The notes beneath the pieces were generated by a model. The model ran no database searches. It saw nothing but the letters and a program-made list of their open reading frames with translations, and was not told where the DNA came from. A stretch of 64,000 bases of DNA, taken from positions 16,303 through 80,302 of the forward strand of contig CAYNML010000003.1 of the NCBI GenBank assembly GCA_964398185.1, read 5' to 3'. Of the stretch, positions 1 to 64,000 are shown piece by piece (the stretch's first letter is position 1; every line of letters starts with the position of its first letter). Both the position numbers and the translations under genes were made by a program. The stretch is from an uncultured Anaerolineae bacterium (GTDB taxonomy: Bacteria; Chloroflexota; Anaerolineae; Fen-1058).

Positions 1-45
1 ATTCCCGCCGTTACGCCTTACGTTTTACGCCTTACGTTTTAGTCT
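1..45. repeat. partial arm of an iterated-word palindrome (TTACGCCTTACGTTTTACGCCTTACG), same word family as the element at 8763-8830
   Basis: It nearly matches the right arm TTACGCATTACGTTTTACGCATTACG at 8800-8827. The window starts inside it. It may instead be coding, because frame 0 is open through it. Confidence 0.4.
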
Positions 46-95
46 TCGTACCTGCTCTGCTGATCGGCGCAGTCTGGTGGCTGCGCAACCTCAGC

Positions 96-698
96 GTGTA
101 TGGCGGCTTCGATGTGCTGGGCTTGGCGCGGCACAATGCCATCGTCGTCGGGCAGCCGACGACCGCGCAGTGGCTGATCGATTACGGCGCAAGTGGTCTC
201 TTGCAGCGCTTCTTTACCACCACCTATCGATCGTTCTGGGGGCAGTTCGGTTGGATGTCCACGCCTCTGCCCGATCGAGATTACCTGCTGCTTGGCGGGT
301 TGAGCATCGTCGCGTTGATCGGTTGGGTGTGGTGGCTGGCTGCAAAAAGAAAGTCGCCGAAGTCAACACAACAACCGTATGGTGGTTTACTGCTGTCATT
401 GTTGTTTGTGCTCACCGTCGGTGGTTATCTGTACTACAACGTGACCTTTGTGCAGCATCAGGGACGTTATCTCTTTCCGGCGCTGATCCCGATCGGGCTG
501 GCGTTCGCGATCGGGTGGTGGCAGGTGCTGGATAAGATCAAGAGCCTGATGGCGCGACCACTCGCGCGATCAACACGCGACTGGACGCCGTGGCTCGATC
601 AGGCGCAGTTGATCATCTTCGCTTTGATCTTCATTTACCTGGCGCGGCTCGATCTCGTCGCTTTGCAGCGTTACATTGTCCCATCTCTGTCGCCGTGA
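96..698 (+). CDS. polytopic membrane protein resembling the C-terminal TM region of a GT-C glycosyltransferase; it may be a 5'-partial gene continuing upstream of the window (frame open to position 1)
   Basis: GTG start at 96 with no SD. The translation is hydrophobic and W/F/L-rich. Its stop TGA (696-698) overlaps the ATG of the downstream GT39 gene (ATGA coupling). Confidence 0.5.
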   Translation: MYGGFDVLGLARHNAIVVGQPTTAQWLIDYGASGLLQRFFTTTYRSFWGQFGWMSTPLPDRDYLLLGGLSIVALIGWVWWLAAKRKSPKSTQQPYGGLLLSLLFVLTVGGYLYYNVTFVQHQGRYLFPALIPIGLAFAIGWWQVLDKIKSLMARPLARSTRDWTPWLDQAQLIIFALIFIYLARLDLVALQRYIVPSLSP

Positions 699-2659
699 TG
701 CGCTCCTTCCCTCATTCTCTCCGCCTCAAGATGAAACGCTGGCTCCCCATTCTTCTCATACTGTTTCTGGCCGCGCTGCTGCGCCTCGTGGCGCTGCCCG
801 GTGTGCCGCCCGGCCTGCAGCACGACGAGGTCTTTCACGGCCACGATGCGGTGACAGTGCTGCTGGGCTACCGCCCGCTGTACTTCACCTCGAACGCGGG
901 TAACGAGCCGCTCTTCATTTACCTGATGTCGCTGACGGTGGGCGTGTTCGGGCACAATGCGTGGGGCATCCGTTTGGCCGCCGTGATCTGCGGCTTGCTC
1001 ACCGTGCTCTTCACGTATCTGTGGATTCGACGCGCTTATAACGATCGTGCAGCGTTGATCGCCTCGGCGTTGCTGGCCGTGAGTTTCTGGCCGATCTTCC
1101 TGAGCCGCGTGGGACTGCGCGCCGCTTCTGTGCCGCTGATGGCGGCGCTCTCGGCATGGTTGTTGTTTGAAGCATTGCAGCGCCAGCAGCGACGCTGGTT
1201 TGTGCTGGCGGGCATTGCGCTGGGCGTGGCGCTGTACACCTATCCCGCCGCGCGCACGCTGCCCATCGTTTACGTTTTATTCTTTACGTTTTACTCTTTG
1301 CTGATTCGAAAACTGGATCGTTCACTCCTCATCACACTCGTGACCGCGCTCATCGTCGTGACGCCGCTGGCATACACCATCACCACGCTGCCGGAAGCCG
1401 ATGTGCGGTTGCAGCAGCTCGGCGGACCGGTGCAGGAGGCGCTCACCGGCAACGTTGAGCCAGTGCTGCGTTACACCGTGGCAACCCTGGGCATGTTCAA
1501 CGTCGCGGGCGATCCGATCGCGCGTTATAACCTGCCGGGGCGACCAGTTTTTGATCTGATCACAGGGATTTTGTTTCTACTCGGATTGCTGATCGCCCTT
1601 CGCCGTTGGCGCGAACCGCGCAACTTCTTCGCGTTGATCTGGCTCCCGATCGGTTTGCTGCCCTCGATGCTCAGCGATTCCGCGCCGTCGTTCCTGCGCG
1701 CCAGCGCCTCATTGCCGGTGGCGTTTTTGTTCCCGGCGCTGGCGCTTGATTGGCTGTTGGCGCGCATCACGCAAAGGCGCAGTCAGCTGATCGGTTATGC
1801 GCTGATCGGCGGTTTGATCGTTTTCACGGGGGCGCTGACCGTCCGCGATTACTTCTTTGTGTGGCCTAATCGATCGGATGTGCGCGAGGTCTATCGTTCT
1901 GATTTGATGGAAGCCGCGCAATGGATCGAAACACAGGCCAGCGCGCAACCGATCGTGGTGGCGGCCACCAATCCGCGCGATCTCGATCCGTTCCTGTTCG
2001 ATTTTCAGCTGACGGGTGATCGGGAAATCAAGTGGATCGATCGGGCGTTTGCCGTGGTCTTTCCCAATCAGCCAGCGAAATTGATCTCGCCCGCCTATTC
2101 GCCAATCGATCCGCAGCTGCGCGATCGGTTTTTGGGACAGCCGTCGTTCGTGGCAAAGTCCGCAGACGGATCGATCGCGTTTGAGGTGTACGATCTCGCG
2201 CCGTACACGCCATCGCCCGCGAACACTACTGCGACAACCGATCGCGCAGGTGAACTGACCGTGCCGATCGATGTGAATCACACACTGGAGTTTCTAGGCT
2301 ACGACGCGCCGTCGCGCACGCAGCCTGGCGAGGTGCTGCCGTTGACGTTGTACTGGCGCGTGAAGCAGGATGTCGCCGCACAGCAATTGCCATTGTCGCT
2401 GTTCGTGCATCTGCTTAACGAACAAGGCGAATTCGTTGCCGGGCGCGATCTGCTGGCCTTTCCCACGGCCGGCTGGCGCGACGGCGATGTGTGGCTTCAG
2501 CAAAATGATGTGCCGCTGCCCGCCGATTTGAAAGCGGGCGCCTATCGCCTGGAAATTGGCGCGTATTCGCAAGCCGACGGATCGCGCTGGCGCGTGGTCG
2601 ATGCGCAGGGGAACGATGCGGGAGATCGGCTGTTGCTGAATGAGATGGAAGTCAAATGA
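698..2659 (+). CDS. glycosyltransferase family 39 (PMT/ArnT-like, PMT_2) membrane protein with a C-terminal soluble domain
   Basis: The N-terminal TM bundle carries the first-loop DE motif (LQHDEVFHG) and PLYFTSNAGNEPLFIYLMSL, typical of GT39/ArnT-like enzymes. The C-terminal ~120 aa (LEFLGYD...FVHLLN...GAYRLEIGAY) is shared with the genes at 24891 and 34419. The longer ORF from 590 was rejected in favour of the ATG at 698 coupled to the upstream stop. Confidence 0.8.
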   Translation: MRSFPHSLRLKMKRWLPILLILFLAALLRLVALPGVPPGLQHDEVFHGHDAVTVLLGYRPLYFTSNAGNEPLFIYLMSLTVGVFGHNAWGIRLAAVICGLLTVLFTYLWIRRAYNDRAALIASALLAVSFWPIFLSRVGLRAASVPLMAALSAWLLFEALQRQQRRWFVLAGIALGVALYTYPAARTLPIVYVLFFTFYSLLIRKLDRSLLITLVTALIVVTPLAYTITTLPEADVRLQQLGGPVQEALTGNVEPVLRYTVATLGMFNVAGDPIARYNLPGRPVFDLITGILFLLGLLIALRRWREPRNFFALIWLPIGLLPSMLSDSAPSFLRASASLPVAFLFPALALDWLLARITQRRSQLIGYALIGGLIVFTGALTVRDYFFVWPNRSDVREVYRSDLMEAAQWIETQASAQPIVVAATNPRDLDPFLFDFQLTGDREIKWIDRAFAVVFPNQPAKLISPAYSPIDPQLRDRFLGQPSFVAKSADGSIAFEVYDLAPYTPSPANTTATTDRAGELTVPIDVNHTLEFLGYDAPSRTQPGEVLPLTLYWRVKQDVAAQQLPLSLFVHLLNEQGEFVAGRDLLAFPTAGWRDGDVWLQQNDVPLPADLKAGAYRLEIGAYSQADGSRWRVVDAQGNDAGDRLLLNEMEVK

Positions 2660-2690
2660 GGCAAGCCGGCGATGCAGCAGATTGACAACA

Positions 2691-2724
2691 GATAAACGGT
2701 TGCTCCATCAGGCATCCGTTTATC
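2691..2724. terminator. hairpin GATAAACGG-N16-CCGTTTATC between convergent genes (no U-tract)
   Basis: 9-bp perfect inverted repeat, 31 nt after the stop of the GT39 gene and 86 nt after the stop of the minus-strand gene ending at 2810. Confidence 0.45.
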
Positions 2725-2809
2725 CGCTGACGATTCGTTGCCTCGATCCCCTTGAAACACTTAGCGGGCCTTTTCGTAACATGGCCACGGGATGATCGGG
2801 AATGACGGC

Positions 2810-3376
2810 CTACTTCCGCGCAAATATTTTCGCCACTATGCCGACAATCACATACAACAACCCCAGCCCAATCAACCCGAACTTGATCGTCGCGCAGATC
2901 TGCGCAATCTGCGGATAAGGCGCGACATTGTTGCCGAGCAGTACAGTGAACAACGCTAGGTTCTCGATCGCGTCAAAGATGGCCGCAAGCCACAAGCCCC
3001 ACGCCAGCAGCACGCCGCTGCTGTGCCACGTCTTGTGCCGCAGCGCAGTGGCCGCCAGGAGGCACGCCAAAGCGATCGTGGTGGAGTACACCGGCATGTA
3101 CAGATAATCGAAGCCGAGGCTGAACCCCGCGCGGATGCGATCGGTGTCAGTCCACGCGTCGATGATCGCCTGCGCGTTGTCCACGCTGCCCGCCAGTTCG
3201 AAATCGACGATGGTGGGCGTCCCACCTTCGGTGGGCGTCCCACCTTCGGTGGGCTGCGCCGGGCCGATGAAGCGGAACGCGAACGTGATCAGCAGCGTGG
3301 CGACGAGCAGTGGTACAAACACGCGCACGCGCTGGTCTGACGGAAGGGCGTTGAGCGGATGAGTGAGTCGGGTCAT
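2810..3376 (-). CDS. hypothetical small membrane protein with a tandem PTEGGT repeat
   Basis: Hydrophobic ORF. The ATG at 3376 overlaps the TGA stop of the upstream radical SAM gene (ATGA), so the two are translationally coupled. The longer ORF to 3397 was rejected. Confidence 0.55.
   Translation of the reverse strand: MTRLTHPLNALPSDQRVRVFVPLLVATLLITFAFRFIGPAQPTEGGTPTEGGTPTIVDFELAGSVDNAQAIIDAWTDTDRIRAGFSLGFDYLYMPVYSTTIALACLLAATALRHKTWHSSGVLLAWGLWLAAIFDAIENLALFTVLLGNNVAPYPQIAQICATIKFGLIGLGLLYVIVGIVAKIFARK
3213..3254. repeat. 2.3 copies of the 18-nt direct repeat GTGGGCGTCCCACCTTCG inside the CDS (encodes PTEGGTPTEGGT)
   Basis: direct inspection; each unit is itself internally palindromic (GGTGGG..CCCACC). 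Confidence 0.7.
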
Positions 3377-4860
3377 GATTGGACGTGATGTTCGCACACC
3401 GTGCGGAAGTGATAGCCGTAAATCGCCAGCGTGACCGCCATCGTGATCAGCTTGGGCCGATGAAACAGCGTCCAGAAGAATAACTTCCAGTATTGCACCC
3501 GCTCGCGGCCGATGATGCCCAGGCGCACGATCGAGCGGAAGAAAGCCATCAATTGCTGGAAGTTCGGCGCAGCGCGCACGACTTGCGTCGGCTGATATTC
3601 CTGCAAGAAGGTCTTGACGCGCTGATAATAGTGGCGCGGCGTGTAGAGGTGCTGCAGGATGTGTTGATAACCTGCGCGCAGCGTTTCCAGATTCATGCGC
3701 GGAATGATGTTGGTGGTACCGTCCACGTTGTCGCCCGACGATTGTTCGTTGAGACGGCCTTCGCCCTTCAAGCGCTCGTAGAGGCCCGTGCCGGGCGGCG
3801 CTTGCAGCAGGCCCACCATCGCCGTGACGATGCCGCTCTTCTGAATGAAATCGATCTGCCGCTGGAAGATGGACGGCGTATCGCTGTCAAAGCCGACGAT
3901 GAACCCGGCCTGCACCTGGATGCCCGCGCGCTGAATGCGCTTCACGTCTTCCACCAGATCGCGCTTGAGGTTCTGCTTCTTGCTGCATTCGGCCAGGCCC
4001 GATTCGTCGGGCGTTTCGATGCCGATGAAGACCACGGTGAACCCGGCGGCCGCCATCAGCTGCAATAGCTCGTCGTCGTCGGCCATGTTGATCGAGGCCT
4101 CGGTCTGGAACGTAATGCCGAGTTTGTCTTTGCGCCATTCGATCAGCGCGGGCAGCAGCTCGGTCTTGAGCAGGCGCTTGTTGCCGATGAGGTTGTCGTC
4201 GACGAACAGGACACTGCTGCGCCAGCCCAGTTCGTACATCCGATCGAGCTCGGCGATGATCTGCGCCACGCGCTTGGTGCGCGGGCGATGGCCCAGCAGC
4301 GCCGTCACATTGCAGAAGTCGCAATTGAAGGGGCAGCCGCGCGAGAACTGGAGGCTCAACAGGGCGTACCGCTTGAGGTCAGCCAGTTCCCACAGCGGGA
4401 TGGGCGTCTGATCCATGTCGGCGAAGTCGGCGGTGGTGTAGGTGTGCTGCGCGCAGCCCTGCGCCAGATCGTTGAGAAAAGCGGGCAGCGTCAACTCGCC
4501 TTCATTTAAGATGAAGTGATCGACGACGTCTTCATACAGCTCCGGCTGCAGGGTGAAGAGCGGCCCGCCCGCCACGACCTTCACGCCCGCGGCGTGGCAG
4601 CGCTCGAGCACTTCCCGCGCCGATTGGCGCTGCACGGCCATGCCGCTGATGAACACGTAGTCGGCCCACGCTAAATCTTCATCACGCAGTTGGCGCGTGT
4701 TAAGATCGACCAGGCGCTTGTTCCACTCCGCGGGCAGCATCGCCGCGACGGTCAACAGGCCCAGCGGCGGCGCGATCGATTTCTTGCGGATGAACTTGAG
4801 GGCATAGCGAAAACTCCAGAAGGTGTCGGGGAACTCGGGATAGATCAACAGGATGTTCAT
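3373..4860 (-). CDS. B12-binding domain-containing radical SAM protein (class B, DUF4070-type C-terminus)
   Basis: N-terminal B12-binding-like region (ILLIYPEFPDTFWSF...PPLGLLTVAA), CxxxCxxC cluster motif (SRGCPFNCDFCNV) and a long C-terminal extension. Confidence 0.85.
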   Translation of the reverse strand: MNILLIYPEFPDTFWSFRYALKFIRKKSIAPPLGLLTVAAMLPAEWNKRLVDLNTRQLRDEDLAWADYVFISGMAVQRQSAREVLERCHAAGVKVVAGGPLFTLQPELYEDVVDHFILNEGELTLPAFLNDLAQGCAQHTYTTADFADMDQTPIPLWELADLKRYALLSLQFSRGCPFNCDFCNVTALLGHRPRTKRVAQIIAELDRMYELGWRSSVLFVDDNLIGNKRLLKTELLPALIEWRKDKLGITFQTEASINMADDDELLQLMAAAGFTVVFIGIETPDESGLAECSKKQNLKRDLVEDVKRIQRAGIQVQAGFIVGFDSDTPSIFQRQIDFIQKSGIVTAMVGLLQAPPGTGLYERLKGEGRLNEQSSGDNVDGTTNIIPRMNLETLRAGYQHILQHLYTPRHYYQRVKTFLQEYQPTQVVRAAPNFQQLMAFFRSIVRLGIIGRERVQYWKLFFWTLFHRPKLITMAVTLAIYGYHFRTVCEHHVQS

Positions 4861-4967
4861 GGCGCTTGCTCCGTTCTGAGATGCTCACGGCGGCTAAGAT
4901 CGCGGCCAACGGTCGGCTGGCAGATTGATCGGTTCGACAACGCGCGGGTGGGGTTGAGCGCAACGTT

Positions 4968-4976
4968 TGGTATTAT
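4968..4976 (+). promoter_or_regulatory. candidate extended -10 element TGgTATTAT upstream of the PHP phosphatase gene
   Basis: sequence match only; lies in the divergent intergenic region 4861-5045. Confidence 0.3.
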
Positions 4977-5045
4977 ACTTGCATTCCAAGACAACGTCAG
5001 TCGATATGTGGGCCACCGCCGCCCGCGTCAGAAAGAGTCGAATTC

Positions 5046-5840
5046 ATGTATCCACACGATTATCATCTGCATTCCAATTTTTCGTGCGATTGCCAGGCGT
5101 CGATCGTCGAGCAGTGCCTCGGCGCGATCCGGCAGGGTTTGCCGGAAATCGGCGTGACCGATCATTTCGATCTGCACCCCGGCGATGAGTGCGCCGGTTT
5201 CTTCCGCCCGATCGAATGGGCCGCCGAACTCGATCGAGCCCGCCGCGAATTCGAGGGACGCCTCATCGTCCGCGCCGGGATCGAACTGGGCGAGCCGCAC
5301 ATCTATCAAGCCGAGTGTCAGGCTGTGCTCGCCAGTTACCCGTTCGACTACGCGCTGGGATCGCTGCACTGGGTGGGTGATGAGATCATTTTCGATCCGC
5401 ATTACTTCCGCCGCTCGCCGGATGAAGCCTACGGCCTGTTCTTCGAGGAACTGGAGCGCATGACGCGCGTGGGCGGCTTCGATGTGCTAAGTCACTTCGA
5501 TGTGGTCGTGCGCGTAGGAGCGCCGCACTACGGCGGGTACGATCCGCGCCGCTACGAAGAGGTGATCCGCGCGGTGCTGCAGAACTGCATCGAGCGCGGC
5601 ATCGCGCTGGACCTCAATACGCAGGGCCTGCGCAATCGCTGCCAGCTGCTGACGCCGGGCGTGGAGATCTTGACGTGGTATCGTGAGCTGGGCGGCGAGC
5701 GTGTCACGCTTGGCTCGGACGCGCATTCGCCGGACGTCATCGCCGCGAATTTCGATCTGGCGATCGAGGCGTTGCAGGCTGCCGGATTGAAGTACGTGAC
5801 GCAGTTTGAGCAGAGAACGGCGAGACTGCTAGCGATATAG
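5046..5840 (+). CDS. histidinol-phosphatase, PHP family (HisJ/HisK type)
   Basis: PHP metal-binding motifs (YHLHSNFSCD, GVTDHFD, ...GSDAHS) in a 264-aa product. Confidence 0.65.
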   Translation: MYPHDYHLHSNFSCDCQASIVEQCLGAIRQGLPEIGVTDHFDLHPGDECAGFFRPIEWAAELDRARREFEGRLIVRAGIELGEPHIYQAECQAVLASYPFDYALGSLHWVGDEIIFDPHYFRRSPDEAYGLFFEELERMTRVGGFDVLSHFDVVVRVGAPHYGGYDPRRYEEVIRAVLQNCIERGIALDLNTQGLRNRCQLLTPGVEILTWYRELGGERVTLGSDAHSPDVIAANFDLAIEALQAAGLKYVTQFEQRTARLLAI

Positions 5841-5841
5841 G

Positions 5842-6639
5842 CTATTCTTCATCCGCCACCGGCAAGCGCAGCGTGAGCTGTGTATATGCCCCGGCCGCGG
5901 CTAGCAGATACCCCGCTAAGTAAGCCATATCTGACACCACGCTGAGGAGATTAGCGCCGGTGGCATAAGTGCCGCTCCAGGTGCCGTACGAGAAAGCCAG
6001 CCCCCCGACCGCAAACATCAGAATGCTGCTGACCAGGTAGACCCAGGGCCGCGCCACCAACCCGCCGCCCAGGTACACCAGCGACAACACGGCGAGGAAA
6101 GCCACGCCCAGGTTGCCGATGAGGTAATACGCGCCGATGAGGAGCTGCATGATGACAACCTCGCCCGGATGGGAGAGGATGTACTCCAGGGACAACAGCA
6201 GCACGCTGAACAATATACCAAGGTAGGCTGCCAGTATCAGCAGCTTCTGGCGCCGGCTGAGCTGAACGTGCAGCGCGCGATAATGCAGCACCAGGCTCGC
6301 CAGCATCGGCAGAAAGCCAATGCCCCATGAAACATCGACGACGGAGGGATACGGCTGCGGCTGGCGCAGCACGTGATAGACGATCCAGAGCGACTCGGAG
6401 AATGTCAGCACCATCAGCCCCGCGCTTAACAGCAGCCAGACGTAGCGCGAGCTTGCGCCCGGCTCAAATGTCCGGGCGGCTTTCAGCGTCAAGAGTGACG
6501 CCAGCAAGGCCGAGGCGGCAAAAGCAACATGCGTTAGATAAAGCAGGACCTCACTGCCGCCGGGCTGCCAGATGGTCCAGGCGAGGTACACTGCCAATAG
6601 GCCGATAATTGCGGCCGGAATAAGCCGGTCCCTTTTCAT
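5842..6639 (-). CDS. hypothetical polytopic membrane protein
   Basis: multi-TM hydrophobic ORF; ATG at 6639 with GGGGAGA SD preferred over TTG at 6660. Confidence 0.5.
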   Translation of the reverse strand: MKRDRLIPAAIIGLLAVYLAWTIWQPGGSEVLLYLTHVAFAASALLASLLTLKAARTFEPGASSRYVWLLLSAGLMVLTFSESLWIVYHVLRQPQPYPSVVDVSWGIGFLPMLASLVLHYRALHVQLSRRQKLLILAAYLGILFSVLLLSLEYILSHPGEVVIMQLLIGAYYLIGNLGVAFLAVLSLVYLGGGLVARPWVYLVSSILMFAVGGLAFSYGTWSGTYATGANLLSVVSDMAYLAGYLLAAAGAYTQLTLRLPVADEE

Positions 6640-6667
6640 GCGCGCGTATCTCCCCACCAATTATAAT

Positions 6668-7087
6668 TCATGCGGCGCCAATAATCCGATACTGGGAATT
6701 AATCCGGGCCAGATCAGGCGGCAGATTTGTCAGCGTGGCGGCTAACGTCGCTTTCAACAGCGGCTCACCCAGAATCTGGCGGGCCAACTTCTGCGCGTAC
6801 TGCGCGTACGCCAGATAGACGGACGCCAATACCCTGGCATCGACGTCCGGGATGCGGCGCCGCAGCTCGCTTAGGTCAGCCAACCCGGTCAGCACACTCC
6901 AGCCGTGCTGCCGCGCATGCAGATTGAGTTGCTGCGCAAACTGATCGGCCAACGGTCGACCGCCCGTGCGCGCGATTGCTTCCATGAGCCGGGTGATGAA
7001 CAGCGTGAACAATAGACTCAACTCGGCGCACAACAGCTCGTTGGCGCCGGCTGAATCAGCAGGCTCATTTATGGATGAGGATACCAT
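6668..7087 (-). CDS. hypothetical protein
   Basis: 139-aa ORF with plausible codon usage, no recognisable domain. Confidence 0.4.
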   Translation of the reverse strand: MVSSSINEPADSAGANELLCAELSLLFTLFITRLMEAIARTGGRPLADQFAQQLNLHARQHGWSVLTGLADLSELRRRIPDVDARVLASVYLAYAQYAQKLARQILGEPLLKATLAATLTNLPPDLARINSQYRIIGAA

Positions 7088-7205
7088 ATCGATATTATAG
7101 ATAGGTCAGGTTGGCTGACGGTTGAAAACACCGCTGTCAACCGCCGATCTTTCCCCGTTCCCCTCTGTGCCAGGCCTCGGCCAAATTTGATGTACAATTC
7201 GCGGC

Positions 7206-8783
7206 ATGAAACTCAGCCAGCTGGTCGCGGCTTTGCCTTCGCTGGACACGCTGCCGCACATCGATCCCGACATCACGCTCATCACCACCGATTCGCGCCA
7301 GGTCATCCCCGGCGCGCTGTTCGTCGCCTATCCCGGCGTCGCGGTCGATGGGCATCGCTTCATCGCGGACGCGCTGCAGCGCGGGGCGGCTGCCATTGTC
7401 GGTGAACGTGAATTTGCCGAGGTCAATCAGCACTCAACCCTCACCCTTCAACAATATCTGCGGGTGCGTGATGGCCGCGAGGCCTTCGCCTGGCTTAACG
7501 CCGCGTGGTACGGCTTCCCGGCGCGCCGGTTGATCATGATTGGCGTGACAGGCACCGACGGCAAAACGACCACGAGCAATCTCATTCATTCCATTTTAAC
7601 GACAGCCGGTATCAAAGCGGGCTTGATCAGCACCGTCAACGCCGTCATCGGCGAGCGCGTATTGGACACCGGCCTGCACACCACGACGCCCGATGCCAAC
7701 GACGTGCAGCGCTACCTCGCAGAGATGGTGGCCGCGGGCATGACTCACTGCGTGCTGGAGACCACTTCGCACGGTCTGGCGCAGCAGCGCGTCACCGGCT
7801 GCGAGTTCGACCTGGCCGTCGTCACCAACATCACCCACGAACACCTCGACGTACACGGCTCGCTGGCAGCATATCGCGCGGCGAAAGGGCTGTTGTTCAC
7901 CTCGCTGGCCGCTTCACACGACAAGGGCCTGCGCAAGGCCGCCATCCTTAACAACGACGACTCGTCCAATGTTTATCTGCGCGATTGGATTGAGCGATCA
8001 GCGCAGGGCGCCTGCCGTCCGGAAATCATTACCTATGCGATCAAGCAGCCCGCGCACTGGAATGCCTTCGACATCGATTATCGCGCTGATGCGATCCACT
8101 TCACGGCGATCGGCGCCGGCCGCTCGATCGAGATCGCCACGCCGCTGGTGGGCGAATACAATGTCTCGAATTGTCTTGCCGCCATCGCCGCTGCGGTTGA
8201 TGGCCTCGGCGTTGATCCACAGGCCGCCCGATCGGGGATCGCAGCCCTCAAAGGCATTCCCGGCCGCATGGAGCGTCTCGACGAGGGCCAGAACTTCACC
8301 GCGCTTGTCGATTTCGCGCACACGCCCAACGCCCTCGATCGCGCCATCGCCGCCGCGCGCACCATGACCGACGGGCAGGTGATCGTCGCCTTTGGGTGCG
8401 CGGGCCTGCGCGATCGCGAGAAGCGCACCTTGATGGGCGAAGTGGCCGGTCGGGCTGCCGATAAAATCATCGTGACCGCCGAAGACCCGCGCACCGAATC
8501 GCTGGACGCGATCATGGCCGTCACCGCGCAGGCCCTGATCGCGCAGGGGCGCGTGGAAGGCGTCGATTTCTGGCGCGTGCCCGACCGGGGTGAAGCGCTG
8601 GCCTTTGCCTGCTCGCTCGCCAAAGCGGGCGATGTGGTCGTGGCTTGCGGCAAAGGCCACGAGCAGTCCATGTGTTTTGGCGACATTGAATATCCGTGGG
8701 ATGATCGGGAAGCGATGCGCGCCGCGCTGCGGGGACAACCCTTAAAGACTCTACCAACGGCCAACGTAAAGCGTAAGGCGTAA
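7206..8783 (+). CDS. murE: UDP-N-acetylmuramoyl-L-alanyl-D-glutamate--2,6-diaminopimelate ligase
   Basis: Mur ligase motifs (GVTGTDGKTTT, DLAVVTNITHEHLD, C-terminal domain). A TACAAT -10-like hexamer ends 8 nt before the ATG, so the mRNA may be leaderless. Confidence 0.9.
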   Translation: MKLSQLVAALPSLDTLPHIDPDITLITTDSRQVIPGALFVAYPGVAVDGHRFIADALQRGAAAIVGEREFAEVNQHSTLTLQQYLRVRDGREAFAWLNAAWYGFPARRLIMIGVTGTDGKTTTSNLIHSILTTAGIKAGLISTVNAVIGERVLDTGLHTTTPDANDVQRYLAEMVAAGMTHCVLETTSHGLAQQRVTGCEFDLAVVTNITHEHLDVHGSLAAYRAAKGLLFTSLAASHDKGLRKAAILNNDDSSNVYLRDWIERSAQGACRPEIITYAIKQPAHWNAFDIDYRADAIHFTAIGAGRSIEIATPLVGEYNVSNCLAAIAAAVDGLGVDPQAARSGIAALKGIPGRMERLDEGQNFTALVDFAHTPNALDRAIAAARTMTDGQVIVAFGCAGLRDREKRTLMGEVAGRAADKIIVTAEDPRTESLDAIMAVTAQALIAQGRVEGVDFWRVPDRGEALAFACSLAKAGDVVVACGKGHEQSMCFGDIEYPWDDREAMRAALRGQPLKTLPTANVKRKA

Positions 8784-8830
8784 AACGTAACAGGCCCATT
8801 ACGCATTACGTTTTACGCATTACGCATCAT
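8763..8830. repeat. iterated-word palindrome (AACGTAAAGCGTAAGGCGTAAAACGTAA / TTACGCATTACGTTTTACGCATTACGC) spanning the murE stop and the murE-GT2 spacer
   Basis: The left arm encodes the last codons of murE (KRKA*) and places TAA in all three frames. The right arm is the inverted complement. GC is low relative to the genome. Confidence 0.7.
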
Positions 8831-8842
8831 TTTTCACTCATC

Positions 8843-9796
8843 ATGCTGGATCTCGCCATCATCATCGTCAACTACAACGTCTGCGATCTGCTCCGCGAGT
8901 GCCTCACGTCCGTCTATGCCAGCACCGGCCTTGCCTTCGCGGTATGCGTCGTCGATAACGCTTCGCCCGATGACAGCGCCGCCATGGTGGCGCGCGAATT
9001 TCCGCAGGCGCACCTCATCCGCAACACGGAGAATATGGGCTACGCGGCAGCGAACAACCTGGGACTGCGCTATTTTGGATTTACCGATCGGGGATCAGAG
9101 ATCTGGTCTCAGGGATCGGACGCTGGCGATCAACCCCACATCCAACATCCGACCTCTAACATCCCCCGCTATGCGCTGCTCTTGAATCCTGATACAGTGG
9201 TGCCGCCCGACGCTTTGGCGCGAATGATCCAGCTCATGGACGATCATCCGGACTTTGGCGTGAGCGGCCCCAAGCTGGTGCGCCGCGACGGCTCGCTCGA
9301 TCTGGCCTGCCGGCGCGGCTTCCCCTCCGTGGAAGTCTCCTTTTGGCGTTTGACGAAATTGAGTAAAATATTCCCCCGCAGCCGGCGCTTCGGACGTTAC
9401 AACATGACCTACCTCGATCCCGATCAACCCGCGGAGATCGATTCCGTGGTGGGCGCATTCATGCTCGTACGGCGCGAGGCAATTGCGCAAGCGGGCCTGC
9501 TGGATGAGATCTTCTGGATGTATGGTGAAGACCTCGATTGGGCGTACCGCATCAAGCAGCGCGGCTGGAAAGTGTACTATTACCCGGCGGTCGTCGTCAC
9601 GCACGTCAAGCGCGCGTCCAGCAGCCAGGACAATGCGGGCGCGGCCAAAGCGCAGTACGAATTCGATCGCGCCATGTGGCTGTTCTATCGCAAGCACTAT
9701 CAGGCCAGCACGCCGCGTCTGGTCGATTGGCTGGTGAAGTTCGGACTGGGCTTGAAGGGCGGCGCGCCGCTGAAAGCTGAGATGAAGCAGAAGTAA
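8843..9796 (+). CDS. glycosyltransferase family 2
   Basis: GT-A fold motifs (IIVNYNVCDLL, VVDNASPDD, NMGYAAANNLG). Confidence 0.8.
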   Translation: MLDLAIIIVNYNVCDLLRECLTSVYASTGLAFAVCVVDNASPDDSAAMVAREFPQAHLIRNTENMGYAAANNLGLRYFGFTDRGSEIWSQGSDAGDQPHIQHPTSNIPRYALLLNPDTVVPPDALARMIQLMDDHPDFGVSGPKLVRRDGSLDLACRRGFPSVEVSFWRLTKLSKIFPRSRRFGRYNMTYLDPDQPAEIDSVVGAFMLVRREAIAQAGLLDEIFWMYGEDLDWAYRIKQRGWKVYYYPAVVVTHVKRASSSQDNAGAAKAQYEFDRAMWLFYRKHYQASTPRLVDWLVKFGLGLKGGAPLKAEMKQK

Positions 9797-11208
9797 TGAA
9801 GAATAGTCGTGTCCGCACGTTATCCACCCTCGCGTTGATCAGCGCCGACACGGTGCTGATCACTGTGGCGTTTCTCATCGCGTACGGCATCCGCTGGGAA
9901 TCGACGCAGCTCGACCCCGGCATCAAGCTGGCCCCGTTCGGCGACTATCTGGGTTTGTTGATCGTCCAGATCGTTGCGATTGTGACAGTGATGTTCTGGG
10001 CGCGGTTGTACCATCAGGCGCGCGCCGTCTCGCGCGTCGACGAGTTTTACGGCGTGTTCGGCGCGGTTTCGATTGGCATGATGATGTCCGTCGCCATCTC
10101 GACGCTGCTCTTCAAGAACCTGGAGTTCGACTTCCCCCGCACGCTCATCATCTATTCGTGGCTGCTGACCATCATCCTGGTCATGGTCGGGCGGCTGGTG
10201 TATCACGCCGTGCAGTGGCGCTTGCAGGCGCGCGGCATGGGCCGCGAAAAAGTGCTCATCGTCGGCACCGGCGACACCGGCAAACTGGTGCTGGAGAAGA
10301 TCAAAGGCTCGCCGCACCTGGGCTATGAGGTGATCGGTTTCGTGCACAAGAACGGCGAGACCGAACCGGACAACGTGCTGGGTGTCCCGGTGCTGGGCAA
10401 TGCCGAAGATCTGCCGCGCCTGATCGACGAACGGCAGATCGACGAAGTGATCATCGCGCTGCCGGAAGCGTCCGACGAAGAAATGCTGGGGCTGATCTCC
10501 AAATGCTCGAAGGCGTCACTCAGCATCAAGGTCTTCCCGGACGTGTTCCAGATCATCGCCACGCAGGTCACCATCGACGATCTGGGCGGGCTGCCGCTGT
10601 TGAGCGTGCGCGATGTGCGCCAACACGGCTGGCGGTTGACGGTGAAGCGCCTCATGGATGTGACGCTCAGCGCGATCGGACTGGTGCTGATCTCGCCGCT
10701 GCTGTTCATCACGGCCATCTTGATCAAACTCGAATCGCCCGGCCCGGCGTTCTACGTGCAGGAGCGCATGGGCCTGGATGCCAAGCCGTTCAAGATGATC
10801 AAACTGCGCTCCATGCGCCAGGACGCCGAAGCCAACGGCCCCGGCTGGACGGTGGAAAACGATCCGCGCCGCACCAAGCTGGGCACGTTTATCCGCAAGA
10901 CCAACGTAGACGAACTGCCGCAGTTGATCAATATTTTGATCGGCGATATGAGCCTGGTCGGGCCGCGTCCCGAGCGCCCGGTCTACGTCGAACAATTCCG
11001 CCGCACCATTCCGCGCTACATGGAGCGTCACAAAGAAAAAGCCGGCCTCACCGGCTGGGCGCAGGTCAACGGCCTGCGCGGCGATACCTCCATCAGCGAA
11101 CGGACCAAGTACGATCTGTGGTATATCGAAAATTGGTCGCTGCTGCTGGACATCAAGATTCTCATCCGCACGGCGCTGCGGATGTTTACCGACAAAAACG
11201 CGTACTAA
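9796..11208 (+). CDS. polyprenyl-phosphate sugar phosphotransferase (WbaP/WcaJ-type bacterial sugar transferase with N-terminal TM/Rossmann region)
   Basis: The C-terminal catalytic domain is conserved (KMIKLRSM, DELPQLINILIGDMSLVGPRPERP, GLTGWAQVNG). The start overlaps the GT2 stop (ATGA). Confidence 0.85.
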   Translation: MKNSRVRTLSTLALISADTVLITVAFLIAYGIRWESTQLDPGIKLAPFGDYLGLLIVQIVAIVTVMFWARLYHQARAVSRVDEFYGVFGAVSIGMMMSVAISTLLFKNLEFDFPRTLIIYSWLLTIILVMVGRLVYHAVQWRLQARGMGREKVLIVGTGDTGKLVLEKIKGSPHLGYEVIGFVHKNGETEPDNVLGVPVLGNAEDLPRLIDERQIDEVIIALPEASDEEMLGLISKCSKASLSIKVFPDVFQIIATQVTIDDLGGLPLLSVRDVRQHGWRLTVKRLMDVTLSAIGLVLISPLLFITAILIKLESPGPAFYVQERMGLDAKPFKMIKLRSMRQDAEANGPGWTVENDPRRTKLGTFIRKTNVDELPQLINILIGDMSLVGPRPERPVYVEQFRRTIPRYMERHKEKAGLTGWAQVNGLRGDTSISERTKYDLWYIENWSLLLDIKILIRTALRMFTDKNAY

Positions 11209-11242
11209 TTTCATCTCTAACGCATTTCTATTACCCCTATGC

Positions 11243-11272
11243 TTGACATGATTATAAAGCGTGGGTTATAAT
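11243..11272 (+). promoter_or_regulatory. sigma-A-type promoter of the hrcA operon (TTGACA, 17-nt spacer, TATAAT)
   Basis: TTGACA at 11243-11248 and TATAAT at 11267-11272 in an AT-rich tract, immediately upstream of CIRCE. Confidence 0.7.
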
Positions 11273-11286
11273 TTACACGTCATAAA

Positions 11287-11313
11287 TTAGCACTCTTGCC
11301 ACGAGAGTGCTAA
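11287..11313 (+). promoter_or_regulatory. CIRCE operator (TTAGCACTC-N9-GAGTGCTAA), the HrcA binding site
   Basis: perfect match to the CIRCE consensus, 18 nt upstream of the hrcA ATG. Confidence 0.9.
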
Positions 11314-11331
11314 TTACTTGACAGGAAAATT

Positions 11332-12387
11332 ATGGCTGAATTGACCTCTCGACAGCAATTGATTTTGGGGTTGGTCATTCGCGAGTACGTTGCCAGTGAG
11401 ACGGAAAACGAGGACGGCACGCGCCGCGTTCAGCCGGTGGGTTCCAAAGGACTGGTCGAGCGCTACAACCTGGACATCTCGCCTGCGACCATCCGCAATG
11501 AGCTGGCCAGGCTGGAAGAGCAAGGCTACCTCACTCACCCCCACACCTCGGCGGGGCGCATTCCCACGGATTCGGGCTATCGCTATTTCGTCGAAACGCT
11601 GATGGGTGATGTCGATCTGTCGGCGGAAGAGCAGCGCACCATCGTGCACCAGTTCCATCAGGCGCGCCTCGATCTGGATCAATGGATGAAGCTGGCCGCG
11701 TCGGTGCTGGCGCGCACCTCGGGCAGCGTATCCATCGTCACGCCGCCGCGCGCGGCGGAAGCACGGCTGAAGCACATTCAGTTGATCTCAACGCAGGGCC
11801 GCTTGGTGCTGTTGATCCTCGTGTTCATGGACGGCGCGGTGAAGCAGGAAATGTTGACGCTGGCCGATCCCTTGACGCAGCCCGATCTGGACATCGTCTC
11901 GACCAAGCTGAACGCGGCCTTCAACAACCGCACCGCGGCGGACATCAAATCACGCCGATCGGATCTCTCGGCCCTGGAGGCCGACGTGCTGGCGCGTGTG
12001 GTGGAGATCATGAGCCGCGCCGATCAGTGGGCGGCCGCCGATGTTTACCGCGATGGCTTGAGCGAGGTGCTGCGCAAGCCGGAATTTGAAGATCGCGAAT
12101 CAGCCGAAGGGCTGTTGAAGGTTTTTGAAGAACGATCGCTGCTGGAAGATGTGCTCAGCACCGCGCTGAATCCCGCCGTCAACGGCGTGCAGGTCGTCAT
12201 CGGCAGTGAAGGCCGGTGGGCCGAGCTGCACGATTGCAGCCTGGTACTGTCACGCTACGGCGTCGCGGATCGCGCTACCGGCGCGGTCGGCGTGGTCGGG
12301 CCGACGCGCATGCCGTACGGCCGGACCATTTCCGCTGTGCGCTACGTCTCAGTGCTGATGACCAATCTGATCTCGGATATTTTCTAG
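11332..12387 (+). CDS. hrcA: heat-inducible transcription repressor HrcA
   Basis: HrcA family similarity (N-terminal wHTH region RQQLILGLVIREYV); operon context with grpE-dnaK-dnaJ and CIRCE. Confidence 0.9.
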   Translation: MAELTSRQQLILGLVIREYVASETENEDGTRRVQPVGSKGLVERYNLDISPATIRNELARLEEQGYLTHPHTSAGRIPTDSGYRYFVETLMGDVDLSAEEQRTIVHQFHQARLDLDQWMKLAASVLARTSGSVSIVTPPRAAEARLKHIQLISTQGRLVLLILVFMDGAVKQEMLTLADPLTQPDLDIVSTKLNAAFNNRTAADIKSRRSDLSALEADVLARVVEIMSRADQWAAADVYRDGLSEVLRKPEFEDRESAEGLLKVFEERSLLEDVLSTALNPAVNGVQVVIGSEGRWAELHDCSLVLSRYGVADRATGAVGVVGPTRMPYGRTISAVRYVSVLMTNLISDIF

Positions 12388-12389
12388 CC

Positions 12390-13034
12390 ATGACCAAGAA
12401 AGCTAATCGCATCGCCAAACGCATTCACGTGAAGGATAAGAATCAAGTGAGCTCGCCGGCTGAAGTTGTCAACGAGACTGCAGAAATTCAGGCGCAAGCC
12501 GCACACCTCGCCGAACTTGAAAGCAAGGTGGCCGAGTTAGAAACTCAGGCCGCGGATTTGTCGGCGCAAGTTCAGGAAGCGCAAACTGAACGCGATCAAT
12601 TGAAAGCGCAGGCTGCCGAGAACCTGGACGGTTGGCAGCGCGCGCGCGCCGAATTCGCCAACTACAAGCGCCGCATCGAGGCGGAGCGAACCGAACTGAC
12701 GGCCAGCGCCGGCGCCGAAGCGTTAAAACGCGTGCTGCCCGCCGTGGACGACTTTGAGCGTGCGATGCAGACGCTGCCGGATGACCTGAAGGACAATCCG
12801 TGGGTCAACGGTGTGGCGATGGTGCAGCGCAAGTTGAATGCAGCACTGGAGCAGTCGGGCATTACACCGATCGCGATCACTCCCGGCGATCCCTTTGACC
12901 CCGCCGTGCACGAAGCGATCACGCACGAAGATTCCGATCACTTCGGCAGCGAGCAGATCATCGGCGAAGTACAGCGCGGGTACAAGATCGGCGATCGGGT
13001 GTTGCGCCCCGCGATGGTCAGGGTTGCGCGGTAG
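12390..13034 (+). CDS. grpE: nucleotide exchange factor GrpE
   Basis: GrpE coiled-coil plus C-terminal domain. The ATG at 12390 lies 2 nt after the hrcA stop. The longer ORF from 12216 was rejected. Confidence 0.9.
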
Positions 13035-13117
13035 GGGGCGATCCGCATGTCGACCCGTTTCTGGGCGAACCGACAGATTCGTCCCAACAATTAGAATTCA
13101 TTCAACGGAGAAAAATC

Positions 13118-15025
<1,908 letters not shown>

Positions 15026-15032
15026 CGAAATG

Positions 15033-15114
15033 TTCAATGATCAATTTTCAATGATCAATGCGTGGTTCGCCCCATCGGTCATTGGTCGTTGATCATTGGT
15101 CATTGATCATTGAG
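15033..15114. repeat. long imperfect palindrome of TGATCAAT/ATTGATCA words in the dnaK-dnaJ spacer
   Basis: CAATGATCAATTTTCAATGATCAATG faces CATTGGTCGTTGATCATTGGTCATTGATCATTG; low GC; starts 8 nt after the dnaK stop. Confidence 0.65.
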
Positions 15115-15122
15115 AACTGTTC

Positions 15123-16277
15123 ATGGCAAGCAGCAAGCGCGATTACTATGAAGTGCTGGGGGTTTCCAAAGGTTCCGGCGCGGATGATATCAAGCGGGCC
15201 TACCGCAAACTGGCGCGGCAGTATCATCCCGACGTGAACAAGTCGCACGACGCCGAGGCGAAGTTCAAAGAACTGAACGAAGCATACGAGGTGCTGTCGG
15301 ACGACAATAAGCGCGCCGCTTACGATCGCTTCGGGCATGCGGCGGTTGACGGCAGCGGCATGGGCGCGGGCGCAGGCGGCTTTGGCGACTTTACCGGCTT
15401 TGGCGGCATGGGCGGCTTCGACGACATCCTCGACGGGTTGTTTGGTTTCGGCCGGCAGCGCTCGTCGGCGGCGCGGCGCACGCCCCGGCGTGGAGCCGAT
15501 CTGCGCTATGACATGACGATTACGTTCGAGGAGGCGGCGTTCGGCCTGGAGCGTGAGGTGGAAGTGGCGCGCTATGAACTATGCTCGCGCTGCGCGGGCA
15601 AGGGCGCCGAGCCGGGCACGACGCCCAAGCGGTGCAGCACGTGCAACGGTACCGGCGAAGTGCGGCATGTACAGCAGTCGATCCTAGGATCGCTGGTGAA
15701 CGTGACGACGTGCCCCACCTGCCGCGGTGAAGGCGAGACCATCTCGATGCCGTGCAGTCAATGCCGCGGCAACAAGAAGGTGCGCGTCACGCGGCGCTTG
15801 AACGTGAAGGTGCCGCCCGGCGTCGATACCGGCACGCAGATCCGCCTGGCGGGTGAAGGTGAGTTGGGCGAGTTTGGCGGCCCGTCCGGCAACTTGTACG
15901 TGGTGCTCAATGTCAAGCCGCATCAGTTTTTCCGCCGCCGTGAAGACGACGTGGTGATGGAGGTGCAGGTCAACGTGGCGCAGGCCGCGCTGGGCGATGA
16001 GATCGTGGTGCCGACACTGGACGGCGACGAGTCGATCAGCATTCCGGCGGGCACGCAGACCGGCCGCGTCATCTCGATTAAGGGCAAAGGCATTCCGCAT
16101 CTGCGGCGGCAGGGCCGTGGCGATCAGCTGGTGGTGGTGCAGGTCGCCATCCCGACGAATCTTTCCAGCGAACAGCGCCGCCTGATGCAGGAACTGGCCA
16201 AGACGCTGGGCAAGGAAGTGATTCCGCAAAGTGAGAAGGGGTTCATCGACAAGTTGAAGGATTTGTTTACGGTGTAG
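15123..16277 (+). CDS. dnaJ: molecular chaperone DnaJ
   Basis: J domain (YYEVLGV...HPD), G/F-rich linker and four CxxCxGxG zinc-finger repeats. Confidence 0.95.
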   Translation: MASSKRDYYEVLGVSKGSGADDIKRAYRKLARQYHPDVNKSHDAEAKFKELNEAYEVLSDDNKRAAYDRFGHAAVDGSGMGAGAGGFGDFTGFGGMGGFDDILDGLFGFGRQRSSAARRTPRRGADLRYDMTITFEEAAFGLEREVEVARYELCSRCAGKGAEPGTTPKRCSTCNGTGEVRHVQQSILGSLVNVTTCPTCRGEGETISMPCSQCRGNKKVRVTRRLNVKVPPGVDTGTQIRLAGEGELGEFGGPSGNLYVVLNVKPHQFFRRREDDVVMEVQVNVAQAALGDEIVVPTLDGDESISIPAGTQTGRVISIKGKGIPHLRRQGRGDQLVVVQVAIPTNLSSEQRRLMQELAKTLGKEVIPQSEKGFIDKLKDLFTV

Positions 16278-16293
16278 GGATCAGCTGATCAGG

Positions 16294-16325
16294 AACGCCG
16301 ATCGGACAGGATCGGCGTTTTTGTT
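16294..16325 (+). terminator. intrinsic terminator after dnaJ (AACGCCGATC-GGACAG-GATCGGCGTT + TTTTT)
   Basis: 10-bp stem, 6-nt loop, followed by a T-run. Confidence 0.7.
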
Positions 16326-16335
16326 GCGAGGCACA

Positions 16336-17283
16336 ATGTCCGTAAATCACCAATCAGAAATCCAAAATCCAAAGTCGAATCAGTGGCTTGAGGTCTGCGT
16401 CATGACCGAAGCCGAGACCGCCGAGGCTGTCTCGGAAGTGATGAGCCGCGCTGCGCCCAACGGCGTGGCGATCGAGCAGATTGCGCGCGATATTCAACTC
16501 GGCGCGGATGAAGGCGCGGCGGCGCAGCTGGAGCCGATCGTGGCGGTGCGCGCCTACCTGCCGCTGGAAGACGATGTTGAGACGAAGCGCCGCCAGATTG
16601 AAGAAGGACTGTGGCACTTAAGCCGCATTGTACATATGCCTGAGCCGACGTTCCGCGTGGTCGCCGAAAGCGATTGGGCCAATGCGTGGAAAGAGCACTA
16701 TCACGTGGTGCACCTGGGCGAGCGGTTTGTGATCAAGCCGACGTGGCGCGAGTACGCCGCACAGCCCGGCGAGATCGTGATGGAACTCGATCCGGGGATG
16801 GCGTTTGGCACGGGACTGCATCCGACGACGCAGATGTGCCTGGCGGCGCTTGAGAAGTACGCGCAGCCCGACATGCACACGCTCGATCTTGGCGCCGGCT
16901 CGGGCATCCTGGCGATTGGCGCGGCGCTGCTGGGCGTCAAGTCGATCGTGGGCATCGACAATGATCCGCTGGCGGTGAAGGTGGCCGCCGAGAACGCCGC
17001 ACTGAATCGCGTGGAGCAGCAGATCGCCGTCGAGTTGGGATCGCTGGAAGAGGCGGCCAGGCAAACTTACGACTTGATCATCGTCAACATTCTGGCGCGC
17101 GTGATCATCGGGATGTGCGAAGCCGGTCTGGGGCGCGTGGTCCGATCGGGCGGGCTGGCGATCTTCGCGGGGTTGATCGATACGCAGGAATACGGCGTGC
17201 GCGAGGCGTTGCAGACGCAGGGGCTGACGGTGATCGATCGGTTGCAGGAAAAAGACTGGGTGTGCTTGATCGCGAGGAAATGA
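16336..17283 (+). CDS. prmA: ribosomal protein L11 methyltransferase PrmA
   Basis: N-terminal W-E-V motif region and SAM-binding motif (LDLGAGSGILAIGA). The start was chosen after the dnaJ terminator; a TTG at 16321 would overlap the T-run. Confidence 0.8.
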   Translation: MSVNHQSEIQNPKSNQWLEVCVMTEAETAEAVSEVMSRAAPNGVAIEQIARDIQLGADEGAAAQLEPIVAVRAYLPLEDDVETKRRQIEEGLWHLSRIVHMPEPTFRVVAESDWANAWKEHYHVVHLGERFVIKPTWREYAAQPGEIVMELDPGMAFGTGLHPTTQMCLAALEKYAQPDMHTLDLGAGSGILAIGAALLGVKSIVGIDNDPLAVKVAAENAALNRVEQQIAVELGSLEEAARQTYDLIIVNILARVIIGMCEAGLGRVVRSGGLAIFAGLIDTQEYGVREALQTQGLTVIDRLQEKDWVCLIARK

Positions 17284-17343
17284 TCCACGAATCCCCACGA
17301 ATAATCACTTCGTGAAGATCGTGTGCATTCGTGGATCGCGGTT

Positions 17344-17616
17344 CTAGAACTCGGCCGCGGGCTGGCTGGGGCTGCGGAAGCGATAGGTGATGCGGCCCTT
17401 GGTCAGGTCGTAGGGCGACATCTCCACCTTGACGCGGTCGCCCAGCAGAATGCGAATGTAGTAGCGGCGCATCTTGCCCGACAGGTAGCCCATGACCGTG
17501 TGGCCGTTTTCCAGCTTGACGGTGAACATGGTGTTGGGCAGCGCCTCCACCACCACGCCTTCCACTTCCACCTTTTCTTCCTTCGCCTTCACAGTGCTGT
17601 CTTTGTGCTGCTTCAT
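17344..17616 (-). CDS. infA: translation initiation factor IF-1 with N- and C-terminal extensions
   Basis: Core [66 protein letters not shown] is a clear IF-1 S1-like fold. The ATG at 17616 has an AAGGAG SD. An in-frame GTG at 17592 would give a canonical-length product. Confidence 0.85.
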
Positions 17617-17639
17617 ACACGCTCCTTGTTTTTGCGCTC

Positions 17640-17672
17640 AAAAAGGGCGCAAGCCTGCACGGTCTTGCGCCC
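17640..17672 (-). terminator. intrinsic terminator-like hairpin (GGGCGCAAG-N10-CTTGCGCCC + UUUUU) 24 nt upstream of the infA start codon
   Basis: seen on the minus strand; could terminate the upstream S51-peptidase gene or act as a leader attenuator for infA. Confidence 0.6.
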
Positions 17673-17797
17673 TGTCAACAACGGATTACAAATCAGCGAG
17701 TGACGCGCGATAGCATCCGACCTTGTTTGCGAGAGTGGCCCCGTGCAACGCTCGTTAGTATACCCGATTGACCAACCCCGGTCAAATGACGATCATC

Positions 17798-19906
17798 CTA
17801 TTTTCGACGGCGACCGAGCACCAGCACGAGCACGAAGAAGACTACGGCGGCCCCGATCGTGATCGGCAGCACCGGCAGCACCTGGCCGGTGGAGGTTGTG
17901 CCGAAGGGCGGCGGCGTGGGCGTGGGCGTGGGTGACGGCGTGCTCGTGGGTGTGCCCGTGGGCGTGGGCGTGGCCGTGGCCGTGGCCGTGGGCAGCGGAG
18001 TCGGCGTGTGCGTCGGCGTGCCGGTGGGCGCCGGCGTGGGCGTGTGGGTAGGCAGCGCGGGCGTGGCGACAGGCGTCGGGACGACACGGGTATCTGCCAC
18101 GGCCGGGCGAACCGGATCGCCCGGCACGAAAACGTCCAGCAGGCCGTTGGCGATGACGAGACCGTTGTTGGTGCCCAGCTCCAGCACGGCGTTCCGCAGA
18201 TCGAGCGCAAAAACTACGTTCTCGCCCAGCGTCCGTGCGCCATCCCGTGTGATCTCCAGGGCGGTGTCTTGCGTCAGGCCAAAGGCGACCGCGGCCGGAT
18301 CGTTGTAGGCCAGCGAGAACAGCCGCCCCCAGCGATTGTCATTCAGCACCTGCGGCTCGACGGTGATGTCGAGCAGGCCCAGCCCTGCGACGAGGTTGGT
18401 CGTGCCCTGCAAGAACGATTTCTGCACGGCAAACTCGGCTTCGTCCGGGTCGGCGGGCGTGGGGCTGTGCGCCGAGTACGATCGGCCGACGACGGCCGCG
18501 CCGCCGTTGTCGGCCAGCAGCGGCAAGCCGTTGGCCCACGCGGTCTTGACGGCTTCCAATCGGCTGACTTCCACCTTCGATTGATCTTTGGCGATCAAGA
18601 GCAGGCCCGTTACATCGGCCGGGATGGTCAGCGCTTCATCCTGATCGAGGACGACGGCGATTTGCGAAGGTGCGCCCAGCGCGGCCGCATATTGGTCGGC
18701 CATGACCTGCGCCGAACTTTGTGAAGGGAAGCCAGCGGCCACGATCAAGATTTTGGCTTGGTCGCCGCCGGCCAGCTTGACAAAGCGCTTGAAGATGGCG
18801 TTGTCGTCCAGCGACTCGCTGAGATCGCCGGCCAGGATCAGCGGCCCGGCGCGGCGGGGCAGGGTCAACGCCCGGAAGTCGCGCGCGATTCTGGTGCGGG
18901 GCGGCTGGGCCTTGTTTCCGATCGACATCACGCGCTTATCCAGATCATACGTGAACTGGCCGGGCGCCAACAACTGCACCAGCACGTTGCGCAGGCGCAG
19001 TAGATTGTTTGGCGACGAGTACGTCACGCCGTCGGCCGCGTGGTACGTTTCTGCATCGAGAATGGTGGTGGTGTACAGACCAAAGACGTCCTGCAGTTGG
19101 GTCTCGTCGTAGACATTGACGCCGGTGTAGGCGTCGACGCCGATGCCGACGTGCGGCACATCGGCGCGCGTGACGGCATTAAGCAGGCGGCCCAACCGGT
19201 TGAGCTGGAAAAAGTGTTGATCGAGAATGGCATCCTTGATCGAAAAGAGCAGGCCGTGTTGTTCGGGTGTGTTCCACACTTCGCTGGCCTTGAATTGCAG
19301 GGAGTTGGCGGCCTCAAAGCCCGGCCTGTAGCCGGCCAGCATGGCCGCCGATTGGATGCCGCCGCCGCCGCTGGTGCCCGCCACGATAACGCCGTTTTCG
19401 TACGAGGTGGTCAGCGCCTGCTCCAGCGGCGTGCCGCTCAAGACTTCCATGGCCACCGTTTGATCGCCGCCCAGCACAAAGATGGCGGACAGATCGTTGG
19501 CGAAGTATTTCAGCGACTTGGGATCAGCCGCGTCGCTGCGGGTGAAGATGGGCGCCAGGGTGGCGGTGCAGGTGTAGTCTGCCGGGGCGGCGCGCTTGCA
19601 GGCTTCTTCAATCTGGAAACGGCGCTCTTCGGCGGCGCTCAAATAGGCGGCGCGCTCAGCGCCGCTGATGGTTTGGGCGTTGGCGGCGGACGCCACCGGC
19701 AGCACCAGAATGTTGACCTGTTTGTCTTTGGCGTTGGCCACGGCTTCTTTGGAGAAGCCGGCATAGATATCGGAGTAACCACCGCCGATGGGGATGAGGT
19801 GCTCGATCGGTTGGGGTTGGGCCGCCGTGGGCAGCCCGCTGACGAACACGCCAAGGATGATCACTACAATCGCCAGGAGTCGCAACAATCGATAGGATCG
19901 GGACAT
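17798..19906 (-). CDS. secreted, membrane-anchored protein with two peptidase S51 (cyanophycinase/dipeptidase E-like) domains, a PT-rich linker and a C-terminal TM + RRRK tail
   Basis: Signal-peptide-like N-terminus after the ATG at 19906 (GAGG SD). Two class-I glutamine-amidotransferase-like S51 repeats (VLPVASA...GTSGGGG; ILIVAAGFPSQ...). C-terminal PTPTPT linker and hydrophobic anchor. Confidence 0.6.
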   Translation of the reverse strand: MSRSYRLLRLLAIVVIILGVFVSGLPTAAQPQPIEHLIPIGGGYSDIYAGFSKEAVANAKDKQVNILVLPVASAANAQTISGAERAAYLSAAEERRFQIEEACKRAAPADYTCTATLAPIFTRSDAADPKSLKYFANDLSAIFVLGGDQTVAMEVLSGTPLEQALTTSYENGVIVAGTSGGGGIQSAAMLAGYRPGFEAANSLQFKASEVWNTPEQHGLLFSIKDAILDQHFFQLNRLGRLLNAVTRADVPHVGIGVDAYTGVNVYDETQLQDVFGLYTTTILDAETYHAADGVTYSSPNNLLRLRNVLVQLLAPGQFTYDLDKRVMSIGNKAQPPRTRIARDFRALTLPRRAGPLILAGDLSESLDDNAIFKRFVKLAGGDQAKILIVAAGFPSQSSAQVMADQYAAALGAPSQIAVVLDQDEALTIPADVTGLLLIAKDQSKVEVSRLEAVKTAWANGLPLLADNGGAAVVGRSYSAHSPTPADPDEAEFAVQKSFLQGTTNLVAGLGLLDITVEPQVLNDNRWGRLFSLAYNDPAAVAFGLTQDTALEITRDGARTLGENVVFALDLRNAVLELGTNNGLVIANGLLDVFVPGDPVRPAVADTRVVPTPVATPALPTHTPTPAPTGTPTHTPTPLPTATATATPTPTGTPTSTPSPTPTPTPPPFGTTSTGQVLPVLPITIGAAVVFFVLVLVLGRRRK
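17885..18075. repeat. low-complexity GGCGTGGGCGTG-type DNA repeats encoding the Pro/Thr linker
   Basis: direct inspection. Confidence 0.6.
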
Positions 19907-20064
19907 GAGAGGGCCTCGCGCACGGAGACAGTCTAATCGAAAGTGGCTGTTTGTCAATTGCCAGTAGTTTGACGAAACCAACTTCATCGGGTACAACCAA
20001 CGTGCGCCCGCACTCGATCGGCTTGCCGCCGGTAGAGTGCGAGTTTTTGTGTGAGGAGTGCCGC

Positions 20065-20817
20065 ATGACTGTTTTGCAAGCCGAGCAAGTAACCAAACAT
20101 TACCGCATGGGCGATGTCATCGTCAGCGCGCTGGATCGCGTGGATTTCAGCGTAACGCGCGGCGAGTTCGTCGCCATCATGGGGCCGTCGGGATCGGGCA
20201 AGTCCACACTGCTGCACCTGCTGGGCGGATTGGATGGGGCGTCGGGCGGCGCGATCACGTTGGCCGAGAAACAACTCTCGACGCTAGACGACAACGCCGT
20301 GACGCTGGTGCGCCGCCGCAACGTGGGCTTCATCTTTCAGTTCTACAACCTGGTGCCCACACTGACGGCGGAGGAAAACATTGCCCTGCCCTTGTTGATC
20401 GATGGGCGCGATGTGAAGAAGTCGCAGGCGAAGATCGACGAACTGCTGGCGCTGGTGGGCTTGAGCGAGCGGCGGCGCCACAAACCCGATCAGCTGAGCG
20501 GCGGCCAACAACAGCGTGTGGCGATTGCGCGGGCGCTGGTGACTGATCCGGACATTGTGCTGGCCGACGAGCCGACGGGCAACCTTGATTCGAAGAGCGG
20601 CAAGGCGATTCTGGAATTGCTGCGCCATTCGTGCGACGAGCTGCATCACACCATCGTGATGGTGACGCACGATGCGTATGCCGCCTCGTATGCCGATCGT
20701 GTGGTGTTCCTCAAGGATGGCCGCCTCGTGCGGCAGCTGCAGCGATCGGACGCGAAAGAGGGCGCGGTGATGCAGGCGATTATGGATGTGATGGGGCATT
20801 TGGAAAGTAACGAGTAA
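20065..20817 (+). CDS. ABC transporter ATP-binding protein (MacB/LolD/DevA-like)
   Basis: Walker [10 protein letters not shown], signature LSGGQQQRV, Walker [12 protein letters not shown]; GAGGAG SD 6 nt upstream. Confidence 0.9.
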
Positions 20818-20870
20818 TGAGTAACGAGTAAGCCGCGTTTTACTCATTACTCGTTACTTGTTACGCGGAA
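20806..20870. repeat. iterated-word palindrome (GTAACGAGTAATGAGTAACGAGTAA / TTACTCATTACTCGTTACTTGTTACG) spanning the ATPase stop and the ATPase-permease spacer
   Basis: the left arm encodes the terminal ESNE* and gives stops in all frames; the right arm is the inverted complement. Confidence 0.7.
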
Positions 20871-20873
20871 ACG

Positions 20874-23483
20874 ATGAGACCTAATAGTTCATTACGCCGT
20901 CTATACGGATTAGCCTTCCGCAACTTGTCGACGCGCAAGACGCGCACGCTGTTGACGGCGCTGGGCATCGTGCTGGGCGTGGCCGTGATCCTGGCGATCA
21001 ACATCGCCAACAGCAGCACGCTGGCGTCGATCAATACGATCTTCGACGAGGCGTCGGGGCTGGCCGATCTGGTGATCGTGCCGTCGAGTTTGACGGGCCA
21101 GGGTTTCAGCGAAGCCGCGTTGGGGCGCGTGAAAGCGATCGCGGGGGTGGAGGCCGCCGTGCCCAGCGTCAGCGCGACGACGCTGCTGGCACAGGACGCC
21201 AAAGGCTGGTCGTTCGACTTCGGGCTGGGCGGCGCCAGCGGCGGCAACAGCCTGTTGTTGTTCGGCATCGATCCGGAGGCCGATCAGCAAGCGCGGCAAT
21301 ACCAGCTGATCGCGGGGCGCTTCTTGAAACCCGGCGAGCGCAGTTATTCTGCCGTGTTCACGCAAGACTATGCCGACGAAAAGAATATCGAAATCGGCAA
21401 GGACGTGGACATTCTGCTGCCCACGGGCGCGGCGACTCTGCGCGCGGTGGGCCTCGTGAAGAAGGACGGGCCGGGCTTGCTGAACAGCGGCGCGGTGGCG
21501 TTTGTGCCGCTGGAGGTAGTGCATGAATTGTTTGCGCGCGGCGGCGAACTGGATCAGATCGATATCGTCGCCACGCCGGAGGCCAGCAGCTCCACGCAAA
21601 AACTGGCGGCCTTGCGTGAAGCGCTGCGCGACAAATTGGGCGGCAAGTTCCTGGTGAACTATCCCGCGCAGCGCGGACAGATCGTGACACAGCAGCTCGC
21701 TTCGTATCAGCAGGGACTGTCGTTCTTCAGCATGATTGCGCTGTTTGTGGGCGGCTTCTTGATCTACAACGCGTTTACCATGACCATCGTCGAGCGCACG
21801 CAGGAGATCGGTTTGCTGCGCGCGCTGGGCGTGTCGCGGCGGCAGGTGCTGCGGCTGGTGATGATCGAAGCGGCGCTGCTCGGCGTGATCGGGTCGATCT
21901 TCGGGGTGATCTTCGGGCTGATCATGGCGCAGGGTTTGATTGCGCTGATGGCGACCATCACGGCCACGGAAATCGTCACGGTCAGCATTCCAGCCGATGG
22001 GTTATTCACGGCCCTGCTGGTCGGCCTGGGCGTCACGCTGATCTCGGCCCTGCTGCCGGCATGGCGCGCGACGCGCATCAGCCCGCTGGCCGCGCTGCGC
22101 ATCAAAGGGCGCGACGATCCGGCCGGCGCGCCGCGCAAGTTGGGCTTTGTGGCAGGCGCCGAGCTTGTGATCGTCGGGATGCTGTTTGTGTATGCGATCC
22201 CGCTGCGCGATGCGGTGGTGTTTCAGGTGGGCAGCCTGGCTGTGTTTGCGATGCTGCTCGGCGCGACGTTGATGGTGCCGGTCTCGCTGGACTTCATGGA
22301 GAAGTTCGCGCGGCCCGTCATCAGCAAGATCTTCGGGCGCGAGGGTATCATCGGGGCGGGCAACATCCAGCGGGCGCGCGGGCGCACCTCGTTGACGGTG
22401 GCGGCGTTGATGGTGGGCGTGTCGATGGTGATCTCAATCGGCGCGATGAGCCGCTCGTTCCAGCAGGACATCGACGCCTGGGTGGACACGTCGGTGGGGG
22501 GCGATCTGATCGTGCGCTCGCCGCTGCATATGCAGATCGAATTTGGATCGCGGCTGGCTTCGCTGGCGGGCGTGGAAGCGGTGACGACGGGTCGTTACTT
22601 CGGCGTGAAGCGCGCCGGCAATACACCCGATGATCTGGCGCTGGTCTTTCAGGCGCTCGATCCGCAGACGTATTGGGAGGTGGCCTCGTTCCAGTTTTCA
22701 GAAGACAAGGAACTGCTGCCGCAGATCAAGGAAGATTTCGCCAACGGCGGGCTGCTGGTCTCGACGACGGTGGCCGATTACTACGATCTGCAGCGCGGCG
22801 ACACGTTTGAGTTGGAGACGCGGCGTGGCGTCCAGTCGTTTCCAGTGGCGGGCATCGTCAGCGATTTCACCGGGCAGGGTTTTGTGCTGAACGGTTCGCT
22901 GGAGACGATGCGACGCTATTTCGCCATCAACGATGTCGATCGGTTCACGCTGAAACTCGCGCCGGGCGCGGACGTGAACGCCGTCAAGCAAGCGATCGAA
23001 GATCAATACGGCGCCAGCCGCCATGTGCAGGTGGAGACCACCGCCGCGTTTCGCGCGCGCATCCGCGAGTTGACCAATCGCGCGTTCGGCCTGTTGGATG
23101 TGCTGGCGTCGATCGGGGTGATTGTGGCCGCGCTGGGCGTGATCAACACGCTGATGATGAACGTGCTGGAACGGCGCAGGGAGATCGGCGCGCTGCGCTC
23201 GATCGGCATGACGCGCGCGCAGATCATCCGCATGATTCTGGCTGAGGCTGGCGCCATGGGTGCCATCGGCGCAGTGTTCGGCATCGGCTTTGGGATCTTG
23301 TTGTCGCGGGTGTTTGTGGAAGGCATGAAGATCATGACGGGCTACCGGCTGGAATTTTCGCTGCCATTTCAGTCGCTGCTGCTGGGCCTGGCGATTGCGC
23401 TGATCGTGTCGCAAGTGGCGGCGCTGTATCCGGCGTGGAAGGGATCGCGCGTGAATATTGTCGAGGCGATCAAGCATGAGTAA
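20874..23483 (+). CDS. ABC transporter permease with two FtsX-like domains (MacB/DevC-type)
   Basis: 869 aa with two 4-TM FtsX modules separated by large extracytoplasmic domains. Confidence 0.85.
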   Translation: MRPNSSLRRLYGLAFRNLSTRKTRTLLTALGIVLGVAVILAINIANSSTLASINTIFDEASGLADLVIVPSSLTGQGFSEAALGRVKAIAGVEAAVPSVSATTLLAQDAKGWSFDFGLGGASGGNSLLLFGIDPEADQQARQYQLIAGRFLKPGERSYSAVFTQDYADEKNIEIGKDVDILLPTGAATLRAVGLVKKDGPGLLNSGAVAFVPLEVVHELFARGGELDQIDIVATPEASSSTQKLAALREALRDKLGGKFLVNYPAQRGQIVTQQLASYQQGLSFFSMIALFVGGFLIYNAFTMTIVERTQEIGLLRALGVSRRQVLRLVMIEAALLGVIGSIFGVIFGLIMAQGLIALMATITATEIVTVSIPADGLFTALLVGLGVTLISALLPAWRATRISPLAALRIKGRDDPAGAPRKLGFVAGAELVIVGMLFVYAIPLRDAVVFQVGSLAVFAMLLGATLMVPVSLDFMEKFARPVISKIFGREGIIGAGNIQRARGRTSLTVAALMVGVSMVISIGAMSRSFQQDIDAWVDTSVGGDLIVRSPLHMQIEFGSRLASLAGVEAVTTGRYFGVKRAGNTPDDLALVFQALDPQTYWEVASFQFSEDKELLPQIKEDFANGGLLVSTTVADYYDLQRGDTFELETRRGVQSFPVAGIVSDFTGQGFVLNGSLETMRRYFAINDVDRFTLKLAPGADVNAVKQAIEDQYGASRHVQVETTAAFRARIRELTNRAFGLLDVLASIGVIVAALGVINTLMMNVLERRREIGALRSIGMTRAQIIRMILAEAGAMGAIGAVFGIGFGILLSRVFVEGMKIMTGYRLEFSLPFQSLLLGLAIALIVSQVAALYPAWKGSRVNIVEAIKHE

Positions 23484-23485
23484 GT

Positions 23486-23560
23486 GGTTGTTGGTTGTTG
23501 GTTGTCGGTCGTTGGTTGTTGGTTGTTGGTAGTTGGTTATGCACAGCGACCAACAATCGC
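23486..23560. repeat. GGTTGTT heptamer microsatellite (about 8 units) followed by an inverted ACCAACAA segment
   Basis: direct inspection; starts 3 nt after the permease TAA, ends 10 nt before the HlyD start. Confidence 0.7.
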
Positions 23561-23569
23561 AGTGGAGGG

Positions 23570-24793
23570 ATGATGAAAGGCAAACAGATCTTTGGACTTA
23601 TTGTAGGGGTGATCGCTTTGAGCGCGATCGGGTTCTTGGGCTATCAGCGCTTTCTGGCGCCCGAACCGACGGCGACACCAACGCCCGTCGCGGCGGCGAA
23701 AGTCGAGGCTGATGTCGTTTCGGCGCAGGGCTTCGTGGCGCCGCAGCGCAGTAGCGAGCTGGCATTCCGATCGGGCGGGCGCGTGACGGAGGTGTTGATT
23801 GCCGAGGGCGATCAGGTCACGCAGGGCCAGGCGCTCATCCGCTTGCAGGCTGATCAATGGCAGGCGGCGGTGGCGCAGGCGCAGGCTGTGCTTGATCTGG
23901 CCAAGGCGAATCTCGATCAGGTGAAACAAGGCGCGCGAGCGGAAGACATTTCCGCGGCGGAAGCGCAGGTGCAAGCCGCCGAAGCGCAGGCGAAAGCGGC
24001 CGCGGCGGAACGCAATCGCTTGACGGGCGGCGCGACGGATGCGGCTATCGCCGCGGCCCAGGCGCGTCTGTCGGCGGCGCTGGTGGAGCAGAAGGTGGCG
24101 CAAGATGCGTATGACAAAGTGACGCAATGTGTGACGGTCAACGGCAACGAAGTGTGCCCGGGCCTCGGCACGCCCGAAGAGCAGGCGCGCGCGAGTCTGG
24201 CGGCGGCGAATGAAGCCGTGAACGCCGCGCGCAAAGCCTTGACCGAAGCCACGCGCGGATCGAGCCAGCAGGTGCAGGCCGCGCAGGCGAATGTGGCGGC
24301 GGCGCAGGCGCAGATCGATATGGCGCGGGCGCAGCTCGAGCGGGTGAAGGCGGGCGCAACCTCGGCGCAGATCGCAGCGGCAGACGCGGGTGTGGCTCAG
24401 GCCGAGGCGGGCTTGCAAGCCGCGCAGGCCGCGTTGAACGAAGCCACGTTGATCGCGCCGTTCGCCGGGACGATCGCGCAGATCGACACGGAAGCGGGGC
24501 AGGTCGTGGGGCCGGGCGTGCCGATCGTGAGCATGGCCGATCTCAACGCGTGGGTGATCGAGACGGACGATCTGAGCGAGGTCGATGTGATCAACGTGCA
24601 GCCCGATCAAGCAGTGACGATCACCCTGGATGCGCTGCCCGGCGTAAAGTTGAACGGTAAGGTGCTGGCCATCATGCCGAAGGCGCAGACCAAGCGCGGC
24701 GATGTGACGTACACCGTCAAGATTGCGATCGAGAATCCTGATCCGCGTTTGAAGTGGGGGATGACGGGGCAGGTGGAAATCCAGGTGCGGTAG
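23570..24793 (+). CDS. HlyD-family periplasmic adaptor / membrane fusion protein
   Basis: N-terminal TM, long Ala/Gln coiled-coil, C-terminal beta-barrel (IAPFAGTIAQI...). GGAGGG SD; ATG at 23570 preferred over the ORF from 23495. Confidence 0.8.
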   Translation: MMKGKQIFGLIVGVIALSAIGFLGYQRFLAPEPTATPTPVAAAKVEADVVSAQGFVAPQRSSELAFRSGGRVTEVLIAEGDQVTQGQALIRLQADQWQAAVAQAQAVLDLAKANLDQVKQGARAEDISAAEAQVQAAEAQAKAAAAERNRLTGGATDAAIAAAQARLSAALVEQKVAQDAYDKVTQCVTVNGNEVCPGLGTPEEQARASLAAANEAVNAARKALTEATRGSSQQVQAAQANVAAAQAQIDMARAQLERVKAGATSAQIAAADAGVAQAEAGLQAAQAALNEATLIAPFAGTIAQIDTEAGQVVGPGVPIVSMADLNAWVIETDDLSEVDVINVQPDQAVTITLDALPGVKLNGKVLAIMPKAQTKRGDVTYTVKIAIENPDPRLKWGMTGQVEIQVR

Positions 24794-24890
24794 TGCGATA
24801 GTGCGGCAGTCTTGTAGTCAGGTAGTCGAAGCCCCGTCGGCTGGAGAAGTCGGCGGGGCCTTATTATGCTGGCCGGTCATTCCCGCGCGC

Positions 24891-27800
24891 TTATGGCCTG
24901 ATGGCTTCCGTGAGAACCACGCGCTGCTGCGCGGCATCGATCGCGTGTGTGCCGCTGACGGGCAGGCGGCCGGCGGGCTCATACAACCCGATCGCGATGC
25001 GGTATTCACCCGGCGGCACATTCGCCAGCGGAATGAGCAACGTCTCGGTGATCACTTCGTTCGCGATCCAGCGCGAGGTGGGATAGGCGTTGTGGCGCGG
25101 CATGGCGTCCCACTGCGCGACGATGGTCTCGGTGGCCGGATCAAAGATGTGCGCGAAGACTTTGTAGTTGCGGGTGATATCGCGCCGCGCCTGCCACGCC
25201 AGATCGATCTGCAGCGTATCGCCCTCGCGTTTCAGATCGTAACCCAGCAATTGAATCTGATCCCCGAAGACCGCATCGAGCGGCTGAGACATGGTCGGTG
25301 CGTTGAAGTTGCGGGCGGGCGGCTCGATGGCGCGCCACGCGTGCGGATCAAGATGAATGCCGTCGATGGTCGTGCGGCCCACTTCTGCTTGCGAGGCGAC
25401 ACGATAGAGGATCACGTCGAGCGCATAGACTTGATCGCGCGGGAGATCGGCGGGCAGATCGAGTGTGTATGCGTCGTTAAGCGTGCCCGGCTGCCACGCG
25501 CTGGTCGGCTGAAAGCCATAGCCGGGCTGCGTATCGAGTGAAGTCCAGACTTTGCCAGAAGAATCGTGCAGCCGCAGCGAGATGCCGTAGTTCGCATCTG
25601 TCACACCAGAGATCGCCCACTGCAGCAGCACGTCGAGACGATCCAGATCATGCAGTTGCGTTTGCACTGCCGCGAGTCCGATGTTGGGCGTGAGCGATCC
25701 GAATTGGGGTGAGGTGGGCTCGTCGGAATGCTTGATCCAGATCGGCGCGAGGAACTGAGTATCATCGCCTACTTGCACCGACACGTAGTACATGCCGGTG
25801 GGTAAGGCGTAGGGCACATGTAATGTCACTCTGTTCTGCCCGTTCTGTACAGGCGTAACCGTCTGTGTGATCGGACTCGGCCCGCCGAACAGATGCGTGG
25901 ACGGTGCAACGAGCGAGACGGTGGCGCTTACCTCCGCCGACGAAGCAATGCTCCACTCCATGTCTACTTCTACGCTGCCCGTATCTGGCGCAAAGCGTGC
26001 CTCAGACTTCATCAGACTGATGTCGTCACGAAAAGCATAACCGCCCGGATTGTGATGCAGCCACGGCTTGCTGACGAAGTCCATCGTTAGGTCGCGCGCC
26101 TCAGCGGACACCGCATAAACGTGCTGTGCCACGGCGATGAAGAGACCGTATCCAAAAACGATCAACGCGGCCCACCACACATTGCGAGACGGAATCAAAT
26201 GGCGCAGATCAACATCCAGACCGTTCGTGTCACGATAAAAGCGAATCAACAAGAAGACGGTAAGTACCGCCAGTGTGATGAGCGAGACAGCTTCGCCAAC
26301 GGTGCGGAGGAGCGTATTACTCAACCACACGTCGAGACGGTCTCCGCCGTTCCGGGTTACATCCACTTGTACATAGCCCAGATCGGGCGCGGCGCGAGCG
26401 GGTATGTCCGCGCCATTTTGATAAGCCCGCCAGATCGGCCAGTAAATGATCGGCAAATTAAGGGTGGCCGTTTCCGATTGAGTGCGCACGCTCCACGTTT
26501 GCCAAGTGGCGCCCCATTGAGACTGCATGGAATCTACAGAGCCAGCAGAAACGATCGGGCGGAGAAGAATCGCCGTTGGATCGATCAACAGCGGCCCGGT
26601 GTGCGGTCGCGGGATCAGCGTGCGCGGCAGATACTCGGCGCGGATCGTTGTGCCGATGTTGCCGGTGAACGCTTCGTACAGCTGCAACCGTTGGGGCGTG
26701 ATCTCATCCGATCGGATGGGCAAGTAATCGGGGCGCAGGGTGAACAGCATTGACGCGACGAGGATCAATCCAACCGGCACAGCCACACGCGCCGGACGCG
26801 TGACAACCAGCGCTAGATACCCAATCGTCAACGAGGTGAACAACGCCTGAATCGACAGGAAGCGCCACGGGAATTGTGTGTACGATAGCAGCGGCAGCGT
26901 GTCCCACAACGGTTTGGACAACGGCGTGATCATGAACGTGGACAACGCCAGCCCGATCAGCACGAAGAGGCGGAACGAACTTGAATCCGTTTTAACGGAT
27001 TTGTCTTGAGCAGCGACCGAATTCATTCGGTCGCGTTTCCACGTCACGATCAAGGCAATGAGGCCCGCCACTGTCCCGATCGCTTGCACCAGCCCCATCG
27101 CAAACGGCGAATTCGATCCGGGCGCGGTCGTAATCGCGTAGTCGAAGCCGATCGAGTTTTGGATCAGGTTCGCCGCCCGGAAGTGTTCGGCATAGTTGAA
27201 GTAGCCCGTCGTCTGCACAGCGCCGACTTGCGTCAGGCTCGCTTCGCCCAAAGCAGGCAGCCAGAAGAACGCGGACAGCGCGAAGGCAAGCAGAAGTCCA
27301 GCGCCAATGCCAAGGATGGTGCGCCCCACTGGGAAGCTTGGCACTGTTACGTGTTGCGTATTGCGTATTAACCACGCACCACGCACTACGCCATACGTGA
27401 TGACGAACGGCGAGAAGATCAGCGCCGAGATGTTGTGCGTGAGAATCAAGCCGCCGTAAGACAGCGCCAGCAGCGGCCAATTGCGGGCGGAATCAAAGAT
27501 GCGATCGATCGACCACAAGATGAGCGGATAGAAGATGAACGCGTAGAACTCGCTCAGCGAATCGCCGCGCACGTAGACGTTGACCAGGTGAAATGGCGCA
27601 TAGAGGTAAGCGACCGCCGCCAGCCACGCCGCCCAACGAGTAGTGAAATGCCGCCGTGCCCAGCCGTACAGCGCGAAGCCCGCGCACACGAAGCCCAGCG
27701 TCTGCACGATCTTGATCGAGGTGAGCAGATCGAAGCCGAGGAAGTTGAAAATCGCCGCAAAGTAATACGGCAGCGCAGCATAGAAGTTAAAAAAGGGATA

Positions 27801-28058
27801 GCCCAGGCCGTAAGCCGCGTCAGGCATCCACCGCATGGGGAAAACGCCCTCGCGCAGGTTCGCCATCAATTGATGCAAGCGGAAAAACAAGAAGGGACTA
27901 TCGCCGCCGCCGCGCGTATTGACGAGTCCCGGCCCGGTCCACAACGGCAGCGCGGCCAGCAGCGCCGCAAGCAAAAGCGTCAGACCGATCCAGGGGATCG
28001 ATCTGACGCTTGCGCGAAAACCCGATTGAGGTTGTACGGCAGAAGCGGCGTTGGTCAC
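24891..28058 (-). CDS. large polytopic membrane protein, PTPS-related/YfhO-like putative GT-C glycosyltransferase with a C-terminal soluble domain
   Basis: N-terminal motif GGGDSPFLFFRLHQLMANLREGVFPMRWMPDAAYGLGYPFFNFYAALPYY typical of 6-pyruvoyl-tetrahydropterin-synthase-related membrane proteins. More than 12 TM segments. C-terminal domain (QLLGYD...FAHIFD...GEYRIAIGLYE) shared with both GT39 proteins. GTG start. Confidence 0.65.
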   Translation of the reverse strand: MTNAASAVQPQSGFRASVRSIPWIGLTLLLAALLAALPLWTGPGLVNTRGGGDSPFLFFRLHQLMANLREGVFPMRWMPDAAYGLGYPFFNFYAALPYYFAAIFNFLGFDLLTSIKIVQTLGFVCAGFALYGWARRHFTTRWAAWLAAVAYLYAPFHLVNVYVRGDSLSEFYAFIFYPLILWSIDRIFDSARNWPLLALSYGGLILTHNISALIFSPFVITYGVVRGAWLIRNTQHVTVPSFPVGRTILGIGAGLLLAFALSAFFWLPALGEASLTQVGAVQTTGYFNYAEHFRAANLIQNSIGFDYAITTAPGSNSPFAMGLVQAIGTVAGLIALIVTWKRDRMNSVAAQDKSVKTDSSSFRLFVLIGLALSTFMITPLSKPLWDTLPLLSYTQFPWRFLSIQALFTSLTIGYLALVVTRPARVAVPVGLILVASMLFTLRPDYLPIRSDEITPQRLQLYEAFTGNIGTTIRAEYLPRTLIPRPHTGPLLIDPTAILLRPIVSAGSVDSMQSQWGATWQTWSVRTQSETATLNLPIIYWPIWRAYQNGADIPARAAPDLGYVQVDVTRNGGDRLDVWLSNTLLRTVGEAVSLITLAVLTVFLLIRFYRDTNGLDVDLRHLIPSRNVWWAALIVFGYGLFIAVAQHVYAVSAEARDLTMDFVSKPWLHHNPGGYAFRDDISLMKSEARFAPDTGSVEVDMEWSIASSAEVSATVSLVAPSTHLFGGPSPITQTVTPVQNGQNRVTLHVPYALPTGMYYVSVQVGDDTQFLAPIWIKHSDEPTSPQFGSLTPNIGLAAVQTQLHDLDRLDVLLQWAISGVTDANYGISLRLHDSSGKVWTSLDTQPGYGFQPTSAWQPGTLNDAYTLDLPADLPRDQVYALDVILYRVASQAEVGRTTIDGIHLDPHAWRAIEPPARNFNAPTMSQPLDAVFGDQIQLLGYDLKREGDTLQIDLAWQARRDITRNYKVFAHIFDPATETIVAQWDAMPRHNAYPTSRWIANEVITETLLIPLANVPPGEYRIAIGLYEPAGRLPVSGTHAIDAAQQRVVLTEAIRP

Positions 28059-28143
28059 GCTGAGCCTCTACTGCGAAACCGAGTCTCTCCAGCGCCGATC
28101 GGTGTACGCGGCAGTCCGCAGAAACCCGGTTTTACACGGTGCT

Positions 28144-28701
28144 TTACGCGCTGCGCGCGCGGCGCAGAATGCTGTACGCCAGGAAACCGGCTGCGCCCAG
28201 CACGCCGATACCCAGCACGCCCAGCGCGATGCGCCCGATGGTCGACATGCCGCCCGTGCTGCCAGCGGTCGCCTGATTGTTCTCCGGTTGCGCGCCCAGA
28301 TTCACGCCGTAATTGATCTCGTACTGTGCGCCGCTGGCCAACGGCACAGCCCACTGCCCTGAAGTCGTCACCTGGCCCTTGACCTTGTTCACATCGGGTC
28401 GGGCTTGCACGGTGTACTGGCCCACCGCCAGATTCCCAAAGCAGTAGGCTTGATCAACTTCCGTGCCGTCGGTGCGATAGCTGGCCAGCCGGCCTGTTTC
28501 ATTGGACAGGATGAACGTGACATTGGCCAACAGCGGTTCATCGGGTGGCGTGTAGGTGCCGTCGCCATTAACATCGTTAAAAGCGCGCACGCAGATTTCG
28601 CCCACGCCTTGCGGCCATGGCGCGGCGGCCTGCGCGGCCGGCAAGCCTGCCAGCAAGGATGTGGCGACAACCAGCAAACTGATCCAGCGTATGAAGCGCA
28701 T
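28144..28701 (-). CDS. secreted SdrD-B-like (Cna-B-type) domain protein with a C-terminal TM anchor
   Basis: signal peptide; ICVRAFNDVNGDGTYTPPDEPLLANVTF...YCFGNLAVGQYTV; C-terminal Gly-rich TM + RRARSA. Confidence 0.6.
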   Translation of the reverse strand: MRFIRWISLLVVATSLLAGLPAAQAAAPWPQGVGEICVRAFNDVNGDGTYTPPDEPLLANVTFILSNETGRLASYRTDGTEVDQAYCFGNLAVGQYTVQARPDVNKVKGQVTTSGQWAVPLASGAQYEINYGVNLGAQPENNQATAGSTGGMSTIGRIALGVLGIGVLGAAGFLAYSILRRARSA

Positions 28702-28725
28702 GATGCGGTTCCTCTCTGCCTGAAG

Positions 28726-30276
28726 TTAGGCGCGCCGGCGCGCGATGACGAAGGCGCCGATGACGCCCGCCGCCAGCAGCAGCACCAATCCGCCGATGCC
28801 GGCCAGAATGCCGCCGATGTTCGATCCTCCGCCCGACGAGCTGCTGGATGATTCGCTGCCGCTGGTCGTGGTGGTGGCGCCTTCACCCGAGCGGCTGCCG
28901 AAGTCGATGCTGACCCTGGCGCCGGCTGACAGGGGCACACTCCACCGCTCGTCCGAGGTGGCCGTGGTATTGGGCGCGGGCTGCACGGCAATGCTGTAGC
29001 TGCCCGGCTTCAAATCACTCAGGCAGTGGGCGTCTGCGGCGTCGGTGGACACGTGCTCGGTCACCGTGGCGCCATCACCATCGATTACGGTGAACGTGGC
29101 GCCAGCGACTGGCCCTTCACCGGGATCGCGCAGCGCATCGGCGTTGACATCTTCATAGGCAAACAGGCACAATGTGGCCAGATTTGACGCGGCTGCTACC
29201 TCTGTCGCCGCTGCCGTCGGGGGCACGGCGGGTTCCGTCTGTGGCGTCGCAGCGACCGGCGCTTGCGGCGTTTCTGCCGACGGCTGTGCGGGGGCCGAGG
29301 TGGCGGTGGGCTGCGGCGCAGCCGTGGGCTGCGGGGCAGTGGAACCCGCGCCGCCTTTGATGATGATCTTCTGCCCGATCGAGAGAATTGACTGCGCGTT
29401 CAAGCCGTTCAACGCGTAGATGGTATCCAACGGCACATTGTATTGGAACGACAGTCCAAACAACGTGTCGCCGGCCACGACCGTATGCACGATGGCGCCG
29501 GTCGCATCGGGTTGTACCGCGGGCTGCGGCGGCGTGGTGGCCTGCGGTTGCGGCTGTGGCTGCGCGGCTGTGGTTGGCTGCGCCGTAGGCTGCGCGCCCA
29601 GAATCACCAGCTCAGCCTGATCCCACCACGCATCCAGGTGGATGGCGCCGGAACCGCGCCAGTCGTTGCGCGTGAACACCACTACCTTGCCAGCGGCCCC
29701 CACGGTGCCTTCCGTGCACAGCTGCCCCCAGGTATCATGTGGATTCCCCGCAGCCGACCACTTGATGTTGGGATTGTCCCAGTTGGCATCCCCCTCCAGA
29801 AAAATACCGACTTGCGAACGGCCATTCATGGCAGTAACTGACGGGTCGCCTTTGCCGTAGTCCCTGTTCTGGGCGTACAGGCGCGAGTGGGCGCAGAAGC
29901 GGACTTGCGACCCGGCCGGGATGCCGCCGACCGCCTGCGACCAACCCCCAATCCACGGGTCATACTGGCGGCCAATATGGGCCGAAGCATCGCCCTCCAG
30001 AACCAGCTCCGGGTACGCTCCAGAAGGATTGGTCTCGGCGCTGAAATCGGGGTTCAGCGCGTACTGCAATTCTGAAGCATTGTTCGGTTTCTCAATGATC
30101 TGGAACCAGCGGCCCCAACCGGTGGGCTGTTTGTTGCTGTCCGTGTAGGGCAGGTTCATGCCCGGATTTTGCAGCAGGTTGCCAGACTGAGCTTGCAAGA
30201 CAGCCGGTGCGACGGCCAGCGCCGCAGCGATCAGCGCCAGCACACTGCCCCAGATGATCAACTTCTTGATGTTCAT
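28726..30276 (-). CDS. surface protein: signal peptide, CBM4/9-like domain, LysM, PT/PQ linker, SdrD-B-like domain, C-terminal TM anchor
   Basis: NLLQNPGMN... start of a CBM_4_9-like beta-sandwich; LysM (IVHTVVAGDTLFGLSFQYNVPLDTIYALNGL); LCLFAYEDVNADALRD...; C-terminal ...ARRRA. Confidence 0.65.
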   Translation of the reverse strand: MNIKKLIIWGSVLALIAAALAVAPAVLQAQSGNLLQNPGMNLPYTDSNKQPTGWGRWFQIIEKPNNASELQYALNPDFSAETNPSGAYPELVLEGDASAHIGRQYDPWIGGWSQAVGGIPAGSQVRFCAHSRLYAQNRDYGKGDPSVTAMNGRSQVGIFLEGDANWDNPNIKWSAAGNPHDTWGQLCTEGTVGAAGKVVVFTRNDWRGSGAIHLDAWWDQAELVILGAQPTAQPTTAAQPQPQPQATTPPQPAVQPDATGAIVHTVVAGDTLFGLSFQYNVPLDTIYALNGLNAQSILSIGQKIIIKGGAGSTAPQPTAAPQPTATSAPAQPSAETPQAPVAATPQTEPAVPPTAAATEVAAASNLATLCLFAYEDVNADALRDPGEGPVAGATFTVIDGDGATVTEHVSTDAADAHCLSDLKPGSYSIAVQPAPNTTATSDERWSVPLSAGARVSIDFGSRSGEGATTTTSGSESSSSSSGGGSNIGGILAGIGGLVLLLAAGVIGAFVIARRRA

Positions 30277-30375
30277 GGTGTTACTTCTCCTTTGGATGTT
30301 AGCCGCAATTATAAACCATTTTGCGCGTGCGTCCGGGGTGGAACCACGGCGGGAAATGACGGGGTGATTGACAGG

Positions 30376-31923
30376 CTACAGCCAGGCATAGCGCCGGCGG
30401 CGGCGCAGCCAGATGACCAGGCCGATCAGCCCGGCGGCGCCCACCAACAGCCCGATCAAGAGTGCCACGTCCTCGATCGGGAAACGGTTCAACGCGGCCC
30501 GATCGATCTGCACACCAAGCGGCACGGCGACGATGGCATCGCTGGGCAGCGAGATGGACCAGCGCAGCTGTTGGGTTGCCACATAACCGATCGGGAGACT
30601 GATCAGCATCCGATAGGTGGTGGCGGGCAAGCCGGTGAAGCACGTCTCATGGCTGGCTGCCTCCAGCTGCGCATCAGCCACCACTTCATCCTGCGCATTC
30701 ACTACCTGCACCTGCAGCCCGGCTACTGGCAGCGGCGTTTCACCGGCCAGGAACAGCCCGTTGGCGTCGCTGTCGGCAAACGTGCGCAGGCAAATCGAGC
30801 CCCGCCCGGATCCGGTGCTGCCGCCGGTCGTCACAAAGGGATTGCCCGTCGATGGCTGAGCGGGGACCTGCGGCTTGGCCTCTGGCAAGGCGATGATCAA
30901 CTCGCGGCCCAACTCAATGCGCGAATCGGGCTTCAAGCCGTTCAGTGCCATGATCTGATCGACCGGCACCCCGTATTGCAGCGCCAGCGCGAACAGCGTG
31001 TCACCCGGCTTGACGATGTGTACAATGCGGCCGCCGTTGCTGGCCGTCGACTTGCTCTCAACTGCCACCATGGCCGGAGCCGGGTTCACAGTCACCGGCG
31101 CGCTGAAGCCGCCGCCCAGCGCAACCAGCTCGGCGTCGTCCAGATACATATCGTTGTGCTGCATGGGATTCTCGGGACGGGAGTAGGTGAACACGGTGAC
31201 CTTATTGGAACGCGCCACGGCCTGCACCTCGTACCGCTCGAACTTGTCGTAGACATCCTTCTCCGCCGACCAGACAACGTCCTTGCTCCACGGATCCGTG
31301 CCCCCCGTCGGATCGATGCCGATCTTCATGTGCATGCCGGTCTGGCCGAAGGAGAAATGCGGATTGGGCTGCAATCCATGCAGCTTGGTGGCCGACCAGG
31401 CGTGCATGTAAATGCTGAAGCGCAGCGCCATGCCGGGGCGCACATTCTCCACCACCTGGTAGACGCCGCCTTCGTGCACGCTCCAGAAGGTGAAGTACTT
31501 TTGCGAGTTCTCGCCGCTGCGGATGCGCGGCGGATCTTGCAGACTGCCGCGGGTGTCCCGGTATTCCGGCATATGCCACGCGACACAACCGTCCGGCGCT
31601 TTAGGGCTGCAGTAGTTGGGGTAAGTCTGATAATAATCCGGGGAGCTGGCATCCTCGTTGGGCGGCTGCCACCACGCCGACCACCCGTCGGCCATCATAA
31701 CGCTTTGCCACGGGCGCGACGGCAGCGGTCCATCACACGGTACGGCAATCCACGGCTTGCCGCCGGGAAAGCTGCAGCGTACTTTGTAGTCGCCTTCAAA
31801 GCCGGGGTTTTCCAGCAAGTTTCCGGACTGGGCATGGAGGCGGGTCAGCGGCAGCCACGCTGCCCCCAGGGCGATGATCAACCCTGCGATTAAGATTTTC
31901 GCCAGCGCCTGCTGCTTCATCAT
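30376..31923 (-). CDS. surface protein paralog: CBM4/9-like, LysM, SdrD-B-like, TM anchor
   Basis: same architecture (NLLENPGFEG; IVHIVKPGDTLFALALQYGVPVDQIMALNGL; ICLRTFADSDANG; ...WLRRRRRYAWL). Start at the MMKQQ signal peptide (31923), not the ORF start at 32145. Confidence 0.65.
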   Translation of the reverse strand: MMKQQALAKILIAGLIIALGAAWLPLTRLHAQSGNLLENPGFEGDYKVRCSFPGGKPWIAVPCDGPLPSRPWQSVMMADGWSAWWQPPNEDASSPDYYQTYPNYCSPKAPDGCVAWHMPEYRDTRGSLQDPPRIRSGENSQKYFTFWSVHEGGVYQVVENVRPGMALRFSIYMHAWSATKLHGLQPNPHFSFGQTGMHMKIGIDPTGGTDPWSKDVVWSAEKDVYDKFERYEVQAVARSNKVTVFTYSRPENPMQHNDMYLDDAELVALGGGFSAPVTVNPAPAMVAVESKSTASNGGRIVHIVKPGDTLFALALQYGVPVDQIMALNGLKPDSRIELGRELIIALPEAKPQVPAQPSTGNPFVTTGGSTGSGRGSICLRTFADSDANGLFLAGETPLPVAGLQVQVVNAQDEVVADAQLEAASHETCFTGLPATTYRMLISLPIGYVATQQLRWSISLPSDAIVAVPLGVQIDRAALNRFPIEDVALLIGLLVGAAGLIGLVIWLRRRRRYAWL

Positions 31924-31958
31924 TTGCCGTTCTCTGATACTTGATCCCCGCACCTTGA

Positions 31959-34268
31959 TCAACCGATCCCGGCATTTCCCCGCCGCTGCCGATAGATCAA
32001 CACACCGATACCGCCCGCGACCAAAGCGGCCAGCGCCAGCCCGATTGCGCCTTCGCCGCCCGACGCAGGTACTGCTTCCTGCCCGCTGATCCGGCTGCCA
32101 AAATTCACCGATGCAGTGGTGCCCTGCCCCAGGATCACGCTCCAACGCTGATCAGAAGTAGGTTCCGTGCCCGGCGCCGGTTCCACCGCCACCAGATACT
32201 CCCCAGGCGTCAGGCTTGTAAAGCAATGCGGCTCGCTCAGCCCGTCGGAATTGTATGACACGATCGGTTGGCCGGATCGTTCGGAAATCTGGAACAGGGT
32301 GTCTTTCACCAGCTCTTCGCTGCGCCCCAGCACGCCATCTGCGTTGACATCGTTAAAGGCGCGCACGCAGATCTGCGTTTTGCCGGTCGGCTCCATCAGC
32401 GCCACGGCCGTGGCCGGCAACGAGGTGGCCGTGGGTACGGGCGCTGACGCGTTCTCTTGCGGCGCGGGCGTGGCGGTCACGGCCGGCGCCGCTGCGATGA
32501 CCAGCTCTTGCCCCACGCGAATGAGCGAGTCCTTGGTCAGGCCGTTCAACCGCAAAATCTCGTCCATCGCCACGTTATATTGCAGCGCCAGACCGAAGAC
32601 CGTATCGCCCGCCTTGACGACGTGTACGATCGCTCCATTGGGACGCGGCAGCGCGGTGGGCGCGGGACCGGCATTGACGACTGAGGCCGGTTGTTGCCCT
32701 GCCGGCTGAGCGACAACCGGTTGCGCCGGCGCCGGCTGCACGACACCGGACGCATCGATGATCACCAGCTCGGCGTCGTCCACGTACACATCATTGTGCT
32801 TCTTCGCCAGCTGCGGCATGCTGTGCGTAAAGACCGTTACCTTGTCGCACTGCGCTGTGGCCCGCACCTCGTAATATCCAAACTCATCGTAGGAGTCATG
32901 CTCTGGACTCCAGACGACGTTGGGGCTCCACGGATCTTCGCCGCCGCACGGATCGATGCCGACCTTCATGTGCATGTTGGTTTGTCCCGACGACAGGAAC
33001 GTCGCGGGATCATCGTCGCGCATGTCCTGATTGGACGACCACGCGTGCATCCACGCGCTGAAGCGCAAGACGCTGCCCGCGGGCACCGCCACGGTCTGCA
33101 TCACGCCCGCCTGGTGCACGCTCCAGAAAGTGAAATACTTCTGTGAATTTTTGCCGCTGTGAATGCGCGGCGGTCCGGACACCACGCCTTTGGTATCACG
33201 ATATTCCGGATTGTGCCACGCGACGCAGTTCTCCGGCGCATTGCTATAGCAGTTGTTGGGGTGATCAGAATAGAAATTTGGATCGCCGCTATTCGTGTTG
33301 GGCGGATACCACCACGCTTTCCAGCCGATCGGCACCTGCACCGTATCCCAGCGAATGTACTCACGTTTGCCGTCAACCTTGCGCAGGTCCAGACCTTCGC
33401 ACGAAATATGATTCCACGGCACATCATTGGCGCGGCTGCACGGAATGTACAATTGACCCTCAAAGCCGCCGTTCGTTAACAGGTTCTGACCCAGCGCCAC
33501 GCTGATGGGCGTGGGCGGCAGCGCTGTGGCGGGCAGCGGCGTGGCCGTGGGGTATGACGCCTGCGCGGTGGCCGCGGCATTGCCGCTCAACGCTTCCAGC
33601 GCCACATCGTCCCAGTACACCTCGTTTTTGCGGCGCGCATCATCCGGCGCGGCATACAAGAATACAGTGACTTGCGCACTCTGCGCGCGCGCATAGACGC
33701 TGAACTGCTGCCACGAATCCAGCGCGTCGGCTTCACCCGACCAGACGACGCGCGCATCGTAGGGATTGGTACCGCCCCACGGATCGAGGCCGATGCGCAA
33801 GTGCATCTGCGTGCCGCCGTTGGACACATTCTGCGGCTGCTCGGACTGCGACGACCAGCTCTGCCCAAAGGCCGTCAAGTGCAGATCGCTGCCGGGCGTC
33901 ACGGCCACCTGCTGATACACCCCGGCCACATACGTGCCGAAATATTGAAAAATGCGCTGCGCGTTGCCCCCGCTGTGAATGCGATGATCGCACACAGCGC
34001 CGCACGGCGCGCTGGCGATGAAGTCGGGATGATTGTAGGACCACTCGGGTGAACCGGCCGGTCGCGGAATCCACCAGGCGGTCCAGCCTTGTCCCACGCT
34101 GGTCTGGCCGTCTTGCGTCACGAAGGCTCCCTCAAAACCGGGGTTCGTGATCAAGTTGCCGGCCGGGCGCGGGGCCGCCAATCCTTGTGTCGCCTGCGTC
34201 TGCTGCGGCGCCAACGCCAACGCCGCCAGCGCCAACAGGCCCAACGCCATCCATCTTTTCCACGGCAT
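31959..34268 (-). CDS. surface protein paralog with two CBM4/9-like domains, LysM, SdrD-B-like, TM anchor
   Basis: NLITNPGFEG and NLLTNGGFEG modules; LysM IVHVVKAGDTVFGLALQYNVAMDEILRLNGL; ICVRAFNDVNADG; C-terminal TM + RQRRG. Confidence 0.65.
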   Translation of the reverse strand: MPWKRWMALGLLALAALALAPQQTQATQGLAAPRPAGNLITNPGFEGAFVTQDGQTSVGQGWTAWWIPRPAGSPEWSYNHPDFIASAPCGAVCDHRIHSGGNAQRIFQYFGTYVAGVYQQVAVTPGSDLHLTAFGQSWSSQSEQPQNVSNGGTQMHLRIGLDPWGGTNPYDARVVWSGEADALDSWQQFSVYARAQSAQVTVFLYAAPDDARRKNEVYWDDVALEALSGNAAATAQASYPTATPLPATALPPTPISVALGQNLLTNGGFEGQLYIPCSRANDVPWNHISCEGLDLRKVDGKREYIRWDTVQVPIGWKAWWYPPNTNSGDPNFYSDHPNNCYSNAPENCVAWHNPEYRDTKGVVSGPPRIHSGKNSQKYFTFWSVHQAGVMQTVAVPAGSVLRFSAWMHAWSSNQDMRDDDPATFLSSGQTNMHMKVGIDPCGGEDPWSPNVVWSPEHDSYDEFGYYEVRATAQCDKVTVFTHSMPQLAKKHNDVYVDDAELVIIDASGVVQPAPAQPVVAQPAGQQPASVVNAGPAPTALPRPNGAIVHVVKAGDTVFGLALQYNVAMDEILRLNGLTKDSLIRVGQELVIAAAPAVTATPAPQENASAPVPTATSLPATAVALMEPTGKTQICVRAFNDVNADGVLGRSEELVKDTLFQISERSGQPIVSYNSDGLSEPHCFTSLTPGEYLVAVEPAPGTEPTSDQRWSVILGQGTTASVNFGSRISGQEAVPASGGEGAIGLALAALVAGGIGVLIYRQRRGNAGIG

Positions 34269-34354
34269 ATTCTGCTTTGACTCCCCGAAATTTCCTGCTG
34301 CTCAAGTATACTCGATCGAACGTCATACCCCTAAATCTTCATGACCGTCGCTCA

Positions 34355-34397
34355 TCGACCGCGTCCGCGCGGTCGACTCACACCGCGCGGACGCGGT
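34355..34397 (-). terminator. nested GC-rich palindrome (TCGACCGCGTCCGCGCGGTCGA; ACCGCGTCCGCGCGGT vs ACCGCGCGGACGCGGT) downstream of the GT39 gene
   Basis: perfect 15-bp inverted repeat plus self-palindromic left arm; no U-tract. Confidence 0.45.
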
Positions 34398-34418
34398 GTG
34401 AGAGCGTTGCGGCAATGA

Positions 34419-36464
34419 TCACGGCCCGATCGCGCCCGGCCCTTCATCTGCGGCGCCGCCCAGCAAGAGCGCCTGCTCGATCACCGGCGGCGTCGCTTCG
34501 CTCACGTTCACGCGCTGGTTCGTGGCCCGATCGTATAACCCCAGCTCGATCAGCAGCTGCGCCCGATCGGCCTGGGGCGGCACATCGATGAGGCGTTCAT
34601 CGATGATCACATCGCCCGGCCGCCACAACCGCAGCGGAAAGAAACCGCCGCCGCTGTCACCGTCGGCCGTGCTCACCACTTGCTTCACGTTCAACAGGTG
34701 CACGAAGAAGGTCTGATCAGACGCGATCGGCCGATCGGTTTGCCACAGTGTGCGCAGCCGCCAGTGCGTCTCGTCCACGGCCTCGACCGAATGGCCCAGC
34801 AAGCGCAGACCGTTTTCGAACTGCGCTTCGGCTTGCAGCGGCGCGCCGTCGAGCGGCTCGGTGCGCACGACGAGGTATCCCGTGTGCGGCTGCGGATCGA
34901 GATCGCCTTTGGCCGGCGGCCCGGCCTCGACCTGCACGCGCACCGGCACGGTGAGCGACGACAACGCCTGCGACCAGTCAGTATAGGGCCACAGAAACAA
35001 CGTGGCAGACTGGGTCGCGTCGAGCTGCGGCGCCATCTCAGCGGGAATGGGGATGTATCCGCCGCCGATCAGAAACGGCACGCTGGCCCAGTCGCGCGCG
35101 AACCGATCGGCGACATAGATCTGGCGGCCTTCACGGCGATCAGTGCGCGCCTCACGCGCCAACTGGACTCCGGCGTCTTCAAACATGAACGCCGTGGCGG
35201 GATTGACGGCATACGCGCTGTAATCGCGGATGGTCCACGCGGCCCCGACGATCAACACCGCGATAACGACGCCGTAACTCAAAACACGCTGGCCCCGCAC
35301 CTTCAGCCACTGCGCCAGTGTTTCGAGACCGATGGCGGGCACGATCAGCGCCACGGGCAGCACACCCACGGCGCGCAAAAAGTGCGGCGCGTCTTCGGCC
35401 AGAATCGTGGGCAGCAGCATGATCGGGATCCAGATCAACACGAACAGACTGGCCAGCTTCGACAATGGCGGCAGGCGCGGTGCAAAGCGCAGGTCAGGGC
35501 CGGGGCGCAGAAAATCGGGCAGCGGCTTGTACGGCGGAGGCGTCGGCCCCAACGCCGCGATGATTAAGCGGATCAAGCCCCACGCGAAGAAGATCACCAG
35601 GATCGGATCGAACACCGGGCGATAGGGCACATTGTGGCGTGCGATGCCGTCGCCGCGCCAGAAGAACATGCCCACCGCGGCGGCCACGCTGCGCCCCAGC
35701 GAGCCGAGCGGGTCGCCGTGACTGATCGCGGGGTTGAAGATCGACACGTCGCCGGGGCGGCCCATCACCATCTCCCACTGCGTCAAGGCGGTGATGATCA
35801 GCGGCAGCGCCACGACCAGCGTCGTGATCGTAAAAATGATCAGATTGCGCCACGGCAAGGTTTTGCGCCGCGTGAAGAGCAGGATGATCAACATCACGAT
35901 CAATGCCAGCGGCGTGAAGCGGCTGGCGAGATAGGTGTAGAACGACAAGCCGTAAACGATACCTGCGCTGATCCAGTGCAGCACGCGGCCCGATCGATAC
36001 GCCTGCACGCCCAGGCCGATCGACAGCGCGATGAATAACGGCAATGTTCCGGCGCGGAAACCGATCAGACTGAGATGAATCGGCCACAAGGTGATTGTGG
36101 CAATTGCGGCTGTGAGCAGGCCCACGCGCCGCCCGAACAACTCGCGCGCCATGAAGTACGCGGCGGGAATCAGCAGCGTGCCGACGATGGCGGCGGGCAG
36201 ACGCACCGCATACACACTGCGCCCCAGCCAGCCGATGCTCCACGCCATGAAGTAAATGAACAGCGGCTCGCGCCCGTTGTTGGCCGCAAAATACAGCGGT
36301 CGATCGCCGCCCAGCACGCGCAGCGCATCGAGGCCGTAATAAGCTTCATCGTGATACAGACCCGGCGGCCACGCGCCCAATTCGTAGAAGCGCACTGCGC
36401 CGGCGATCAGCATCAGCGCCAGCACCGGCCACCATTCCAGAAAGATGTTGCGAAGTGTTCTCAT
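34419..36464 (-). CDS. glycosyltransferase family 39 (PMT/ArnT-like) membrane protein with a C-terminal soluble domain
   Basis: LYHDEAYYG first-loop DE motif, PLYFAANNGREPLFIYFMAW, more than 10 TM; C-terminal domain FVHLLNVKQ...LLIELGLYD shared with 698..2659 and 24891..28058. Start at ATG 36464 (MRTLRN); the ORF could extend to 36593. Confidence 0.75.
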   Translation of the reverse strand: MRTLRNIFLEWWPVLALMLIAGAVRFYELGAWPPGLYHDEAYYGLDALRVLGGDRPLYFAANNGREPLFIYFMAWSIGWLGRSVYAVRLPAAIVGTLLIPAAYFMARELFGRRVGLLTAAIATITLWPIHLSLIGFRAGTLPLFIALSIGLGVQAYRSGRVLHWISAGIVYGLSFYTYLASRFTPLALIVMLIILLFTRRKTLPWRNLIIFTITTLVVALPLIITALTQWEMVMGRPGDVSIFNPAISHGDPLGSLGRSVAAAVGMFFWRGDGIARHNVPYRPVFDPILVIFFAWGLIRLIIAALGPTPPPYKPLPDFLRPGPDLRFAPRLPPLSKLASLFVLIWIPIMLLPTILAEDAPHFLRAVGVLPVALIVPAIGLETLAQWLKVRGQRVLSYGVVIAVLIVGAAWTIRDYSAYAVNPATAFMFEDAGVQLAREARTDRREGRQIYVADRFARDWASVPFLIGGGYIPIPAEMAPQLDATQSATLFLWPYTDWSQALSSLTVPVRVQVEAGPPAKGDLDPQPHTGYLVVRTEPLDGAPLQAEAQFENGLRLLGHSVEAVDETHWRLRTLWQTDRPIASDQTFFVHLLNVKQVVSTADGDSGGGFFPLRLWRPGDVIIDERLIDVPPQADRAQLLIELGLYDRATNQRVNVSEATPPVIEQALLLGGAADEGPGAIGP

Positions 36465-36516
36465 GGTTGTTCTCTTGCCAAAGCGCGAAAAGTATAACAC
36501 AATAGGCCGCACAATT

Positions 36517-36553
36517 CCCTCCCCCGCTTCGATTTTCAGGAGCGGGGGGAGGG
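36517..36553. promoter_or_regulatory. strong GC hairpin CCCTCCCCCGCT-N12-AGCGGGGGGAGGG in the divergent GT39/GT4 promoter region
   Basis: 12/13-bp inverted repeat with one bulge, 30 nt upstream of the GT4 ATG; candidate operator or 5'-UTR structure. Confidence 0.4.
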
Positions 36554-36582
36554 TCGGGGTGGGGGTGAGGTTGCACGTCGTC

Positions 36583-37719
36583 ATGCTTTCCAAAGCGCTG
36601 GTGATCGGCGCTTATCACAGCAAGCTCAAGCACATCGCCGCGCAGCCCGACGTGCGGCTCACGGCCCTCGTACCGCCCAGCTGGCGCGACGAGCGCGGCG
36701 AGTTGAAACTGGAACGCACCACGGGCGATGGCTACGACTTGATCGTCACGCCGCTGCGCTTCAATGGCAACTTTCACCTGCACTATTATCCGCAGCTCGA
36801 TCGTTTGTTGCAGCAGCTCCAGCCCGACCTGGTGCACATCGACGAAGAACCCTACAATCTGGCGACGTTTCTCGCCCTGCGATCCGCGCGTCGTCTCGGC
36901 GCACGCGCAATCTTCTTCAGCTGGCAGAATTTGCGGCGATCGTACCCGCCGCCGTTTCGCTGGTTCGAGCACTACACCCTGCAACACGCTGCCGCCGGCA
37001 TCGTGGGCAATGCAGATGCGGAACAGGTGTGGCGCGTCAAAGGCTATCGCGGCCCGTTGACGGTGATTCCGCAAGTGGGCGTTGAGCCGGAGGTGTTGAA
37101 GCCTCTGGATCGAAACCGGGATTCTACGACTGAACCTTCTCGCCATTCAAATGGAAGAATCCCGGTTGCTACGTTTGTCGTCGGCTACGCGGGGCGCTTT
37201 GTTGAAGAGAAAGGAATTGATGTGCTGCTGCACGCGCTGCACGATCTCGATGGCAACTGGCAGGCTGAGCTGGTAGGCAGCGGTCCGGATCACACCCGAT
37301 TGGCTGAGCTGGCCCAACGGTTGCAGATCGCCGATCGGGTGCGGTTTCTGCCGTGGAGGCCCTCCGCGCAAATGGTCGACTATTATCGATCGCTGAACGT
37401 GCTGGTCCTGCCCTCGCGCAGTCGATCGAATTGGAAAGAGCAGTTCGGGCGCGTGCTGGTGGATGCCATGGCCTGCGGCGTCCCCGTCATCGGCTCCACG
37501 TGCGGCGAGATTCCCCACGTCATCGGCGACGCGGGGTTGATCTTCCCCGAAGGTGATACGACGGCCCTGCGCGATCAGCTGCGCAGATTGCAGAACGATG
37601 CCGCACTCTGCCGCGATCTCGCGCAGCGCGGACGCCAGCGCGTGCTGGAGCGCTTCACGCAGGAGCAGATTGCGCGGCAGACGGTTGCGGTATATCAAAA
37701 CGTAATGCGTACTGTGTAA
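36583..37719 (+). CDS. glycosyltransferase family 4 (GT-B, group 1)
   Basis: C-terminal GT4 motifs (VLPSRSRSNWKEQFGRVLVDAMACGVPVIGS); GGTGAGG SD; start at 36583 rather than 36445. Confidence 0.8.
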   Translation: MLSKALVIGAYHSKLKHIAAQPDVRLTALVPPSWRDERGELKLERTTGDGYDLIVTPLRFNGNFHLHYYPQLDRLLQQLQPDLVHIDEEPYNLATFLALRSARRLGARAIFFSWQNLRRSYPPPFRWFEHYTLQHAAAGIVGNADAEQVWRVKGYRGPLTVIPQVGVEPEVLKPLDRNRDSTTEPSRHSNGRIPVATFVVGYAGRFVEEKGIDVLLHALHDLDGNWQAELVGSGPDHTRLAELAQRLQIADRVRFLPWRPSAQMVDYYRSLNVLVLPSRSRSNWKEQFGRVLVDAMACGVPVIGSTCGEIPHVIGDAGLIFPEGDTTALRDQLRRLQNDAALCRDLAQRGRQRVLERFTQEQIARQTVAVYQNVMRTV

Positions 37720-37760
37720 AAGCGAAGCACCTGTTACGTTTCACGCAGTACGCTTTACTC
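37703..37760. repeat. iterated-word palindrome (CGTAATGCGTACTGTGTAAAAGCG / CGCTTTAC..GCAGTACG..TTACG) spanning the GT4 stop and the GT4-GT4 spacer
   Basis: the left arm encodes the terminal NVMRTV* of the first GT4 and carries TAA in multiple frames. Confidence 0.6.
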
Positions 37761-37761
37761 T

Positions 37762-37770
37762 TGGTATAAT
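37762..37770 (+). promoter_or_regulatory. extended -10 element TGgTATAAT ending 6 nt before the ATG of the second GT4 (candidate leaderless transcript)
   Basis: perfect TGnTATAAT; no SD between it and the ATG at 37777. Confidence 0.4.
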
Positions 37771-37776
37771 CGCCGC

Positions 37777-38934
37777 ATGACTCAGTCAGCGCCACACGTT
37801 GCGATCAGCGCGCCCTTGCTGGCGCCAGTGGGCAGTTATCGCAGCGCAGGCATTCACACGTACATTCAACATTCGCTGCAACATCTGTCGGAGGCCGATC
37901 CGGATGTGCGCCTGACGTTGTTCACCGCACATCCACCGGCGGGACTGCCAAAAGCGATCGAGGTGCAGCGGCCGCGCTGGAACACCGATCGGCCTGCGTT
38001 ACGAATTTTGTGGGAGCAGTTGGCGCTGCCATCGGCGGTGCGGCGCGCTCAAGCCGCTGTCTTGCATGCCACGGCCTTCGTGGCCCCGATCGTTCAGACG
38101 CGCCCGACGGTCATCACGATCTACGACGTGAGCTTCGCGCTGTATCCGCAGCTCTTTCGCGGCTTCAATCAGACGTATTTGCGAGCGGGCACACGCTGGT
38201 CAGCGCCGCACGCACAGCGCCTCATCACGATCTCGGAGTGTGCGCGACGCGATGTGCACCGTTTGTACGGTGTGCCGCTCGATCGGATCACGGTGGCTTA
38301 TCCGGGCGTGGACGAAGCGCTGGGACCGGGTGATCCTGAGCGGGTTGAAGAATTTCGCCGCGCGAAAGATCTGCCGGAGAAGTTTGTGTTGTATCTGGGC
38401 ACGCTGGAACCGCGCAAGAATCTGGCAATGCTGGTGCGCGCGTTCGCGCAGCTGAAACGCGAATGCCCCGACGCGGTGCTGGTGCTGGCGGGCGGCCTCG
38501 GCTGGCTGGCGGATGACATCTTTGCGACCATTGAAGCGTGCGGTGTGCAAGACAGCGTGCGGCTGCCGGGCTTCGTGGCCGCAGAAGAGAAAGCGCTGTG
38601 GTATGCAGCGGCCACGGCGTTTGTGTTCCCGTCAATCTATGAAGGCTTTGGTATGCCGCCGCTGGAGGCGCTGGCCTGCGGCACGCCGGTGATTGCGTCG
38701 AATGCGGCGTCACTGCCGGAAGTGGTGGGCGAAGCCGGCCTGCTGCTCGCGCCCGATGACGTGCGCGGCTGGACGGCAGCGCTCAAGCGCGTCTGGATCG
38801 ATGCAGCCTATCGGGCTGAGTTGGCCGATCGGGGCGTGAGACAGGCGCAGCAATTCACGTGGCAAGCCACCTCCCGCCAGATCGCCCAAACCTATCGTGA
38901 CTTGATCATTGCTCACAAAGTCCCCGCAGCGTAG
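37777..38934 (+). CDS. glycosyltransferase family 4 (GT-B, group 1)
   Basis: EX7E-type C-terminal motif region (FVFPSIYEGFGMPPLEALACGTPVIAS). Confidence 0.8.
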   Translation: MTQSAPHVAISAPLLAPVGSYRSAGIHTYIQHSLQHLSEADPDVRLTLFTAHPPAGLPKAIEVQRPRWNTDRPALRILWEQLALPSAVRRAQAAVLHATAFVAPIVQTRPTVITIYDVSFALYPQLFRGFNQTYLRAGTRWSAPHAQRLITISECARRDVHRLYGVPLDRITVAYPGVDEALGPGDPERVEEFRRAKDLPEKFVLYLGTLEPRKNLAMLVRAFAQLKRECPDAVLVLAGGLGWLADDIFATIEACGVQDSVRLPGFVAAEEKALWYAAATAFVFPSIYEGFGMPPLEALACGTPVIASNAASLPEVVGEAGLLLAPDDVRGWTAALKRVWIDAAYRAELADRGVRQAQQFTWQATSRQIAQTYRDLIIAHKVPAA

Positions 38935-38971
38935 CGAAGCGGGATTGATCATTGTTCATTGCTCATTGTCT

Positions 38972-40396
38972 ATGTCTCGCTTTCCACGTTGGCTCATCCC
39001 GGCCGTGATACTCAGCGACATGGTGCTGATCAATGCCGCATTTCTGCTGGCCTATGAAGTCCGTTATCGCTGGCAGCTCTTCCGCCCGGTCGAGCCGGAG
39101 TTCGACAATCCCATCGATGTGTATTACCCGTTCATGCTGGTGCTGACGATCTTGTTGATCGCCGCGTACAAGATCGACAATGTCTATGTACCCCGGCGGC
39201 TGGGGATGTGGCTCGATCAGATGTCGCGCATCGTGCGCAGCACCATGATCGCCATGCTGATCATGATTGGCATCACCTTCATCTATCAGCCGTTCTTCTA
39301 TTCGCGGTTGATCTACCTGTACGCTACGATTTTGATCATCGCGCTGCTGGGGCTGGGACGGCTGCTGTGGGGCGTGGTGCTGGGCCAGCTGCGGGCGCGC
39401 GGCATTGGCGTATCGCGCGTGCTGATTGTGGGCGCAGGCGACGTGGGCCGCATGGTGATCCGCACCGTCATGGCGCAGCCGGAGTTCGGCTATCGCATCA
39501 TGGCGCTGGTGGATGATCATGTGGAGACGAGCGCGTTGTCGATCGGGCCGGTGCCAATGATCGAAGGGACACGGCGCCTGCCGCAGATCGTTGCGGAGAA
39601 GCACATCGACGAAGTGATCGTCACGCTGCCGTGGACGGACCACCAGCGCATCCTGGATATTTTTCAACTGTGCGAGAGTCTGGGCGTGCGGGCGCGCACC
39701 GTCCCCGATCTGTTCCAGCTGAGTTTGAACCGCGTGGATGTGGAGGACCTGGGCGGCGTGCCGGTGATTGGCTTGAAGCCGGCCTCGATTCGCGGCGCAA
39801 ACTTGATCGTGAAACGCATCATGGATGTGGTGCTGGGCAGCCTGATGCTGCTGATCGCTTCGCCGCTGATGATCATCTCGGCGCTGGCGATTAAGTTGGA
39901 TTCGCCAGGCCCGATCATCTTCCGGCAAAAGCGCGTGGGCGCGCGCGGCCAGGAGTTTGTGTTGTTTAAGTTCCGCTCCATGCGCGAAGGCGCGGACGAA
40001 GAGAAGGAACGGCTGCTGGATCTTAATGAAATGCAGGGGCCGTTGTTCAAGATGCGTTCGGATCCGCGCACCACGCGCGTGGGACGTTTCCTGCGCCGCT
40101 TGAGCCTGGATGAGCTGCCGCAGTTGTTCAACGTGCTGCGCGGCGAGATGAGTCTGGTGGGGCCGCGCCCGCACACCTCGGCGGAAGTGGCGCAGTATCA
40201 GAGCTGGCAGCGGCAGGTGCTGGAAGCGCCGCCCGGCTTGACGGGACTGGCGCAGGTGTCAGGTCGCAGCCAGTTGAGCTTCGACGAGCAGTGCCTGCTG
40301 GACATTTACTACATCGAGAATTGGTCGCCGGCACTGGACATCAAGATTCTGCTGCGCACGGTGCCGAAGGCGTTATCGGGTGAAGGGGCGTACTAA
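38972..40396 (+). CDS. polyprenyl-phosphate sugar phosphotransferase (WbaP/WcaJ-type), paralog of 9796..11208
   Basis: same conserved C-terminal catalytic motifs (FKFRSM, DELPQLFNVLRGEMSLVGPRP, GLTGLAQVSG); start at the ATG 38972 (MSRFPRW). Confidence 0.85.
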   Translation: MSRFPRWLIPAVILSDMVLINAAFLLAYEVRYRWQLFRPVEPEFDNPIDVYYPFMLVLTILLIAAYKIDNVYVPRRLGMWLDQMSRIVRSTMIAMLIMIGITFIYQPFFYSRLIYLYATILIIALLGLGRLLWGVVLGQLRARGIGVSRVLIVGAGDVGRMVIRTVMAQPEFGYRIMALVDDHVETSALSIGPVPMIEGTRRLPQIVAEKHIDEVIVTLPWTDHQRILDIFQLCESLGVRARTVPDLFQLSLNRVDVEDLGGVPVIGLKPASIRGANLIVKRIMDVVLGSLMLLIASPLMIISALAIKLDSPGPIIFRQKRVGARGQEFVLFKFRSMREGADEEKERLLDLNEMQGPLFKMRSDPRTTRVGRFLRRLSLDELPQLFNVLRGEMSLVGPRPHTSAEVAQYQSWQRQVLEAPPGLTGLAQVSGRSQLSFDEQCLLDIYYIENWSPALDIKILLRTVPKALSGEGAY

Positions 40397-40415
40397 GTTG
40401 AGCGGAGGCAAGCGA

Positions 40416-41108
40416 ATGGCGATTGAAACAGGTATGATCGAATTTCCCATCAACGCGCACACTGCGCCGGGGTATCTGGCGCAGCCGACGGACGGGCAAG
40501 CACATCCGGGCGTGGTGGTGATTCAGGAATGGTGGGGGCTGGTGCCGCACATCAAGGATGTCGCTGAGCGTTTCGCGCGCGCGGGCTTTGTGGCTTTGGC
40601 GCCCGATCTGTATCACGGCGAGGCGGCCGATGAACCCGATGAGGCGCGCAAGCTGGCGATGGCGCTGGATGCCCATCGCGCCGTGCAGGAGATCGCCGCG
40701 GCGGCGCGCTATCTGAAGAAGATGTCGCACGTCGCGCCGCAGAGGGTGGGGGTGGTGGGCTGGTGCATGGGCGGCGGGTTGTCGCTCTCGACGGCGGCAA
40801 ATCACGCTGATCTGATCGGCGCGGCGGTGGTGTTCTACGGGCGGCCGTTGACCGCCAGCGATACGGCTAGACTGCAAGTGCCGGTGCTGGGCTTGTATGC
40901 CGAGCACGATCACGGTATTCCGGTCGAAGCGGTGCAGGCCTTTGAAGCCGAGATGAAGAAGCAGCACGTGCCGCATGAAGTCCACATCTATCCTGGCGCG
41001 TCGCATGCCTTCTTCAATGACACGCGGCCGCAGATCTATCAGGCGGAGGCGGCGCAGGATGCCTGGCAGAAGACGCTGGCCTGGTTCAGAACGTACTTGA
41101 TCGATTAA
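40416..41108 (+). CDS. dienelactone hydrolase family protein
   Basis: alpha/beta hydrolase with the nucleophile elbow GWCMGG and the DLH-like order (VVIQEWWGL...); GGAGG SD. Confidence 0.75.
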   Translation: MAIETGMIEFPINAHTAPGYLAQPTDGQAHPGVVVIQEWWGLVPHIKDVAERFARAGFVALAPDLYHGEAADEPDEARKLAMALDAHRAVQEIAAAARYLKKMSHVAPQRVGVVGWCMGGGLSLSTAANHADLIGAAVVFYGRPLTASDTARLQVPVLGLYAEHDHGIPVEAVQAFEAEMKKQHVPHEVHIYPGASHAFFNDTRPQIYQAEAAQDAWQKTLAWFRTYLID

Positions 41109-41117
41109 GTGATCTCG

Positions 41118-41412
41118 ATGAGCGAACGAGCGGAGACATTGGCGGGGCTGCTCGCTAGTCTGCCAAACGATCAACGCGCGGCGGTCGGCACGCGCGATCG
41201 AGGACACGGCGCTGCGCGCGGCGGTGTTGATCGATCTGCTGGCGGCCGGTGACACGCGGGGCGAGTTGTTGACCGATGCGCTGGCGGTCGCCGAGGCGAT
41301 TGAGGATGCCGAGACACGGGCCGAGACATTGAGCCAGCTCATTGCCTATCGGGCGGTGGAAGACCGGAAGGCGGTGGCACGCGCCGTGCTGGACCTGCTG
41401 CTGCCCGAATAA
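41118..41412 (+). pseudogene. small Ala/Glu-rich repeat protein apparently split by a +1 frameshift near 41185-41200
   Basis: frame 0 (MSERAETLAGLLASLPNDQRAA...) and frame 1 (...RAIEDTALRAAVLIDLLAAG...ETLSQLIAYRAVEDRKA) carry the same repeat motif and join into one 98-aa ORF if one base is added. Confidence 0.3.
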
Positions 41413-41434
41413 GCGTTCAGTCTGCTGATCAAAA

Positions 41435-41474
41435 CAGCCGACCGTGCTCGCTAGCGAGCGCGGTCGGCTGGGTG
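41435..41474. terminator. bidirectional intrinsic terminator (CAGCCGACCG-palindromic loop-CGGTCGGCTG) flanked by AAAA/TTTT
   Basis: 10-bp perfect stem, loop itself palindromic (GCTCGCTAGCGAGC); serves the convergent small ORF and the response regulator. Confidence 0.7.
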
Positions 41475-41491
41475 TTGTGTGGTGGCGTGAA

Positions 41492-42184
41492 CTACATCTG
41501 GCCGGTTTCCAGGCGATAGCCGTAGTTGCGCACGGTGCGAATCAACTGCGGATGCGCCGGATCGACTTCCAACTTGCGGCGCAGGAACCAGATGTAGCGG
41601 CGCACGTAGCCGCTGTCGATGCCGCGCAGCGCGCCCCACACCGTTTCGCGCAAGCGCGCTTCGGAGACGGCTGTGTTGGCGTTTTCCACCAGGCATTGCA
41701 GCAGGCGAAATTCAGTGGGGGTCAGATCGATCTGCCGTTCGCCGCGGGTGACCTGCCGCCGATCGAGATCGATGACCAGTTCGCCAAAGGCGTAATGGCG
41801 CTGCGCATTGGACTGGCGGGCCTTCTCCGCCCGATTGAGCACGGCCTCAATCCGGGCATTCAATTCCATCAGGCTGAAGGGCTTGGTCACGTAGTCGTCA
41901 ATGCCCAGGTTGAAACCGCGCAGCTTATCCACTTCGCTGTCTTTGGCCGTGACCATGATCAACGGCACATCGGAGAGTTCGCGCACACGCGCCGCCATTT
42001 CCCAACCGTCCATGCCCGGCATCATGATGTCCAGCAGGATCAGATTGGGGCGTTCGTTGAAGAGCGCGCGCAAGCCTTCAATGGCCGAGGCCGCTGTGAG
42101 CGGCATGTAGCCCGCTTCGCGCAGCGCGGTGGCGAGCAGTCGCACGATGTCGGGATCGTCATCAACGATCAGGATCTTCTTCAT
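41492..42184 (-). CDS. OmpR-family response regulator (receiver + winged-helix), no cognate kinase adjacent
   Basis: receiver motifs (ILIVDDDPD, LILLDIMMPGMDG, receiver Lys in TAKD) and the C-terminal OmpR/PhoB wHTH. Confidence 0.9.
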   Translation of the reverse strand: MKKILIVDDDPDIVRLLATALREAGYMPLTAASAIEGLRALFNERPNLILLDIMMPGMDGWEMAARVRELSDVPLIMVTAKDSEVDKLRGFNLGIDDYVTKPFSLMELNARIEAVLNRAEKARQSNAQRHYAFGELVIDLDRRQVTRGERQIDLTPTEFRLLQCLVENANTAVSEARLRETVWGALRGIDSGYVRRYIWFLRRKLEVDPAHPQLIRTVRNYGYRLETGQM

Positions 42185-42262
42185 AGCCGGCGGCTCCCGT
42201 CTGGCAAGCCAGGTGCACCATGTGCGCTACAGACTGAAACAAGATTTTGACTGACCTTCAGT

Positions 42263-42289
42263 AAAAAAAGGCCGCACGCAAGCGCGGCC
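42263..42289 (-). terminator. intrinsic terminator after the beta-helix gene (GGCCGCGC-TTGC-GTGCGGCC + TTTTTTT on minus strand)
   Basis: 8-bp stem with one mismatch, followed by a 7-nt U-run. Confidence 0.75.
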
Positions 42290-42402
42290 ATGAGTTGTTG
42301 GGACGTGGCTGAGGGTCAGGCGCAATTATAGCCAGTCCCGCGTTTACCTGCAACCAGCTGATCAGTCCCAGCCGATGTCAGCGCATCCGCTGGGACATGC
42401 CA

Positions 42403-44565
42403 TCAACGGCGGCGGATCACCGGCATGAAAATCTTGAAGTCCGAAATCTCCGGCACAACCAGCACCCAGCGGTTGAGCGAGCCGCTGGCGGCGCCGGCGT
42501 TGCAGACTTCCAGTCGCCAGGTACCATTGATGCTGACGCCGACAAAGCGCTGCAACGGGGTGGTGGGCTTGTACGTGTTTTCGTAGAATGGCGAAGCAGT
42601 ACTCTGATTGCCCGCCGGCACGATTTGCGCGGCGCTGTCGTCGAATAACGTGTCCAGGTCCTGGCCGCTGTTGGCGGCTGGCCCAAGCAAATAGGCCGAG
42701 CGGTAGTTGGGCGCCAGCAAACGGACGGTCAGGCTGCCCCGATCGCCATAGGTGAGATTGACGCCGGTCAGCAGGCGGCCGACGGCGAACTGATCGCCGA
42801 TGGGAAGCAAGCTGGTGATGCACTGGCCTGCGCCGATATCGATGGGACTGGGGTTGGAATAGCCGGCGATTTCATAGGCGCCGCGATCACAGATGTCAAA
42901 CTGCGGCCGGGCGATGCTGCGCTGATCGATGGTCAGCGGGCAGGGGACAACGGCGGTGTCCTGCGCCGGGCTGCCGAAGCCGATCGCGCGGGTGAGCGAG
43001 TTGCCGCCGTTATCGCGCAGCGGACCTAACTGCGGATCCGTGTTGATCAGATCGTTGGCTTGCGCGAAGCCGCAGGTGTTACCGCTGTCGACGTTATGGT
43101 TCGCTGAGGTGATGCTGCCGCTGCAGGCAGCGCCGGTGCTTTGCACCAGCAGGGAATTACTTACCGTCACGTTCCCGCCCGCGCGATTAAGCGCCGGGGC
43201 GCTGTTGTAACTGATGGTGCTGAATTGGATGGTGAGCGTGCCGCTCATGTTGTGCACGGCGCCGCCCGCCGCCGCGGTATTGTTGCTGATGGTCGCATTG
43301 GTCAGCTGCGCCGTGTTGGCATTGTACAAGCCGCCGCCCTGAAGGGAGGTGGCCGCGTTGTAGAGCAGCGAACTGCGCGTAACGGTGAGCACGCCCAGGT
43401 TGCCGATGCCGCCGCCTCGTGCGGCGGCGGTGGTGTTGCTGAGCACGCTGCTATTTTCCAGGTACAGGCGGCCAGCGTCAGAGTTATACAACCCGCCGCC
43501 GGTGTCGTCCGCCAGGTTGTTGCGCACCGTCAGATCGGTCAAGGTGGCAGTGCCATTGTTGAAGAGGGCGCCGCCGGTATTGATGGAGTGGTTGGCCTGA
43601 AAGGTGACATCGTTTAGGGTCACGTGTGCGGAGGCTTTGTTATAGATGCCGCCGCCGCTAACGAGGGCCAGGTTGCCAGAGATCAGCGAGCCGCTGCTAA
43701 TGAGGATGCCCTCGTTGTAGATGCCGCCGCCGTCGGTTCCGATTGCGCGGTTGCCGCTGACGACGCTGTTCACAAGCGTGGTGCGTCCGTTCACGCTGCG
43801 GTTATAAATGCCGCCGCCGTATTCACCGATCGTTTTGTTGTCGGCAACGAGGCTGTTGGTCAGTGTGAGGACATTGATGGTGCTGATGCCGCCGCCGCGT
43901 TGTGCTTCGTTATTGCTCACGGTGACGTTGATCAGATCAGCGAAGCCGGTATTCCACATGGCGCCGCCTTCGCTGGTGCCCGTCGTGCTGGCGTTATTGC
44001 TGCGCAGCATGACGTTGGTCAGTTTCAGGACGCCCTGGTTGAAGATGCCGCCACCAAACGACGCCGTGTTGCTAAGAATGTTGCTGTTGGTCAGCGTCAG
44101 GTAAATGTTGTCCTCGGTGGCGATGCCGCCGCCCGGCTGATCGGACTGGCCGCGCTGGATCGTGACGTTGGCGATGTCGACCGTCATGGACGGCAGGCTT
44201 TCTCGTTGAATCGACAAGACCTGATAGAGGTCGTTGCCGTCCAGGAAAGTGGTGCTGACCGATTCACCGTTGAGCGTGAGGTTGCGATCGATAATGGTCA
44301 GTTGTTCGATATAGGTGCCAGCGGCGATATTGATGATGTCGCCGGACGCGGCGCGATCAATGGCGATCTGAATGTGCTGGCAAGGCTGCTGGGGCGTGGT
44401 ACAGGGGTTAGAGTCGTTGCCGGTGACGGCGACGTACCAGTTTACGGCCGCGGGCGCTGAAGCGCTGGCGCGCGGCAGCGCCGCCCAGGTCACTAACAAC
44501 AATCCGGCAACAACCAGCCGGAGTACGGGGGTGGCGCTTGGCCGGAGAATGGATGGTGTATTCAT
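42403..44565 (-). CDS. secreted right-handed parallel beta-helix repeat protein with a C-terminal proprotein-convertase P-domain-like module
   Basis: signal peptide; many GGGIYN/GGAI-type beta-helix rungs; C-terminal GSLTVRLLAPNY...GTWRLEVCNAG...RWVLVV resembles a P-domain. Start at the ATG 44565 (GAGG SD) rather than the TTG at 44577. Confidence 0.65.
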   Translation of the reverse strand: MNTPSILRPSATPVLRLVVAGLLLVTWAALPRASASAPAAVNWYVAVTGNDSNPCTTPQQPCQHIQIAIDRAASGDIINIAAGTYIEQLTIIDRNLTLNGESVSTTFLDGNDLYQVLSIQRESLPSMTVDIANVTIQRGQSDQPGGGIATEDNIYLTLTNSNILSNTASFGGGIFNQGVLKLTNVMLRSNNASTTGTSEGGAMWNTGFADLINVTVSNNEAQRGGGISTINVLTLTNSLVADNKTIGEYGGGIYNRSVNGRTTLVNSVVSGNRAIGTDGGGIYNEGILISSGSLISGNLALVSGGGIYNKASAHVTLNDVTFQANHSINTGGALFNNGTATLTDLTVRNNLADDTGGGLYNSDAGRLYLENSSVLSNTTAAARGGGIGNLGVLTVTRSSLLYNAATSLQGGGLYNANTAQLTNATISNNTAAAGGAVHNMSGTLTIQFSTISYNSAPALNRAGGNVTVSNSLLVQSTGAACSGSITSANHNVDSGNTCGFAQANDLINTDPQLGPLRDNGGNSLTRAIGFGSPAQDTAVVPCPLTIDQRSIARPQFDICDRGAYEIAGYSNPSPIDIGAGQCITSLLPIGDQFAVGRLLTGVNLTYGDRGSLTVRLLAPNYRSAYLLGPAANSGQDLDTLFDDSAAQIVPAGNQSTASPFYENTYKPTTPLQRFVGVSINGTWRLEVCNAGAASGSLNRWVLVVPEISDFKIFMPVIRRR

Positions 44566-44633
44566 ACTTGGCCTCAACGGACAGGATGTGAGAGTGACTG
44601 TGTGCCGGCAACCCGTGAGAGCCGGCTTTGCGC

Positions 44634-45704
44634 TCAGCGTCGAATCAGCGGCAGGAAAATGTGCTCGCCCAATCTAAGCAGCGTAGCCGCCAATATAACG
44701 TTGTTGTTTTCGGCAGACTCGACGTTCAAGCCCTGGCTGCCGCCCAGAGCATCAACCAGCAAGTAGATGTCGTGCCGGCCGTTGACGGGGTTGAGATCGT
44801 GCTCGGCGGTGAAGATGACGGTTTGGCCCGGCAGTACCGGGGACAGCGGATTCGTGGTAGAGATGCCACACGACGATTCGGGAATCATGCTGCACCAGCT
44901 ATCCGTCAAGTCCAACGGCCCGGCAGGCGGCAAGAAGGGCGCAATACGATCATAGAGATTGATGTAAGGCGGCGCCCAAGCCGTCATAGGCCCGTTGTTA
45001 CGGATTGTGGCTGTGACGTAGATGTGATCGTTCTGGCTGCGCACGGTTGCGGTGAAGATCTCCAAGTCGGGTCTGGTCAAAACGGGTGGCACCAGCCTTG
45101 GATCCCACAGCCAGGTTGACGCGTTAAAGCGATAACGTTGGTCCGAATCCACTTCAGGGACCACATCCCAGGAAATGGCGCCGGGTGTGGTGGCCGTGGG
45201 CGCGAAGCCGCTGGTGCCTACATACGTATAGGGGTCAGCAAAAGTGAGCGTTCCCAGGTAACGGTATGGCTGATTGTTGCTGGCGGCTTGCGTGATCAAG
45301 ATTTGACTGCCGAAACGCAGGGCGCGCTGGCCGGTTTTGTATTCGTAGTAGAGATTGGCCTGTGGACCGGTGATGATCAGCGTCGGGCCGGGATCGATGC
45401 GGTAGTAGGTGATGGGCAGCGCCACGCTGATCTCATAAGCATCGGACGGCAGTGGAATGTCAAACGTGTAGGAGATGACTTGATCAAGGGTTCGAAACTG
45501 CCAGCGTGAAATCAGCCCCGGCGTCAACGCGACGGTTGAGGTATACACCGTAATTGTGACGATGCGCGTATAGGTGTAGTCAGGCCGGGCTGGCGCTTGT
45601 CTGCTGTGGTTGGATCGGGGTGAAGAGTAAACGGCGCCGGCCAGGAGCAGTAGCGCCACGCCGGCTACGAGAAACACCGTGGTCAGATGGAGCATTCGTC
45701 TCAT
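44634..45704 (-). CDS. hypothetical secreted protein (CARDB-like beta-sandwich region)
   Basis: N-terminal signal anchor; IYVTATIRNNGPMTAW resembles CARDB; otherwise unassigned. Confidence 0.45.
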   Translation of the reverse strand: MRRMLHLTTVFLVAGVALLLLAGAVYSSPRSNHSRQAPARPDYTYTRIVTITVYTSTVALTPGLISRWQFRTLDQVISYTFDIPLPSDAYEISVALPITYYRIDPGPTLIITGPQANLYYEYKTGQRALRFGSQILITQAASNNQPYRYLGTLTFADPYTYVGTSGFAPTATTPGAISWDVVPEVDSDQRYRFNASTWLWDPRLVPPVLTRPDLEIFTATVRSQNDHIYVTATIRNNGPMTAWAPPYINLYDRIAPFLPPAGPLDLTDSWCSMIPESSCGISTTNPLSPVLPGQTVIFTAEHDLNPVNGRHDIYLLVDALGGSQGLNVESAENNNVILAATLLRLGEHIFLPLIRR

Positions 45705-45829
45705 AGTTCACCTGGGGTACAGGCAAGGACAATCGCGTTTCAAGGCACAGAATAACACTGGCGGGCGAACGCGCCTGTCACATGCACAAGCTCGCTGCCC
45801 GCCAGTGTACTACTGAATGGCCGATTTGA

Positions 45830-47887
45830 TCAACAGTCGTTTCCGCACGAGGTCGCGGTCGGTGACGGTGACGGCGTCCGGGTGGGCGTCCGCGACGGTG
45901 TCGGCGAAAGCGTCCGGGTGGGCGTCCGGGTGGGCGTCCGCGTCCAGGTCGGTGACGGCGTCAGCGTGTTGGTCGGCGTCCATGTGCGCGTCGGCGTTTG
46001 TGTGCGCGTCGGCGTCAGCGTGTTGGTCGGCGTGCGCGACGGGGTCAACGTGATCGTCGGTGTGTTGGTGCGCGACGGGGTCAACGTGATCGTCGGCGTC
46101 CGGGTGCGCGTCGGTGTCACGGTGCGCGTCGGCGTCTGCGTAATCGTCGGCGTGCGCGTCACCGTGGGCGTGCGCGACGGCGTCGGCGTAATCGTTGGCG
46201 TCGCCGTCCGCGTGGACGTGGGCGTGAAGGTCGGCGTCGGCGGCAAGAACCGGATCGTCCGCTGAATGCGCGTGTACTGCCGGTGCGGATCGTTGTCGCG
46301 CGCGCGCATGGTGATGGTGTATGTGGTATTGGCCGTGATGGGCGACCCGTTGGGCCAGGCATAGGCGCTGATGGCGTTGCACGTGGTGCCGTTGTCGCCG
46401 CCGAGACACCAAGGCGCAGAATTTTCTGTTTGAGAATAGATGGGCGCGCCGCCGCTGGGGTCATAGACGGCAAAGTAGACCTGGGTGATATTGCTTTCCG
46501 CTGCGGCGGGCGCGGGCGGGCCGTCGCGCGCAATCGCTTCCACTGTGAAGGTGGTGCTGGTCACTTGCGAAAGCATATTGGGTGTAACGATAGGGCCGTA
46601 GCGCCCACGCAAATCGAGTTGGCAGGTCAGATTGCCCACGGTGTAATCCAGGTGAATGATCCAGTCCCGGCCATGACGATAGATCTGATCGGCCGAACCG
46701 CGCAGGCTGGCGGTGAAGTCGAGCATAAAGTAGCCGTTGGTGCCGGTATCGATCACAAAGTTGCCCAAATTGTCGGTGAACGAGCTGCCCAGGTTGAGCG
46801 CGCGATTGGCAGGATCGAGAAAAGTCGCTCCGCTCCACTGGTAGTTGTCAAAAGTCACACTCGGGTTGGCAACGACTTCATCATGCCAGATGCTGGTTGG
46901 ATCGGCCGAACCAGGCCAGCTCACCGTGGCGGACGTCAGGCCAATCGTGTAGTTGGAACTGGTATTGATCAGGTAGGCAGACACCTTGTCGTTGGCGCTG
47001 CTCGTCATGAATAGATTTTCGTTCGCGTCATAGCCCAACATTTCGCAGCTCGGCGTGGGCGTGTTGGTGGGCGTGATCGTGCGCGTCGGTGTGCGCGTCG
47101 GTGTGCGTGTGGGCGTGTTGGTCGGCGTATTGGTCGGCGTATGTGTATAGGTCGGCGTCGGCGTATCGGTCGGCGTGCTGGTCGGCGTGTCGGTGGGCGT
47201 GTGCGTGAAGGTCGCCGTCGGTCCCATGATGGTGGGCGGCAGACCCTGAATACGGACTGTGCGGTACTTCTCCACGATCATCTCGCGCCGTGCGATCAGC
47301 GGCACCCAGTCGGCGATGGCGCGCAGCGGGGTGATGAGCGGGTGATCAAACAAGACCGTAATCGTCACACGATCGCCTGGTCCGCCCGCATCTTCTTGTT
47401 TGGTTTCCGTGTTGAACAAGACGCAGCGCGGATGTGGCGTGGTGGACGTACCGCCATAGGGATTTTCCCGGTAGGAGAATTTGGGATCGCCGTTTTCGTC
47501 CAGCCGGCTGCTGCAGATCACAGTATCGATGAAGCTGCGGGCATCACGGGGTGCTGTGTAGTCCACCAGAATGCCGTTGGCCGCGCCTTTCGCAATGTCC
47601 TCGATCGTCAGCAGACGAGCGTAGTCTTCAGCTGGCTCGCGCACTGTCGGATCGCTGCTGTTGCAGGCGGCCGTGCAGTAGGCTTCGCTGAACTCGCCCG
47701 TGACGGCATAGCGCACGGCTTCGCGCGCCGAGTTTTCGACGATGAGCCAGGCGGAGAACAGGCGCGCGACTTCGATCAGGAGCATCAGGAGCAACAACAG
47801 CACCGGCAGGATCAGCGCGAACTCAACCAGCGCCTGACCCCGGCTGCGCCGCCGCGATGCGAATCGAGAATGCGAATGTGTCTTCAT
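45830..47887 (-). CDS. TadE-like (class III signal peptide/pseudopilin-type) protein with two Thr-Pro repeat regions and a central beta-rich domain
   Basis: N-terminus RGQALVEFALILPVLLLLLMLLIEVARLFSAW matches the TadE-like consensus; about 57-aa and about 140-aa (T/S/R)PT repeat tracts. Confidence 0.6.
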   Translation of the reverse strand: MKTHSHSRFASRRRSRGQALVEFALILPVLLLLLMLLIEVARLFSAWLIVENSAREAVRYAVTGEFSEAYCTAACNSSDPTVREPAEDYARLLTIEDIAKGAANGILVDYTAPRDARSFIDTVICSSRLDENGDPKFSYRENPYGGTSTTPHPRCVLFNTETKQEDAGGPGDRVTITVLFDHPLITPLRAIADWVPLIARREMIVEKYRTVRIQGLPPTIMGPTATFTHTPTDTPTSTPTDTPTPTYTHTPTNTPTNTPTRTPTRTPTRTITPTNTPTPSCEMLGYDANENLFMTSSANDKVSAYLINTSSNYTIGLTSATVSWPGSADPTSIWHDEVVANPSVTFDNYQWSGATFLDPANRALNLGSSFTDNLGNFVIDTGTNGYFMLDFTASLRGSADQIYRHGRDWIIHLDYTVGNLTCQLDLRGRYGPIVTPNMLSQVTSTTFTVEAIARDGPPAPAAAESNITQVYFAVYDPSGGAPIYSQTENSAPWCLGGDNGTTCNAISAYAWPNGSPITANTTYTITMRARDNDPHRQYTRIQRTIRFLPPTPTFTPTSTRTATPTITPTPSRTPTVTRTPTITQTPTRTVTPTRTRTPTITLTPSRTNTPTITLTPSRTPTNTLTPTRTQTPTRTWTPTNTLTPSPTWTRTPTRTPTRTLSPTPSRTPTRTPSPSPTATSCGNDC
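45833..46255. repeat. about 420 nt of imperfect tandem repeats (period about 18-36 nt) encoding the C-terminal TPTxTxTPT tract
   Basis: direct inspection (GGCGTCCGGGTGGGCGTC..., GGCGTCAGCGTGTTGGTC...). Confidence 0.75.
47048..47221. repeat. tandem repeats encoding the central TPTDTPTSTPT...TPTRTPTRTPT tract
   Basis: direct inspection. Confidence 0.7.
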
Positions 47888-47922
47888 AAGTCTTCCACCC
47901 ATCCAGCAGTGTATCAAGGCCG

Positions 47923-49572
47923 CTAGCCCGAAATGCGCGTGAAGATGCGCCCCGCAATTTCCAGGAAAATGCGTTCCAGCCCATCGGCGTCAGGGGCATA
48001 GTAATAGTTGCCACATTGGATGCCCAACGCGGCATCATCGCCCCGGCCATCCGGATCAATCTTGGTTGTGTTATTGCGGTTGTTGTTGGGATCCAGACAC
48101 GGGCCGGTATCGAGCCGCCCATCATCACCCACATCGGCGACGTAGCGGAGCAACTGCTCGCCGGCATCCGGATCACCGTACTGCGGATCCGGACTGGTGC
48201 AAATCGCCGGCGCTCCGCCTGTTGGCGGCGTATAATTACCCGTCAAGCACACCGAGTTCCTGCCCAACGCGATGGTGTACACCAACACCCCTGCTGAACC
48301 GGCGCTGGGGTATAGATCTGGATCCAACCCCAACACATCGGCGAAATCGCGGGCGTAATCGTCCGAATCATAAAGCTGCGACGGATCCGAGTCCTTGTGG
48401 CGGGAATTCACATCGGCGTCACGGCACTTGAGCCGCGTGGTACGTTCTGACAGCGGGCAAATGCCATACTGCGGATCTGACCAGGGAATAGTGCCATAGG
48501 CCGAAGTGCGATTTGCCGGGCCGTCCACGAGCACGATCGTCACCCAGAGCGAGTCAGCACGATAGGGACTGGCCAGGCCAAACTCATCGTGCGCCCGAAT
48601 CAGTCCCGCACCGATGTTACTGGAGCCGCACTTCCACTTGTCCTCGGCAGGCGTCCCTGAGTTGCAGAGAACGTGACCGGTCGGGTTGGGCTGTGACGCA
48701 TTCGACGGTGGGACATACACATCCATGTTGTTGATGGCCGTTAAGGCATCGACCAGTTGATACCCCATCGGGAACAGGCGCTCGGCATTTTCGTTGAACG
48801 TAATCAACCCGATCCGATCGTAGTTCTGATACAGGCGCTGAATGAAGGCAATGGCGGCTTCTTTGGTCTTGCGGAACGGCTGGCAAATGCCGCGCGTCAA
48901 GCCCGGATAATTCGGATCGGGCGCGGTGGCTACCCCATTGCAGCCGCCGGCCGGAATCACGACACCATTCTCCAACGTGCCGCCGTTCAGGCAGGCATAC
49001 ATGTCATTGATCTTGTTCTGACTGCAATTGCTCCGCCACGGTTCCGGCAGTTGGTCGAAACTGTAAGCTTGTGACTCTGAGTTGTCCAGTACCAGCACGG
49101 CGTCTACTGAAGCGGCCTCGGAGATATTCGTACCGGCCACTTCAACAGCCGGGACACCCACGATTCCCAGGAAAAGCATGGGGACATGGGCAGTGGCTAC
49201 CACGCGCACCAGCTTGCGCTGCGGTTCGCCCGGATCTGGACACAAATCGGGATTGTGCACTGACGGGAGACCCAGACTGCACGTCTCTACCGTCACCGAC
49301 GGTGTGGGAATACCGTGCGAAACCACCAGTTCATGAGCGGCCTTCACAATCTTGTCAGCCGTGGCGCCACGCTTAAACTGCGCTGTCGCCGCCAGGCCGG
49401 CCGCATCGACGGCGCGGCGCAGCTCGCCGCGCACCACGAAGACGCGGGCCACATCGACGACAATGCCGGTAAAGGCCAGCAACATGATGAAGCCCATCGC
49501 AATCAAGACAATCGCTTGTCCGCGCTGCGGGGCGGAAGTTGTATCCATGGAATGAGTTGTTTTTTTCTTCAT
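47923..49572 (-). CDS. TadG-like protein: N-terminal Tad pseudopilin-like segment plus von Willebrand factor A domain
   Basis: RGQAIVLIAMGFIMLLAFTGIVVDVARVF (TadE/G-like N-terminus); MIDAS-like DxSxS (VLVLDNSES); many Cys. Confidence 0.65.
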   Translation of the reverse strand: MKKKTTHSMDTTSAPQRGQAIVLIAMGFIMLLAFTGIVVDVARVFVVRGELRRAVDAAGLAATAQFKRGATADKIVKAAHELVVSHGIPTPSVTVETCSLGLPSVHNPDLCPDPGEPQRKLVRVVATAHVPMLFLGIVGVPAVEVAGTNISEAASVDAVLVLDNSESQAYSFDQLPEPWRSNCSQNKINDMYACLNGGTLENGVVIPAGGCNGVATAPDPNYPGLTRGICQPFRKTKEAAIAFIQRLYQNYDRIGLITFNENAERLFPMGYQLVDALTAINNMDVYVPPSNASQPNPTGHVLCNSGTPAEDKWKCGSSNIGAGLIRAHDEFGLASPYRADSLWVTIVLVDGPANRTSAYGTIPWSDPQYGICPLSERTTRLKCRDADVNSRHKDSDPSQLYDSDDYARDFADVLGLDPDLYPSAGSAGVLVYTIALGRNSVCLTGNYTPPTGGAPAICTSPDPQYGDPDAGEQLLRYVADVGDDGRLDTGPCLDPNNNRNNTTKIDPDGRGDDAALGIQCGNYYYAPDADGLERIFLEIAGRIFTRISG

Positions 49573-49615
49573 AAGTCAATCGCTACCTGTTCAGATCTCT
49601 TGAGTGCCGGGCTTA

Positions 49616-50335
49616 TTACGGTCCCAAGCTGGGCGGCGCGGCCGAAGGCAGTGGCATCATCGTGTAAGCGTGCATCACGACTTCTTGCGGCAGAATGGGC
49701 ATGCCGGGCGGAACCAGCCCCAGGAACTGATGATGGTGCCGATAGATTTCGACAATCACCAGGCCCGTCGCGGGGCTGTCGGGGCTGTTGGCCAACATCG
49801 CCTCCACCGCCTCGGTCGAAAAGCGCGAAGATGCGGCCTGGCAGCCGTTCTTGGTGATGTGCGTGCAATACGACCAGCCTTGATCGTCAGACGTTACCAA
49901 GCCATCGCAATTGTTTGGCAAATAGGCAGGCCCATGGGGCGGACAAGTCTGCGGAAAACGCGCCACCACGTTCCCGGTCGCATCAACTGTAAAGGCCGAC
50001 ACGACGATGTCGTCGGTGAGATCGTTGAACGAGATCCCGAAAATGTTCTGTTTGGCCAGGCACGCGGCTTGATGGTAGAAGTTGTCGTCGCATTTCTGGC
50101 TTGGTTCCAGTGCCAGAATCAAGTCGCCGTCGGCAGCATAGCGAGCCGCTTCGCGGGTAGCGTCCAGAATGGTGAGGTAATCGTTGAAATATTTGCCGAC
50201 CTCCAGCGTCCCGGCCATGATCAACAGTAGAATGGGAAACGCCAGGGCCATTTCCACCATGCTCTGTCCACGCTCACGATGCGGCTTGCGACGGCTGCTC
50301 AATTGGCGTAATTTTTGGATAATTTGATCTTGCAT
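49616..50335 (-). CDS. TadE-like protein
   Basis: RGQSMVEMALAFPILLLIMAGTLEVGKYF; AAGAGG SD before the ATG at 50335. The longer ORF to 50407 would run into the promoter-like AT-rich region. Confidence 0.6.
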   Translation of the reverse strand: MQDQIIQKLRQLSSRRKPHRERGQSMVEMALAFPILLLIMAGTLEVGKYFNDYLTILDATREAARYAADGDLILALEPSQKCDDNFYHQAACLAKQNIFGISFNDLTDDIVVSAFTVDATGNVVARFPQTCPPHGPAYLPNNCDGLVTSDDQGWSYCTHITKNGCQAASSRFSTEAVEAMLANSPDSPATGLVIVEIYRHHHQFLGLVPPGMPILPQEVVMHAYTMMPLPSAAPPSLGP

Positions 50336-50405
50336 GGCAATTTGCCTCTTGCCAGATATTGTAGAACCCATGTTCGTTTCCGTTGAAACATTCTTTCCAC
50401 ATAGC

Positions 50406-50414
50406 ACTATACCA
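50406..50414 (-). promoter_or_regulatory. candidate extended -10 (TGgTATAGT on minus strand) inside the AT-rich island 50336-50534
   Basis: sequence match; the region is about 42% GC against about 65% for the genome. Confidence 0.3.
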
Positions 50415-50534
50415 CCATCACGACAGAATATCTTTAGGATTTAGGTCACTATTGAGGGTGAAACTGAAAACGGGGAACGGTCTTATGACACAATCAAGAC
50501 AAATTGCAGCTCGGCTACGGATAGGGAATTTGTA

Positions 50535-51233
50535 CTAGTGGATGGTTGTGACCAATTCTTCGCCAAAGCGGGCGCCGTCAGGCATGATAGCCCCTGTCAG
50601 ATTGGCATCGGTCAAAGTTACGTCGCTGTGAAAAATGCCACGCAGATTGGCGCCCGTGAAGTTGGTACCTTCGATCGAGGTGTGGCTGAGATCCGCATTG
50701 CTGAGGTTGGCATAGGACAGATCGGCCCCGCGCAGATCGCTGTGGCGCAGATCACTGCCGCTGAGATCTGCGCCGCTCAAGTTAGCCGAGGTGAAGTCGC
50801 AGCTAGCCAGCTTGGCGAAGGCCAGATTGACGCCGTTGCCGCTGGCGCCGCGCCAATACGCTTCATTAGCGATGACCTCGCTCAGCTTGGCAAAGGTTAG
50901 CTGGGCGTTGGCCAGGTTCGCGCCGGCCAGGATGCAGGCGTTCAACACCGCTTCCTTGAGATTGGCGCCCGTCAGATCGACGCCGCTGAGATTCGCGCGC
51001 ACCGCGCGGGCGCGACTGAGATTGGCCCCAATCAAAACGGCTCCGGTCAGATCGGCTTCGGTTAGATCGGCCAGGCTGAGATCGGCGTGGCCCAGCTTGG
51101 TGTTGCGCAAGTTCGCATGGCGCAAATCGATTTCGGCCAGATCCAGCTCGGTGAGATCAAGCCCGCTCAAGCGTGGTCGTTCGCCGGCGCTGATCAGGGC
51201 CAGCAGCAATTCTTTGCGTGTCAGCTCAGCCAT
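50535..51233 (-). CDS. pentapeptide repeat protein
   Basis: continuous A(D/N)LxG-type pentapeptide repeats (ANLSGADLSGSDLRHSDLRGADLSYANLSNADLSH). Confidence 0.85.
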   Translation of the reverse strand: MAELTRKELLLALISAGERPRLSGLDLTELDLAEIDLRHANLRNTKLGHADLSLADLTEADLTGAVLIGANLSRARAVRANLSGVDLTGANLKEAVLNACILAGANLANAQLTFAKLSEVIANEAYWRGASGNGVNLAFAKLASCDFTSANLSGADLSGSDLRHSDLRGADLSYANLSNADLSHTSIEGTNFTGANLRGIFHSDVTLTDANLTGAIMPDGARFGEELVTTIH

Positions 51234-51505
51234 CAGACATCCCTGCTTGTTTGAAGAGTTGCTTCCATTATAAATACAAGATCGTCTCAGGGGCAAGGGA
51301 TGCAACCGAACGGTAATGCAACCTTAACCCTGAAGTGTTGGAGTATAATCGATTATGGTACAGGCGTTTGCCTGATGTTCTTCACTCGTCTTCAAGACGC
51401 ATCGTCGCGACGCATCGTCGAGCAATCGTCAGCCAGGCGTTGCTTGCGCGTAGGCTGGCGCGGAACACATTCGCTGCACACAGCGTTATCATAGGAGAGT
51501 TCACC

Positions 51506-52360
51506 ATGCGGCATTCGTTTGTCTCTACTCAGCGTTCGTGGTTGGTGTGGCTGGCGTTGGCGGCTATGTTGCTGGCGACCCTGGCCTGCGGTTTTGAAGG
51601 CGGCGCGTTTGGCTCCACCCCCACACCGGCGGCCAACCGGGTTGTGCTTCCCAACGTAGGCGGAGCACCGTCCGGCTCGGCAGCTGCGCCAGATCTAGCG
51701 CAAGCTCCGGTCGAGGGGATTCTGATTATATCGCCGCAGCCCGGCCAGGGCGCGCGCGGCACACTGCGGATTGAGGGCTTGAGCGATCTGGCGCTGGCGC
51801 AGCAGCTCAACGTCGTGGTACGCGATGCGGCCGGCACGGTCATCGGCGCAGCCCGACCGGCCACTCAAGCCCCGGCGGACCAACGCAGTTCATTTGCCGC
51901 CGAGGTTGCCATTCCGGCCGAGATCGCGCCACAGGCCGGTCGCGTGCAGGTCTATGCCGTTTCACCGGGGAACAACGCCGTCACGCACCTCGCCTCGGTC
52001 GAGGTCGAACTGAACAGCGACAAGCAAATCAAGGCCGCCCCGATCGATCCGCAAACGCCCGAGGCCATCGCCATGATCTTCCCCAGCCCCAACGCGGAAT
52101 TGAAAGGCGTGGCGCGCGTGGCCGCCGCGACGATGCTAGGCCCCAAGATCGTCATCGAAGTGATCGATGCCAACAATCAGAGCGTAGGCCGCGTGGAGCA
52201 GACCGTCGAGCTGACCGCCGGCTCGCCGGGACAAGTAATGGCCGAAGTGCCGATCAAAGTTTTAACCGCCGGGCCGGGCCGCGTGCTGGTGTATGCCGTC
52301 AATGCGCGCGACGGTGCGACGGAGCATTTGAGTTCTGTGGAAGTGAATCTCGTTCCGTAA
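51506..52360 (+). CDS. secreted/lipoprotein candidate with two Ig-like (Gmad2-like) repeats
   Basis: signal peptide ending LLATLAC; two about 90-aa repeats ending VQVYAVSPGNNAVTHLASVEVEL / VLVYAVNARDGATEHLSSVEVNL; AGGAGAG SD. Confidence 0.5.
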   Translation: MRHSFVSTQRSWLVWLALAAMLLATLACGFEGGAFGSTPTPAANRVVLPNVGGAPSGSAAAPDLAQAPVEGILIISPQPGQGARGTLRIEGLSDLALAQQLNVVVRDAAGTVIGAARPATQAPADQRSSFAAEVAIPAEIAPQAGRVQVYAVSPGNNAVTHLASVEVELNSDKQIKAAPIDPQTPEAIAMIFPSPNAELKGVARVAAATMLGPKIVIEVIDANNQSVGRVEQTVELTAGSPGQVMAEVPIKVLTAGPGRVLVYAVNARDGATEHLSSVEVNLVP

Positions 52361-52430
52361 AGCGTGCTGCGTGCAACGTAATGCGTAAAACGCAACAACC
52401 GTTATAACGCTGCATGTTTTACGCTTCACA
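52361..52430. repeat. iterated-word palindrome (GCGTGC..GTAATGCGTAAAACGC / GCATGTTTTACGCTTCACACGC) in the lipoprotein-A2M spacer
   Basis: begins at the TAA stop; GCGTAAAAC faces GTTTTACGC. Confidence 0.55.
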
Positions 52431-52445
52431 CGCAAAGGAGTTGTC

Positions 52446-55400
52446 ATGACTACCGCCAATCCGCCGCGTTCCTCCAATCGCACACCGTTGATCATCGTGG
52501 CTGTCGTCGCCGTCCTTGCGCTGATCGCGGGCGGCGTGTTCCTGGCAACCCGCAAGTCGCCGGAAAAGGTCGTGCAGGAACTGGTGGCGCAGCTGCCGCC
52601 CTTCGTGATCGATCGCGCGCCCGCGCGCGGCGAAGAGCAGGGCACCGAAGCGCCCATCACGCTCTCCTTCGACAAGCCGATGGATCGCGCCTCGGTCGAG
52701 CAGGCGTTTGAGATCACGCCCCGGGTGAGCGGTGCGTTCAAGTGGAATGGCGACAACACGCAAGTGTCGTTCGTGCCGACGGGCGAGGGGTTTGCGCGCG
52801 GCGAAGTGTACAGTGTCAACGTGCTGACCACGGCGCTGGCCGCCAACGGGATGATGCTGGGCCAGCCGCTGCAATTCACCTTCAAGGCCGTGGGCTTTCT
52901 GGCTGTGACGCAGGTGATGCCCGCCGACGCTGCGGAAGGCGTCGATCCCGATACCGACATCACGGTGATGTTCAATCGCCCCGTCGTGCCGCTGGCGCCG
53001 ATCGAGGAACAGGCAAATCTCCCGCAGCCGCTGGTGCTCGATCCGCCGGCGCCAGGTAAAGGCGAATGGATCAACACGTCGATCTATGTGTTCCGCCCGG
53101 ATGATCGCTTGCAGTCCGGCATCAAGTACACCGCCAAAATCCCGGCGGGCTTGCAAGATCCGTTGGGCGCGGAACTGCGTGAAGATGTGGTGTGGTCATT
53201 CACGACGATGACGCCGCAGGTGATCGCCACCGGGCCGACGGACGGCGAGAGCGATGTGTGGCTCGATCGATCAATCCAGGTGGTCTTCAGCCAGCCGATG
53301 AATCATGCCAGCGTTGAGAGCCTCTTCTCGCTGCGGCAGGGATCGCCCGATGGGCCGCCAGTGCCGGGCGCCTTTACGTGGGTCACCTCGACTATGGTGA
53401 ACGATATGCTGCCGATGGGCATGAGCGGGATGATGACGGCGCCGCAGTTGGGCGGCGGACGCGCTTCGTTCCTGGCGGAGACGCTGATCTTCTCGCCGAC
53501 CGATCTGCTGGCGCGCGAGACGCCGTATTTCGTGAAACTGGCCGCAGGCGCGCAGGGCGCCAGCGGCGGGCTGCCCATGCCGTATGACTTCCAGTGGTCG
53601 TTCACGACGGTGAAACCACTGTATGTCATCCGCACCGATCCGGTCGATGGCGGCAGCGCCGCGCCCTACGCCTCGATGGACATCTACTTCTCCGCGCCGG
53701 TGGATGAGAAGACGCTGCAATACGTCACCACCTCAGCGGAGATTTCCCCGACGAACGTGTACACCTACTACAGCGACTACGACAATCGCTACGTTTACGG
53801 CTTTGGGCCGGGGCCGTCGGGCGAGTATCAAGTGACCATCGGGGCGCAGGTAGCCGATCGGTGGGGGCAGCCGCTCGGCGCCGATCAAGTGATCAACTTC
53901 CGCACGCGCCCGCTGCCGCCGGAGCAGTGGTTCGACGTGCCGGGCCGCTTCGGCGTGTACGGCAACTACACTGACACCGTGATCTATGCGCGCTATCGCA
54001 ATGTGTCGCAGCTGGACTTGGAGCTGTATCAAGTGTCGCTGGCGGAGTTCGCCTATCTCATCGGGCCAGAATCGTGGTCACGCTGGGATCAGGCGGTGCC
54101 CGTCAACGGGCCGCCGGTGCGCGTGTGGAGCGTGCCGGTCAATAAGCCGCTGAACGAAGCGGGCTTGATTCGCATTCCGGTGGAGAGCGATGCGGGCGGC
54201 GTGTTACCTACGGGCATCTACCTGATCCGCGTCACCTCGCCAGAGCAGCAGCAGAATGATTACGGCGGTATCACGCGCCACTTGATGGTGGTGTCTGATA
54301 ACAATGTCACTTTGAAAGCTGCCGATAAAGAAGGGCTGGTGTGGGCCACGAATCTCCAATCGGGTCTTGAGACCGCCGGAGTCCCGATCAGCATTTACGA
54401 TCCGGATTTCAATCGCTTGTCAGCGGGCGCGACGGATCAAGCAGGTCTATATCGATACGATGTTGAAGCGCAGCGCGATCCCAATATCAGCTTGATGGCC
54501 GTGCTGGGTGACTATGGCGGGCCGTTTGGCGTGGCGGTCAGCGATTGGAACGCAGGCATCGCGCCGTGGGACTTTGGGGTGTATGCCAATTACTACGCCA
54601 GCGTGTACAACGCTTATCTCTACACCGATAAACCGATCTATCGACCGGGGCAGACCGTGCACATCAAAGGCATTGTGCGCATTGAAGACGATGCGCGCTA
54701 TGCGATTGATCCGAATCTGAAGTTGATCGATGTGTTGATCTACGACGCGCAGGGCAAGCAGGTGTACACCGGCACACAGGCGTTGAATGATTTCGGCGCC
54801 TTCAACTTTGATTTTGATCTCGATGAAGAAGCGGCGCTGGGCGGCTATTCGATACAAGCGCAGATTCCGGTGCGCTATCCGGGGCAGGATGTGCCGATCG
54901 TGCAGTATTACAACGGCAATTTCGTGGTGGCCGAATATCGTCGGCCGGAGTTCCAGGTGACGGTGACCGCGGCACAGGACGAAGTGCTGCAAGGCGAAAC
55001 CATCGACGTGGAAGTGGAGGCGAGTTACTTCTTCGGCGGCGCGGTGGGCAATGCGCCCGTCAACTGGTCGGCGGTTGCCAGCGATTACTATTTCGATCGT
55101 TACGACGGGCCGGGCTATTACGATTGGAACGACATCGACTACAGCGGCATTTATGATTCGTCGCGCGGCGGATTGATCGCTTCCGGCGAAGGCCAGACCG
55201 ACGCGCAGGGCAAGTTCAAGATCAGCCTGCCCGCCCAGCTCGACGAGAAGACCGGCAGCCAGACGTTCAACATCGAAGCGGCCGTGACTGATCTCAACGG
55301 GCAGTACGTGGCGAATCGCGTCAGTGTGATCGTACACCAGGGCGAATACTACATCGGCGTTGCGCCCGTCGATTACGTGGGCACGGCGGGCCAGCCCATG

Positions 55401-58400
55401 GACTTCAATCTGCTCACGGTCGATTGGCAGGGCGATGCGATCGGGAACAAGAATCTCGACATCGTGTTCTACCAGCGCGAGTGGTTCAACGTGCAGGAAC
55501 AGGACGACTTCGGCAACATCATGTGGACATGGTCGTTCAGCGATACGGCAGTGTTCACGACGACGGCCACCACTGGTACAGCCGGCAAAGGCATTACGTC
55601 GTTCACGCCGCCCAACGGCGGTGAATATCGCGTGGTGGCGCGCGGCGTCGATGGCAAGAACAACAAGATTTCGTCGGCGACTTACGTGTGGGTGTCGAGC
55701 GAAGAGTACGTGTCGTGGCGGCAGGACAACAACGATCGCATCTCGCTGGTGGCGGACAAGAAGGAATACACGCCCGGCGACGTGGCGAAGATTCTGATCC
55801 CGTCGCCGTATCAGGGGCAGGTGCGCGCGCTAATCACCACCGAGCGCGGCCGCATCCTCGATCAACGGGTGATCACACTCCAGACCAACAGCGATGTGAT
55901 CGAGATTCCCATCACCCCGGCGCTGGCGCCCAATGCCTTCGTGTCGGTCGTCCTCGTCAAGGGCGTCGATCAAAACGATCTCGCGCCGTCGTTCAAGATC
56001 GGTTACGCCTCGTTCAAGGTGAATCGCGCCGCGCAGGAACTGTATATCACGCTGACCCCCGATCGCGATCCCCAGACCGAGCACTATGCGCCGCGCGACA
56101 CGGTGACGTACACCGTGCAGATCGAGAATTACGCGGGCGAGCCGGTGCAGGCGGAAACGTCGCTGGCGATGGTCGATCTGGCGGTGCTCTCGCTGCTCGA
56201 TCGGTTGAACGTGCCCATCGCGGATCACTTCTACGGCGAGCGCGGCCTGGGCATTCGCACCGGCATCTCGCTGGTGTACTCGGTCGATCGCATCAACGTG
56301 AAGCTGGCAGAAGAAGCCAAGGGCGGCGGCGGCGGCGCCGATGCGGCCGGCGGCTTCAGCGTGCGCGGCGATTTCCGCGACACGGCCTTCTGGAAGGCTG
56401 ATGTGACGACGGATGCCAACGGCCTCGCGACGGTGTCGTTCACGCTGCCGGATAACCTGACCACATGGCGCATGTCGGCGATTGCGATCACGAAGGACGG
56501 ACTCGTCGGCGAAGGCCAATCGGAAATTAGAAGCACGAAGGACTTGCTCATCCGCCCGGTGACGCCGCGCTTCATGATCGTCGGCGATCAACTCAACATG
56601 GCGGCTGTCGTCAACAACAATACAAGCAATGACATCACGGCGGACGTGTCGCTGGAAGGCACGGGCATCACCATCGACAACGGACAGGTGAAGCAGAGCG
56701 TGACCGTTCCGGCGGGCGGCGCGGTGCGCGTGGACTGGCCGGTGACGGTGCTGGATGCGGAGTATGCCGATCTCACCTTCAGCGTGCGCGGCGGCGGCTT
56801 GCAGGATGCGAGCAAGCCCACGGCGGGTCTGCCGCCCGATCAGCATCTGCCCATCTACAAGTACAGCACACCGGACACCACCGCGACGAGCGGCAACGTG
56901 ACGAAAGAAGATCCGGTGCGCACGGAAGTCATCGTGCTGCCCAAAGCGATCGATACGACGCAGGGCGATCTGAAAGTGCAGATCGATCCGTCGCTGGCCG
57001 CCGGTTCGACGGAAGGCTTGAAGTACCTGGAGCACTATCCATATGAATGCACGGAACAGACGGTGAGCCGCTTCCTGCCGAACGTGTTGACCTATCGGGC
57101 GTTGAAGGACCTGACTCTGTCCGAGCCGGAGTTGGAAGAAAAACTCGAGCGGCTGGTGCGCTTTGGCGTGCAGCGGCTCGCCAATCAGCAGCACGTCGAC
57201 GGCGGCTGGGGCTGGTGGGTGACGGACAAGTCGAATATGCAAGTGACCACCTATGTGATGTTCGGCTTGATCAAGGCGCGGCAGGCGGGCTTCGCGGTTG
57301 AGCAGACGATGCTCGACCACGGCCTCAACTACTTGATCAGCAACTTGCAGCCGACCACGTCGCTCGCTACGCCGTGGAAAGCGAATCAACAGGCGTACAC
57401 GCTCTATGTGCTGGCCGAAGCCGGCAAGCCGCAGAACAGCGCGTTGATCTCGCTGTATGACGACAAGCGCGCGCTGCTGGGCAACTATGGCAAGGCGTTG
57501 CTGGCGCTGGGCCTGAACCTCGCGCAGCCTAATGACAAATCTCGCGTCAACACACTCATGAGCGACATCGTGAGCCAGGCCAAGACCAGCGCTACCGGCG
57601 TGCACTGGGAAGAGCAGGATGTGTACTGGGGCACGTGGGAAACCGATCTGCGTTCGACGGCGACGGTGCTGGACGCTTTTGCGCTGCTCGATCCCAAGAA
57701 TCCGCTCGCGCCCAACGTGGTGCGCTGGCTGATGAATTCACGTATCGAAGGCCGTTGGGCTTCGACACAAGAGACCGCGTGGACATTGATCGGTTTCACC
57801 GACTGGATGCTCGCCACCGGCGAACTCACGCCCGACTATTCGTGGGCGCTGAAGTTGAACGACGCCGTCGTCGGCACGGGCACGGCCACCAGCGAGAACG
57901 TGCGGCAATCGGCGATTATCACAAAGTCGATCAGTGAGTTAAATGTGCCGGTGAATGTGTTGACGTTCGAGCGTAAAGCAGCAGAAGGCCAATCGGGCGA
58001 CGGGATGATGTACTACTCGGCTTACCTGCGCGCGTATCAACCAGTGACGGGTGTGCAGTCGCTGTCGCGCGGCATCGTGATCGGGCGGCAGTATTACGAT
58101 CAAGGCGATGCGTGCTTCAAGCCGTTGAAGCCGGGCGAGAAGGCCATCCCTTGCACGCCGGTCACGACGGCGAAGGTGGGCGATACGCTGGTCGTGAAGT
58201 TGAGCATCGTCGCGCCGACCGATCTGTACTACGTGCTCGTCGAGAGTCCGCTGCCCGCCGGGATGGAAGCGGTGGACACCAGCCTCAAGACCACGTCGCA
58301 GATCGCGGAAGGACCAGAGTTCGGCCCGGCGAATCAACCGTACACGTTTTACGGCGGCTGGGGCTGGTGGTGGTTCACGCACACCGAACTCCGCGACGAG

Positions 58401-58571
58401 AAGGTGGCGCTGTTCGCGTCGTATCTGCCGCAGGGCACGTATGAGTACACGTACCAAATCCGCGCGGGGCTGGATGGCACCTACAACGTGCTGCCCGCGC
58501 GCGCCGAGCAGATGTACTTCCCGGAGGTGTTCGGCAGAAGTGATGGGGAGCAGTTTGTGATTGAGAGGTGA
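52446..58571 (+). CDS. alpha-2-macroglobulin family protein with an intact thioester (CTEQ), membrane-anchored, 2041 aa
   Basis: thioester motif YPYECTEQTVSRFLPNV; macroglobulin/TED region (GGWGWW..., NMQVTTYVMFGL); N-terminal TM anchor and Ig-like (SbsA-type) domains; AAGGAG SD. Confidence 0.8.
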   Translation: MTTANPPRSSNRTPLIIVAVVAVLALIAGGVFLATRKSPEKVVQELVAQLPPFVIDRAPARGEEQGTEAPITLSFDKPMDRASVEQAFEITPRVSGAFKWNGDNTQVSFVPTGEGFARGEVYSVNVLTTALAANGMMLGQPLQFTFKAVGFLAVTQVMPADAAEGVDPDTDITVMFNRPVVPLAPIEEQANLPQPLVLDPPAPGKGEWINTSIYVFRPDDRLQSGIKYTAKIPAGLQDPLGAELREDVVWSFTTMTPQVIATGPTDGESDVWLDRSIQVVFSQPMNHASVESLFSLRQGSPDGPPVPGAFTWVTSTMVNDMLPMGMSGMMTAPQLGGGRASFLAETLIFSPTDLLARETPYFVKLAAGAQGASGGLPMPYDFQWSFTTVKPLYVIRTDPVDGGSAAPYASMDIYFSAPVDEKTLQYVTTSAEISPTNVYTYYSDYDNRYVYGFGPGPSGEYQVTIGAQVADRWGQPLGADQVINFRTRPLPPEQWFDVPGRFGVYGNYTDTVIYARYRNVSQLDLELYQVSLAEFAYLIGPESWSRWDQAVPVNGPPVRVWSVPVNKPLNEAGLIRIPVESDAGGVLPTGIYLIRVTSPEQQQNDYGGITRHLMVVSDNNVTLKAADKEGLVWATNLQSGLETAGVPISIYDPDFNRLSAGATDQAGLYRYDVEAQRDPNISLMAVLGDYGGPFGVAVSDWNAGIAPWDFGVYANYYASVYNAYLYTDKPIYRPGQTVHIKGIVRIEDDARYAIDPNLKLIDVLIYDAQGKQVYTGTQALNDFGAFNFDFDLDEEAALGGYSIQAQIPVRYPGQDVPIVQYYNGNFVVAEYRRPEFQVTVTAAQDEVLQGETIDVEVEASYFFGGAVGNAPVNWSAVASDYYFDRYDGPGYYDWNDIDYSGIYDSSRGGLIASGEGQTDAQGKFKISLPAQLDEKTGSQTFNIEAAVTDLNGQYVANRVSVIVHQGEYYIGVAPVDYVGTAGQPMDFNLLTVDWQGDAIGNKNLDIVFYQREWFNVQEQDDFGNIMWTWSFSDTAVFTTTATTGTAGKGITSFTPPNGGEYRVVARGVDGKNNKISSATYVWVSSEEYVSWRQDNNDRISLVADKKEYTPGDVAKILIPSPYQGQVRALITTERGRILDQRVITLQTNSDVIEIPITPALAPNAFVSVVLVKGVDQNDLAPSFKIGYASFKVNRAAQELYITLTPDRDPQTEHYAPRDTVTYTVQIENYAGEPVQAETSLAMVDLAVLSLLDRLNVPIADHFYGERGLGIRTGISLVYSVDRINVKLAEEAKGGGGGADAAGGFSVRGDFRDTAFWKADVTTDANGLATVSFTLPDNLTTWRMSAIAITKDGLVGEGQSEIRSTKDLLIRPVTPRFMIVGDQLNMAAVVNNNTSNDITADVSLEGTGITIDNGQVKQSVTVPAGGAVRVDWPVTVLDAEYADLTFSVRGGGLQDASKPTAGLPPDQHLPIYKYSTPDTTATSGNVTKEDPVRTEVIVLPKAIDTTQGDLKVQIDPSLAAGSTEGLKYLEHYPYECTEQTVSRFLPNVLTYRALKDLTLSEPELEEKLERLVRFGVQRLANQQHVDGGWGWWVTDKSNMQVTTYVMFGLIKARQAGFAVEQTMLDHGLNYLISNLQPTTSLATPWKANQQAYTLYVLAEAGKPQNSALISLYDDKRALLGNYGKALLALGLNLAQPNDKSRVNTLMSDIVSQAKTSATGVHWEEQDVYWGTWETDLRSTATVLDAFALLDPKNPLAPNVVRWLMNSRIEGRWASTQETAWTLIGFTDWMLATGELTPDYSWALKLNDAVVGTGTATSENVRQSAIITKSISELNVPVNVLTFERKAAEGQSGDGMMYYSAYLRAYQPVTGVQSLSRGIVIGRQYYDQGDACFKPLKPGEKAIPCTPVTTAKVGDTLVVKLSIVAPTDLYYVLVESPLPAGMEAVDTSLKTTSQIAEGPEFGPANQPYTFYGGWGWWWFTHTELRDEKVALFASYLPQGTYEYTYQIRAGLDGTYNVLPARAEQMYFPEVFGRSDGEQFVIER

Positions 58572-58617
58572 TCAGGGATCAGGGATCAGGTAACGAGTAA
58601 TCAGTAACGAATAAAGC
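58569..58617. repeat. tandem GATCAGG units followed by TAACGAGTAATCAGTAACGAATAA (stops in all three frames) directly after the A2M stop
   Basis: direct inspection. Confidence 0.6.
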
Positions 58618-58653
58618 GAAGTCCGGTCTTGGGGAAACTTGAGATCGGACTTC
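58618..58653. terminator. bidirectional hairpin GAAGTCCGGTC-N14-GATCGGACTTC shared by convergent A2M and phosphoesterase genes
   Basis: 11-bp stem with one mismatch; T-rich tracts on both sides. Confidence 0.65.
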
Positions 58654-58654
58654 T

Positions 58655-59125
58655 TCATTTGTCGGCAACTTTCAACTCGATGATCTTGGGTTCCAATCCG
58701 CGTGCTGTAACGCGGATGACGGCCACGCTAACCGGCAGATGAAAGCGGCGCGGGCCGGCGCTGCCGGGGTTGAGGTACAACACGCCGCGTTTCGTTTCGA
58801 TGACAGGTTTGTGCGAATGGCCGCTGATGACGGCGGCGATGTCATGCACGTCGGGCGTGAGACCGAGTTGATTCAGATCGTGCAGCACGAAGATCAGATG
58901 TTGATCGATCTGCACACGTTCAGTATAAGGTAGGGCGCGCGCCCATTCTTCGCGATCAGTGTTGCCGCGCACCACAAACACCGGCGCGATCTGGCGCAGA
59001 TCATCCAGAATGTCGCGGCGGCCCACATCGCCCGCGTGGATGATCACATCGGCGCCGCGCAAAGCCCTCACCGCCTCGGGGCGCAAGACACCGTGTGTGT
59101 CAGAAATTACGCCGATGGTTTTCAT
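58655..59125 (-). CDS. metallophosphoesterase (YfcE/MJ0936-family phosphodiesterase)
   Basis: GVISDTHG, GDVG, GNTD, GHSH metal-binding motifs. Confidence 0.85.
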   Translation of the reverse strand: MKTIGVISDTHGVLRPEAVRALRGADVIIHAGDVGRRDILDDLRQIAPVFVVRGNTDREEWARALPYTERVQIDQHLIFVLHDLNQLGLTPDVHDIAAVISGHSHKPVIETKRGVLYLNPGSAGPRRFHLPVSVAVIRVTARGLEPKIIELKVADK

Positions 59126-59163
59126 GATCTATGATGCGCTCATCTTCCCTGGGAGCCGCGCAC

Positions 59164-59217
59164 ATGAATGATAACACCATCCTCGTCTTCGCCCGCAACG
59201 GCCTGGGCGCTGCGTGA
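59164..59217 (+). pseudogene. 17-codon remnant of the 5' end of a dsrE-like gene (MNDNTILVFARNGLGAA*), a diverged duplicate of the start of 60123..60464
   Basis: about 79% identity over about 76 nt, including 23 nt upstream of the ATG, to 60098-60173. Confidence 0.4.
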
Positions 59218-59230
59218 GGCAGGCCAACCA

Positions 59231-59259
59231 AAAACGCGAGCCAGCTTGACTCGCGTTTT
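59231..59259. terminator. bidirectional intrinsic terminator AAAACGCGAG-N9-CTCGCGTTTT
   Basis: 10-bp stem flanked by an A-run and a T-run; downstream of hepT on the minus strand. Confidence 0.65.
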
Positions 59260-59294
59260 CATTGCGCCGCTTGCTGATCACCTCTGGTCATGCG

Positions 59295-59690
59295 TTACGC
59301 TTTGATGCGTGTCTGCCAATCATCTGCGATTATCTGATACACCGCCTCGGCTGCTCGTAGTGGATCATAAGCATCGGCCTCGACTATCTGTGGCATATCA
59401 CCAGGATAACGCGCCTCCACAGCCCAGACCGAGAGCGCGTACAGATTGGGAAAAGTCGCTTTCACCTGCCAGTCAGGTGGCACGATTTCGCGCAGGCGGT
59501 CCAGATCGTGCGTGAAGGGGAACTCGACTTCAAGCAAAACCAGTACAGCCTTAAGGGCCTTTTCGGCAGCCTGTTGCGCCAGGAAACACACCTGTCGCGG
59601 GTAATGATCAGGATCACGCAACAAGGCGTTGGCGGCATCCAGATCAGAGCGGGCATAAGCCAGCCACCGTCTTGATTCAGGGACGTTCAT
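59295..59690 (-). CDS. hepT: HEPN-domain toxin (HepT-like)
   Basis: HEPN fold with the Rx4-6H-like motif region; overlaps the upstream MNT gene by 14 nt. Confidence 0.8.
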   Translation of the reverse strand: MNVPESRRWLAYARSDLDAANALLRDPDHYPRQVCFLAQQAAEKALKAVLVLLEVEFPFTHDLDRLREIVPPDWQVKATFPNLYALSVWAVEARYPGDMPQIVEADAYDPLRAAEAVYQIIADDWQTRIKA

Positions 59691-60009
59691 AGATCACTTT
59701 CCCTTCTCTTAAGGCGGGGCGCAGCACGTCGCCGATGATGTTCCCTCGTGCAACTATTTCCTCAGGCGTGGTGACGATGATGTCCTTGCTGGCCGGCAAG
59801 TCGCTTAGCGCATTGCCAATGCGCACCGCGACCTGTCGTTTATTTTCCACGTAAGGCAGAACCACCAGCAAGTCAATATCACTGTCCGGGCGCGCATCGC
59901 CGCGCGCCCACGAGCCGAACAGGATGATGCGCAGCGGATCGAACTGCCGCGCGATGCGCCGGACAGCTTCAGCGAGGCATTCGGGTTGCGTGACGGGTGA
60001 CACGGTCAT
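59677..60009 (-). CDS. mntA: minimal nucleotidyltransferase antitoxin (MntA-like)
   Basis: NTase motif ILFGSWARGDARPDSDIDLLV; paired and overlapping with the HEPN gene. Confidence 0.8.
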   Translation of the reverse strand: MTVSPVTQPECLAEAVRRIARQFDPLRIILFGSWARGDARPDSDIDLLVVLPYVENKRQVAVRIGNALSDLPASKDIIVTTPEEIVARGNIIGDVLRPALREGKVIYERP

Positions 60010-60122
60010 GGGTGTGCCTTGCTGTCTATTTTACCTCACTCGCGGCGCACTGCCAGAATGCACAACGGCGGATCGCCAGGCGGTGGTTTATAATTCCCTC
60101 ATCCTCTCTCGGAGCCACACAC

Positions 60123-60464
60123 ATGAATAATACTACCATCCTCGTCTTCACCCGCACTGGAATGGGCGAGGCGCCCGCCGAGTTGCAGCAGAAACTCGCC
60201 GTGAAGTTCTTGCAACTTAACCTCGACGCCAACACGCTGCCCGCCAAGATTCTGTTTTACACCGACGGCGTGAAACTTGCGTGTGAGGGATCGCCCGTCA
60301 TCGGTGAATTGGAAGCCATGAAAGATCGCGGCGTGGAGTTGATCTTGTGCAGCACGTGTCTTGACTACTTCAATCTGCGCGACAGAGTGCAGGTCGGCAT
60401 CATCGGCGGCATGCCGGACATCATCGAGGCGTTGAGCATCGCGGGGAAAGTCATCAGCCTGTAA
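60123..60464 (+). CDS. DsrE/DsrF/TusD-like family protein
   Basis: 113-aa Rossmann-like protein (TILVFTRTGMGEAP...ILCSTCLDYF) with the conserved Cys region. Confidence 0.55.
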   Translation: MNNTTILVFTRTGMGEAPAELQQKLAVKFLQLNLDANTLPAKILFYTDGVKLACEGSPVIGELEAMKDRGVELILCSTCLDYFNLRDRVQVGIIGGMPDIIEALSIAGKVISL

Positions 60465-60658
60465 GCGCTCAAGCAACCGGGTTTCTGCAACCCGGCCTTG
60501 ATTCCAGGCAGATTGGAAAAACCCGGTTCCTGCGAACAATCCTGCGCGCTGCTTCGTGTTCTTCGTGGATCAAAATCAATCCGTGTAATCTGGGTGCATC
60601 CGTGCCCAAAAAAACGAGCCGACCTCAGAGCGAGATCGGCTCGCGGCGTTATTCCACT

Positions 60659-61075
60659 TCAGGGCGTGACAGTTGCCAAACGTGCCACGTCGCCCCCGGC
60701 ATTCGTGTGATACTCGTACTGCTGGCCGTTGGCCTCCAGGATCACACGATAACCCGGCGTGATCACCAGCGCGCACATGATGCCGGGGGTCTCGATGCCC
60801 AGGCAGGCATTGGGCCAGTCCACTGCCTCCACGCTCGCCACCGTAATCGCGCTCGCTGCAATAGTCAACCGCGCCGCCAGATCGTTAAGCGAGTTGGCGA
60901 CGGCGGCCGCCTGTCCAGACGTGCTCGCGTCGCCGCCGGGATTGAGCGGGCTGGGTGGAACGGTGGGCAGCACGCTCGGCGGGCTAGTTGGAACGATCGG
61001 GGCGGTTGAGGGCGCGCCGCACGCTGCCAGCAGCAGCGTTGCCAACAGCACAAGCCTCAGCAGTTTTGATTTCAT
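60659..61075 (-). CDS. hypothetical lipoprotein
   Basis: signal peptide MKSKLLRLVLLATLLLAAC with lipobox LAAC; AAGGAG SD; start at 61075 rather than 61126. Confidence 0.6.
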   Translation of the reverse strand: MKSKLLRLVLLATLLLAACGAPSTAPIVPTSPPSVLPTVPPSPLNPGGDASTSGQAAAVANSLNDLAARLTIAASAITVASVEAVDWPNACLGIETPGIMCALVITPGYRVILEANGQQYEYHTNAGGDVARLATVTP

Positions 61076-61177
61076 GGTTCGTTCTCCTTCACGCGCAATC
61101 ATAAGCCAGGTTGACAGGCGCTTCAACCGCTTAACCGCAAGGGTGATCGACCCGCGCGCAGCAAAACGCGGCGAAGA

Positions 61178-61441
61178 TTATTCGCCGCGCGGGGGTTTGG
61201 CCGGCTGATCGGGCGTTGGTTTCTTGCGCCGTTGTTCGCCCAGGCTGGCCGACAAGCCCAGCAGCGCCCCGCCGATGGTGCCCAGGATCAACTCCCACGT
61301 TGGGGTAGGCTGACCGCTGAAAACGGAGAACAGCAGCGCGACCACTGCGCCGGAGATCGCGCCCAGCACCACAATCGCTACACGCTTCCAGCCCGTCAGG
61401 CGGCCATACACATTATCAGAAGAAGGAGGTTGTTCAGACAT
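61178..61441 (-). CDS. hypothetical small membrane protein
   Basis: two predicted TM helices; weak SD. Confidence 0.4.
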   Translation of the reverse strand: MSEQPPSSDNVYGRLTGWKRVAIVVLGAISGAVVALLFSVFSGQPTPTWELILGTIGGALLGLSASLGEQRRKKPTPDQPAKPPRGE

Positions 61442-61580
61442 AGGCTTTCACCAAAAGTATACCATTACACGGGCCGTGATGCTTAGTACCAGGGTTTGAC
61501 AGTGGTTTGCACTTCACTTTTCATACGCAACATGCTATACTACCTCACGCAAGTTTCCCGCAGAGTGTGCCAGCGGCGAG

Positions 61581-61850
61581 ATGGTGATCATGACATCTTC
61601 ACCAACTTCACAAGAGGATCGTGCGTGGGCCGAGCGCTTGCAGCGCTGGGGATTGAGTGAGGTTACGCCACTCCTCGCTGAAGTGCTGCGTCCCTTTGGC
61701 GCGATCGGCGGCCAACTGTTGATGCTGGCTTCGCCGCTGGTAACCACATTCCTCAGTGCGGAGCGGCTCGATCAGCTTGTCGAGACCCTGGATGATCCGG
61801 AGCGGCTGGATCAAATCCTGCGCCGTCTGGATCACGAGGCCGAACGATGA
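61581..61850 (+). CDS. hypothetical protein
   Basis: preceded by TGcTATACT extended -10-like element (61533-61541); stop overlaps the next start (ATGA). Confidence 0.4.
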   Translation: MVIMTSSPTSQEDRAWAERLQRWGLSEVTPLLAEVLRPFGAIGGQLLMLASPLVTTFLSAERLDQLVETLDDPERLDQILRRLDHEAER

Positions 61851-62605
61851 ACTTGAATCAGATCATCACTGACTTCGGCGGCCTGCTGCTGTTGATTGTG
61901 TTTGGCGTGCTGGCTCCCGTGTTCTTGATCTTATTCCGCGGCGGGCGCCTCCGACCTCGCTTCCGCGCCATCCCGGCTTTCAGATTGCTGCGCGGGCAGA
62001 TGGGCCGGGCGATCGAATCCGGGCGCGATCTGCACGTCTCGATCGGCGCCGGCGGCGTCAGCGGCGATGATGCCGCGACCACGCTGGCGGGCCTGGCCAT
62101 CGCCGAATACCTGGCCGACGAAGCGGCCGCCAGCGGCATCGCGCCCATCGTCACCACATCTGATCCCACCAGCGCGCTGCTGGCCGAAGATGCCGTGCGG
62201 CGACCCTACACCCGCCAGGGCAATCTCAACGAATTTCCGCGCGGCGCGGCGCGACTACCCGCTTTGAATTCCACGCAATATGCCGCCGCCACCATGGACT
62301 TGCTCAATCACGAGCCGGTGTTGACCAACATCATGTCCGGCGCGTTCGGCGTCGAAGCCGCCTTGATCGATCAAGCGGCCAATAACCATGATCTGCCGCA
62401 GCTGTTCGGCGGATCTGATCCGCGCGCGCTGGCGGTGATGAGCACCTCGACCGATCAGATCTTGATGGGCGAGGAGATGTACGCGGCCAAGGCGTATCTG
62501 CGCGCCCAGCCGCCGCATCTGGCGACCCTGCGCGCCGCCGATGTGCTGCGCATGGTGATTGCGGTCTTGATCGTGCTGGCCTTTTTCATCGGACTGCTAT
62601 CGTGA
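61847..62605 (+). CDS. hypothetical membrane protein
   Basis: N- and C-terminal TM segments; translationally coupled to 61581..61850. Confidence 0.45.
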   Translation: MNLNQIITDFGGLLLLIVFGVLAPVFLILFRGGRLRPRFRAIPAFRLLRGQMGRAIESGRDLHVSIGAGGVSGDDAATTLAGLAIAEYLADEAAASGIAPIVTTSDPTSALLAEDAVRRPYTRQGNLNEFPRGAARLPALNSTQYAAATMDLLNHEPVLTNIMSGAFGVEAALIDQAANNHDLPQLFGGSDPRALAVMSTSTDQILMGEEMYAAKAYLRAQPPHLATLRAADVLRMVIAVLIVLAFFIGLLS

Positions 62606-62614
62606 GGCGTTGAC

Positions 62615-63253
62615 GTGAGACGAATTTTCACCAGCACTGCGCCCACCATCATCACCGGCATCGCCGGGTTGATCGTGCTGCTGAGCTACATCTTTCCCGC
62701 CGAGGTGCTGGTGCAGCTGCGCGCCATCCTGATCAACATCGCCGTCATTGTGGCGGGCATGGCGCTGCTGCTGGGGTTCTTCCGGTTGCTGAGTTTTCAT
62801 CTGCGGCGGGTGCAGCAGCGCAAGAACGGCTACAGTGCGCTGGCGCTGATCGTGGCGCTGATCGTGTTTGTCGCGCTGGCTGTTGAACGGGTGTTGACGT
62901 TGAATGCGCCTCAGCCGGCGGCCTTGCCTGTGACTAACTTGATCTTCAACGCCATCATTGCGCCGATTCAATCTTCGCTGGGCGCGCTGCTGGCGATCTT
63001 CCTGGGTGCAGCCGCGTTCCGCATGGCGCAGCGCCGCCGCACGTGGGGCACGTTGTGGTTTCTGCTCTCGGCCGTTGTCGTGCTGCTGACGCAGATTCCG
63101 GTTTCGCCGGACAGCGTACTGCTGCCCGTGCGGCAATTGATCGACGCGCTGGCCCTGGGCGGCCTGCGCGGCTTGTTGTTGGGCGTTGCGTTGGGTACTT
63201 TGGCGGTCGCGTTCCGCGTCTTGCTGGCGATCGATCGACCGCAGGGTGAATGA
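62615..63253 (+). CDS. hypothetical polytopic membrane protein
   Basis: GTG start 9 nt after the previous stop; 5-6 TM. Confidence 0.45.
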   Translation: MRRIFTSTAPTIITGIAGLIVLLSYIFPAEVLVQLRAILINIAVIVAGMALLLGFFRLLSFHLRRVQQRKNGYSALALIVALIVFVALAVERVLTLNAPQPAALPVTNLIFNAIIAPIQSSLGALLAIFLGAAAFRMAQRRRTWGTLWFLLSAVVVLLTQIPVSPDSVLLPVRQLIDALALGGLRGLLLGVALGTLAVAFRVLLAIDRPQGE

Positions 63254-63270
63254 ACGGATCAGTCTGATCT

Positions 63271-64000
63271 ATGATTTATTGTCCCGGATGTGGCACCGCC
63301 AATCGCGACGGCTCGCGTTTCTGCAATGAGTGTGGCACCAAGCTGCCCACCATGACCAGTGCGCTGTGCCCCACGTGCGGCATGCCCAATCCTCCCCACA
63401 GCCTGTTCTGCGAGAAATGCGGCACGCGTCTCACCGCCTCGCTGGCCGAAGAACCGGCAGCGCCGGAAGTTCCCGCCCCGGCGGCCTTCGTGCCCAAGGG
63501 TCTGTCACTGCCCACCAAAACGACGACCGAGCTGGAGTCTGCTGCCGCAGCGCCCGCCCCTGTCGAAGCGCCGCCGCCGGCTGAATCCGCCAGGCCCGTG
63601 GAAGAAGAACTGCCCGACTGGATGCAAGTGGTCCAATCGGCTGTGGCCGGCACCTCTGAGTTGGACATCGAAAAGGTGACAGCGGCCAGCGGCGCTGCCG
63701 ACGCCGAACCGGAGGAAGTGCCAGCCTGGCTGGCCGAGCTCGGCATCAAACAATCTGGCCCGCTCAAGAAATCACCCACCGATGAACTGCTGCCGGAATG
63801 GGCGCAGCGGTTGCGCACCATGCCCGAATTGGCTCAGCCGCCTGAGCCAGACGAAGAAGTCCCCGACTGGCTGAAGACGCTTGGCACTACCGGCCAACTG
63901 CCGTCCATGAGCGAAATGCCCGCGGCAGCGGCTCTTCCGCCAAACACTGCTGCGCCGCTTGAAGCGGCCGCTGTCACGGCGGCTGAACCGGCCGCGGAAG
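63271..64000 (+). CDS. 3'-partial CDS: double zinc-ribbon N-terminus followed by Pro/Ala-rich region with repeated EE(V/L)PDW(L/M) motifs
   Basis: MIYCPGCGTANRDGSRFCNECGTKLP...CPTCGMPNPPHSLFCEKCGTRL. The frame is open to the window end, so it is absent from the six-frame table, which lists a different frame (63359-63679) and the antisense 63276..63821. Confidence 0.55.
   Translation, partial: MIYCPGCGTANRDGSRFCNECGTKLPTMTSALCPTCGMPNPPHSLFCEKCGTRLTASLAEEPAAPEVPAPAAFVPKGLSLPTKTTTELESAAAAPAPVEAPPPAESARPVEEELPDWMQVVQSAVAGTSELDIEKVTAASGAADAEPEEVPAWLAELGIKQSGPLKKSPTDELLPEWAQRLRTMPELAQPPEPDEEVPDWLKTLGTTGQLPSMSEMPAAAALPPNTAAPLEAAAVTAAEPAAE

Follow-up and report, generated by a model that had tools for sequence, protein, structure and literature searches.

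The PMT and TMTC O-mannosyltransferases carry an extra luminal or extracytoplasmic domain (a MIR beta-trefoil or TPR) for acceptor handling. Among the closest described counterparts of the proteins studied here are EmbC and AftD, which are mycobacterial arabinosyltransferases of the GT-C type. In EmbC the C-terminal domain is a carbohydrate-binding module (CBM) of lectin-like type with essential tryptophans (PMC3044687), and AftD possesses three beta-sandwich CBMs together with one structural beta-sandwich (bioRxiv 10.1101/2019.12.22.885152). In these systems several paralogous GT-C enzymes work on one polymer, and the acceptor glycan is held by conserved tryptophan and polar side chains.

Here we describe a widespread domain, about 135 residues long, that no Pfam or NCBIfam model covers and of which we found no description in the literature. 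It occurs in three genes, A, B and C, of the window, by which we mean the whole 64,000-nucleotide stretch of an uncultured Anaerolineae contig that was analyzed.

Homologous C-terminal domains in three GT-C-type proteins

An earlier note, made from the letters of the window, had taken the segment 2290-2656 as a representative copy of a C-terminal domain shared by GT-C proteins. The segment lies in the right region, but its first nucleotide misses the quoted peptide by some 5 nt and is not in the reading frame of the ORF. The peptide quoted for it, LEFLGYD…SRWRVV, corresponds to residues 566-670 (nt 2285-2599) of the 689-aa product translated from ORF 590..2659(+). The public start of gene A is M48 (nt 731); this gives a product of 642 aa that is identical to P0272, a protein with the JGI name Ara4N-transferase-like glycosyltransferase. 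Both of the proposed counterparts were recovered: QLLGYD…FAHIFD…GEYRIAIGLYEPAGRLPV in 24891..28058(-) and LRLLGHS…FVHLLN…LLIELGLYDRATNQRV in 34419..36464(-). The three genes and their domain copies are listed in Table 1.

Table 1. Genes and domain copies in the window, with the matches that define them
Feature	Coordinates	Strand	Evidence
Gene A, GT-C glycosyltransferase (PMT_2 / 'family 39'-like), 642 aa	731..2659	+	PMT_2 66.9 bits vs cut-off 26.1
Domain copy A (aa 509-642), 134 aa, whole domain	2255..2656	+	117 bits, 1.3e-35; pLDDT 91.7, eight strands (predicted)
Gene B, GT-C-type membrane protein, 1055 aa, three tandem C-terminal copies	24891..28058	-	PTPS_related 40.4 bits vs cut-off 26.4
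Domain copy B3 (aa 921-1055), terminal, canonical	24894..25298	-	123.7 bits, 1.5e-37 vs external profile
Domain copy B2 (aa 782-920), internal, diverged	25299..25715	-	67 bits, 4.5e-20
Domain copy B1 (aa ~668-781), degenerate first copy	25716..26057	-	hhalign probability 96.8%, E 2.6e-10
Gene C, GT-C glycosyltransferase (PMT_2), 681 aa (start M, nt 36464), one C-terminal copy	34419..36464	-	PMT_2 41.7 bits vs cut-off 26.1
Domain copy C, terminal	34422..34868	-	85 bits, 1.3e-25

When the copies were compared pairwise with shuffled sequences, their similarity was far beyond chance. None of 500 shuffles reached the observed score, and the Smith-Waterman z values were 15.7 for A/B3 and 12.7 for both A/C and C/B3. 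BLASTP aligned A with B3 at E=1e-08 (29% identity over 126 residues) and A with C at E=5e-07. Against a profile whose sequences were all from external proteins, aligned to a model that had been seeded with the window copies, scores ranged from 67 bits for B2 to 124 for B3 (Table 1). The alternative that the likeness of A, B and C reflects chance or amino-acid composition, with no real shared domain behind it, is refuted by z values of 12.7-15.7, by E-values of 1e-25 to 1e-37 against the profile of external proteins, by 27,484 related clusters and by a confident fold prediction. A profile search of all six frames of the window revealed no more copies.

The hosts of the three window domains are all GT-C-type membrane proteins, and the earlier label of a shared GT-C C-terminal domain therefore stands. 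The full-length AlphaFold2 (AF2) model of the gene A product (pLDDT 85, pTM 0.78) has the predicted polytopic membrane domain and mixed alpha/beta soluble domain of the GT-C fold, arranged as a membrane domain, an alpha/beta extracytoplasmic domain and one C-terminal beta-sandwich. The stretch between the membrane domain and the sandwich was predicted to be mixed alpha/beta and to resemble a GT-C soluble domain. Foldseek matched this model to AglB (6.7e-10) and ArnT (5f15, TMt 0.53) and, further, to STT3, PglB, Emb, ALG9, Pmt4 and AftD. The first extracytoplasmic loop reads QHDEVFHG in A and YHDEAYYG in C, and its acidic motif, H30-D31-E32, was invariant across 32 homologues of the two proteins. 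Gene C is 33% identical to gene A over the full length and ends in a short Gly/Pro tail after its domain. Gene B also has a match to YfhO, which is below cut-off.

Family profiles detected a single copy in each of A and C, with no second copy in either, and copy A is thus the terminal one. The earlier note had overlooked B2 and B1 in gene B, whose 1055-aa product contains three tandem copies. B2 keeps the W, D and PTSxW motifs, with shuffle z values of 6.2-7.5 to C and B3 and 3.9 to A. B1 is without the PTxxW loop; its pairwise z values are weak and not significant (0.1-4.2) and its family HMM i-E is only 2.4. We take it as a copy only because a profile of B1 orthologues matched the family profile over 99 columns (Table 1).

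Predicted fold and relation to known families

As the earlier note had suggested, structure prediction gave a beta-sandwich for the domain. The AlphaFold2 model of copy A is an eight-strand Ig-like sandwich, and its two all-beta sheets, a strand number within the range of 7-9 and its structural matches place the predicted domain in the Ig-like / E-set class. The closest solved folds were GH2 Ig-like domains and the O-antigen carbohydrate-binding domain of Wzt, at identities of 8-19%, which are so low that the matches hold at the level of fold only. Ig-like sandwiches are a scaffold found very widely, and many of their uses have nothing to do with lectins.

In the three window proteins and 44 family members, the domain matched no sequence model of a CBM, a lectin or Wzt_C, and the CBM models in Pfam gave no match to any of these proteins even at E<=10. 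A search of PDB sequences with A, B and a 44-sequence profile returned nothing meaningful. Weak, sub-threshold profile matches to the beta-sandwich Pfam families DUF4832, MalQ_N, MG2, NPCBM_assoc and ML (E 8.5e-05 to 0.03) are consistent with a shared fold class. The domain did not reach the gathering score of DUF4832 (PF16116): 4 of the 44 members matched (best E 0.0043) and one homologue scored 17.0 bits vs 29.2. MG2 remained below its gathering score (23.3 vs 32.8 bits). The ML domain (PF02221), with a cut-off of 22.7 bits, reached 17.0 and 18.8 bits in two homologues and did not match the window copies.

These two ML matches, together with Foldseek matches to NPC2, Der p 2 and RhoGDI (E 4e-05 to 2e-04), bear on the alternative of a lipid-binding domain, a sandwich like those of ML/NPC2 or RhoGDI, whose ligand would be the polyprenyl tail either of the donor or of the carrier lipid after its release. 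The lipid carrier is indeed the sole ligand common to all GT-C enzymes. We nevertheless consider this very improbable, as the TM-scores were about 0.5, below those for the Wzt domain, and ML never exceeded its threshold. Moreover, the conserved residues described below are polar or charged, not cavity-lining hydrophobics, and a distal position, behind up to three sandwiches, is unfavorable for reaching a membrane lipid.

Distribution, position and hosts

The 27,484 clusters come from an exhaustive profile search, in which that many representatives reached E<=1e-3 and 18,034 reached E<=1e-10. Nearly all of the sampled proteins carried the domain at their very C-terminus, mostly as 1-4 tandem copies; the top 150 proteins had 2-4 copies each, with a median of 1.5 residues beyond the last. 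The same extreme C-terminal tandem pattern was seen in 132 ORFs from 80 genome loci. The genomes recovered in the genome scan were almost all from Chloroflexota, a distribution skewed towards that group by the narrow patterns of the query, which was a four-sequence, consensus-like alignment.

At least four host families of the GT-C type scored above Pfam cut-offs (PMT_2, PTPS_related, TMEM260-like and DUF2079), while matches of hosts to YfhO, DUF2142 and DUF6541 were sub-cut-off only. One cluster member carries the source name “Gpi18-like mannosyltransferase”, and one protein from Methylomirabilota combines PMT_2 and an F5/8 type C (discoidin) domain with the present domain.

Word-indexed homologues were used for alignment. 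Word-indexed searches with the domain yielded only products of <300 aa, which were mostly gene fragments and none of which was assigned to a Pfam family. A stand-alone form of the domain was mostly rejected: P0023 is rather the third piece of a frameshifted B orthologue, and P0074 and P0076 start at internal Met residues. P0063, a 176-aa product without a signal peptide that occurs in two assemblies, is possibly a remnant.

The domain is presumably extracytoplasmic. This is suggested by homology to proteins of known topology (ArnT, PMT and STT3) combined with an N-in orientation and an odd number of transmembrane segments; a hydropathy count of such segments is by itself too crude to give the topology.

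Conservation of the last copy and a putative binding surface

Last copies share a near-invariant set of polar and aromatic residues: Q63, D65, P70, T71, W74, E78, D82 and R111. Conservation in these copies was 96% for Q63, 100% for D65, 97% for T71, 100% for W74, 89% for E78, 95% for D82 and 99% for R111, values that are inflated since the sample was the 150 best matches of a profile built mostly from terminal copies. In middle copies the corresponding values were 26% (Q63), 28% (D65), 53% (E78), 58% (D82) and 41% (R111). The last-copy values were alike whether the host was PMT_2-like, PTPS/YfhO-like or of another kind. Among the window copies there are a few departures from the set: A has G63 and Q82, and C has L71. 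W34 and Y104 probably belong to the core of the Ig-like fold rather than to the ligand contacts. Judging by strand order, the residues of the conserved set appear to cluster on one surface.

We lean, by a modest degree, towards a lectin-like role in which the conserved surface of the last copy holds an extracytoplasmic ligand that the GT-C enzymes have in common. Carbohydrate binding or substrate recognition is plausible in light of the fold likeness to Wzt, the constellation of Trp, Asp, Glu, Gln and Arg in terminal copies and the precedent of Emb and AftD. The domain, present once or as several copies in tandem, makes up the very C-terminal and presumably extracytoplasmic end of polytopic glycosyltransferases of the GT-C type. 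Under such a mechanism, the binding surface of the last copy would lie around the long beta5-beta6 loop (Q63-x-D65, P70-T71-x-x-W74, G77-E78, D82 and R111), and its ligand, common to all hosts, would most probably be a cell-envelope glycan or glycoprotein that acts as the acceptor. Binding would keep the enzyme attached to its substrate, and the inner, less conserved copies may function chiefly as spacers or as auxiliary binders.

A site kept invariant in unrelated GT-C hosts might just as well serve protein-protein or intramolecular docking. One such alternative is that the domain is a structural spacer or protein-protein module, that is, a rigid stalk, an oligomerization element or a dock for an envelope or acceptor protein, and binds no sugar. 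Arrays in which 1-4 Ig-like domains follow one another are typical of stalks, AftD too has one purely structural beta-sandwich, and the polar set is lost in inner copies. On the other hand, the near-invariant Gln, Asp, Thr, Trp, Glu, Asp and Arg of the last copy, kept across unrelated hosts, go beyond the needs of a spacer. A stalk with a bare tip, moreover, has no obvious purpose, and the domain is the protein's very last element. This explanation seems to us rather unlikely.

It could also be speculated that the terminal copy bends back to pack on the periplasmic catalytic domain of the same protein, as a lid or regulator or as a part that completes the acceptor groove, and that the conserved residues form the intramolecular interface. 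The pTM of the full-length A model suggests a defined domain arrangement, and the soluble domains of AftD are in close association with its GT-C soluble domain. However, such an interface would have to remain invariant although the partner surfaces span at least four very different GT-C families, and in three-copy proteins about 280 residues separate the core from the terminal copy. We therefore regard folding back as improbable.

The lectin-like role can be taken further, and we offer the following version tentatively, as one that is more doubtful than likely. The terminal copy would represent a new carbohydrate-binding-module family whose ligand is one specific Chloroflexota envelope glycan, for instance a wall or sheath polysaccharide or the glycan of a glycoprotein. 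It would then be a common address tag that recruits to a single polymer a greatly expanded set of at least four different GT-C families, whose genes often stand in tandem arrays, and the number of inner copies would set the reach of the enzyme from the membrane.

Chloroflexota abound in sediments, soils and wastewater. Little is known of their envelope chemistry, and they possess many paralogous GT-C enzymes. A named and modelled domain would improve the annotation of tens of thousands of proteins now called “family 39 glycosyltransferase” or “hypothetical”. The conserved, putative terminal binding site may offer a handle on the envelope polymer, with the isolated 135-aa module as a candidate probe or affinity reagent.

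Comparison with known systems

The Wzt C-terminal domain (PDB 2r5o, 6o14, 8dky, 5hno, 7k2t) is alike in fold at 11-18% identity, but the present domain has no Pfam match to the Wzt family. In Wzt the domain lies in the cytoplasm, joined to an ABC nucleotide-binding domain, whereas the present one is attached to a GT-C enzyme and presumably extracytoplasmic. The likeness to the GH2 Ig-like domains (7rsk, 5t9a, 6hpd), at 7-10% identity, is one of fold class only, and those are internal structural domains of soluble hydrolases.

As in PMT and TMTC, a GT-C enzyme would be combined with an extra acceptor-handling domain, and hosts A and C match the PMT and PMT_2 models. In those enzymes, however, the extra domain is a beta-trefoil or TPR and not an Ig-like sandwich, and MIR is inserted in a loop while the present domain is C-terminal.

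As in EmbC and AftD, GT-C enzymes carry beta-sandwich modules in what is here presumably their extracytoplasmic part, and both Emb and AftD are among the fold matches of the full-length A model. No sequence relationship was detectable, and their CBMs were absent from the top domain-level fold matches; the module thus belongs with the Emb/AftD CBMs neither by sequence nor by close structural similarity. The principle of a GT-C enzyme with beta-sandwich acceptor binders would be extended outside Actinobacteria, with no established concept changed. The AftD modules lie between transmembrane segments, whereas the present ones form a strictly C-terminal tandem array that, unlike AftD, consists of one repeated family and is shared across at least four GT-C families.

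A C-terminal domain shared by three GT-C proteins

The earlier note had placed a shared domain at 2290-2656, at the end of gene A, with counterparts at the ends of genes B and C (coordinates in the table below). The region was correct, but its start lay some 5 nt away and in a different frame from the ORF. ORF 590..2659(+) encodes 689 aa, and the peptide LEFLGYD…SRWRVV occupies residues 566-670 (nt 2285-2599). The public gene call for A starts at M48 (nt 731), and its 642-aa product is identical to P0272, a protein from a 244.7-kb JGI contig. Both peptides quoted as counterparts were found at the C-termini of B and C. In Smith-Waterman comparisons none of 500 shuffles attained the real score (z = 15.7 for A against B3, the terminal copy of B; 12.7 for A/C; 12.7 for C/B3), and the observation of a three-way similarity therefore stands. 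BLASTP between the window copies gave E = 1e-08 (29% identity, 126 residues) and E = 5e-07.

Coordinates of the domain, its host genes and neighboring features in the window
Feature	Position	Strand	Remarks
Fourth GT-C gene	3..698	+	C-terminal membrane part; frame open to 5' edge; immediately upstream of A
Gene A	731..2659	+	
Domain copy A	2255-2656	+	
B12-binding radical SAM protein	3373..4860	-	With DUF4070; just downstream of A, opposite strand
GT2 gene and second Bac_transf gene	8843..11208	+	Second glycan-synthesis set
Peptidase S51-like protein	17798..19996	-	
Gene B	24891..28058	-	1055 aa
Three paralogous secreted LysM + SdrD_B proteins	28726..34268	-	Between B and C
Gene C	34419..36464	-	
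Two GT4 genes and Bac_transf/CoA_binding_3 phosphoglycosyl transferase	36445..40396	+	Divergent from C
TadE-like protein	45830..49572	-	
Bacterial alpha-2-macroglobulin	52446..58571	+	2041 aa; Big_5, MG2, bait-region, TED and bMG10 domains

Protein B holds more copies than the single one first listed. A profile built with all-external sequences identified B2 (aa 782-920; 67 bits, 4.5e-20). B1 (aa ~668-781) lies immediately after the last transmembrane helix and has lost the PTxxW loop; pairwise comparison with the other window copies gave no significance, and its orthologue profile matched the family profile (hhalign probability 96.8%, E 2.6e-10, 99 columns). Protein B thus consists of a GT-C membrane domain and, behind it, three tandem copies. 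In A and C a single copy comes after a mixed alpha/beta domain. The copy profile revealed no copies beyond these three proteins in a six-frame translation of the window.

Host enzymes and topology

PMT_2 matched A (66.9 bits) and C (41.7 bits; cut-off 26.1), while B matched PTPS_related (40.4 bits; cut-off 26.4) and, below threshold, YfhO. In A and C the first loop contains an invariant H-D-E motif. Foldseek matched the AF2 model of full-length A (pLDDT 85, pTM 0.78) to AglB, STT3, ArnT (TMt 0.53), PglB, EmbA/B/C, ALG9, Pmt4, AftD and AftA. The hosts are therefore GT-C enzymes. Among the closest named relatives of A is a Thermoflexales protein (76% identity). A positively charged N-terminus and roughly 11 hydrophobic segments, read together with what is known of ArnT, PMT and STT3 topology, would place the C-terminal tail outside the cytoplasm.

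Fold of the domain

The resemblance to a beta-sandwich was borne out by structure prediction: the AF2 domain model (44-sequence alignment; pLDDT 91.7, pTM 0.82) is confident, all-beta and eight-stranded. Foldseek ranked NIS1, a Wzt domain (best TM 0.58-0.65), GbpA, NPC2/ML, RhoGDI and CARDB. Identities to all structural matches were 7-19%, so we assign the modeled domain to a fold class, the Ig-like/E-set sandwich, and not to a family. No Pfam or NCBIfam model covered it in the window proteins, 44 members (E<=10) or 30 full-length homologues; sub-threshold matches were to other sandwich families only (DUF4832, MalQ_N, MG2, NPCBM_assoc, ML). Profile searches of PDB sequences gave no match. One could read the NPC2/ML and RhoGDI matches as pointing to an ML/RhoGDI-like binder of polyprenyl lipid; we consider this very improbable. 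The MG domains of the alpha-2-macroglobulin are distant fold relatives, outside the family.

Family size and distribution

When the family profile was run exhaustively with HMMER against 1.84 billion cluster representatives, 27,484 proteins passed E<=1e-3, of which 18,034 reached E<=1e-10 and 3,829 reached E<=1e-30. The best 150 have two to four tandem copies each (three in 140) and a median of 1.5 residues between domain end and stop codon. Despite this size, we found no description of the family in the searchable literature.

A genome scan sampling one genome per species yielded 80 loci, nearly all from Chloroflexota (Anaerolineae, Ardenticatenia, Caldilineae, Thermoflexales, Ktedonobacterales, Chloroflexia, Dehalococcoidales), a picture biased towards the query lineage because the search patterns were narrow. 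The sole exception, from a Methylomirabilota MAG (L064:2-4396), encodes one protein that combines PMT_2 with a discoidin (F5/8 type C) domain, which is carbohydrate-binding, and the sandwich at its end. Among the 132 domain-bearing ORFs the domain is C-terminal in all but one. Host membrane domains above Pfam cut-offs were PMT_2, PTPS_related, TMEM260-like and DUF2079; YfhO, DUF2142 and DUF6541 matched only below them, and some hosts had no match. One cluster bears the source name "Gpi18-like mannosyltransferase".

At least two domain-bearing GT-C genes occur in 39 of the 80 loci, co-oriented and adjacent in the clearest cases (L009, L010, L011, L066). Such genes form head-to-tail arrays of two or three paralogues in other Chloroflexota, which indicates that enzyme and domain have been duplicated together, locally and more than once.

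We also considered a stand-alone form, and largely rejected it since short matches were mostly pieces of frameshifted genes. Seven short domain-fragment ORFs in one 8.4-kb locus (L033, contig CAVQSL010000007.1) look like two or three GT-C genes broken up by frameshifts in the assembly. P0063, a 176-aa ORF with one B3-like copy (L082/L083:4001-4531), is present in two independent assemblies without a signal peptide or an adjoining GT-C gene, and may be either what is left of a gene or a form that stands alone.

Conservation of terminal and middle copies

Across 372 external instances (copy A numbering), W34 and W74 were the most conserved residues (98% each), followed by G95, G15, Y97, L112, L32, P70, G77, T71, Y47, Y104, D82, G25, D65 and D55. 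W34 (strand 3) and Y104 (strand 7) probably correspond to the Trp and Tyr that Ig-like folds carry in their core.

Residue conservation by copy position; last-copy values are inflated because the sample is the top 150 and terminal copies dominate the profile
Residue	Last copy (%)	Middle copies (%)
Q63	96	26
D65	100	28
T71	97	79
W74	100	100
E78	89	53
D82	95	58
Y104	99	33
R111	99	41

In the window, A deviates at two positions (G63, Q82) and C at one (L71). Judged by strand order, the conserved Trp would sit among Gln, Asp, Glu, Arg and Thr residues on and around one long loop, a combination that is usual in lectin and CBM sites. Such a composition has been described for CBM1 and CBM3 of AftD (bioRxiv 10.1101/2019.12.22.885152), and the essential tryptophans of EmbC fit the pattern (PMC3044687).

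Last-copy percentages were unchanged across PMT_2-like (n=93), PTPS/YfhO-like (n=25) and other hosts (n=32). That the candidate site stays the same in unrelated catalytic hosts speaks for a single ligand common to the terminal copies. Alternatively, the domain could be a pure stalk or protein-protein module, a role that the tandem copies might suit; set against the residues held by the terminal copies, we regard this as unlikely. That it acts as an intramolecular lid, given a site shared among such different hosts, seems less probable still.

Genomic neighborhood

The window segment is chromosomal and carries hrcA-dnaK-dnaJ-prmA, a Mur ligase, a MacB-type ABC system, the alpha-2-macroglobulin and Tad-like pilus genes. 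The fourth GT-C product resembles the transmembrane regions of domain-bearing hosts (phmmer E 1e-10 to 2e-07), and the sandwich is absent from its end (the 5' part of the gene lies beyond the window start). Each LysM/SdrD_B paralogue has LysM, an SdrD_B-like domain, Pro/Ala/Thr/Gln-rich low-complexity linkers and a C-terminal membrane anchor. Similar genes flank a frameshifted B orthologue in another locus (L081), so the linkage is conserved, and these proteins are candidate acceptors. The neighborhood is of cell-envelope glycan type, which fits the proposed role without proving it.

PMT-type enzymes typically O-glycosylate tracts rich in Pro and Thr; the TadE-like and peptidase S51-like proteins have very long Pro/Thr-rich repeat tails, and a Tad/VWA protein adjoins the TadE-like gene.

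A proposed role and its precedents

We propose an Ig-like module that lies at the C-terminus, outside the cytoplasm, with a terminal copy that would recognize an envelope ligand common to these enzymes, most probably an acceptor glycan or glycoprotein. Through this contact the GT-C enzyme would be tethered to its substrate, and the inner copies would be mainly spacers or auxiliary binders. Taken whole, this is the account we lean towards. Its structural and architectural parts are nearly certain; in the binding part we have moderate confidence. The domain finding itself is solid and helps annotation, besides giving a way of approaching the unknown envelope polymers that Chloroflexota make. Beta-sandwich accessory binders on GT-C enzymes are already known: the Emb proteins and AftD follow the same logic, whereas the domain family described here is a different one, and repeated.

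Follow-up and report, generated by a model that had tools for sequence, protein, structure and literature searches.

Decades after they became known in bacteria, heptanucleotide repeats have, to our knowledge, no accepted function. The cyanobacterial class was given the name STRR (Mazel 1990). Among long simple-sequence repeats, heptamers are the commonest and polymerase slippage has been proposed as their source, according to the summary of Mrazek 2007 in PMC4679880; the heptanucleotide repeats of Mrazek et al. 2007 are also summarised in PMC4692102, which further cites tandem repeats of this unit length from the cyanobacterium Calothrix PCC 7601. In Xanthomonas, GGGAATC repeats form 70-75 convergent array pairs per genome that are capable of folding into stem-loops (Rehm et al. 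2015, PMC4692102). About 90% of these repeats are intergenic, nearer the upstream ORF and mostly between co-directional ORFs, the majority are transcribed, and, from one species to another, a repeat keeps its position and its type (single or inverted pair) but not its length (PMC4692102). Chloroflexus aurantiacus carries (GATAGRA)n satellites, reported as 14-nt units (Subirana and Messeguer 2019, PMC6749651). Direct TAACTGA repeats occur in Beggiatoaceae, Cyanobacteria, and Bacteroidetes (MacGregor 2015, PMC4679880); read in one orientation, the word closes all three frames with stops, so that an array can overlap the end of the upstream ORF by at most ~18 nt (PMC4679880). Finally, REP/BIME and REPIN elements are described from Proteobacteria (PMC3116915), and REP sequences have been linked to stable stem-loops (PMC2777011).

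The sequence considered here (the window) is a stretch of 64,000 nucleotides, 61% GC, from an uncultured member of the Anaerolineae (Chloroflexota). A preliminary description of it had reported low-GC palindromes at seven gene ends, each iterating its own word of 6-9 nt, and a further partial copy at 1-45. All eight stretches are present where reported, the gene names are borne out by Pfam, and the overlaps with C-termini (KRKA*, ESNE*, NVMRTV*) are correct. All listed loci, however, have a word of exactly 7 nt, both by Tandem Repeats Finder and by our own period scan. Period-7 arrays scoring at least 10 number 12 in the window, against 0.31 expected and a maximum of 2 in 100 dinucleotide shuffles, and the remaining periods not divisible by 3 (4, 5, 8, 10, 11) yield 0-1 arrays each. 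Across 81 Anaerolineae loci (1.31 Mb) there are 47 arrays of period 7, 23 of period 8, and 2-6 each of periods 5, 10, and 11. Intergenic DNA, 12% of the sequence, holds 51 of the 67 classifiable period-7/8 arrays (binomial p ~1e-33), and an inverted partner (score at least 12, within 100 nt) accompanies 22 of 70 such arrays, compared with 0.14% when flanks are shuffled. By a crude GC3-based gene caller, which gives approximate orientations in the relatives, co-directional spacers in the 81 loci hold 46 arrays where 36.6 are expected, and convergent spacers are depleted (2 vs 7.8). A '++' vs '--' asymmetry was also apparent.

The words themselves are diverse, with more than 30 among the 47 period-7 arrays, although TCCAATC, GATCAGG, CGTAAnn, and CAATGAn recur across genomes. 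Nor does each locus in the window possess a word of its own: [AG]CGTAAN is found at 8765, 37702, 52356, 11-41, 1269, and 27345, and GTAACGA at both 20806 and 58593. It had further been proposed that the words are built to close every reading frame ahead of the hairpin. Given that 7 = 1 mod 3, any stop-bearing unit will, within 21 nt, have put a stop into each of the three frames, and only about half of the words contain a stop triplet (TGGTTGT, GATCAGG, AAATCCA, and ACCACGC have none). Likewise, in 32 metagenomic hairpins drawn from CGTAANN x4 arrays the arm with the stop leads in 15 and follows in 17, so that design in this sense finds no support. A practical consequence for annotation is that arrays lengthen or truncate C-termini, as in MurE (...VKRKA*).

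The elements are real rather than artefacts of assembly, since independent assemblies of three samples agree on them letter for letter. A further five assemblies from this population, chosen because they encode the very same MurE, DnaK, or permease protein, match at 99.8-100% identity; their arrays show no indels and their hairpins no substitutions, but these assemblies form too small and too clonal a sample to be telling. A CRISPR was dropped for want of unique spacers, and within the 64-kb window neither Rfam at the gathering threshold nor a tRNA/tmRNA scan returned a match. The window arrays (Table 1) are heptanucleotide simple-sequence repeats, of the class to which the cyanobacterial and the Xanthomonas GGGAATC repeats belong: head-to-tail 7-nt copies exceed chance, they are mainly intergenic with exceptions in frame within protein loops, and the copy number and unit variants at the same locus differ between related genomes. 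At five loci, close convergent arrays are able to form a stem-loop, as do the inverted heptamer pairs of the Xanthomonas type; the units (CGTAAAG, AATGATC, AGTAACG, and similar) have no G-tracts and are neither G-rich nor suited to G-quadruplexes. The locus is a good comparative example and not a new type of element. The architecture had been thought undescribed, but heptanucleotide repeats, inverted pairs included, were already in the literature.

Table 1. Heptamer arrays, hairpins, and canonical terminators of the window; "new" marks features absent from the preliminary description.
Feature	Position	Strand	Units or arms	Fold (kcal/mol; z)	Remarks
PMT_2 glycosyltransferase gene, in-frame array	11..41	+	TTACGYY x4		not a gene end
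In-frame coding array	1269-1299				new
murE 3' hairpin	8765..8827	+	CGTAAAG x3.7 (8765-8790) / CATTACG x4.4 (8797-8827); 20 nt arms, 95% complementary	-27.0; -6.1	stop 8781-8783 within 5' arm; GT2 start 8843
GT2 hypervariable linker, in-frame array	9138..9164	+	ACATCCn		new
dnaK-dnaJ spacer hairpin	15029..15113	+	5' AATGATC/AATGTTC x4.6; 3' CATTGGT/CATTGAT x5.7	-39.4; -5.9	final unit CATTGAG 9 nt ahead of dnaJ ATG (15123)
dnaJ terminator	16293-16325		canonical GC stem + T-tract	-22.6; -6.6
Direct array upstream of prmA	16345..16373	+	AATCnnn x4		new (period scan); just past dnaJ terminator
prmA-infA spacer hairpin	17284..17343	+	CCACGAA / TTCGTGG, period ~10	-26.3; -4.3	new; between convergent genes
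ABC ATPase - FtsX/MacB permease hairpin	20806..20864	+	AGTAACG x3.7 / TTACTCG x3.6; 20 nt, 100% complementary	-32.0; -6.8	stop 20815-20817 within 5' arm; permease ATG 20874
Permease-HlyD spacer, direct array	23485..23537	+	TGGTTGT x7.7	z -3.2	between permease stop (23483) and HlyD start (~23564-23573)
YfhO/PTPS-like membrane-protein gene, in-frame inverted arrays	27345..27391	-	GCGTrGT x3 / AATACGC x3		new
First GT4 (GT4a) 3' hairpin	37702..37758	+	degenerate [AG]CGTAnn	-27.3; -5.9	stop 37717-37719 within 5' arm
Direct array after second GT4 (GT4b)	38944..38968	+	ATTGnTC x3.7		new; stop 38934
Gmad2 lipoprotein 3' hairpin	52356..52425	+	degenerate nCGTnnn	-30.0; -4.0	stop 52358-52360 within 5' arm; Shine-Dalgarno AAGGAG, then A2M ATG 52446
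Direct arrays after A2M stop	58570..58614	+	GATCAGG x3 + GTAACGA/GTAATCA x2	z -0.3	unstructured
A2M terminator	58617-58655		separate, GC-rich, canonical, bidirectional	-25; -6.2

True hairpins, in which a heptamer array and its reverse-complement array flank a loop, are confined to five loci, the 3' ends of murE, dnaK, the ABC gene, GT4a, and the lipoprotein gene. Their folding energies run from -27 to -39 kcal/mol, with z of -4 to -7, and none of 200 dinucleotide shuffles folds as well. The reported palindromes and their stable folds thus hold for these five of the seven gene ends and not for the remaining two, where the arrays are direct only: the permease array has z -3.2, and the A2M array, reported as a palindrome at 58569-58653, is unstructured and merely adjoins a separate canonical terminator. 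All five hairpins lie in co-directional spacers, with the upstream stop codon inside the 5' arm or no more than 4 nt from it, and with the next start codon 9-22 nt beyond the 3' arm. Stable stem-loops immediately past stop codons might be read as unusual intrinsic terminators, AU-rich and poor in U-tracts, that mark operon ends. A T5 run at 8828-8835, 4 nt past the murE stem, would fit such a role, as would GT4b, which lies downstream of the GT4a hairpin and seemingly has a TGnTATAAT promoter of its own (TGgTATAAT at 37762-37770, ending 6 nt ahead of the ATG at 37777, likely a leaderless promoter). However, the other four hairpins have no T-tract, and their stems are 30-45% GC in a window of 61%, whereas the bona fide terminators behind dnaJ, A2M, and other genes are GC-rich and end in T-tracts. 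The closely following genes mostly have no recognisable promoter, and a ribosome coupled to transcription would block the hairpin, because the stop codon is within the 5' arm. Arrays are depleted in convergent spacers, and a consensus terminator scan showed no enrichment (12 found vs 16.1 expected) and picked up none of the heptamer hairpins. A terminator function is very unlikely in light of these data, and the earlier judgement that the elements are not simple terminators stands.

Beyond the five hairpins, the arrays are of more varied character. The permease-HlyD array, free of stop triplets, is complemented downstream by no more than a short stretch (ACCAACAA, at 23550), and its centroid structure retains a long-range outer stem only. 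Arrays can also create spurious upstream start codons in annotation, such as the TTG at 23495. The direct-only arrays (permease, A2M, dnaJ-prmA, and GT4b) are most likely neutral filler. Other arrays reside within genes. The supposed partial copy at 1-45 does contain an array, but one in frame inside the PMT_2 gene rather than at a gene end; this stretch of the membrane-protein gene encodes ...RRYALRFTPYVLVF..., to which ORFs of L003 and L006 are homologous. The GT2 linkers orthologous to that of the window are built from other heptamers in L004 and L005. For annotators, it follows that arrays put hypervariable in-frame linkers into glycosyltransferases.

A separate CCACGAA family, seen in the window between prmA and infA, supplies the word for murE 3' hairpins in relatives. 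Several loci and several genomes show its conserved ends (GATCCACGA...TCGTGGATC), and L031 has it within a ~200-nt repeat present four times. This family, together with intergenic palindromes at many loci and a CGTAA core at six or more window sites, might suggest mobile palindromes of the REP/REPIN or MITE kind, dispersed by a transposase, and a REP-like family had indeed been suggested. The heptamer hairpins, however, have no common consensus, loop, or conserved termini: arms, loops, and flanks differ, and only the 5-nt core recurs. Orthologous elements diverge in place through gain and loss of units rather than through insertion and excision, and copy number changes in 7-nt steps. On inspection, the orthologous spacers hold diverged hairpins and not empty sites, and flanking target-site duplications are nowhere visible in them. 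Transposase-driven dispersal is consequently a highly improbable origin for the heptamer hairpins.

Comparison of orthologous spacers is more instructive. Between dnaK and dnaJ, a CAATGA/TCATTG heptamer hairpin is kept in seven of nine distinct relatives (the window itself, L003, L206, L207-type, L210, L214, and L215), with measured DnaJ identities of 79-95%; the spacer of L006 forms a plain hairpin and that of L213 none. The arms comprise 3-6 units each and remain roughly balanced across relatives while unit variants and copy numbers differ. Likewise, the murE 3' spacer bears an iterated-word hairpin in the window, L003, L005, L007, L009, L210, and L215, constructed from three different words. 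The preliminary description had proposed such a comparison, and its outcome is as predicted: the iterated-word hairpin is kept, and the word and copy number change. Hairpins are absent without obvious consequence from L004 (murE 3') and L213 (dnaK 3'). At the dnaJ 3' end of relatives, the terminator is conserved in sequence and the adjacent array is hypervariable. RNAalifold on eight orthologous dnaK-dnaJ spacers predicts only 9 pairs with a covariation term of +0.74, in a MAFFT alignment whose register is arbitrary owing to the repeat units. In 14 of 18 hairpins the sense-strand RNA folds more stably than the antisense (two-sided sign test p = 0.03), as expected from G-U pairing were RNA the target of selection; the asymmetry is modest, depends on crude gene calls in the relatives, and might stem from a coding strand skewed towards G+T.

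Whether these hairpins do anything at all must be weighed against a purely neutral account, namely that slippage proceeds wherever there is no frame constraint, template switching at quasipalindromes makes one arm a copy of the other, and expression is unaffected. The in-frame arrays of three or four window genes and the GT2 linker of relatives accord with it, as do the array in a promoter-proximal divergent spacer (L003, 9898-9970), the great diversity of words, and the hypervariable arrays beside the dnaJ terminator. Further, CGTAANN arrays appear in unrelated metagenome contigs of 29-70% GC, ~24% of them with an inverted partner in either arm order, and adjoin ORF 3' and 5' ends about equally, which rules out an exclusive 3'-end association in that broad set. 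Arrays in coding loops and ahead of a divergent promoter show that the mutational process runs without need for function. Against complete neutrality, the hairpin persists at one spacer throughout the DnaJ divergence given above while its units change, the word family is conserved at the dnaK 3' end, the strand bias favours the sense RNA, and the least constrained DNA, that of convergent and divergent spacers, is depleted in arrays. Complete neutrality is on balance doubtful.

The reading that we favour, and consider probable, is that the arrays are heptamers made by slippage and that the inverted pairs serve as intercistronic mRNA stem-loops, not as terminators. What the data show directly is the period, the enrichment, the folding, the placement, and an architecture conserved across relatives; that slippage made the arrays, and that they act at the level of RNA, we infer. 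Replication slippage would generate arrays where DNA tolerates 7-nt steps, that is, in intergenic spacers and in protein loops whose total length stays in frame. About one third of arrays adjoin their own reverse complement and would thereby form an AU-rich stem-loop of 20-35 bp in the polycistronic mRNA, one that would fill the spacer from the upstream stop codon nearly to the next start. Because the 5' arm contains or abuts that stop codon, a terminating ribosome would have to melt the stem. Once formed, the hairpin might protect the 3' end of the upstream cistron or offer a processing site to a double-strand-specific enzyme, and in the dnaK-dnaJ and ABC-permease spacers it may also mask the ribosome-binding region of the next gene. 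The net effect would be that hairpins set relative expression within operons. A role in mRNA stability or processing is the most likely, still putative, function of the inverted pairs. An RNA thermometer at dnaK-dnaJ was dropped, as like architecture occurs in operons unrelated to heat shock. Balanced arms could also be kept up neutrally by intrastrand template switching, a mechanism described for quasipalindromes (PMC7202029).

A different possibility is that the arrays are multimeric sites for a protein that reads ~7 nt per subunit, either on single-stranded RNA or DNA (a cold-shock-domain or S1-like protein) or on double-stranded DNA. The strict 7-nt register and the words recurring across genomes would suit such a protein; one cold-shock protein per heptamer has been discussed for the TAACTGA repeats (PMC4679880), and a partner has been postulated in Nostoc (bioRxiv 10.1101/2022.06.06.494920). 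Yet the words are too many for one specific binder, and an array engaged in a hairpin would be base-paired rather than single-stranded, which makes this quite improbable. Bolder than intercistronic stem-loops as such, and in our estimation unlikely, is a lineage-wide "operon punctuation" in Anaerolineae, with intercistronic hairpins built and retuned by slippage of 7-nt (and 9-10-nt) units. With repeats in both arms, a stem has several registers open to it for pairing, and it would lengthen or shorten in quantised steps. Were this so, cistron ratios such as DnaK:DnaJ or ATPase:permease would be under evolvable control, the stop codon in the 5' arm would make the structure sensitive to translation, and heptanucleotide repeats would at last have a function, a question open since their cyanobacterial description. 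Irrespective of that answer, the inverted-pair form is now extended to uncultured Anaerolineae, the dnaK-dnaJ and murE 3' spacers retain hairpins over substantial divergence while units turn over, and the placement of the stop codon inside the 5' arm and of the next ribosome-binding region at the 3' edge provides a testable geometry.

How, then, do these arrays stand among their known counterparts? One STRR word, TTGGTCA, matches the unit at 15073-15113 exactly. Like the cyanobacterial and other long simple-sequence repeats, the present arrays consist of tandem 7-nt units, with several words per genome, are AT-richer than the genome, overwhelmingly intergenic, and variable in length between relatives; they differ in their host, an Anaerolineae member of the Chloroflexota at 61% GC, and in being short (3-8 units). 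Inverted pairs are few in Nostoc (PMC4692102), whereas here they involve about one third of arrays. With the Xanthomonas repeats they share inverted heptamer pairs, intergenic placement close to the upstream ORF, and preservation of pair type, but a single G-rich word with G-quadruplex potential there contrasts with many words lacking such potential and AU-rich stems here. The Chloroflexus satellites, which likewise derive from heptamers and are scattered over the genome, come from the same phylum but from the class Chloroflexia, with a single word and with no hairpin arrangement or gene-end placement described (PMC6749651). The TAACTGA repeats are also intergenic heptamers with occasional in-frame copies in ORFs, and their overlap arithmetic is that of KRKA*, ESNE*, and NVMRTV*; they differ in having one word, in 169 direct vs 1 indirect sets, and in lying just upstream of start codons (PMC4679880). 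REPs, finally, are similar as intergenic imperfect palindromes that often lie inside operons and form stable mRNA stem-loops, although they have a genome-wide consensus and a cognate RAYT transposase, whereas the heptamer hairpins have no such consensus and evolve in place by unit slippage. By analogy, it is as REP-like mRNA stem-loops that the hairpins of the window most plausibly work.

The iterated words at gene ends in this sequence very probably belong to the slippage-type heptamer repeats. All eight stretches of the preliminary description are present, and its gene names are borne out by Pfam; the words, there given as 6-9 nt long, resolve with Tandem Repeats Finder (TRF) into head-to-tail arrays of exactly 7 nt, the first GT4 glycosyltransferase (GT4a) and lipoprotein elements being degenerate forms of one unit. 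A period scan yielded 12 period-7 arrays (score >=10) against a mean of 0.31 in 100 dinucleotide-preserving shuffles. Given that periods 4, 5, 8, 10 and 11 gave 0-1 each, the signal is heptamer-specific; periods 6, 9 and 12 gave a few repeats, of coding type. Repeat units are 29-57% GC, the window 61%. In 81 Anaerolineae loci (1.31 Mb), period 7 again leads with 47 arrays, followed by period 8 with 23 and periods 5, 10 and 11 with 2-6 each; intergenic DNA makes up 12% of this sequence yet houses 51 of the 67 classifiable arrays, and for 22 of 70 arrays an inverted partner lies no more than 100 nt away, compared with 0.14% when flanks are shuffled. One relative carries about ten units directly upstream of its murE -10 box, and arrays are therefore not confined to gene 3' ends.

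Coordinates of arrays, hairpins and neighbouring elements (window, unless a relative's locus with prefix L is named; new, overlooked in the preliminary description; z, fold energy relative to dinucleotide-shuffled sequence)
Feature	Position	Unit or sequence	kcal/mol	z
murE 3' hairpin	8765-8827	CGTAAAG / CATTACG (TRF)	-27.0	-6.1
dnaK 3' hairpin	15029-15113	AATGATC / CATTGGT (TRF)	-39.4	-5.9
ABC ATPase 3' hairpin	20806-20864	AGTAACG / TTACTCG (TRF)	-32.0	-6.8
GT4a 3' hairpin	37702-37758	[AG]CGTAAN, degenerate	-27.3	-5.9
Lipoprotein 3' hairpin	52356-52425	[AG]CGTAAN, degenerate	-30.0	-4.0
Permease array	23485-23537	TGGTTGT x7.7 (TRF)		
A2M array	58570-58590	GATCAGG x3 (TRF)		-0.3 (for 58570-58614)
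PMT_2 array	11-41	TTACGYY (TRF)		
Direct arrays, new	16345-16373; 38944-38968			
In-frame array within gene, new	1269-1299			
GT2 in-frame array, new	9138-9164			
GT2 linker arrays, relatives	L004 3272-3369; L005 5230-5290			
YfhO/PTPS-like in-frame inverted pair, new	27345-27391	GCGTrGT x3 / AATACGC x3		
dnaJ 3' array and terminator	16278-16330; L003 19110-19175; L206 2926-2995; also L210, L213, L214, L215			
Array upstream of murE	L003 9898-9970	CTTCATC / CCTCATC		
Second-family hairpin, new	17284-17343	CCACGAA / TTCGTGG		
Second family, other sites	60553-60572; L003 11596-11690; L005 4908-4976; L207 2847-2919; L210 3581-3695			
Second family, L031	9556-9609; 11801-11855; 12020-12074; 14184-14238			
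Extended -10 boxes, murE and GT4b	7180-7208; 37762-37779	TGtACAAT; TGgTATAAT		
murE -10 box, relatives	L003 9985-10003; also L004, L005			
Promoter	11243-11272	TTGACA-18-TATAAT		
CIRCE operator	11290-11316	TTAGCACTC-N9-GAGTGCTAA		

Of the palindromes proposed at seven gene ends, those of murE, dnaK, the ABC ATPase, GT4a and the lipoprotein form strong RNA hairpins (array, short loop, reverse-complement array), none of 200 dinucleotide shuffles folding as well as any of the five. The permease end carries a direct array, complemented by no more than a short stretch downstream, and the A2M arrays do not fold; the hairpin formerly assigned to A2M (58617-58655) is a separate terminator with a GC-rich perfect stem between convergent genes. 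The supposed partial copy at 1-45 is in-frame coding sequence of a PMT_2 glycosyltransferase gene, and its translation aligns with ORFs of two relatives. That gene also has an in-frame stop (533-535) and an overlapping ORF in another frame (96-698), which could reflect a frameshift, a pseudogene or two genes.

Since 7 = 1 mod 3, any unit with a stop triplet hits all three frames within 21 nt, as already pointed out for TAACTGA repeats (PMC4679880). The suggestion that the words are built to do so fails, given that about half contain no stop triplet and that the stop-bearing arm leads in 15 hairpins and follows in 17 among the listed matches of a metagenome scan for CGTAANN x4 (at least 120 loci; among matches listed, 29-70% GC and about 24% with an inverted partner). 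Stop triplets act as a filter, restricting which arrays can extend over a gene end, rather than as a design.

The best-supported functional reading, which we regard as evenly balanced, is that the inverted pairs are intercistronic mRNA structures, because hairpins are kept at orthologous spacers although their units turn over, and because of their placement within operons, stop-codon geometry and strand bias. At the murE 3' spacer the hairpin is built of CGTAAnn in the window, of CACGAAnnn in L003, L005, L009, L210 and L215, and of a GCTGAAG-type word in L007; L006 has half a hairpin and L004 no iterated-word hairpin. In the dnaK-dnaJ spacer, for which further relatives were collected via DnaJ homologues, a CAATGA / TCATTG heptamer hairpin occurs in 7 of 9 distinct relatives (DnaJ identity 79-95% where measured), with varying units and copy numbers and roughly balanced arms throughout; L006 has a non-repetitive hairpin sharing the same outer stem, and L213 no hairpin. 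The proposed check on orthologous spacers finds, in most relatives, architecture retained with other words (murE) or other unit variants and copy numbers (dnaK-dnaJ). The dnaJ 3' end is the reverse: a canonical terminator, ACGCCGATCGG...CCGATCGGCGTTTTT, is sequence-conserved, whereas the purine-rich heptamer array between stop codon and terminator is hypervariable (GGATCAG, TTGGATG or AGACAAG by relative). That the hairpins are themselves terminators is less likely; in relatives, arrays favour co-directional spacers and are depleted from convergent and divergent ones.

In each of the five window hairpins, the stop codon of the upstream gene is either enclosed by the 5' arm or at most 4 nt away from it, and MurE, by reading into its array, is five or six residues longer at the C-terminus than its orthologues (...VKRKA-stop). 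The 3' arm ends 9-22 nt before the next start codon, and the conserved final 3' unit at dnaK-dnaJ, CATTGAG(G/A), is probably a Shine-Dalgarno sequence. Judged from the established size of the ribosome footprint, a ribosome terminating at a stop codon so placed would melt the stem; the hairpins could protect 3' ends, provide a double-strand-specific processing site, or mask the next ribosome-binding region in a translation-sensitive manner. The sense-strand RNA folds more stably in 14 of 18 hairpins with a transcribed-strand call (two-sided sign test p = 0.03; gene orientation in relatives from a crude caller), which is suggestive of G-U pairs tolerated on the transcribed strand, although strand composition skew is an alternative source of such a bias. 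That the arrays are protein-binding sites is less likely. Among window spacers of at least 25 nt, an array or hairpin occurs in 9/10 flanked by + strand genes and in 0/12 flanked by - strand genes (Fisher p = 2e-5). As the cumulative GC skew climbs over the entire window, the + strand may be the leading one. Relatives give a comparable 33 vs 4, confounded by murE-centred sampling.

A purely neutral origin, by slippage and quasipalindrome template switching (PMC7202029), is a serious rival if on balance an unlikely one, and is favoured by arrays in coding loops and a promoter-proximal spacer. In the GT2 gene (8843-9796) a hypervariable linker (~9085-9170, after ...NNLGLRYFGF) consists of in-frame heptamer arrays whose word and length differ per relative, and the inverted pair in the YfhO/PTPS-like membrane-protein gene (24891-28058, - strand) encodes YGVVRGAWLIRNTQHVTV. 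Long GGCGTG / GCGTCG-type repeats with periods of 6, 18 and 54 nt in a large - strand ORF (45830-47917; repeats at 45860-46242 and 47050-47202), and likewise at 17913-18044 in a large ORF, are probably repetitive protein domains unrelated to the heptamers.

A second iterated-word family has a 9-10 nt period (about 10 in the 17284-17343 hairpin) and conserved ends GATCCACGAA...TTCGTGGATC. Several genomes carry its hairpins at the 3' ends of prmA and murE, with L207 reaching -49 kcal/mol. In L031 the family is embedded in a ~200-nt repeat of four copies that looks REP/MITE-like; for the heptamer hairpins such an identity is less likely. For both murE and the second GT4 gene (GT4b), an extended -10 box ends 6 nt short of the ATG, a spacing that suggests leaderless mRNAs; relatives share the murE box. 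A perfect promoter followed by a CIRCE operator precedes hrcA-grpE-dnaK-dnaJ. Identical proteins were found only on metagenome contigs; in the genome collection, MurE is closest to that of Chloroflexota / Anaerolineae MAGs (77-84% identity, one labelled Thermoflexales), other relatives lying at 51-62%.

Heptanucleotides are the commonest long simple-sequence repeats in many prokaryotes, with polymerase slippage put forward as their cause (Mrazek 2007, as summarised in PMC4679880 and PMC4692102), and the latter also reports tandem heptanucleotide repeats from the cyanobacterium Calothrix PCC 7601; those of Nostoc are under study (bioRxiv 10.1101/2022.06.06.494920), and (GATAGRA)n underlies 22 satellites in Chloroflexus aurantiacus (PMC6749651). 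The architecture, which the preliminary description did not recognise as known, has been published for Xanthomonas, whose GGGAATC arrays form 70-75 inverted pairs per genome, intergenic, nearer the upstream ORF and mostly between co-directional ORFs, with pair type kept between species and length variable (PMC4692102). What is new is the Anaerolineae occurrence and the comparative detail, whose chief value is as material on what heptamer repeats do; the architecture as such is that already described.

Follow-up and report, generated by a model that had tools for sequence, protein, structure and literature searches.

A conserved Anaerolineae gene cassette that joins membrane-anchored, jelly-roll-headed surface proteins to two GT-C glycosyltransferases, with a probable role in the cell envelope

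Chloroflexota envelopes are described as having extra layers of unknown composition, termed 'inner layer' and 'outer layer' along with a protein layer, and it is still debated if the phylum is monoderm or 'neoderm' (PMC13319060). In an uncultured member of the class Anaerolineae, four adjacent genes for modular secreted proteins lie amid genes for glycan synthesis, and we asked what kind of surface system these genes encode and whether it corresponds to any that has been described. From analyses of the 64-kb window (the whole stretch of DNA studied here) and of related loci, we conclude that these surface proteins probably help to build or organise the Chloroflexota cell envelope.

Four surface paralogues with a common C-terminal module

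The four genes (encoding G1–G4) belong to a co-directional, operon-like block on the minus strand with intergenic gaps of 24–150 bp, which may be co-transcribed and which is abutted by a divergent operon. The features are as follows.

24891-28058, minus strand: PTPS_related/YfhO-like GT-C enzyme, 1055 aa, last gene of the block
28144-28701, minus strand: G1, 185 aa; signal peptide, SdrD_B-like beta-sandwich, S/T/G stalk, TM helix, RRARSA tail; neither head nor LysM
28726-30276, minus strand: G2, 516 aa; signal peptide, one divergent head (29617-30195), P/T/Q linker, LysM (29356-29487), 56-aa P/T/A linker, C-terminal module
28729-29190, minus strand: C-terminal module of G2; SdrD_B-like domain, Ser-rich stalk, TM helix, RRRA tail
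30376-31923, minus strand: G3, 515 aa; signal peptide, one long-form head (31054-31836), LysM (30892-31020), C-terminal module of SdrD_B-like domain, TM helix and RRRRR tail (30379-30813)
31959-34268, minus strand: G4, 769 aa; signal peptide, two heads (short-form N1, 33585-34172, then a linker and long-form N2, 32733-33506), LysM (32496-32624), linker, C-terminal module
31962-32390, minus strand: C-terminal module of G4; SdrD_B-like domain, TM helix, basic tail
34419-36593, minus strand: PMT_2-family GT-C enzyme, first gene of the block
36445-37719, plus strand: GT4 ORF (Pfam), true start probably further downstream
37777-38934, plus strand: GT4 (Pfam)
38909-40396, plus strand: Bac_transf/CoA_binding_3 phosphoglycosyl transferase (Pfam)

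The ORFs bore out the initial annotation, made from the letters of the sequence, of four consecutive secreted paralogues on the minus strand at these coordinates, each protein having a signal-peptide-like N-terminus and ending in a hydrophobic helix followed by Arg or Lys residues. No further paralogues were found within the window. The longest ORF of G3 reaches a TTG at 32145, and the MMKQQ start was preferred because the resulting 515 aa fits orthologues of 512–517 aa. A scan of the block for promoters and terminators gave counts not above those of shuffled sequence.

All four proteins have the same C-terminal module. Its beta-sandwich is of SdrD-B/CnaB type and carries a Cys pair and the motif D-x-N-x-D-G...E; there follow a short stalk of Ser, Thr and Gly, a TM helix rich in Gly, and a tail of Arg residues. 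This module aligned in pairwise BLASTP comparisons among the four (E 7e-6 to 3e-28), with C37, D43, C87, L91, Y96 and W117 (G1 numbering) invariant, and the four paralogues are anciently diverged. Pfam SdrD_B (PF17210) passed its gathering score of 29.7 in G2 only (33.6 bits, E 4.8e-8), with G1, G3 and G4 below it at 27.1, 25.3 and 22.4 bits (E 5e-6 to 1.5e-4), and it matched 29 of 95 relatives in a Pfam scan (best E 3e-12). The proposal that all four share this ending was confirmed by alignment, and the module has the SdrD-B/CnaB beta-sandwich fold. The motif C..[AT][FY].D.[ND].[DN][GA]...E, found in all four, is a putative Ca2+-binding loop. When a profile of the module was searched against 90% clusters, its matches were saturated by G1 orthologues and revealed no other architectures.

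With its S/G-rich segment, hydrophobic helix and basic tail, this C-terminus has the tripartite look of the signals at which sortases, exosortases or rhombosortases cleave, a process that would leave the mature protein covalently bound to wall or lipid; GG-containing motifs in G1, G2 and G4, with a GlyGly-CTERM-like 'SGGGS' in G2, add to the likeness. We nonetheless consider such processing extremely unlikely. Searches of whole proteins and C-terminal peptides against NCBIfam for LPXTG, PEP-CTERM, GlyGly-CTERM and other sorting signals gave only sub-threshold matches, all confined to the generic helix-tail segment; the highest was LPXTG_anchor at 15.2 bits (cut-off 15.9) over model positions 3–32 in a sequence without LPXTG. 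A known signal was ruled out, since no model reached its cut-off and no signature motif lies ahead of the helix; nor is any pre-helix motif conserved among the four paralogues or distant relatives, and the cassette loci showed no gene resembling a sortase.

A LysM domain had been proposed for three of the four proteins, and Pfam LysM (PF01476) indeed scored 45.8, 53.9 and 52.9 bits in G2, G3 and G4 against a cut-off of 20.9 (E 6e-12 to 2e-14, 5.7e-12 for G2), the PDB sequence matches of the region being LytE and Thermus LysM proteins (E ~1e-10). Some cassette members and lineages do without LysM, a single-gene variant (L010) among them, and docking on peptidoglycan through LysM is therefore not universal. 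With one canonical LysM per protein, G2–G4 resemble wall-binding proteins such as AcmA, LytE and P60-type hydrolases, but they carry no hydrolase domain and have the LysM in mid-polypeptide, between the membrane anchor and a distal head. These proteins might also be regulators or scaffolds of wall remodelling, with LysM and head recruiting or activating peptidoglycan hydrolases or synthases as in the LysM-bearing DipM or ActS, an idea prompted by weak NCBIfam matches to DipM, ActS and LytE-type proteins and by an N-LysMx3 relative (L012) encoded near a LysM-Peptidase_M23 gene. As those NCBIfam matches cover the LysM region only and lie far below cut-offs, the assignment was rejected, and with LysM missing from some members and no hydrolase gene in the cassette, we regard a remodelling role as very improbable.

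A head-domain family confined to Chloroflexota by available names

The four head copies align with each other (pairwise E 1e-5 to 6e-90), and the long forms, seen in G3 and in N2 of G4, carry two Cys-pair insertions. A fold search, by which alone the fold was identified, showed the head to be a beta-jelly-roll (galactose-binding-like), with glycan-binding modules as the best fold matches. The initial annotation had called the heads CBM4/9-like, which holds with regard to the fold but not to the sequence, as CBM_4_9 (PF02018) had no match at E<=1 in G2, G3 or G4, nor did any of 95 diverse relatives match it at E<=0.01. Head profiles found no PDB sequence at E<=10, and the head was left uncovered by Pfam and NCBIfam scans of the window proteins, by the Pfam scan of the 95 relatives and by PDB sequence searches with one protein and two profiles. 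Compared with the jelly-roll CBM families (CBM61, CBM4, CBM22 and CBM16; Pfam CBM_4_9), the head thus lacks membership at the sequence level, and it is fused to no glycoside hydrolase, is highly conserved and Chloroflexota-restricted by available names, and in its long forms has the two Cys-bridged insertions.

The head family comprises some 2,400 clusters at 50% identity (1,582 at E<=1e-10), has no model in the Pfam and NCBIfam copies searched, and is a candidate new CBM family because its fold is CBM-like. All named members are Chloroflexota. Homologues carry only the names 'LysM repeat protein' or 'hypothetical protein', and literature searches found no paper describing the head protein family or the cassette; the view that this domain combination with a C-terminal anchor represents no described family accordingly held for the libraries searched.

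Heads were always joined to envelope anchors, namely LysM, SH3b or SdrD_B-TM, with N-LysM-SH3_3 also occurring; the top 150 representatives included N-LysM-C-TM (28), N-C-TM (11) and N-LysM x1-3 (41) architectures. The head is also the most conserved part of these proteins, with a mean column identity of 34% among 25 diverse members, and because of this conservation one conserved ligand fits better than varied environmental ones.

This bears on whether the proteins could be adhesins or substrate-capturing devices, the CBM-like heads binding environmental plant, algal or EPS glycans and so holding the filament on its food source. The CBM fold of the heads would suit such a task, as would a layout of surface anchor, stalk and distal head that recalls the staphylococcal Sdr/MSCRAMM adhesins SdrD and UafA. 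The B-type stalk domain is common to both, but here it is a single domain with a conserved Cys pair instead of a repeat array, LysM is inserted between stalk and head, a TM helix and basic tail take the place of LPXTG and sortase, and the head is a CBM-type jelly-roll and not an IgG-like A domain. Substrate-capture CBMs usually diversify, whereas this head is unusually conserved across the class; related head proteins pair with peptidoglycan-binding modules and, in L012, neighbour a LysM-M23 peptidase. Furthermore, the conserved cassette holds neither a glycoside hydrolase nor a sugar ABC transporter or regulator gene; its invariant companions are biosynthetic, namely the GT-C, GT4 and Bac_transf genes. 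Altogether, we find capture of environmental glycans improbable.

Flanking GT-C enzymes and a conserved cassette

Both enzymes that flank the array have Pfam scores above cut-offs and about 10–11 hydrophobic segments, as expected of GT-C glycosyltransferases and in agreement with the bracketing originally suggested. The upstream enzyme matched PMT_2 (PF13231; 41.7 bits against 26.1, E 1.8e-10) and probably starts at MRTLRN (36464), giving a protein of 681 aa that crosses the membrane about 10 times, carries HDEAYYG in the first loop, after TM1, and has at its C-terminus a soluble domain of some 250 aa. It gave no match to PMT (PF02366) at E<=1, and weak PMT matches were seen in its orthologues at L001 and L013. 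The downstream enzyme matched PTPS_related (PF10131; 40.4 bits against 26.4, E 1.8e-10) and scored 21.7 bits with YfhO, below the cut-off of 28.5 (E 7.5e-5). The C-terminal extracytoplasmic domains of the two enzymes are homologous (E 3e-9), as would fit two enzymes that share an acceptor or partner. Neither enzyme had a sequence match to solved GT-C structures at E<=1, no head-like domain was found inside the GT-C proteins, and the cassette yielded neither a Ppm1/GtrB-like polyprenyl-phosphate-sugar synthase nor a Wzx flippase or Wzy polymerase.

YfhO/GtlB-type GT-C enzymes are reported to glycosylate teichoic acids in Bacillus and Listeria (PMC7801869). The 1055-aa protein resembles that type through its similarity to PTPS_related (significant) and YfhO (weak), two families of the GT-C/PMT clan, but differs in its sub-threshold YfhO score, in an additional C-terminal domain of some 400 residues and in having no CsbB/GtrB-like or GtcA-like partner seen nearby. 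Chloroflexota are not known to have teichoic acids.

The initial annotation had also placed the array between two glycan-assembly gene sets. This stood for the divergent GT4-GT4-Bac_transf operon (36445-40396, plus strand), which abuts the block, but less so for the other set (GT2 and Bac_transf, 8843-11208), which lies about 13 kb away with chaperone and ABC-transporter genes between. The GT2 (8843-9796) has no TM helices, so that its assignment as a polyprenyl-phosphate-sugar synthase was not supported.

The bracketing by GT-C genes proved conserved in related genomes, more strongly than had been guessed. Every TM-anchored member examined had the order of a PMT_2 GT-C, one to four head proteins and a YfhO/PTPS-related GT-C of about 1,050 aa, with PMT_2 directly upstream in 12 of 12 distinct loci where that side was visible and the YfhO-like gene directly downstream in 11 of 11. 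This synteny persists down to about 33–37% identity and across loci with one to four copies of the head gene. The headless G1 is kept in Thermoflexales. The GT4-GT4-Bac_transf arrangement is conserved in L001–L006 and L008, usually upstream of the cassette, and the operon is absent from L011 and L013.

The constant presence of a PMT_2 gene next to proteins with extended linkers suggests that the linkers could be glycosylated. In Caldicellulosiruptor bescii, a GT39 gene is co-oriented with genes for CBM-bearing proteins with Pro/Thr linkers and is required for their glycosylation (PMC6151902), and in Cellulomonas Pro-Thr linkers are heavily mannosylated (PMC12757957). The cassette is alike to the GT39/PMT systems of Cellulomonas, Mycobacterium and C. 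bescii (Cbes_1864 with CelA) in having a PMT-clan GT-C gene adjacent to and co-oriented with genes for secreted CBM-type, Pro/Thr-linker proteins; it differs in that the enzyme matches PMT_2 and not PMT, that it is invariably accompanied by another GT-C, related to YfhO/PTPS, and that the proteins which may serve as acceptors are non-catalytic and have a membrane anchor. Across the family, the linkers contain 21% Pro, 18% Ala and 11% Thr. The P/T/Q-rich linkers first proposed, which are also rich in Ala, were clear in G2 and G4 but weaker in G3, where they are short and poor in Ser and Thr.

Taken further, the proteins could mainly be acceptor substrates, the GT-C enzymes O-glycosylating linkers and stalks so that the glycoproteins form a protective or lattice-like coat in which the jelly-roll heads pack by protein–protein contacts. 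The family-wide P/T/A-rich linkers, the Ser-rich juxtamembrane stalk of G2, an approximately 60-aa, near-pure Pro/Thr linker in the LysM-less L010 variant, the PMT_2 gene always immediately upstream, the two precedents and the retention of a headless G1 are all compatible with such a coat. We still judge it unlikely, if a serious possibility, considering that the most conserved part is the head, which is also met in LysM or SH3b fusions that lack a TM anchor and lie outside the cassette, that its best fold matches are glycan-binding modules, and that the G3 linkers offer few Ser/Thr residues.

A proposed wall-spanning tether

The reading that we prefer, to which we tentatively give somewhat less than an even chance, is that these proteins are wall-spanning, glycan-binding and probably O-glycosylated tethers working with the adjacent glycosyltransferases. 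The operon-like block of PMT_2 GT-C, four surface paralogues and large YfhO/PTPS-related GT-C would then constitute a conserved envelope cassette of the class Anaerolineae. The proteins would be exported by a Sec signal peptide and held in the cytoplasmic membrane by the C-terminal TM helix with its positive-inside tail. Outwards from the membrane would follow the Ser/Thr/Gly stalk, one rigid SdrD-B/CnaB-type beta-sandwich, probably Ca2+-binding and disulfide-bonded, an extended Pro/Thr/Ala-rich linker, a LysM docking on peptidoglycan and, except in the headless G1, one or two heads of CBM fold, which may reach the outer face of the wall. There the heads would bind glycan, the likeliest ligand being an endogenous envelope glycopolymer. 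The divergent Bac_transf-GT4-GT4 operon could make the lipid-linked precursor of that glycopolymer, the two GT-C enzymes transferring or extending it outside the membrane, and the PMT_2-type enzyme may also O-glycosylate the Pro/Thr-rich linkers and stalks. In this manner the surface proteins would tether and organise membrane, peptidoglycan and outer glycan layer.

A bolder version, which we put forward as an unlikely though not negligible prospect, would make the cassette the core machinery for an extra envelope layer of filamentous Anaerolineae. A lipid-linked glycan from Bac_transf-GT4-GT4 would be polymerised or transferred outside by the two GT-C enzymes and fixed to membrane and peptidoglycan by four non-redundant lectin tethers, possibly themselves covalent glycan acceptors, as a Chloroflexota-specific substitute for teichoic-acid, SLH or S-layer anchoring, with the head constituting a new CBM family.

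For genomes of Anaerolineae, the head-domain family provides a useful annotation handle. The cassette offers concrete, class-wide candidates for how the layers of the Chloroflexota envelope hold together, in the form of a putative membrane-to-wall-to-outside tether family whose genes are tied to those of two extracytoplasmic glycosyltransferases and to an operon for glycan precursors.

Array composition and the shared C-terminal module

The surface-protein array (G1–G4, window positions 28144–34268), with one N-terminal CBM-fold domain ("head") in G2, one in G3 and two in G4, was found with its flanking genes as follows.

24891–28058 (−), PTPS_related/YfhO-like GT-C enzyme downstream of the array, 1055 aa
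28144–28701 (−), G1, ORF of 185 aa
28726–30276 (−), G2, ORF of 516 aa
30376–31923 (−), G3, ORF of 515 aa
31959–34268 (−), G4, ORF of 769 aa
34419–36593 (−), start probably 36464, PMT_2 GT-C enzyme upstream of the array, ~10 TM segments, HDEAYYG after TM1

The mechanical ORF list extends G3 to a TTG at 32145; we preferred its MMKQQ start, because the length then matches that of all orthologues (512–517 aa). Successive array genes are separated by 24–150 bp, with GGAG/AGGA-type ribosome-binding sites before G1, G2 and G4. Long antisense or overlapping Arg/Gly/His-rich ORFs (350–570 aa) opposite real genes, at 23537–24610, 30169–31893, 38963–40174 and elsewhere in the window, are spurious, as expected in DNA of 60–65% GC.

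Each of the four proteins carries a signal-peptide-like segment at its N-terminus and, at its C-terminus, a Gly-rich hydrophobic helix with Arg/Lys residues after it; their four-way alignment gave a single common C-terminal module with C37, D43, C87, L91, Y96 and W117 invariant (G1 numbering). Pairwise BLASTP E-values were 7e-6 to 3e-28 for these modules and 1e-5 to 6e-90 for the four head copies, values that put the paralogy far beyond chance. Coordinates, signal segments and the all-against-all alignment thereby agreed with the initial annotation, which had described four consecutive minus-strand secreted proteins sharing one C-terminal module.

The SdrD-B-type sandwich and the three LysM domains proposed at that stage were also recovered. 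Pfam SdrD_B matched all four proteins, G2 alone exceeding the curated cut-off (33.6 versus 29.7 bits; G1 27.1, G3 25.3 and G4 22.4), and LysM matched G2, G3 and G4 (E 6e-12 to 2e-14). A structure model of G1, built from a 66-sequence alignment, displayed a signal helix, a beta-sandwich (residues 34–134, pLDDT mostly >90), a disordered stretch (141–157) and a TM helix (155–184); the sandwich of the array proteins contains a conserved Cys pair. The C-terminal end could also be a cleaved sorting signal in place of a TM anchor, which we consider very improbable; the array proteins are not members of LPXTG or other sorting-signal families. Three TM-less head proteins from other contigs (P0241, P0277 and P0288) have similar C-terminal ends (...VYLPVILKNEK, ...VYLPIVVKR and ...VYLPVVVKNEE), which may represent an unrecognised C-terminal motif.

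The head family and its distribution

The heads carry the signature NLLxNPGFEG ... HNDxYxDDAEL and occur in a short form (first head of G4, head of G2) or a long form having two Cys-bracketed insertions (G3, second head of G4). Their AlphaFold model was all-beta (pLDDT 82.4, pTM 0.82). Pfam and NCBIfam gave no match to the heads at E ≤ 1, nor did PDB sequences, for which profiles at E ≤ 10 were tried as well. Of the earlier designation as CBM4/9-like, the structure prediction thus upheld the fold, while the family remained unproven: the suggested HMM searches returned LysM and SdrD_B, and membership in CBM_4_9 was not demonstrable by Pfam scans of the array proteins and 95 relatives.

A head-only profile run against 1.84 billion representatives retrieved 2,444 clusters at E ≤ 1e-3, of which 1,582 also passed E ≤ 1e-10 and 368 passed E ≤ 1e-30. 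Using purpose-made HMMs to assign architectures to the best 150 matches, we found head–LysM–SdrD_B–TM in 28, head–SdrD_B–TM in 11, a head with one to three LysM and no TM in 41, tandem heads in 8 and a head alone in 44, the last group probably including many ORFs cut off on short contigs. Pfam scanning of 95 of these classified proteins revealed only LysM in 58, SdrD_B in 29 and a few SH3b or other domains, with the head region matched in none. A second profile search added the architecture head–LysM–SH3_3, all its organism names being Anaerolineae, Anaerolineales, Thermoflexales, Aggregatilineales or Chloroflexi. For G3 and G4, full-length relatives came solely from metagenome-assembled Chloroflexota and are named only 'LysM repeat protein' or 'LysM peptidoglycan-binding domain-containing protein', and genome-collection matches were to Thermoflexales, 'Chloroflexia' and Anaerolineae MAGs. 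Mean column identity of the head was 34% over 25 diverse members, and family-wide the linkers contain 21% Pro, 18% Ala and 11% Thr. Judged by these comparisons, the head is a conserved module, so far seen in Chloroflexota only and always fused to envelope-anchoring modules. Neither the Pfam nor the NCBIfam copy searched contains a model for it, and our literature searches found no paper describing the head family or the cassette, in keeping with the earlier remark that the domain combination with a C-terminal membrane anchor was not recognised as a described family.

The glycosyltransferase-flanked cassette

The bracketing by GT-C enzymes, also pointed out initially, was retained in related loci (L001–L011, L013 and L014) as far as the contigs extend. 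Thermoflexales contigs L001–L006 keep the order PMT_2, G4, G3, G2, G1, YfhO-like at 61–80% identity. The remaining loci are deeper Anaerolineae ones and vary: L007, L008 and L009 have G4-, G3- and G2-like genes in unchanged order, with G1 missing in L008 and L009 and L007 ending within its G2-like gene; L011 has two head genes, L010 and L013 a single one without LysM (2330–3631 and 8001–9320), and L014 a single one with LysM, its contig stopping soon afterwards. The L010 protein has a ~60-aa near-pure Pro/Thr linker between head and SdrD_B–TM module. Where the contig reaches, the flanks of L007–L011, L013 and L014 are orthologues of both GT-C enzymes (36–57% identity). The paralogues G1–G4 differ far more than their orthologues do, and gene order is conserved, which indicates old duplications and probably non-redundant copies. 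At L012, a TM-less head–LysMx3 protein lies outside such a cassette, near a LysM–M23 peptidase; that the proteins regulate peptidoglycan remodelling nonetheless seems quite unlikely to us.

Common to the two flanking enzymes, though they fall in different Pfam families, is a homologous C-terminal extracytoplasmic domain of ~250 aa (BLASTP E 3e-9, 24% identity) that lacks Pfam annotation; a second PMT_2 of the window carries it as well (E 9e-8). Two GT4 genes and a Bac_transf phosphoglycosyl transferase are transcribed divergently from PMT_2, an operon conserved in L001–L006 and L008 and absent at L011 and L013. The array had been placed between two glycan-assembly sets, which holds for this operon; the other set (7206–11208) lies ~13 kb from the array. 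Further genes of the window were:

590–2659 (+), left end, second PMT_2/PMT-family GT-C, 30% identical to the cassette PMT_2, no head gene adjoining
7206–11208 (+), MurE-like Mur ligase, soluble GT2, second Bac_transf/CoA_binding_3 phosphoglycosyl transferase
19951–24793 (+), immediately left of the cassette, MacB-type ABC exporter set (ATPase, FtsX/MacB_PCD permease, HlyD-like adaptor)
42403–44577, near the Tad cluster, 724-aa protein with proprotein-convertase P-domain
45830–50407 (−), Tad-type pseudopilin-like cluster (695-aa TadE-like, 549-aa Tad/VWA and 263-aa TadE-like proteins)
50535–51305, pentapeptide-repeat protein, and 51335–52360, Gmad2 Ig-like protein, both ahead of the next gene
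52446–58571 (+), 2041-aa bacterial alpha-2-macroglobulin (MG, bait-region, TED and Big_5 domains)

The cassettes of L002 and L003 likewise have an HlyD/YknX-like gene nearby, and in both the gene right after the YfhO-like one encodes an Rce1-like CPBP intramembrane protease (17002–17934 and 15088–16020, respectively); the protease gene is absent from that position in the window.

Proposed function and significance

The array proteins combine export signals, CBM-fold heads, LysM, Pro/Thr/Ala linkers, an SdrD_B sandwich and a C-terminal TM helix with positive tail, and their linkage to two extracytoplasmic-acting glycosyltransferases is strict. We infer that the polypeptide would span the envelope, with the TM helix in the membrane, the sandwich as a rigid stalk next to it, extended linkers crossing the wall, LysM holding peptidoglycan and the heads binding a glycan at or beyond the wall surface. 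Linkers and Ser/Thr-rich juxtamembrane stalks would be O-glycosylation sites for the PMT_2 enzyme, which is plausible because a C. bescii GT39 gene, beside genes of Pro/Thr-linker CBM-bearing substrates, is required for glycosylation of those substrates (PMC6151902), and Pro-Thr linkers are mannosylated in Cellulomonas (PMC12757957). Such linkers might instead belong to a glycoprotein coat whose CBM-fold heads are not lectins, an unlikely though not negligible reading. As ligand of the heads, an endogenous envelope glycopolymer, made from a Bac_transf/GT4 precursor and handled by both GT-C enzymes, would be favoured because the head is strongly conserved and always fused to wall anchors and because its invariant neighbours are biosynthetic, not degradative; capture of environmental polysaccharide appears a little less probable still than a coat. 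The combined tether model (wall-spanning, glycan-binding, candidate O-glycosylation) is proposed tentatively, at slightly less than even confidence.

The proteins recall MSCRAMM-type stalked adhesins in their SdrD_B stalk and wall-binding proteins in their LysM, and appear to resemble CBM-bearing secreted proteins with glycosylated linkers. The flanking enzymes are assigned by sequence to PMT_2 and PTPS_related, GT39 protein mannosyltransferase and teichoic-acid YfhO functions being candidates only. The initial reading was correct in its essentials; every domain has a known fold, and the domains therefore do not make a new category. New are the head family, specific to the class, its combination with LysM, SdrD_B stalk and C-terminal TM anchor, and its invariable position between two GT-C enzymes. 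Chloroflexota have uncharacterised envelope layers (PMC13319060), and the finding would gain weight should one of these turn out to be organised by the cassette.
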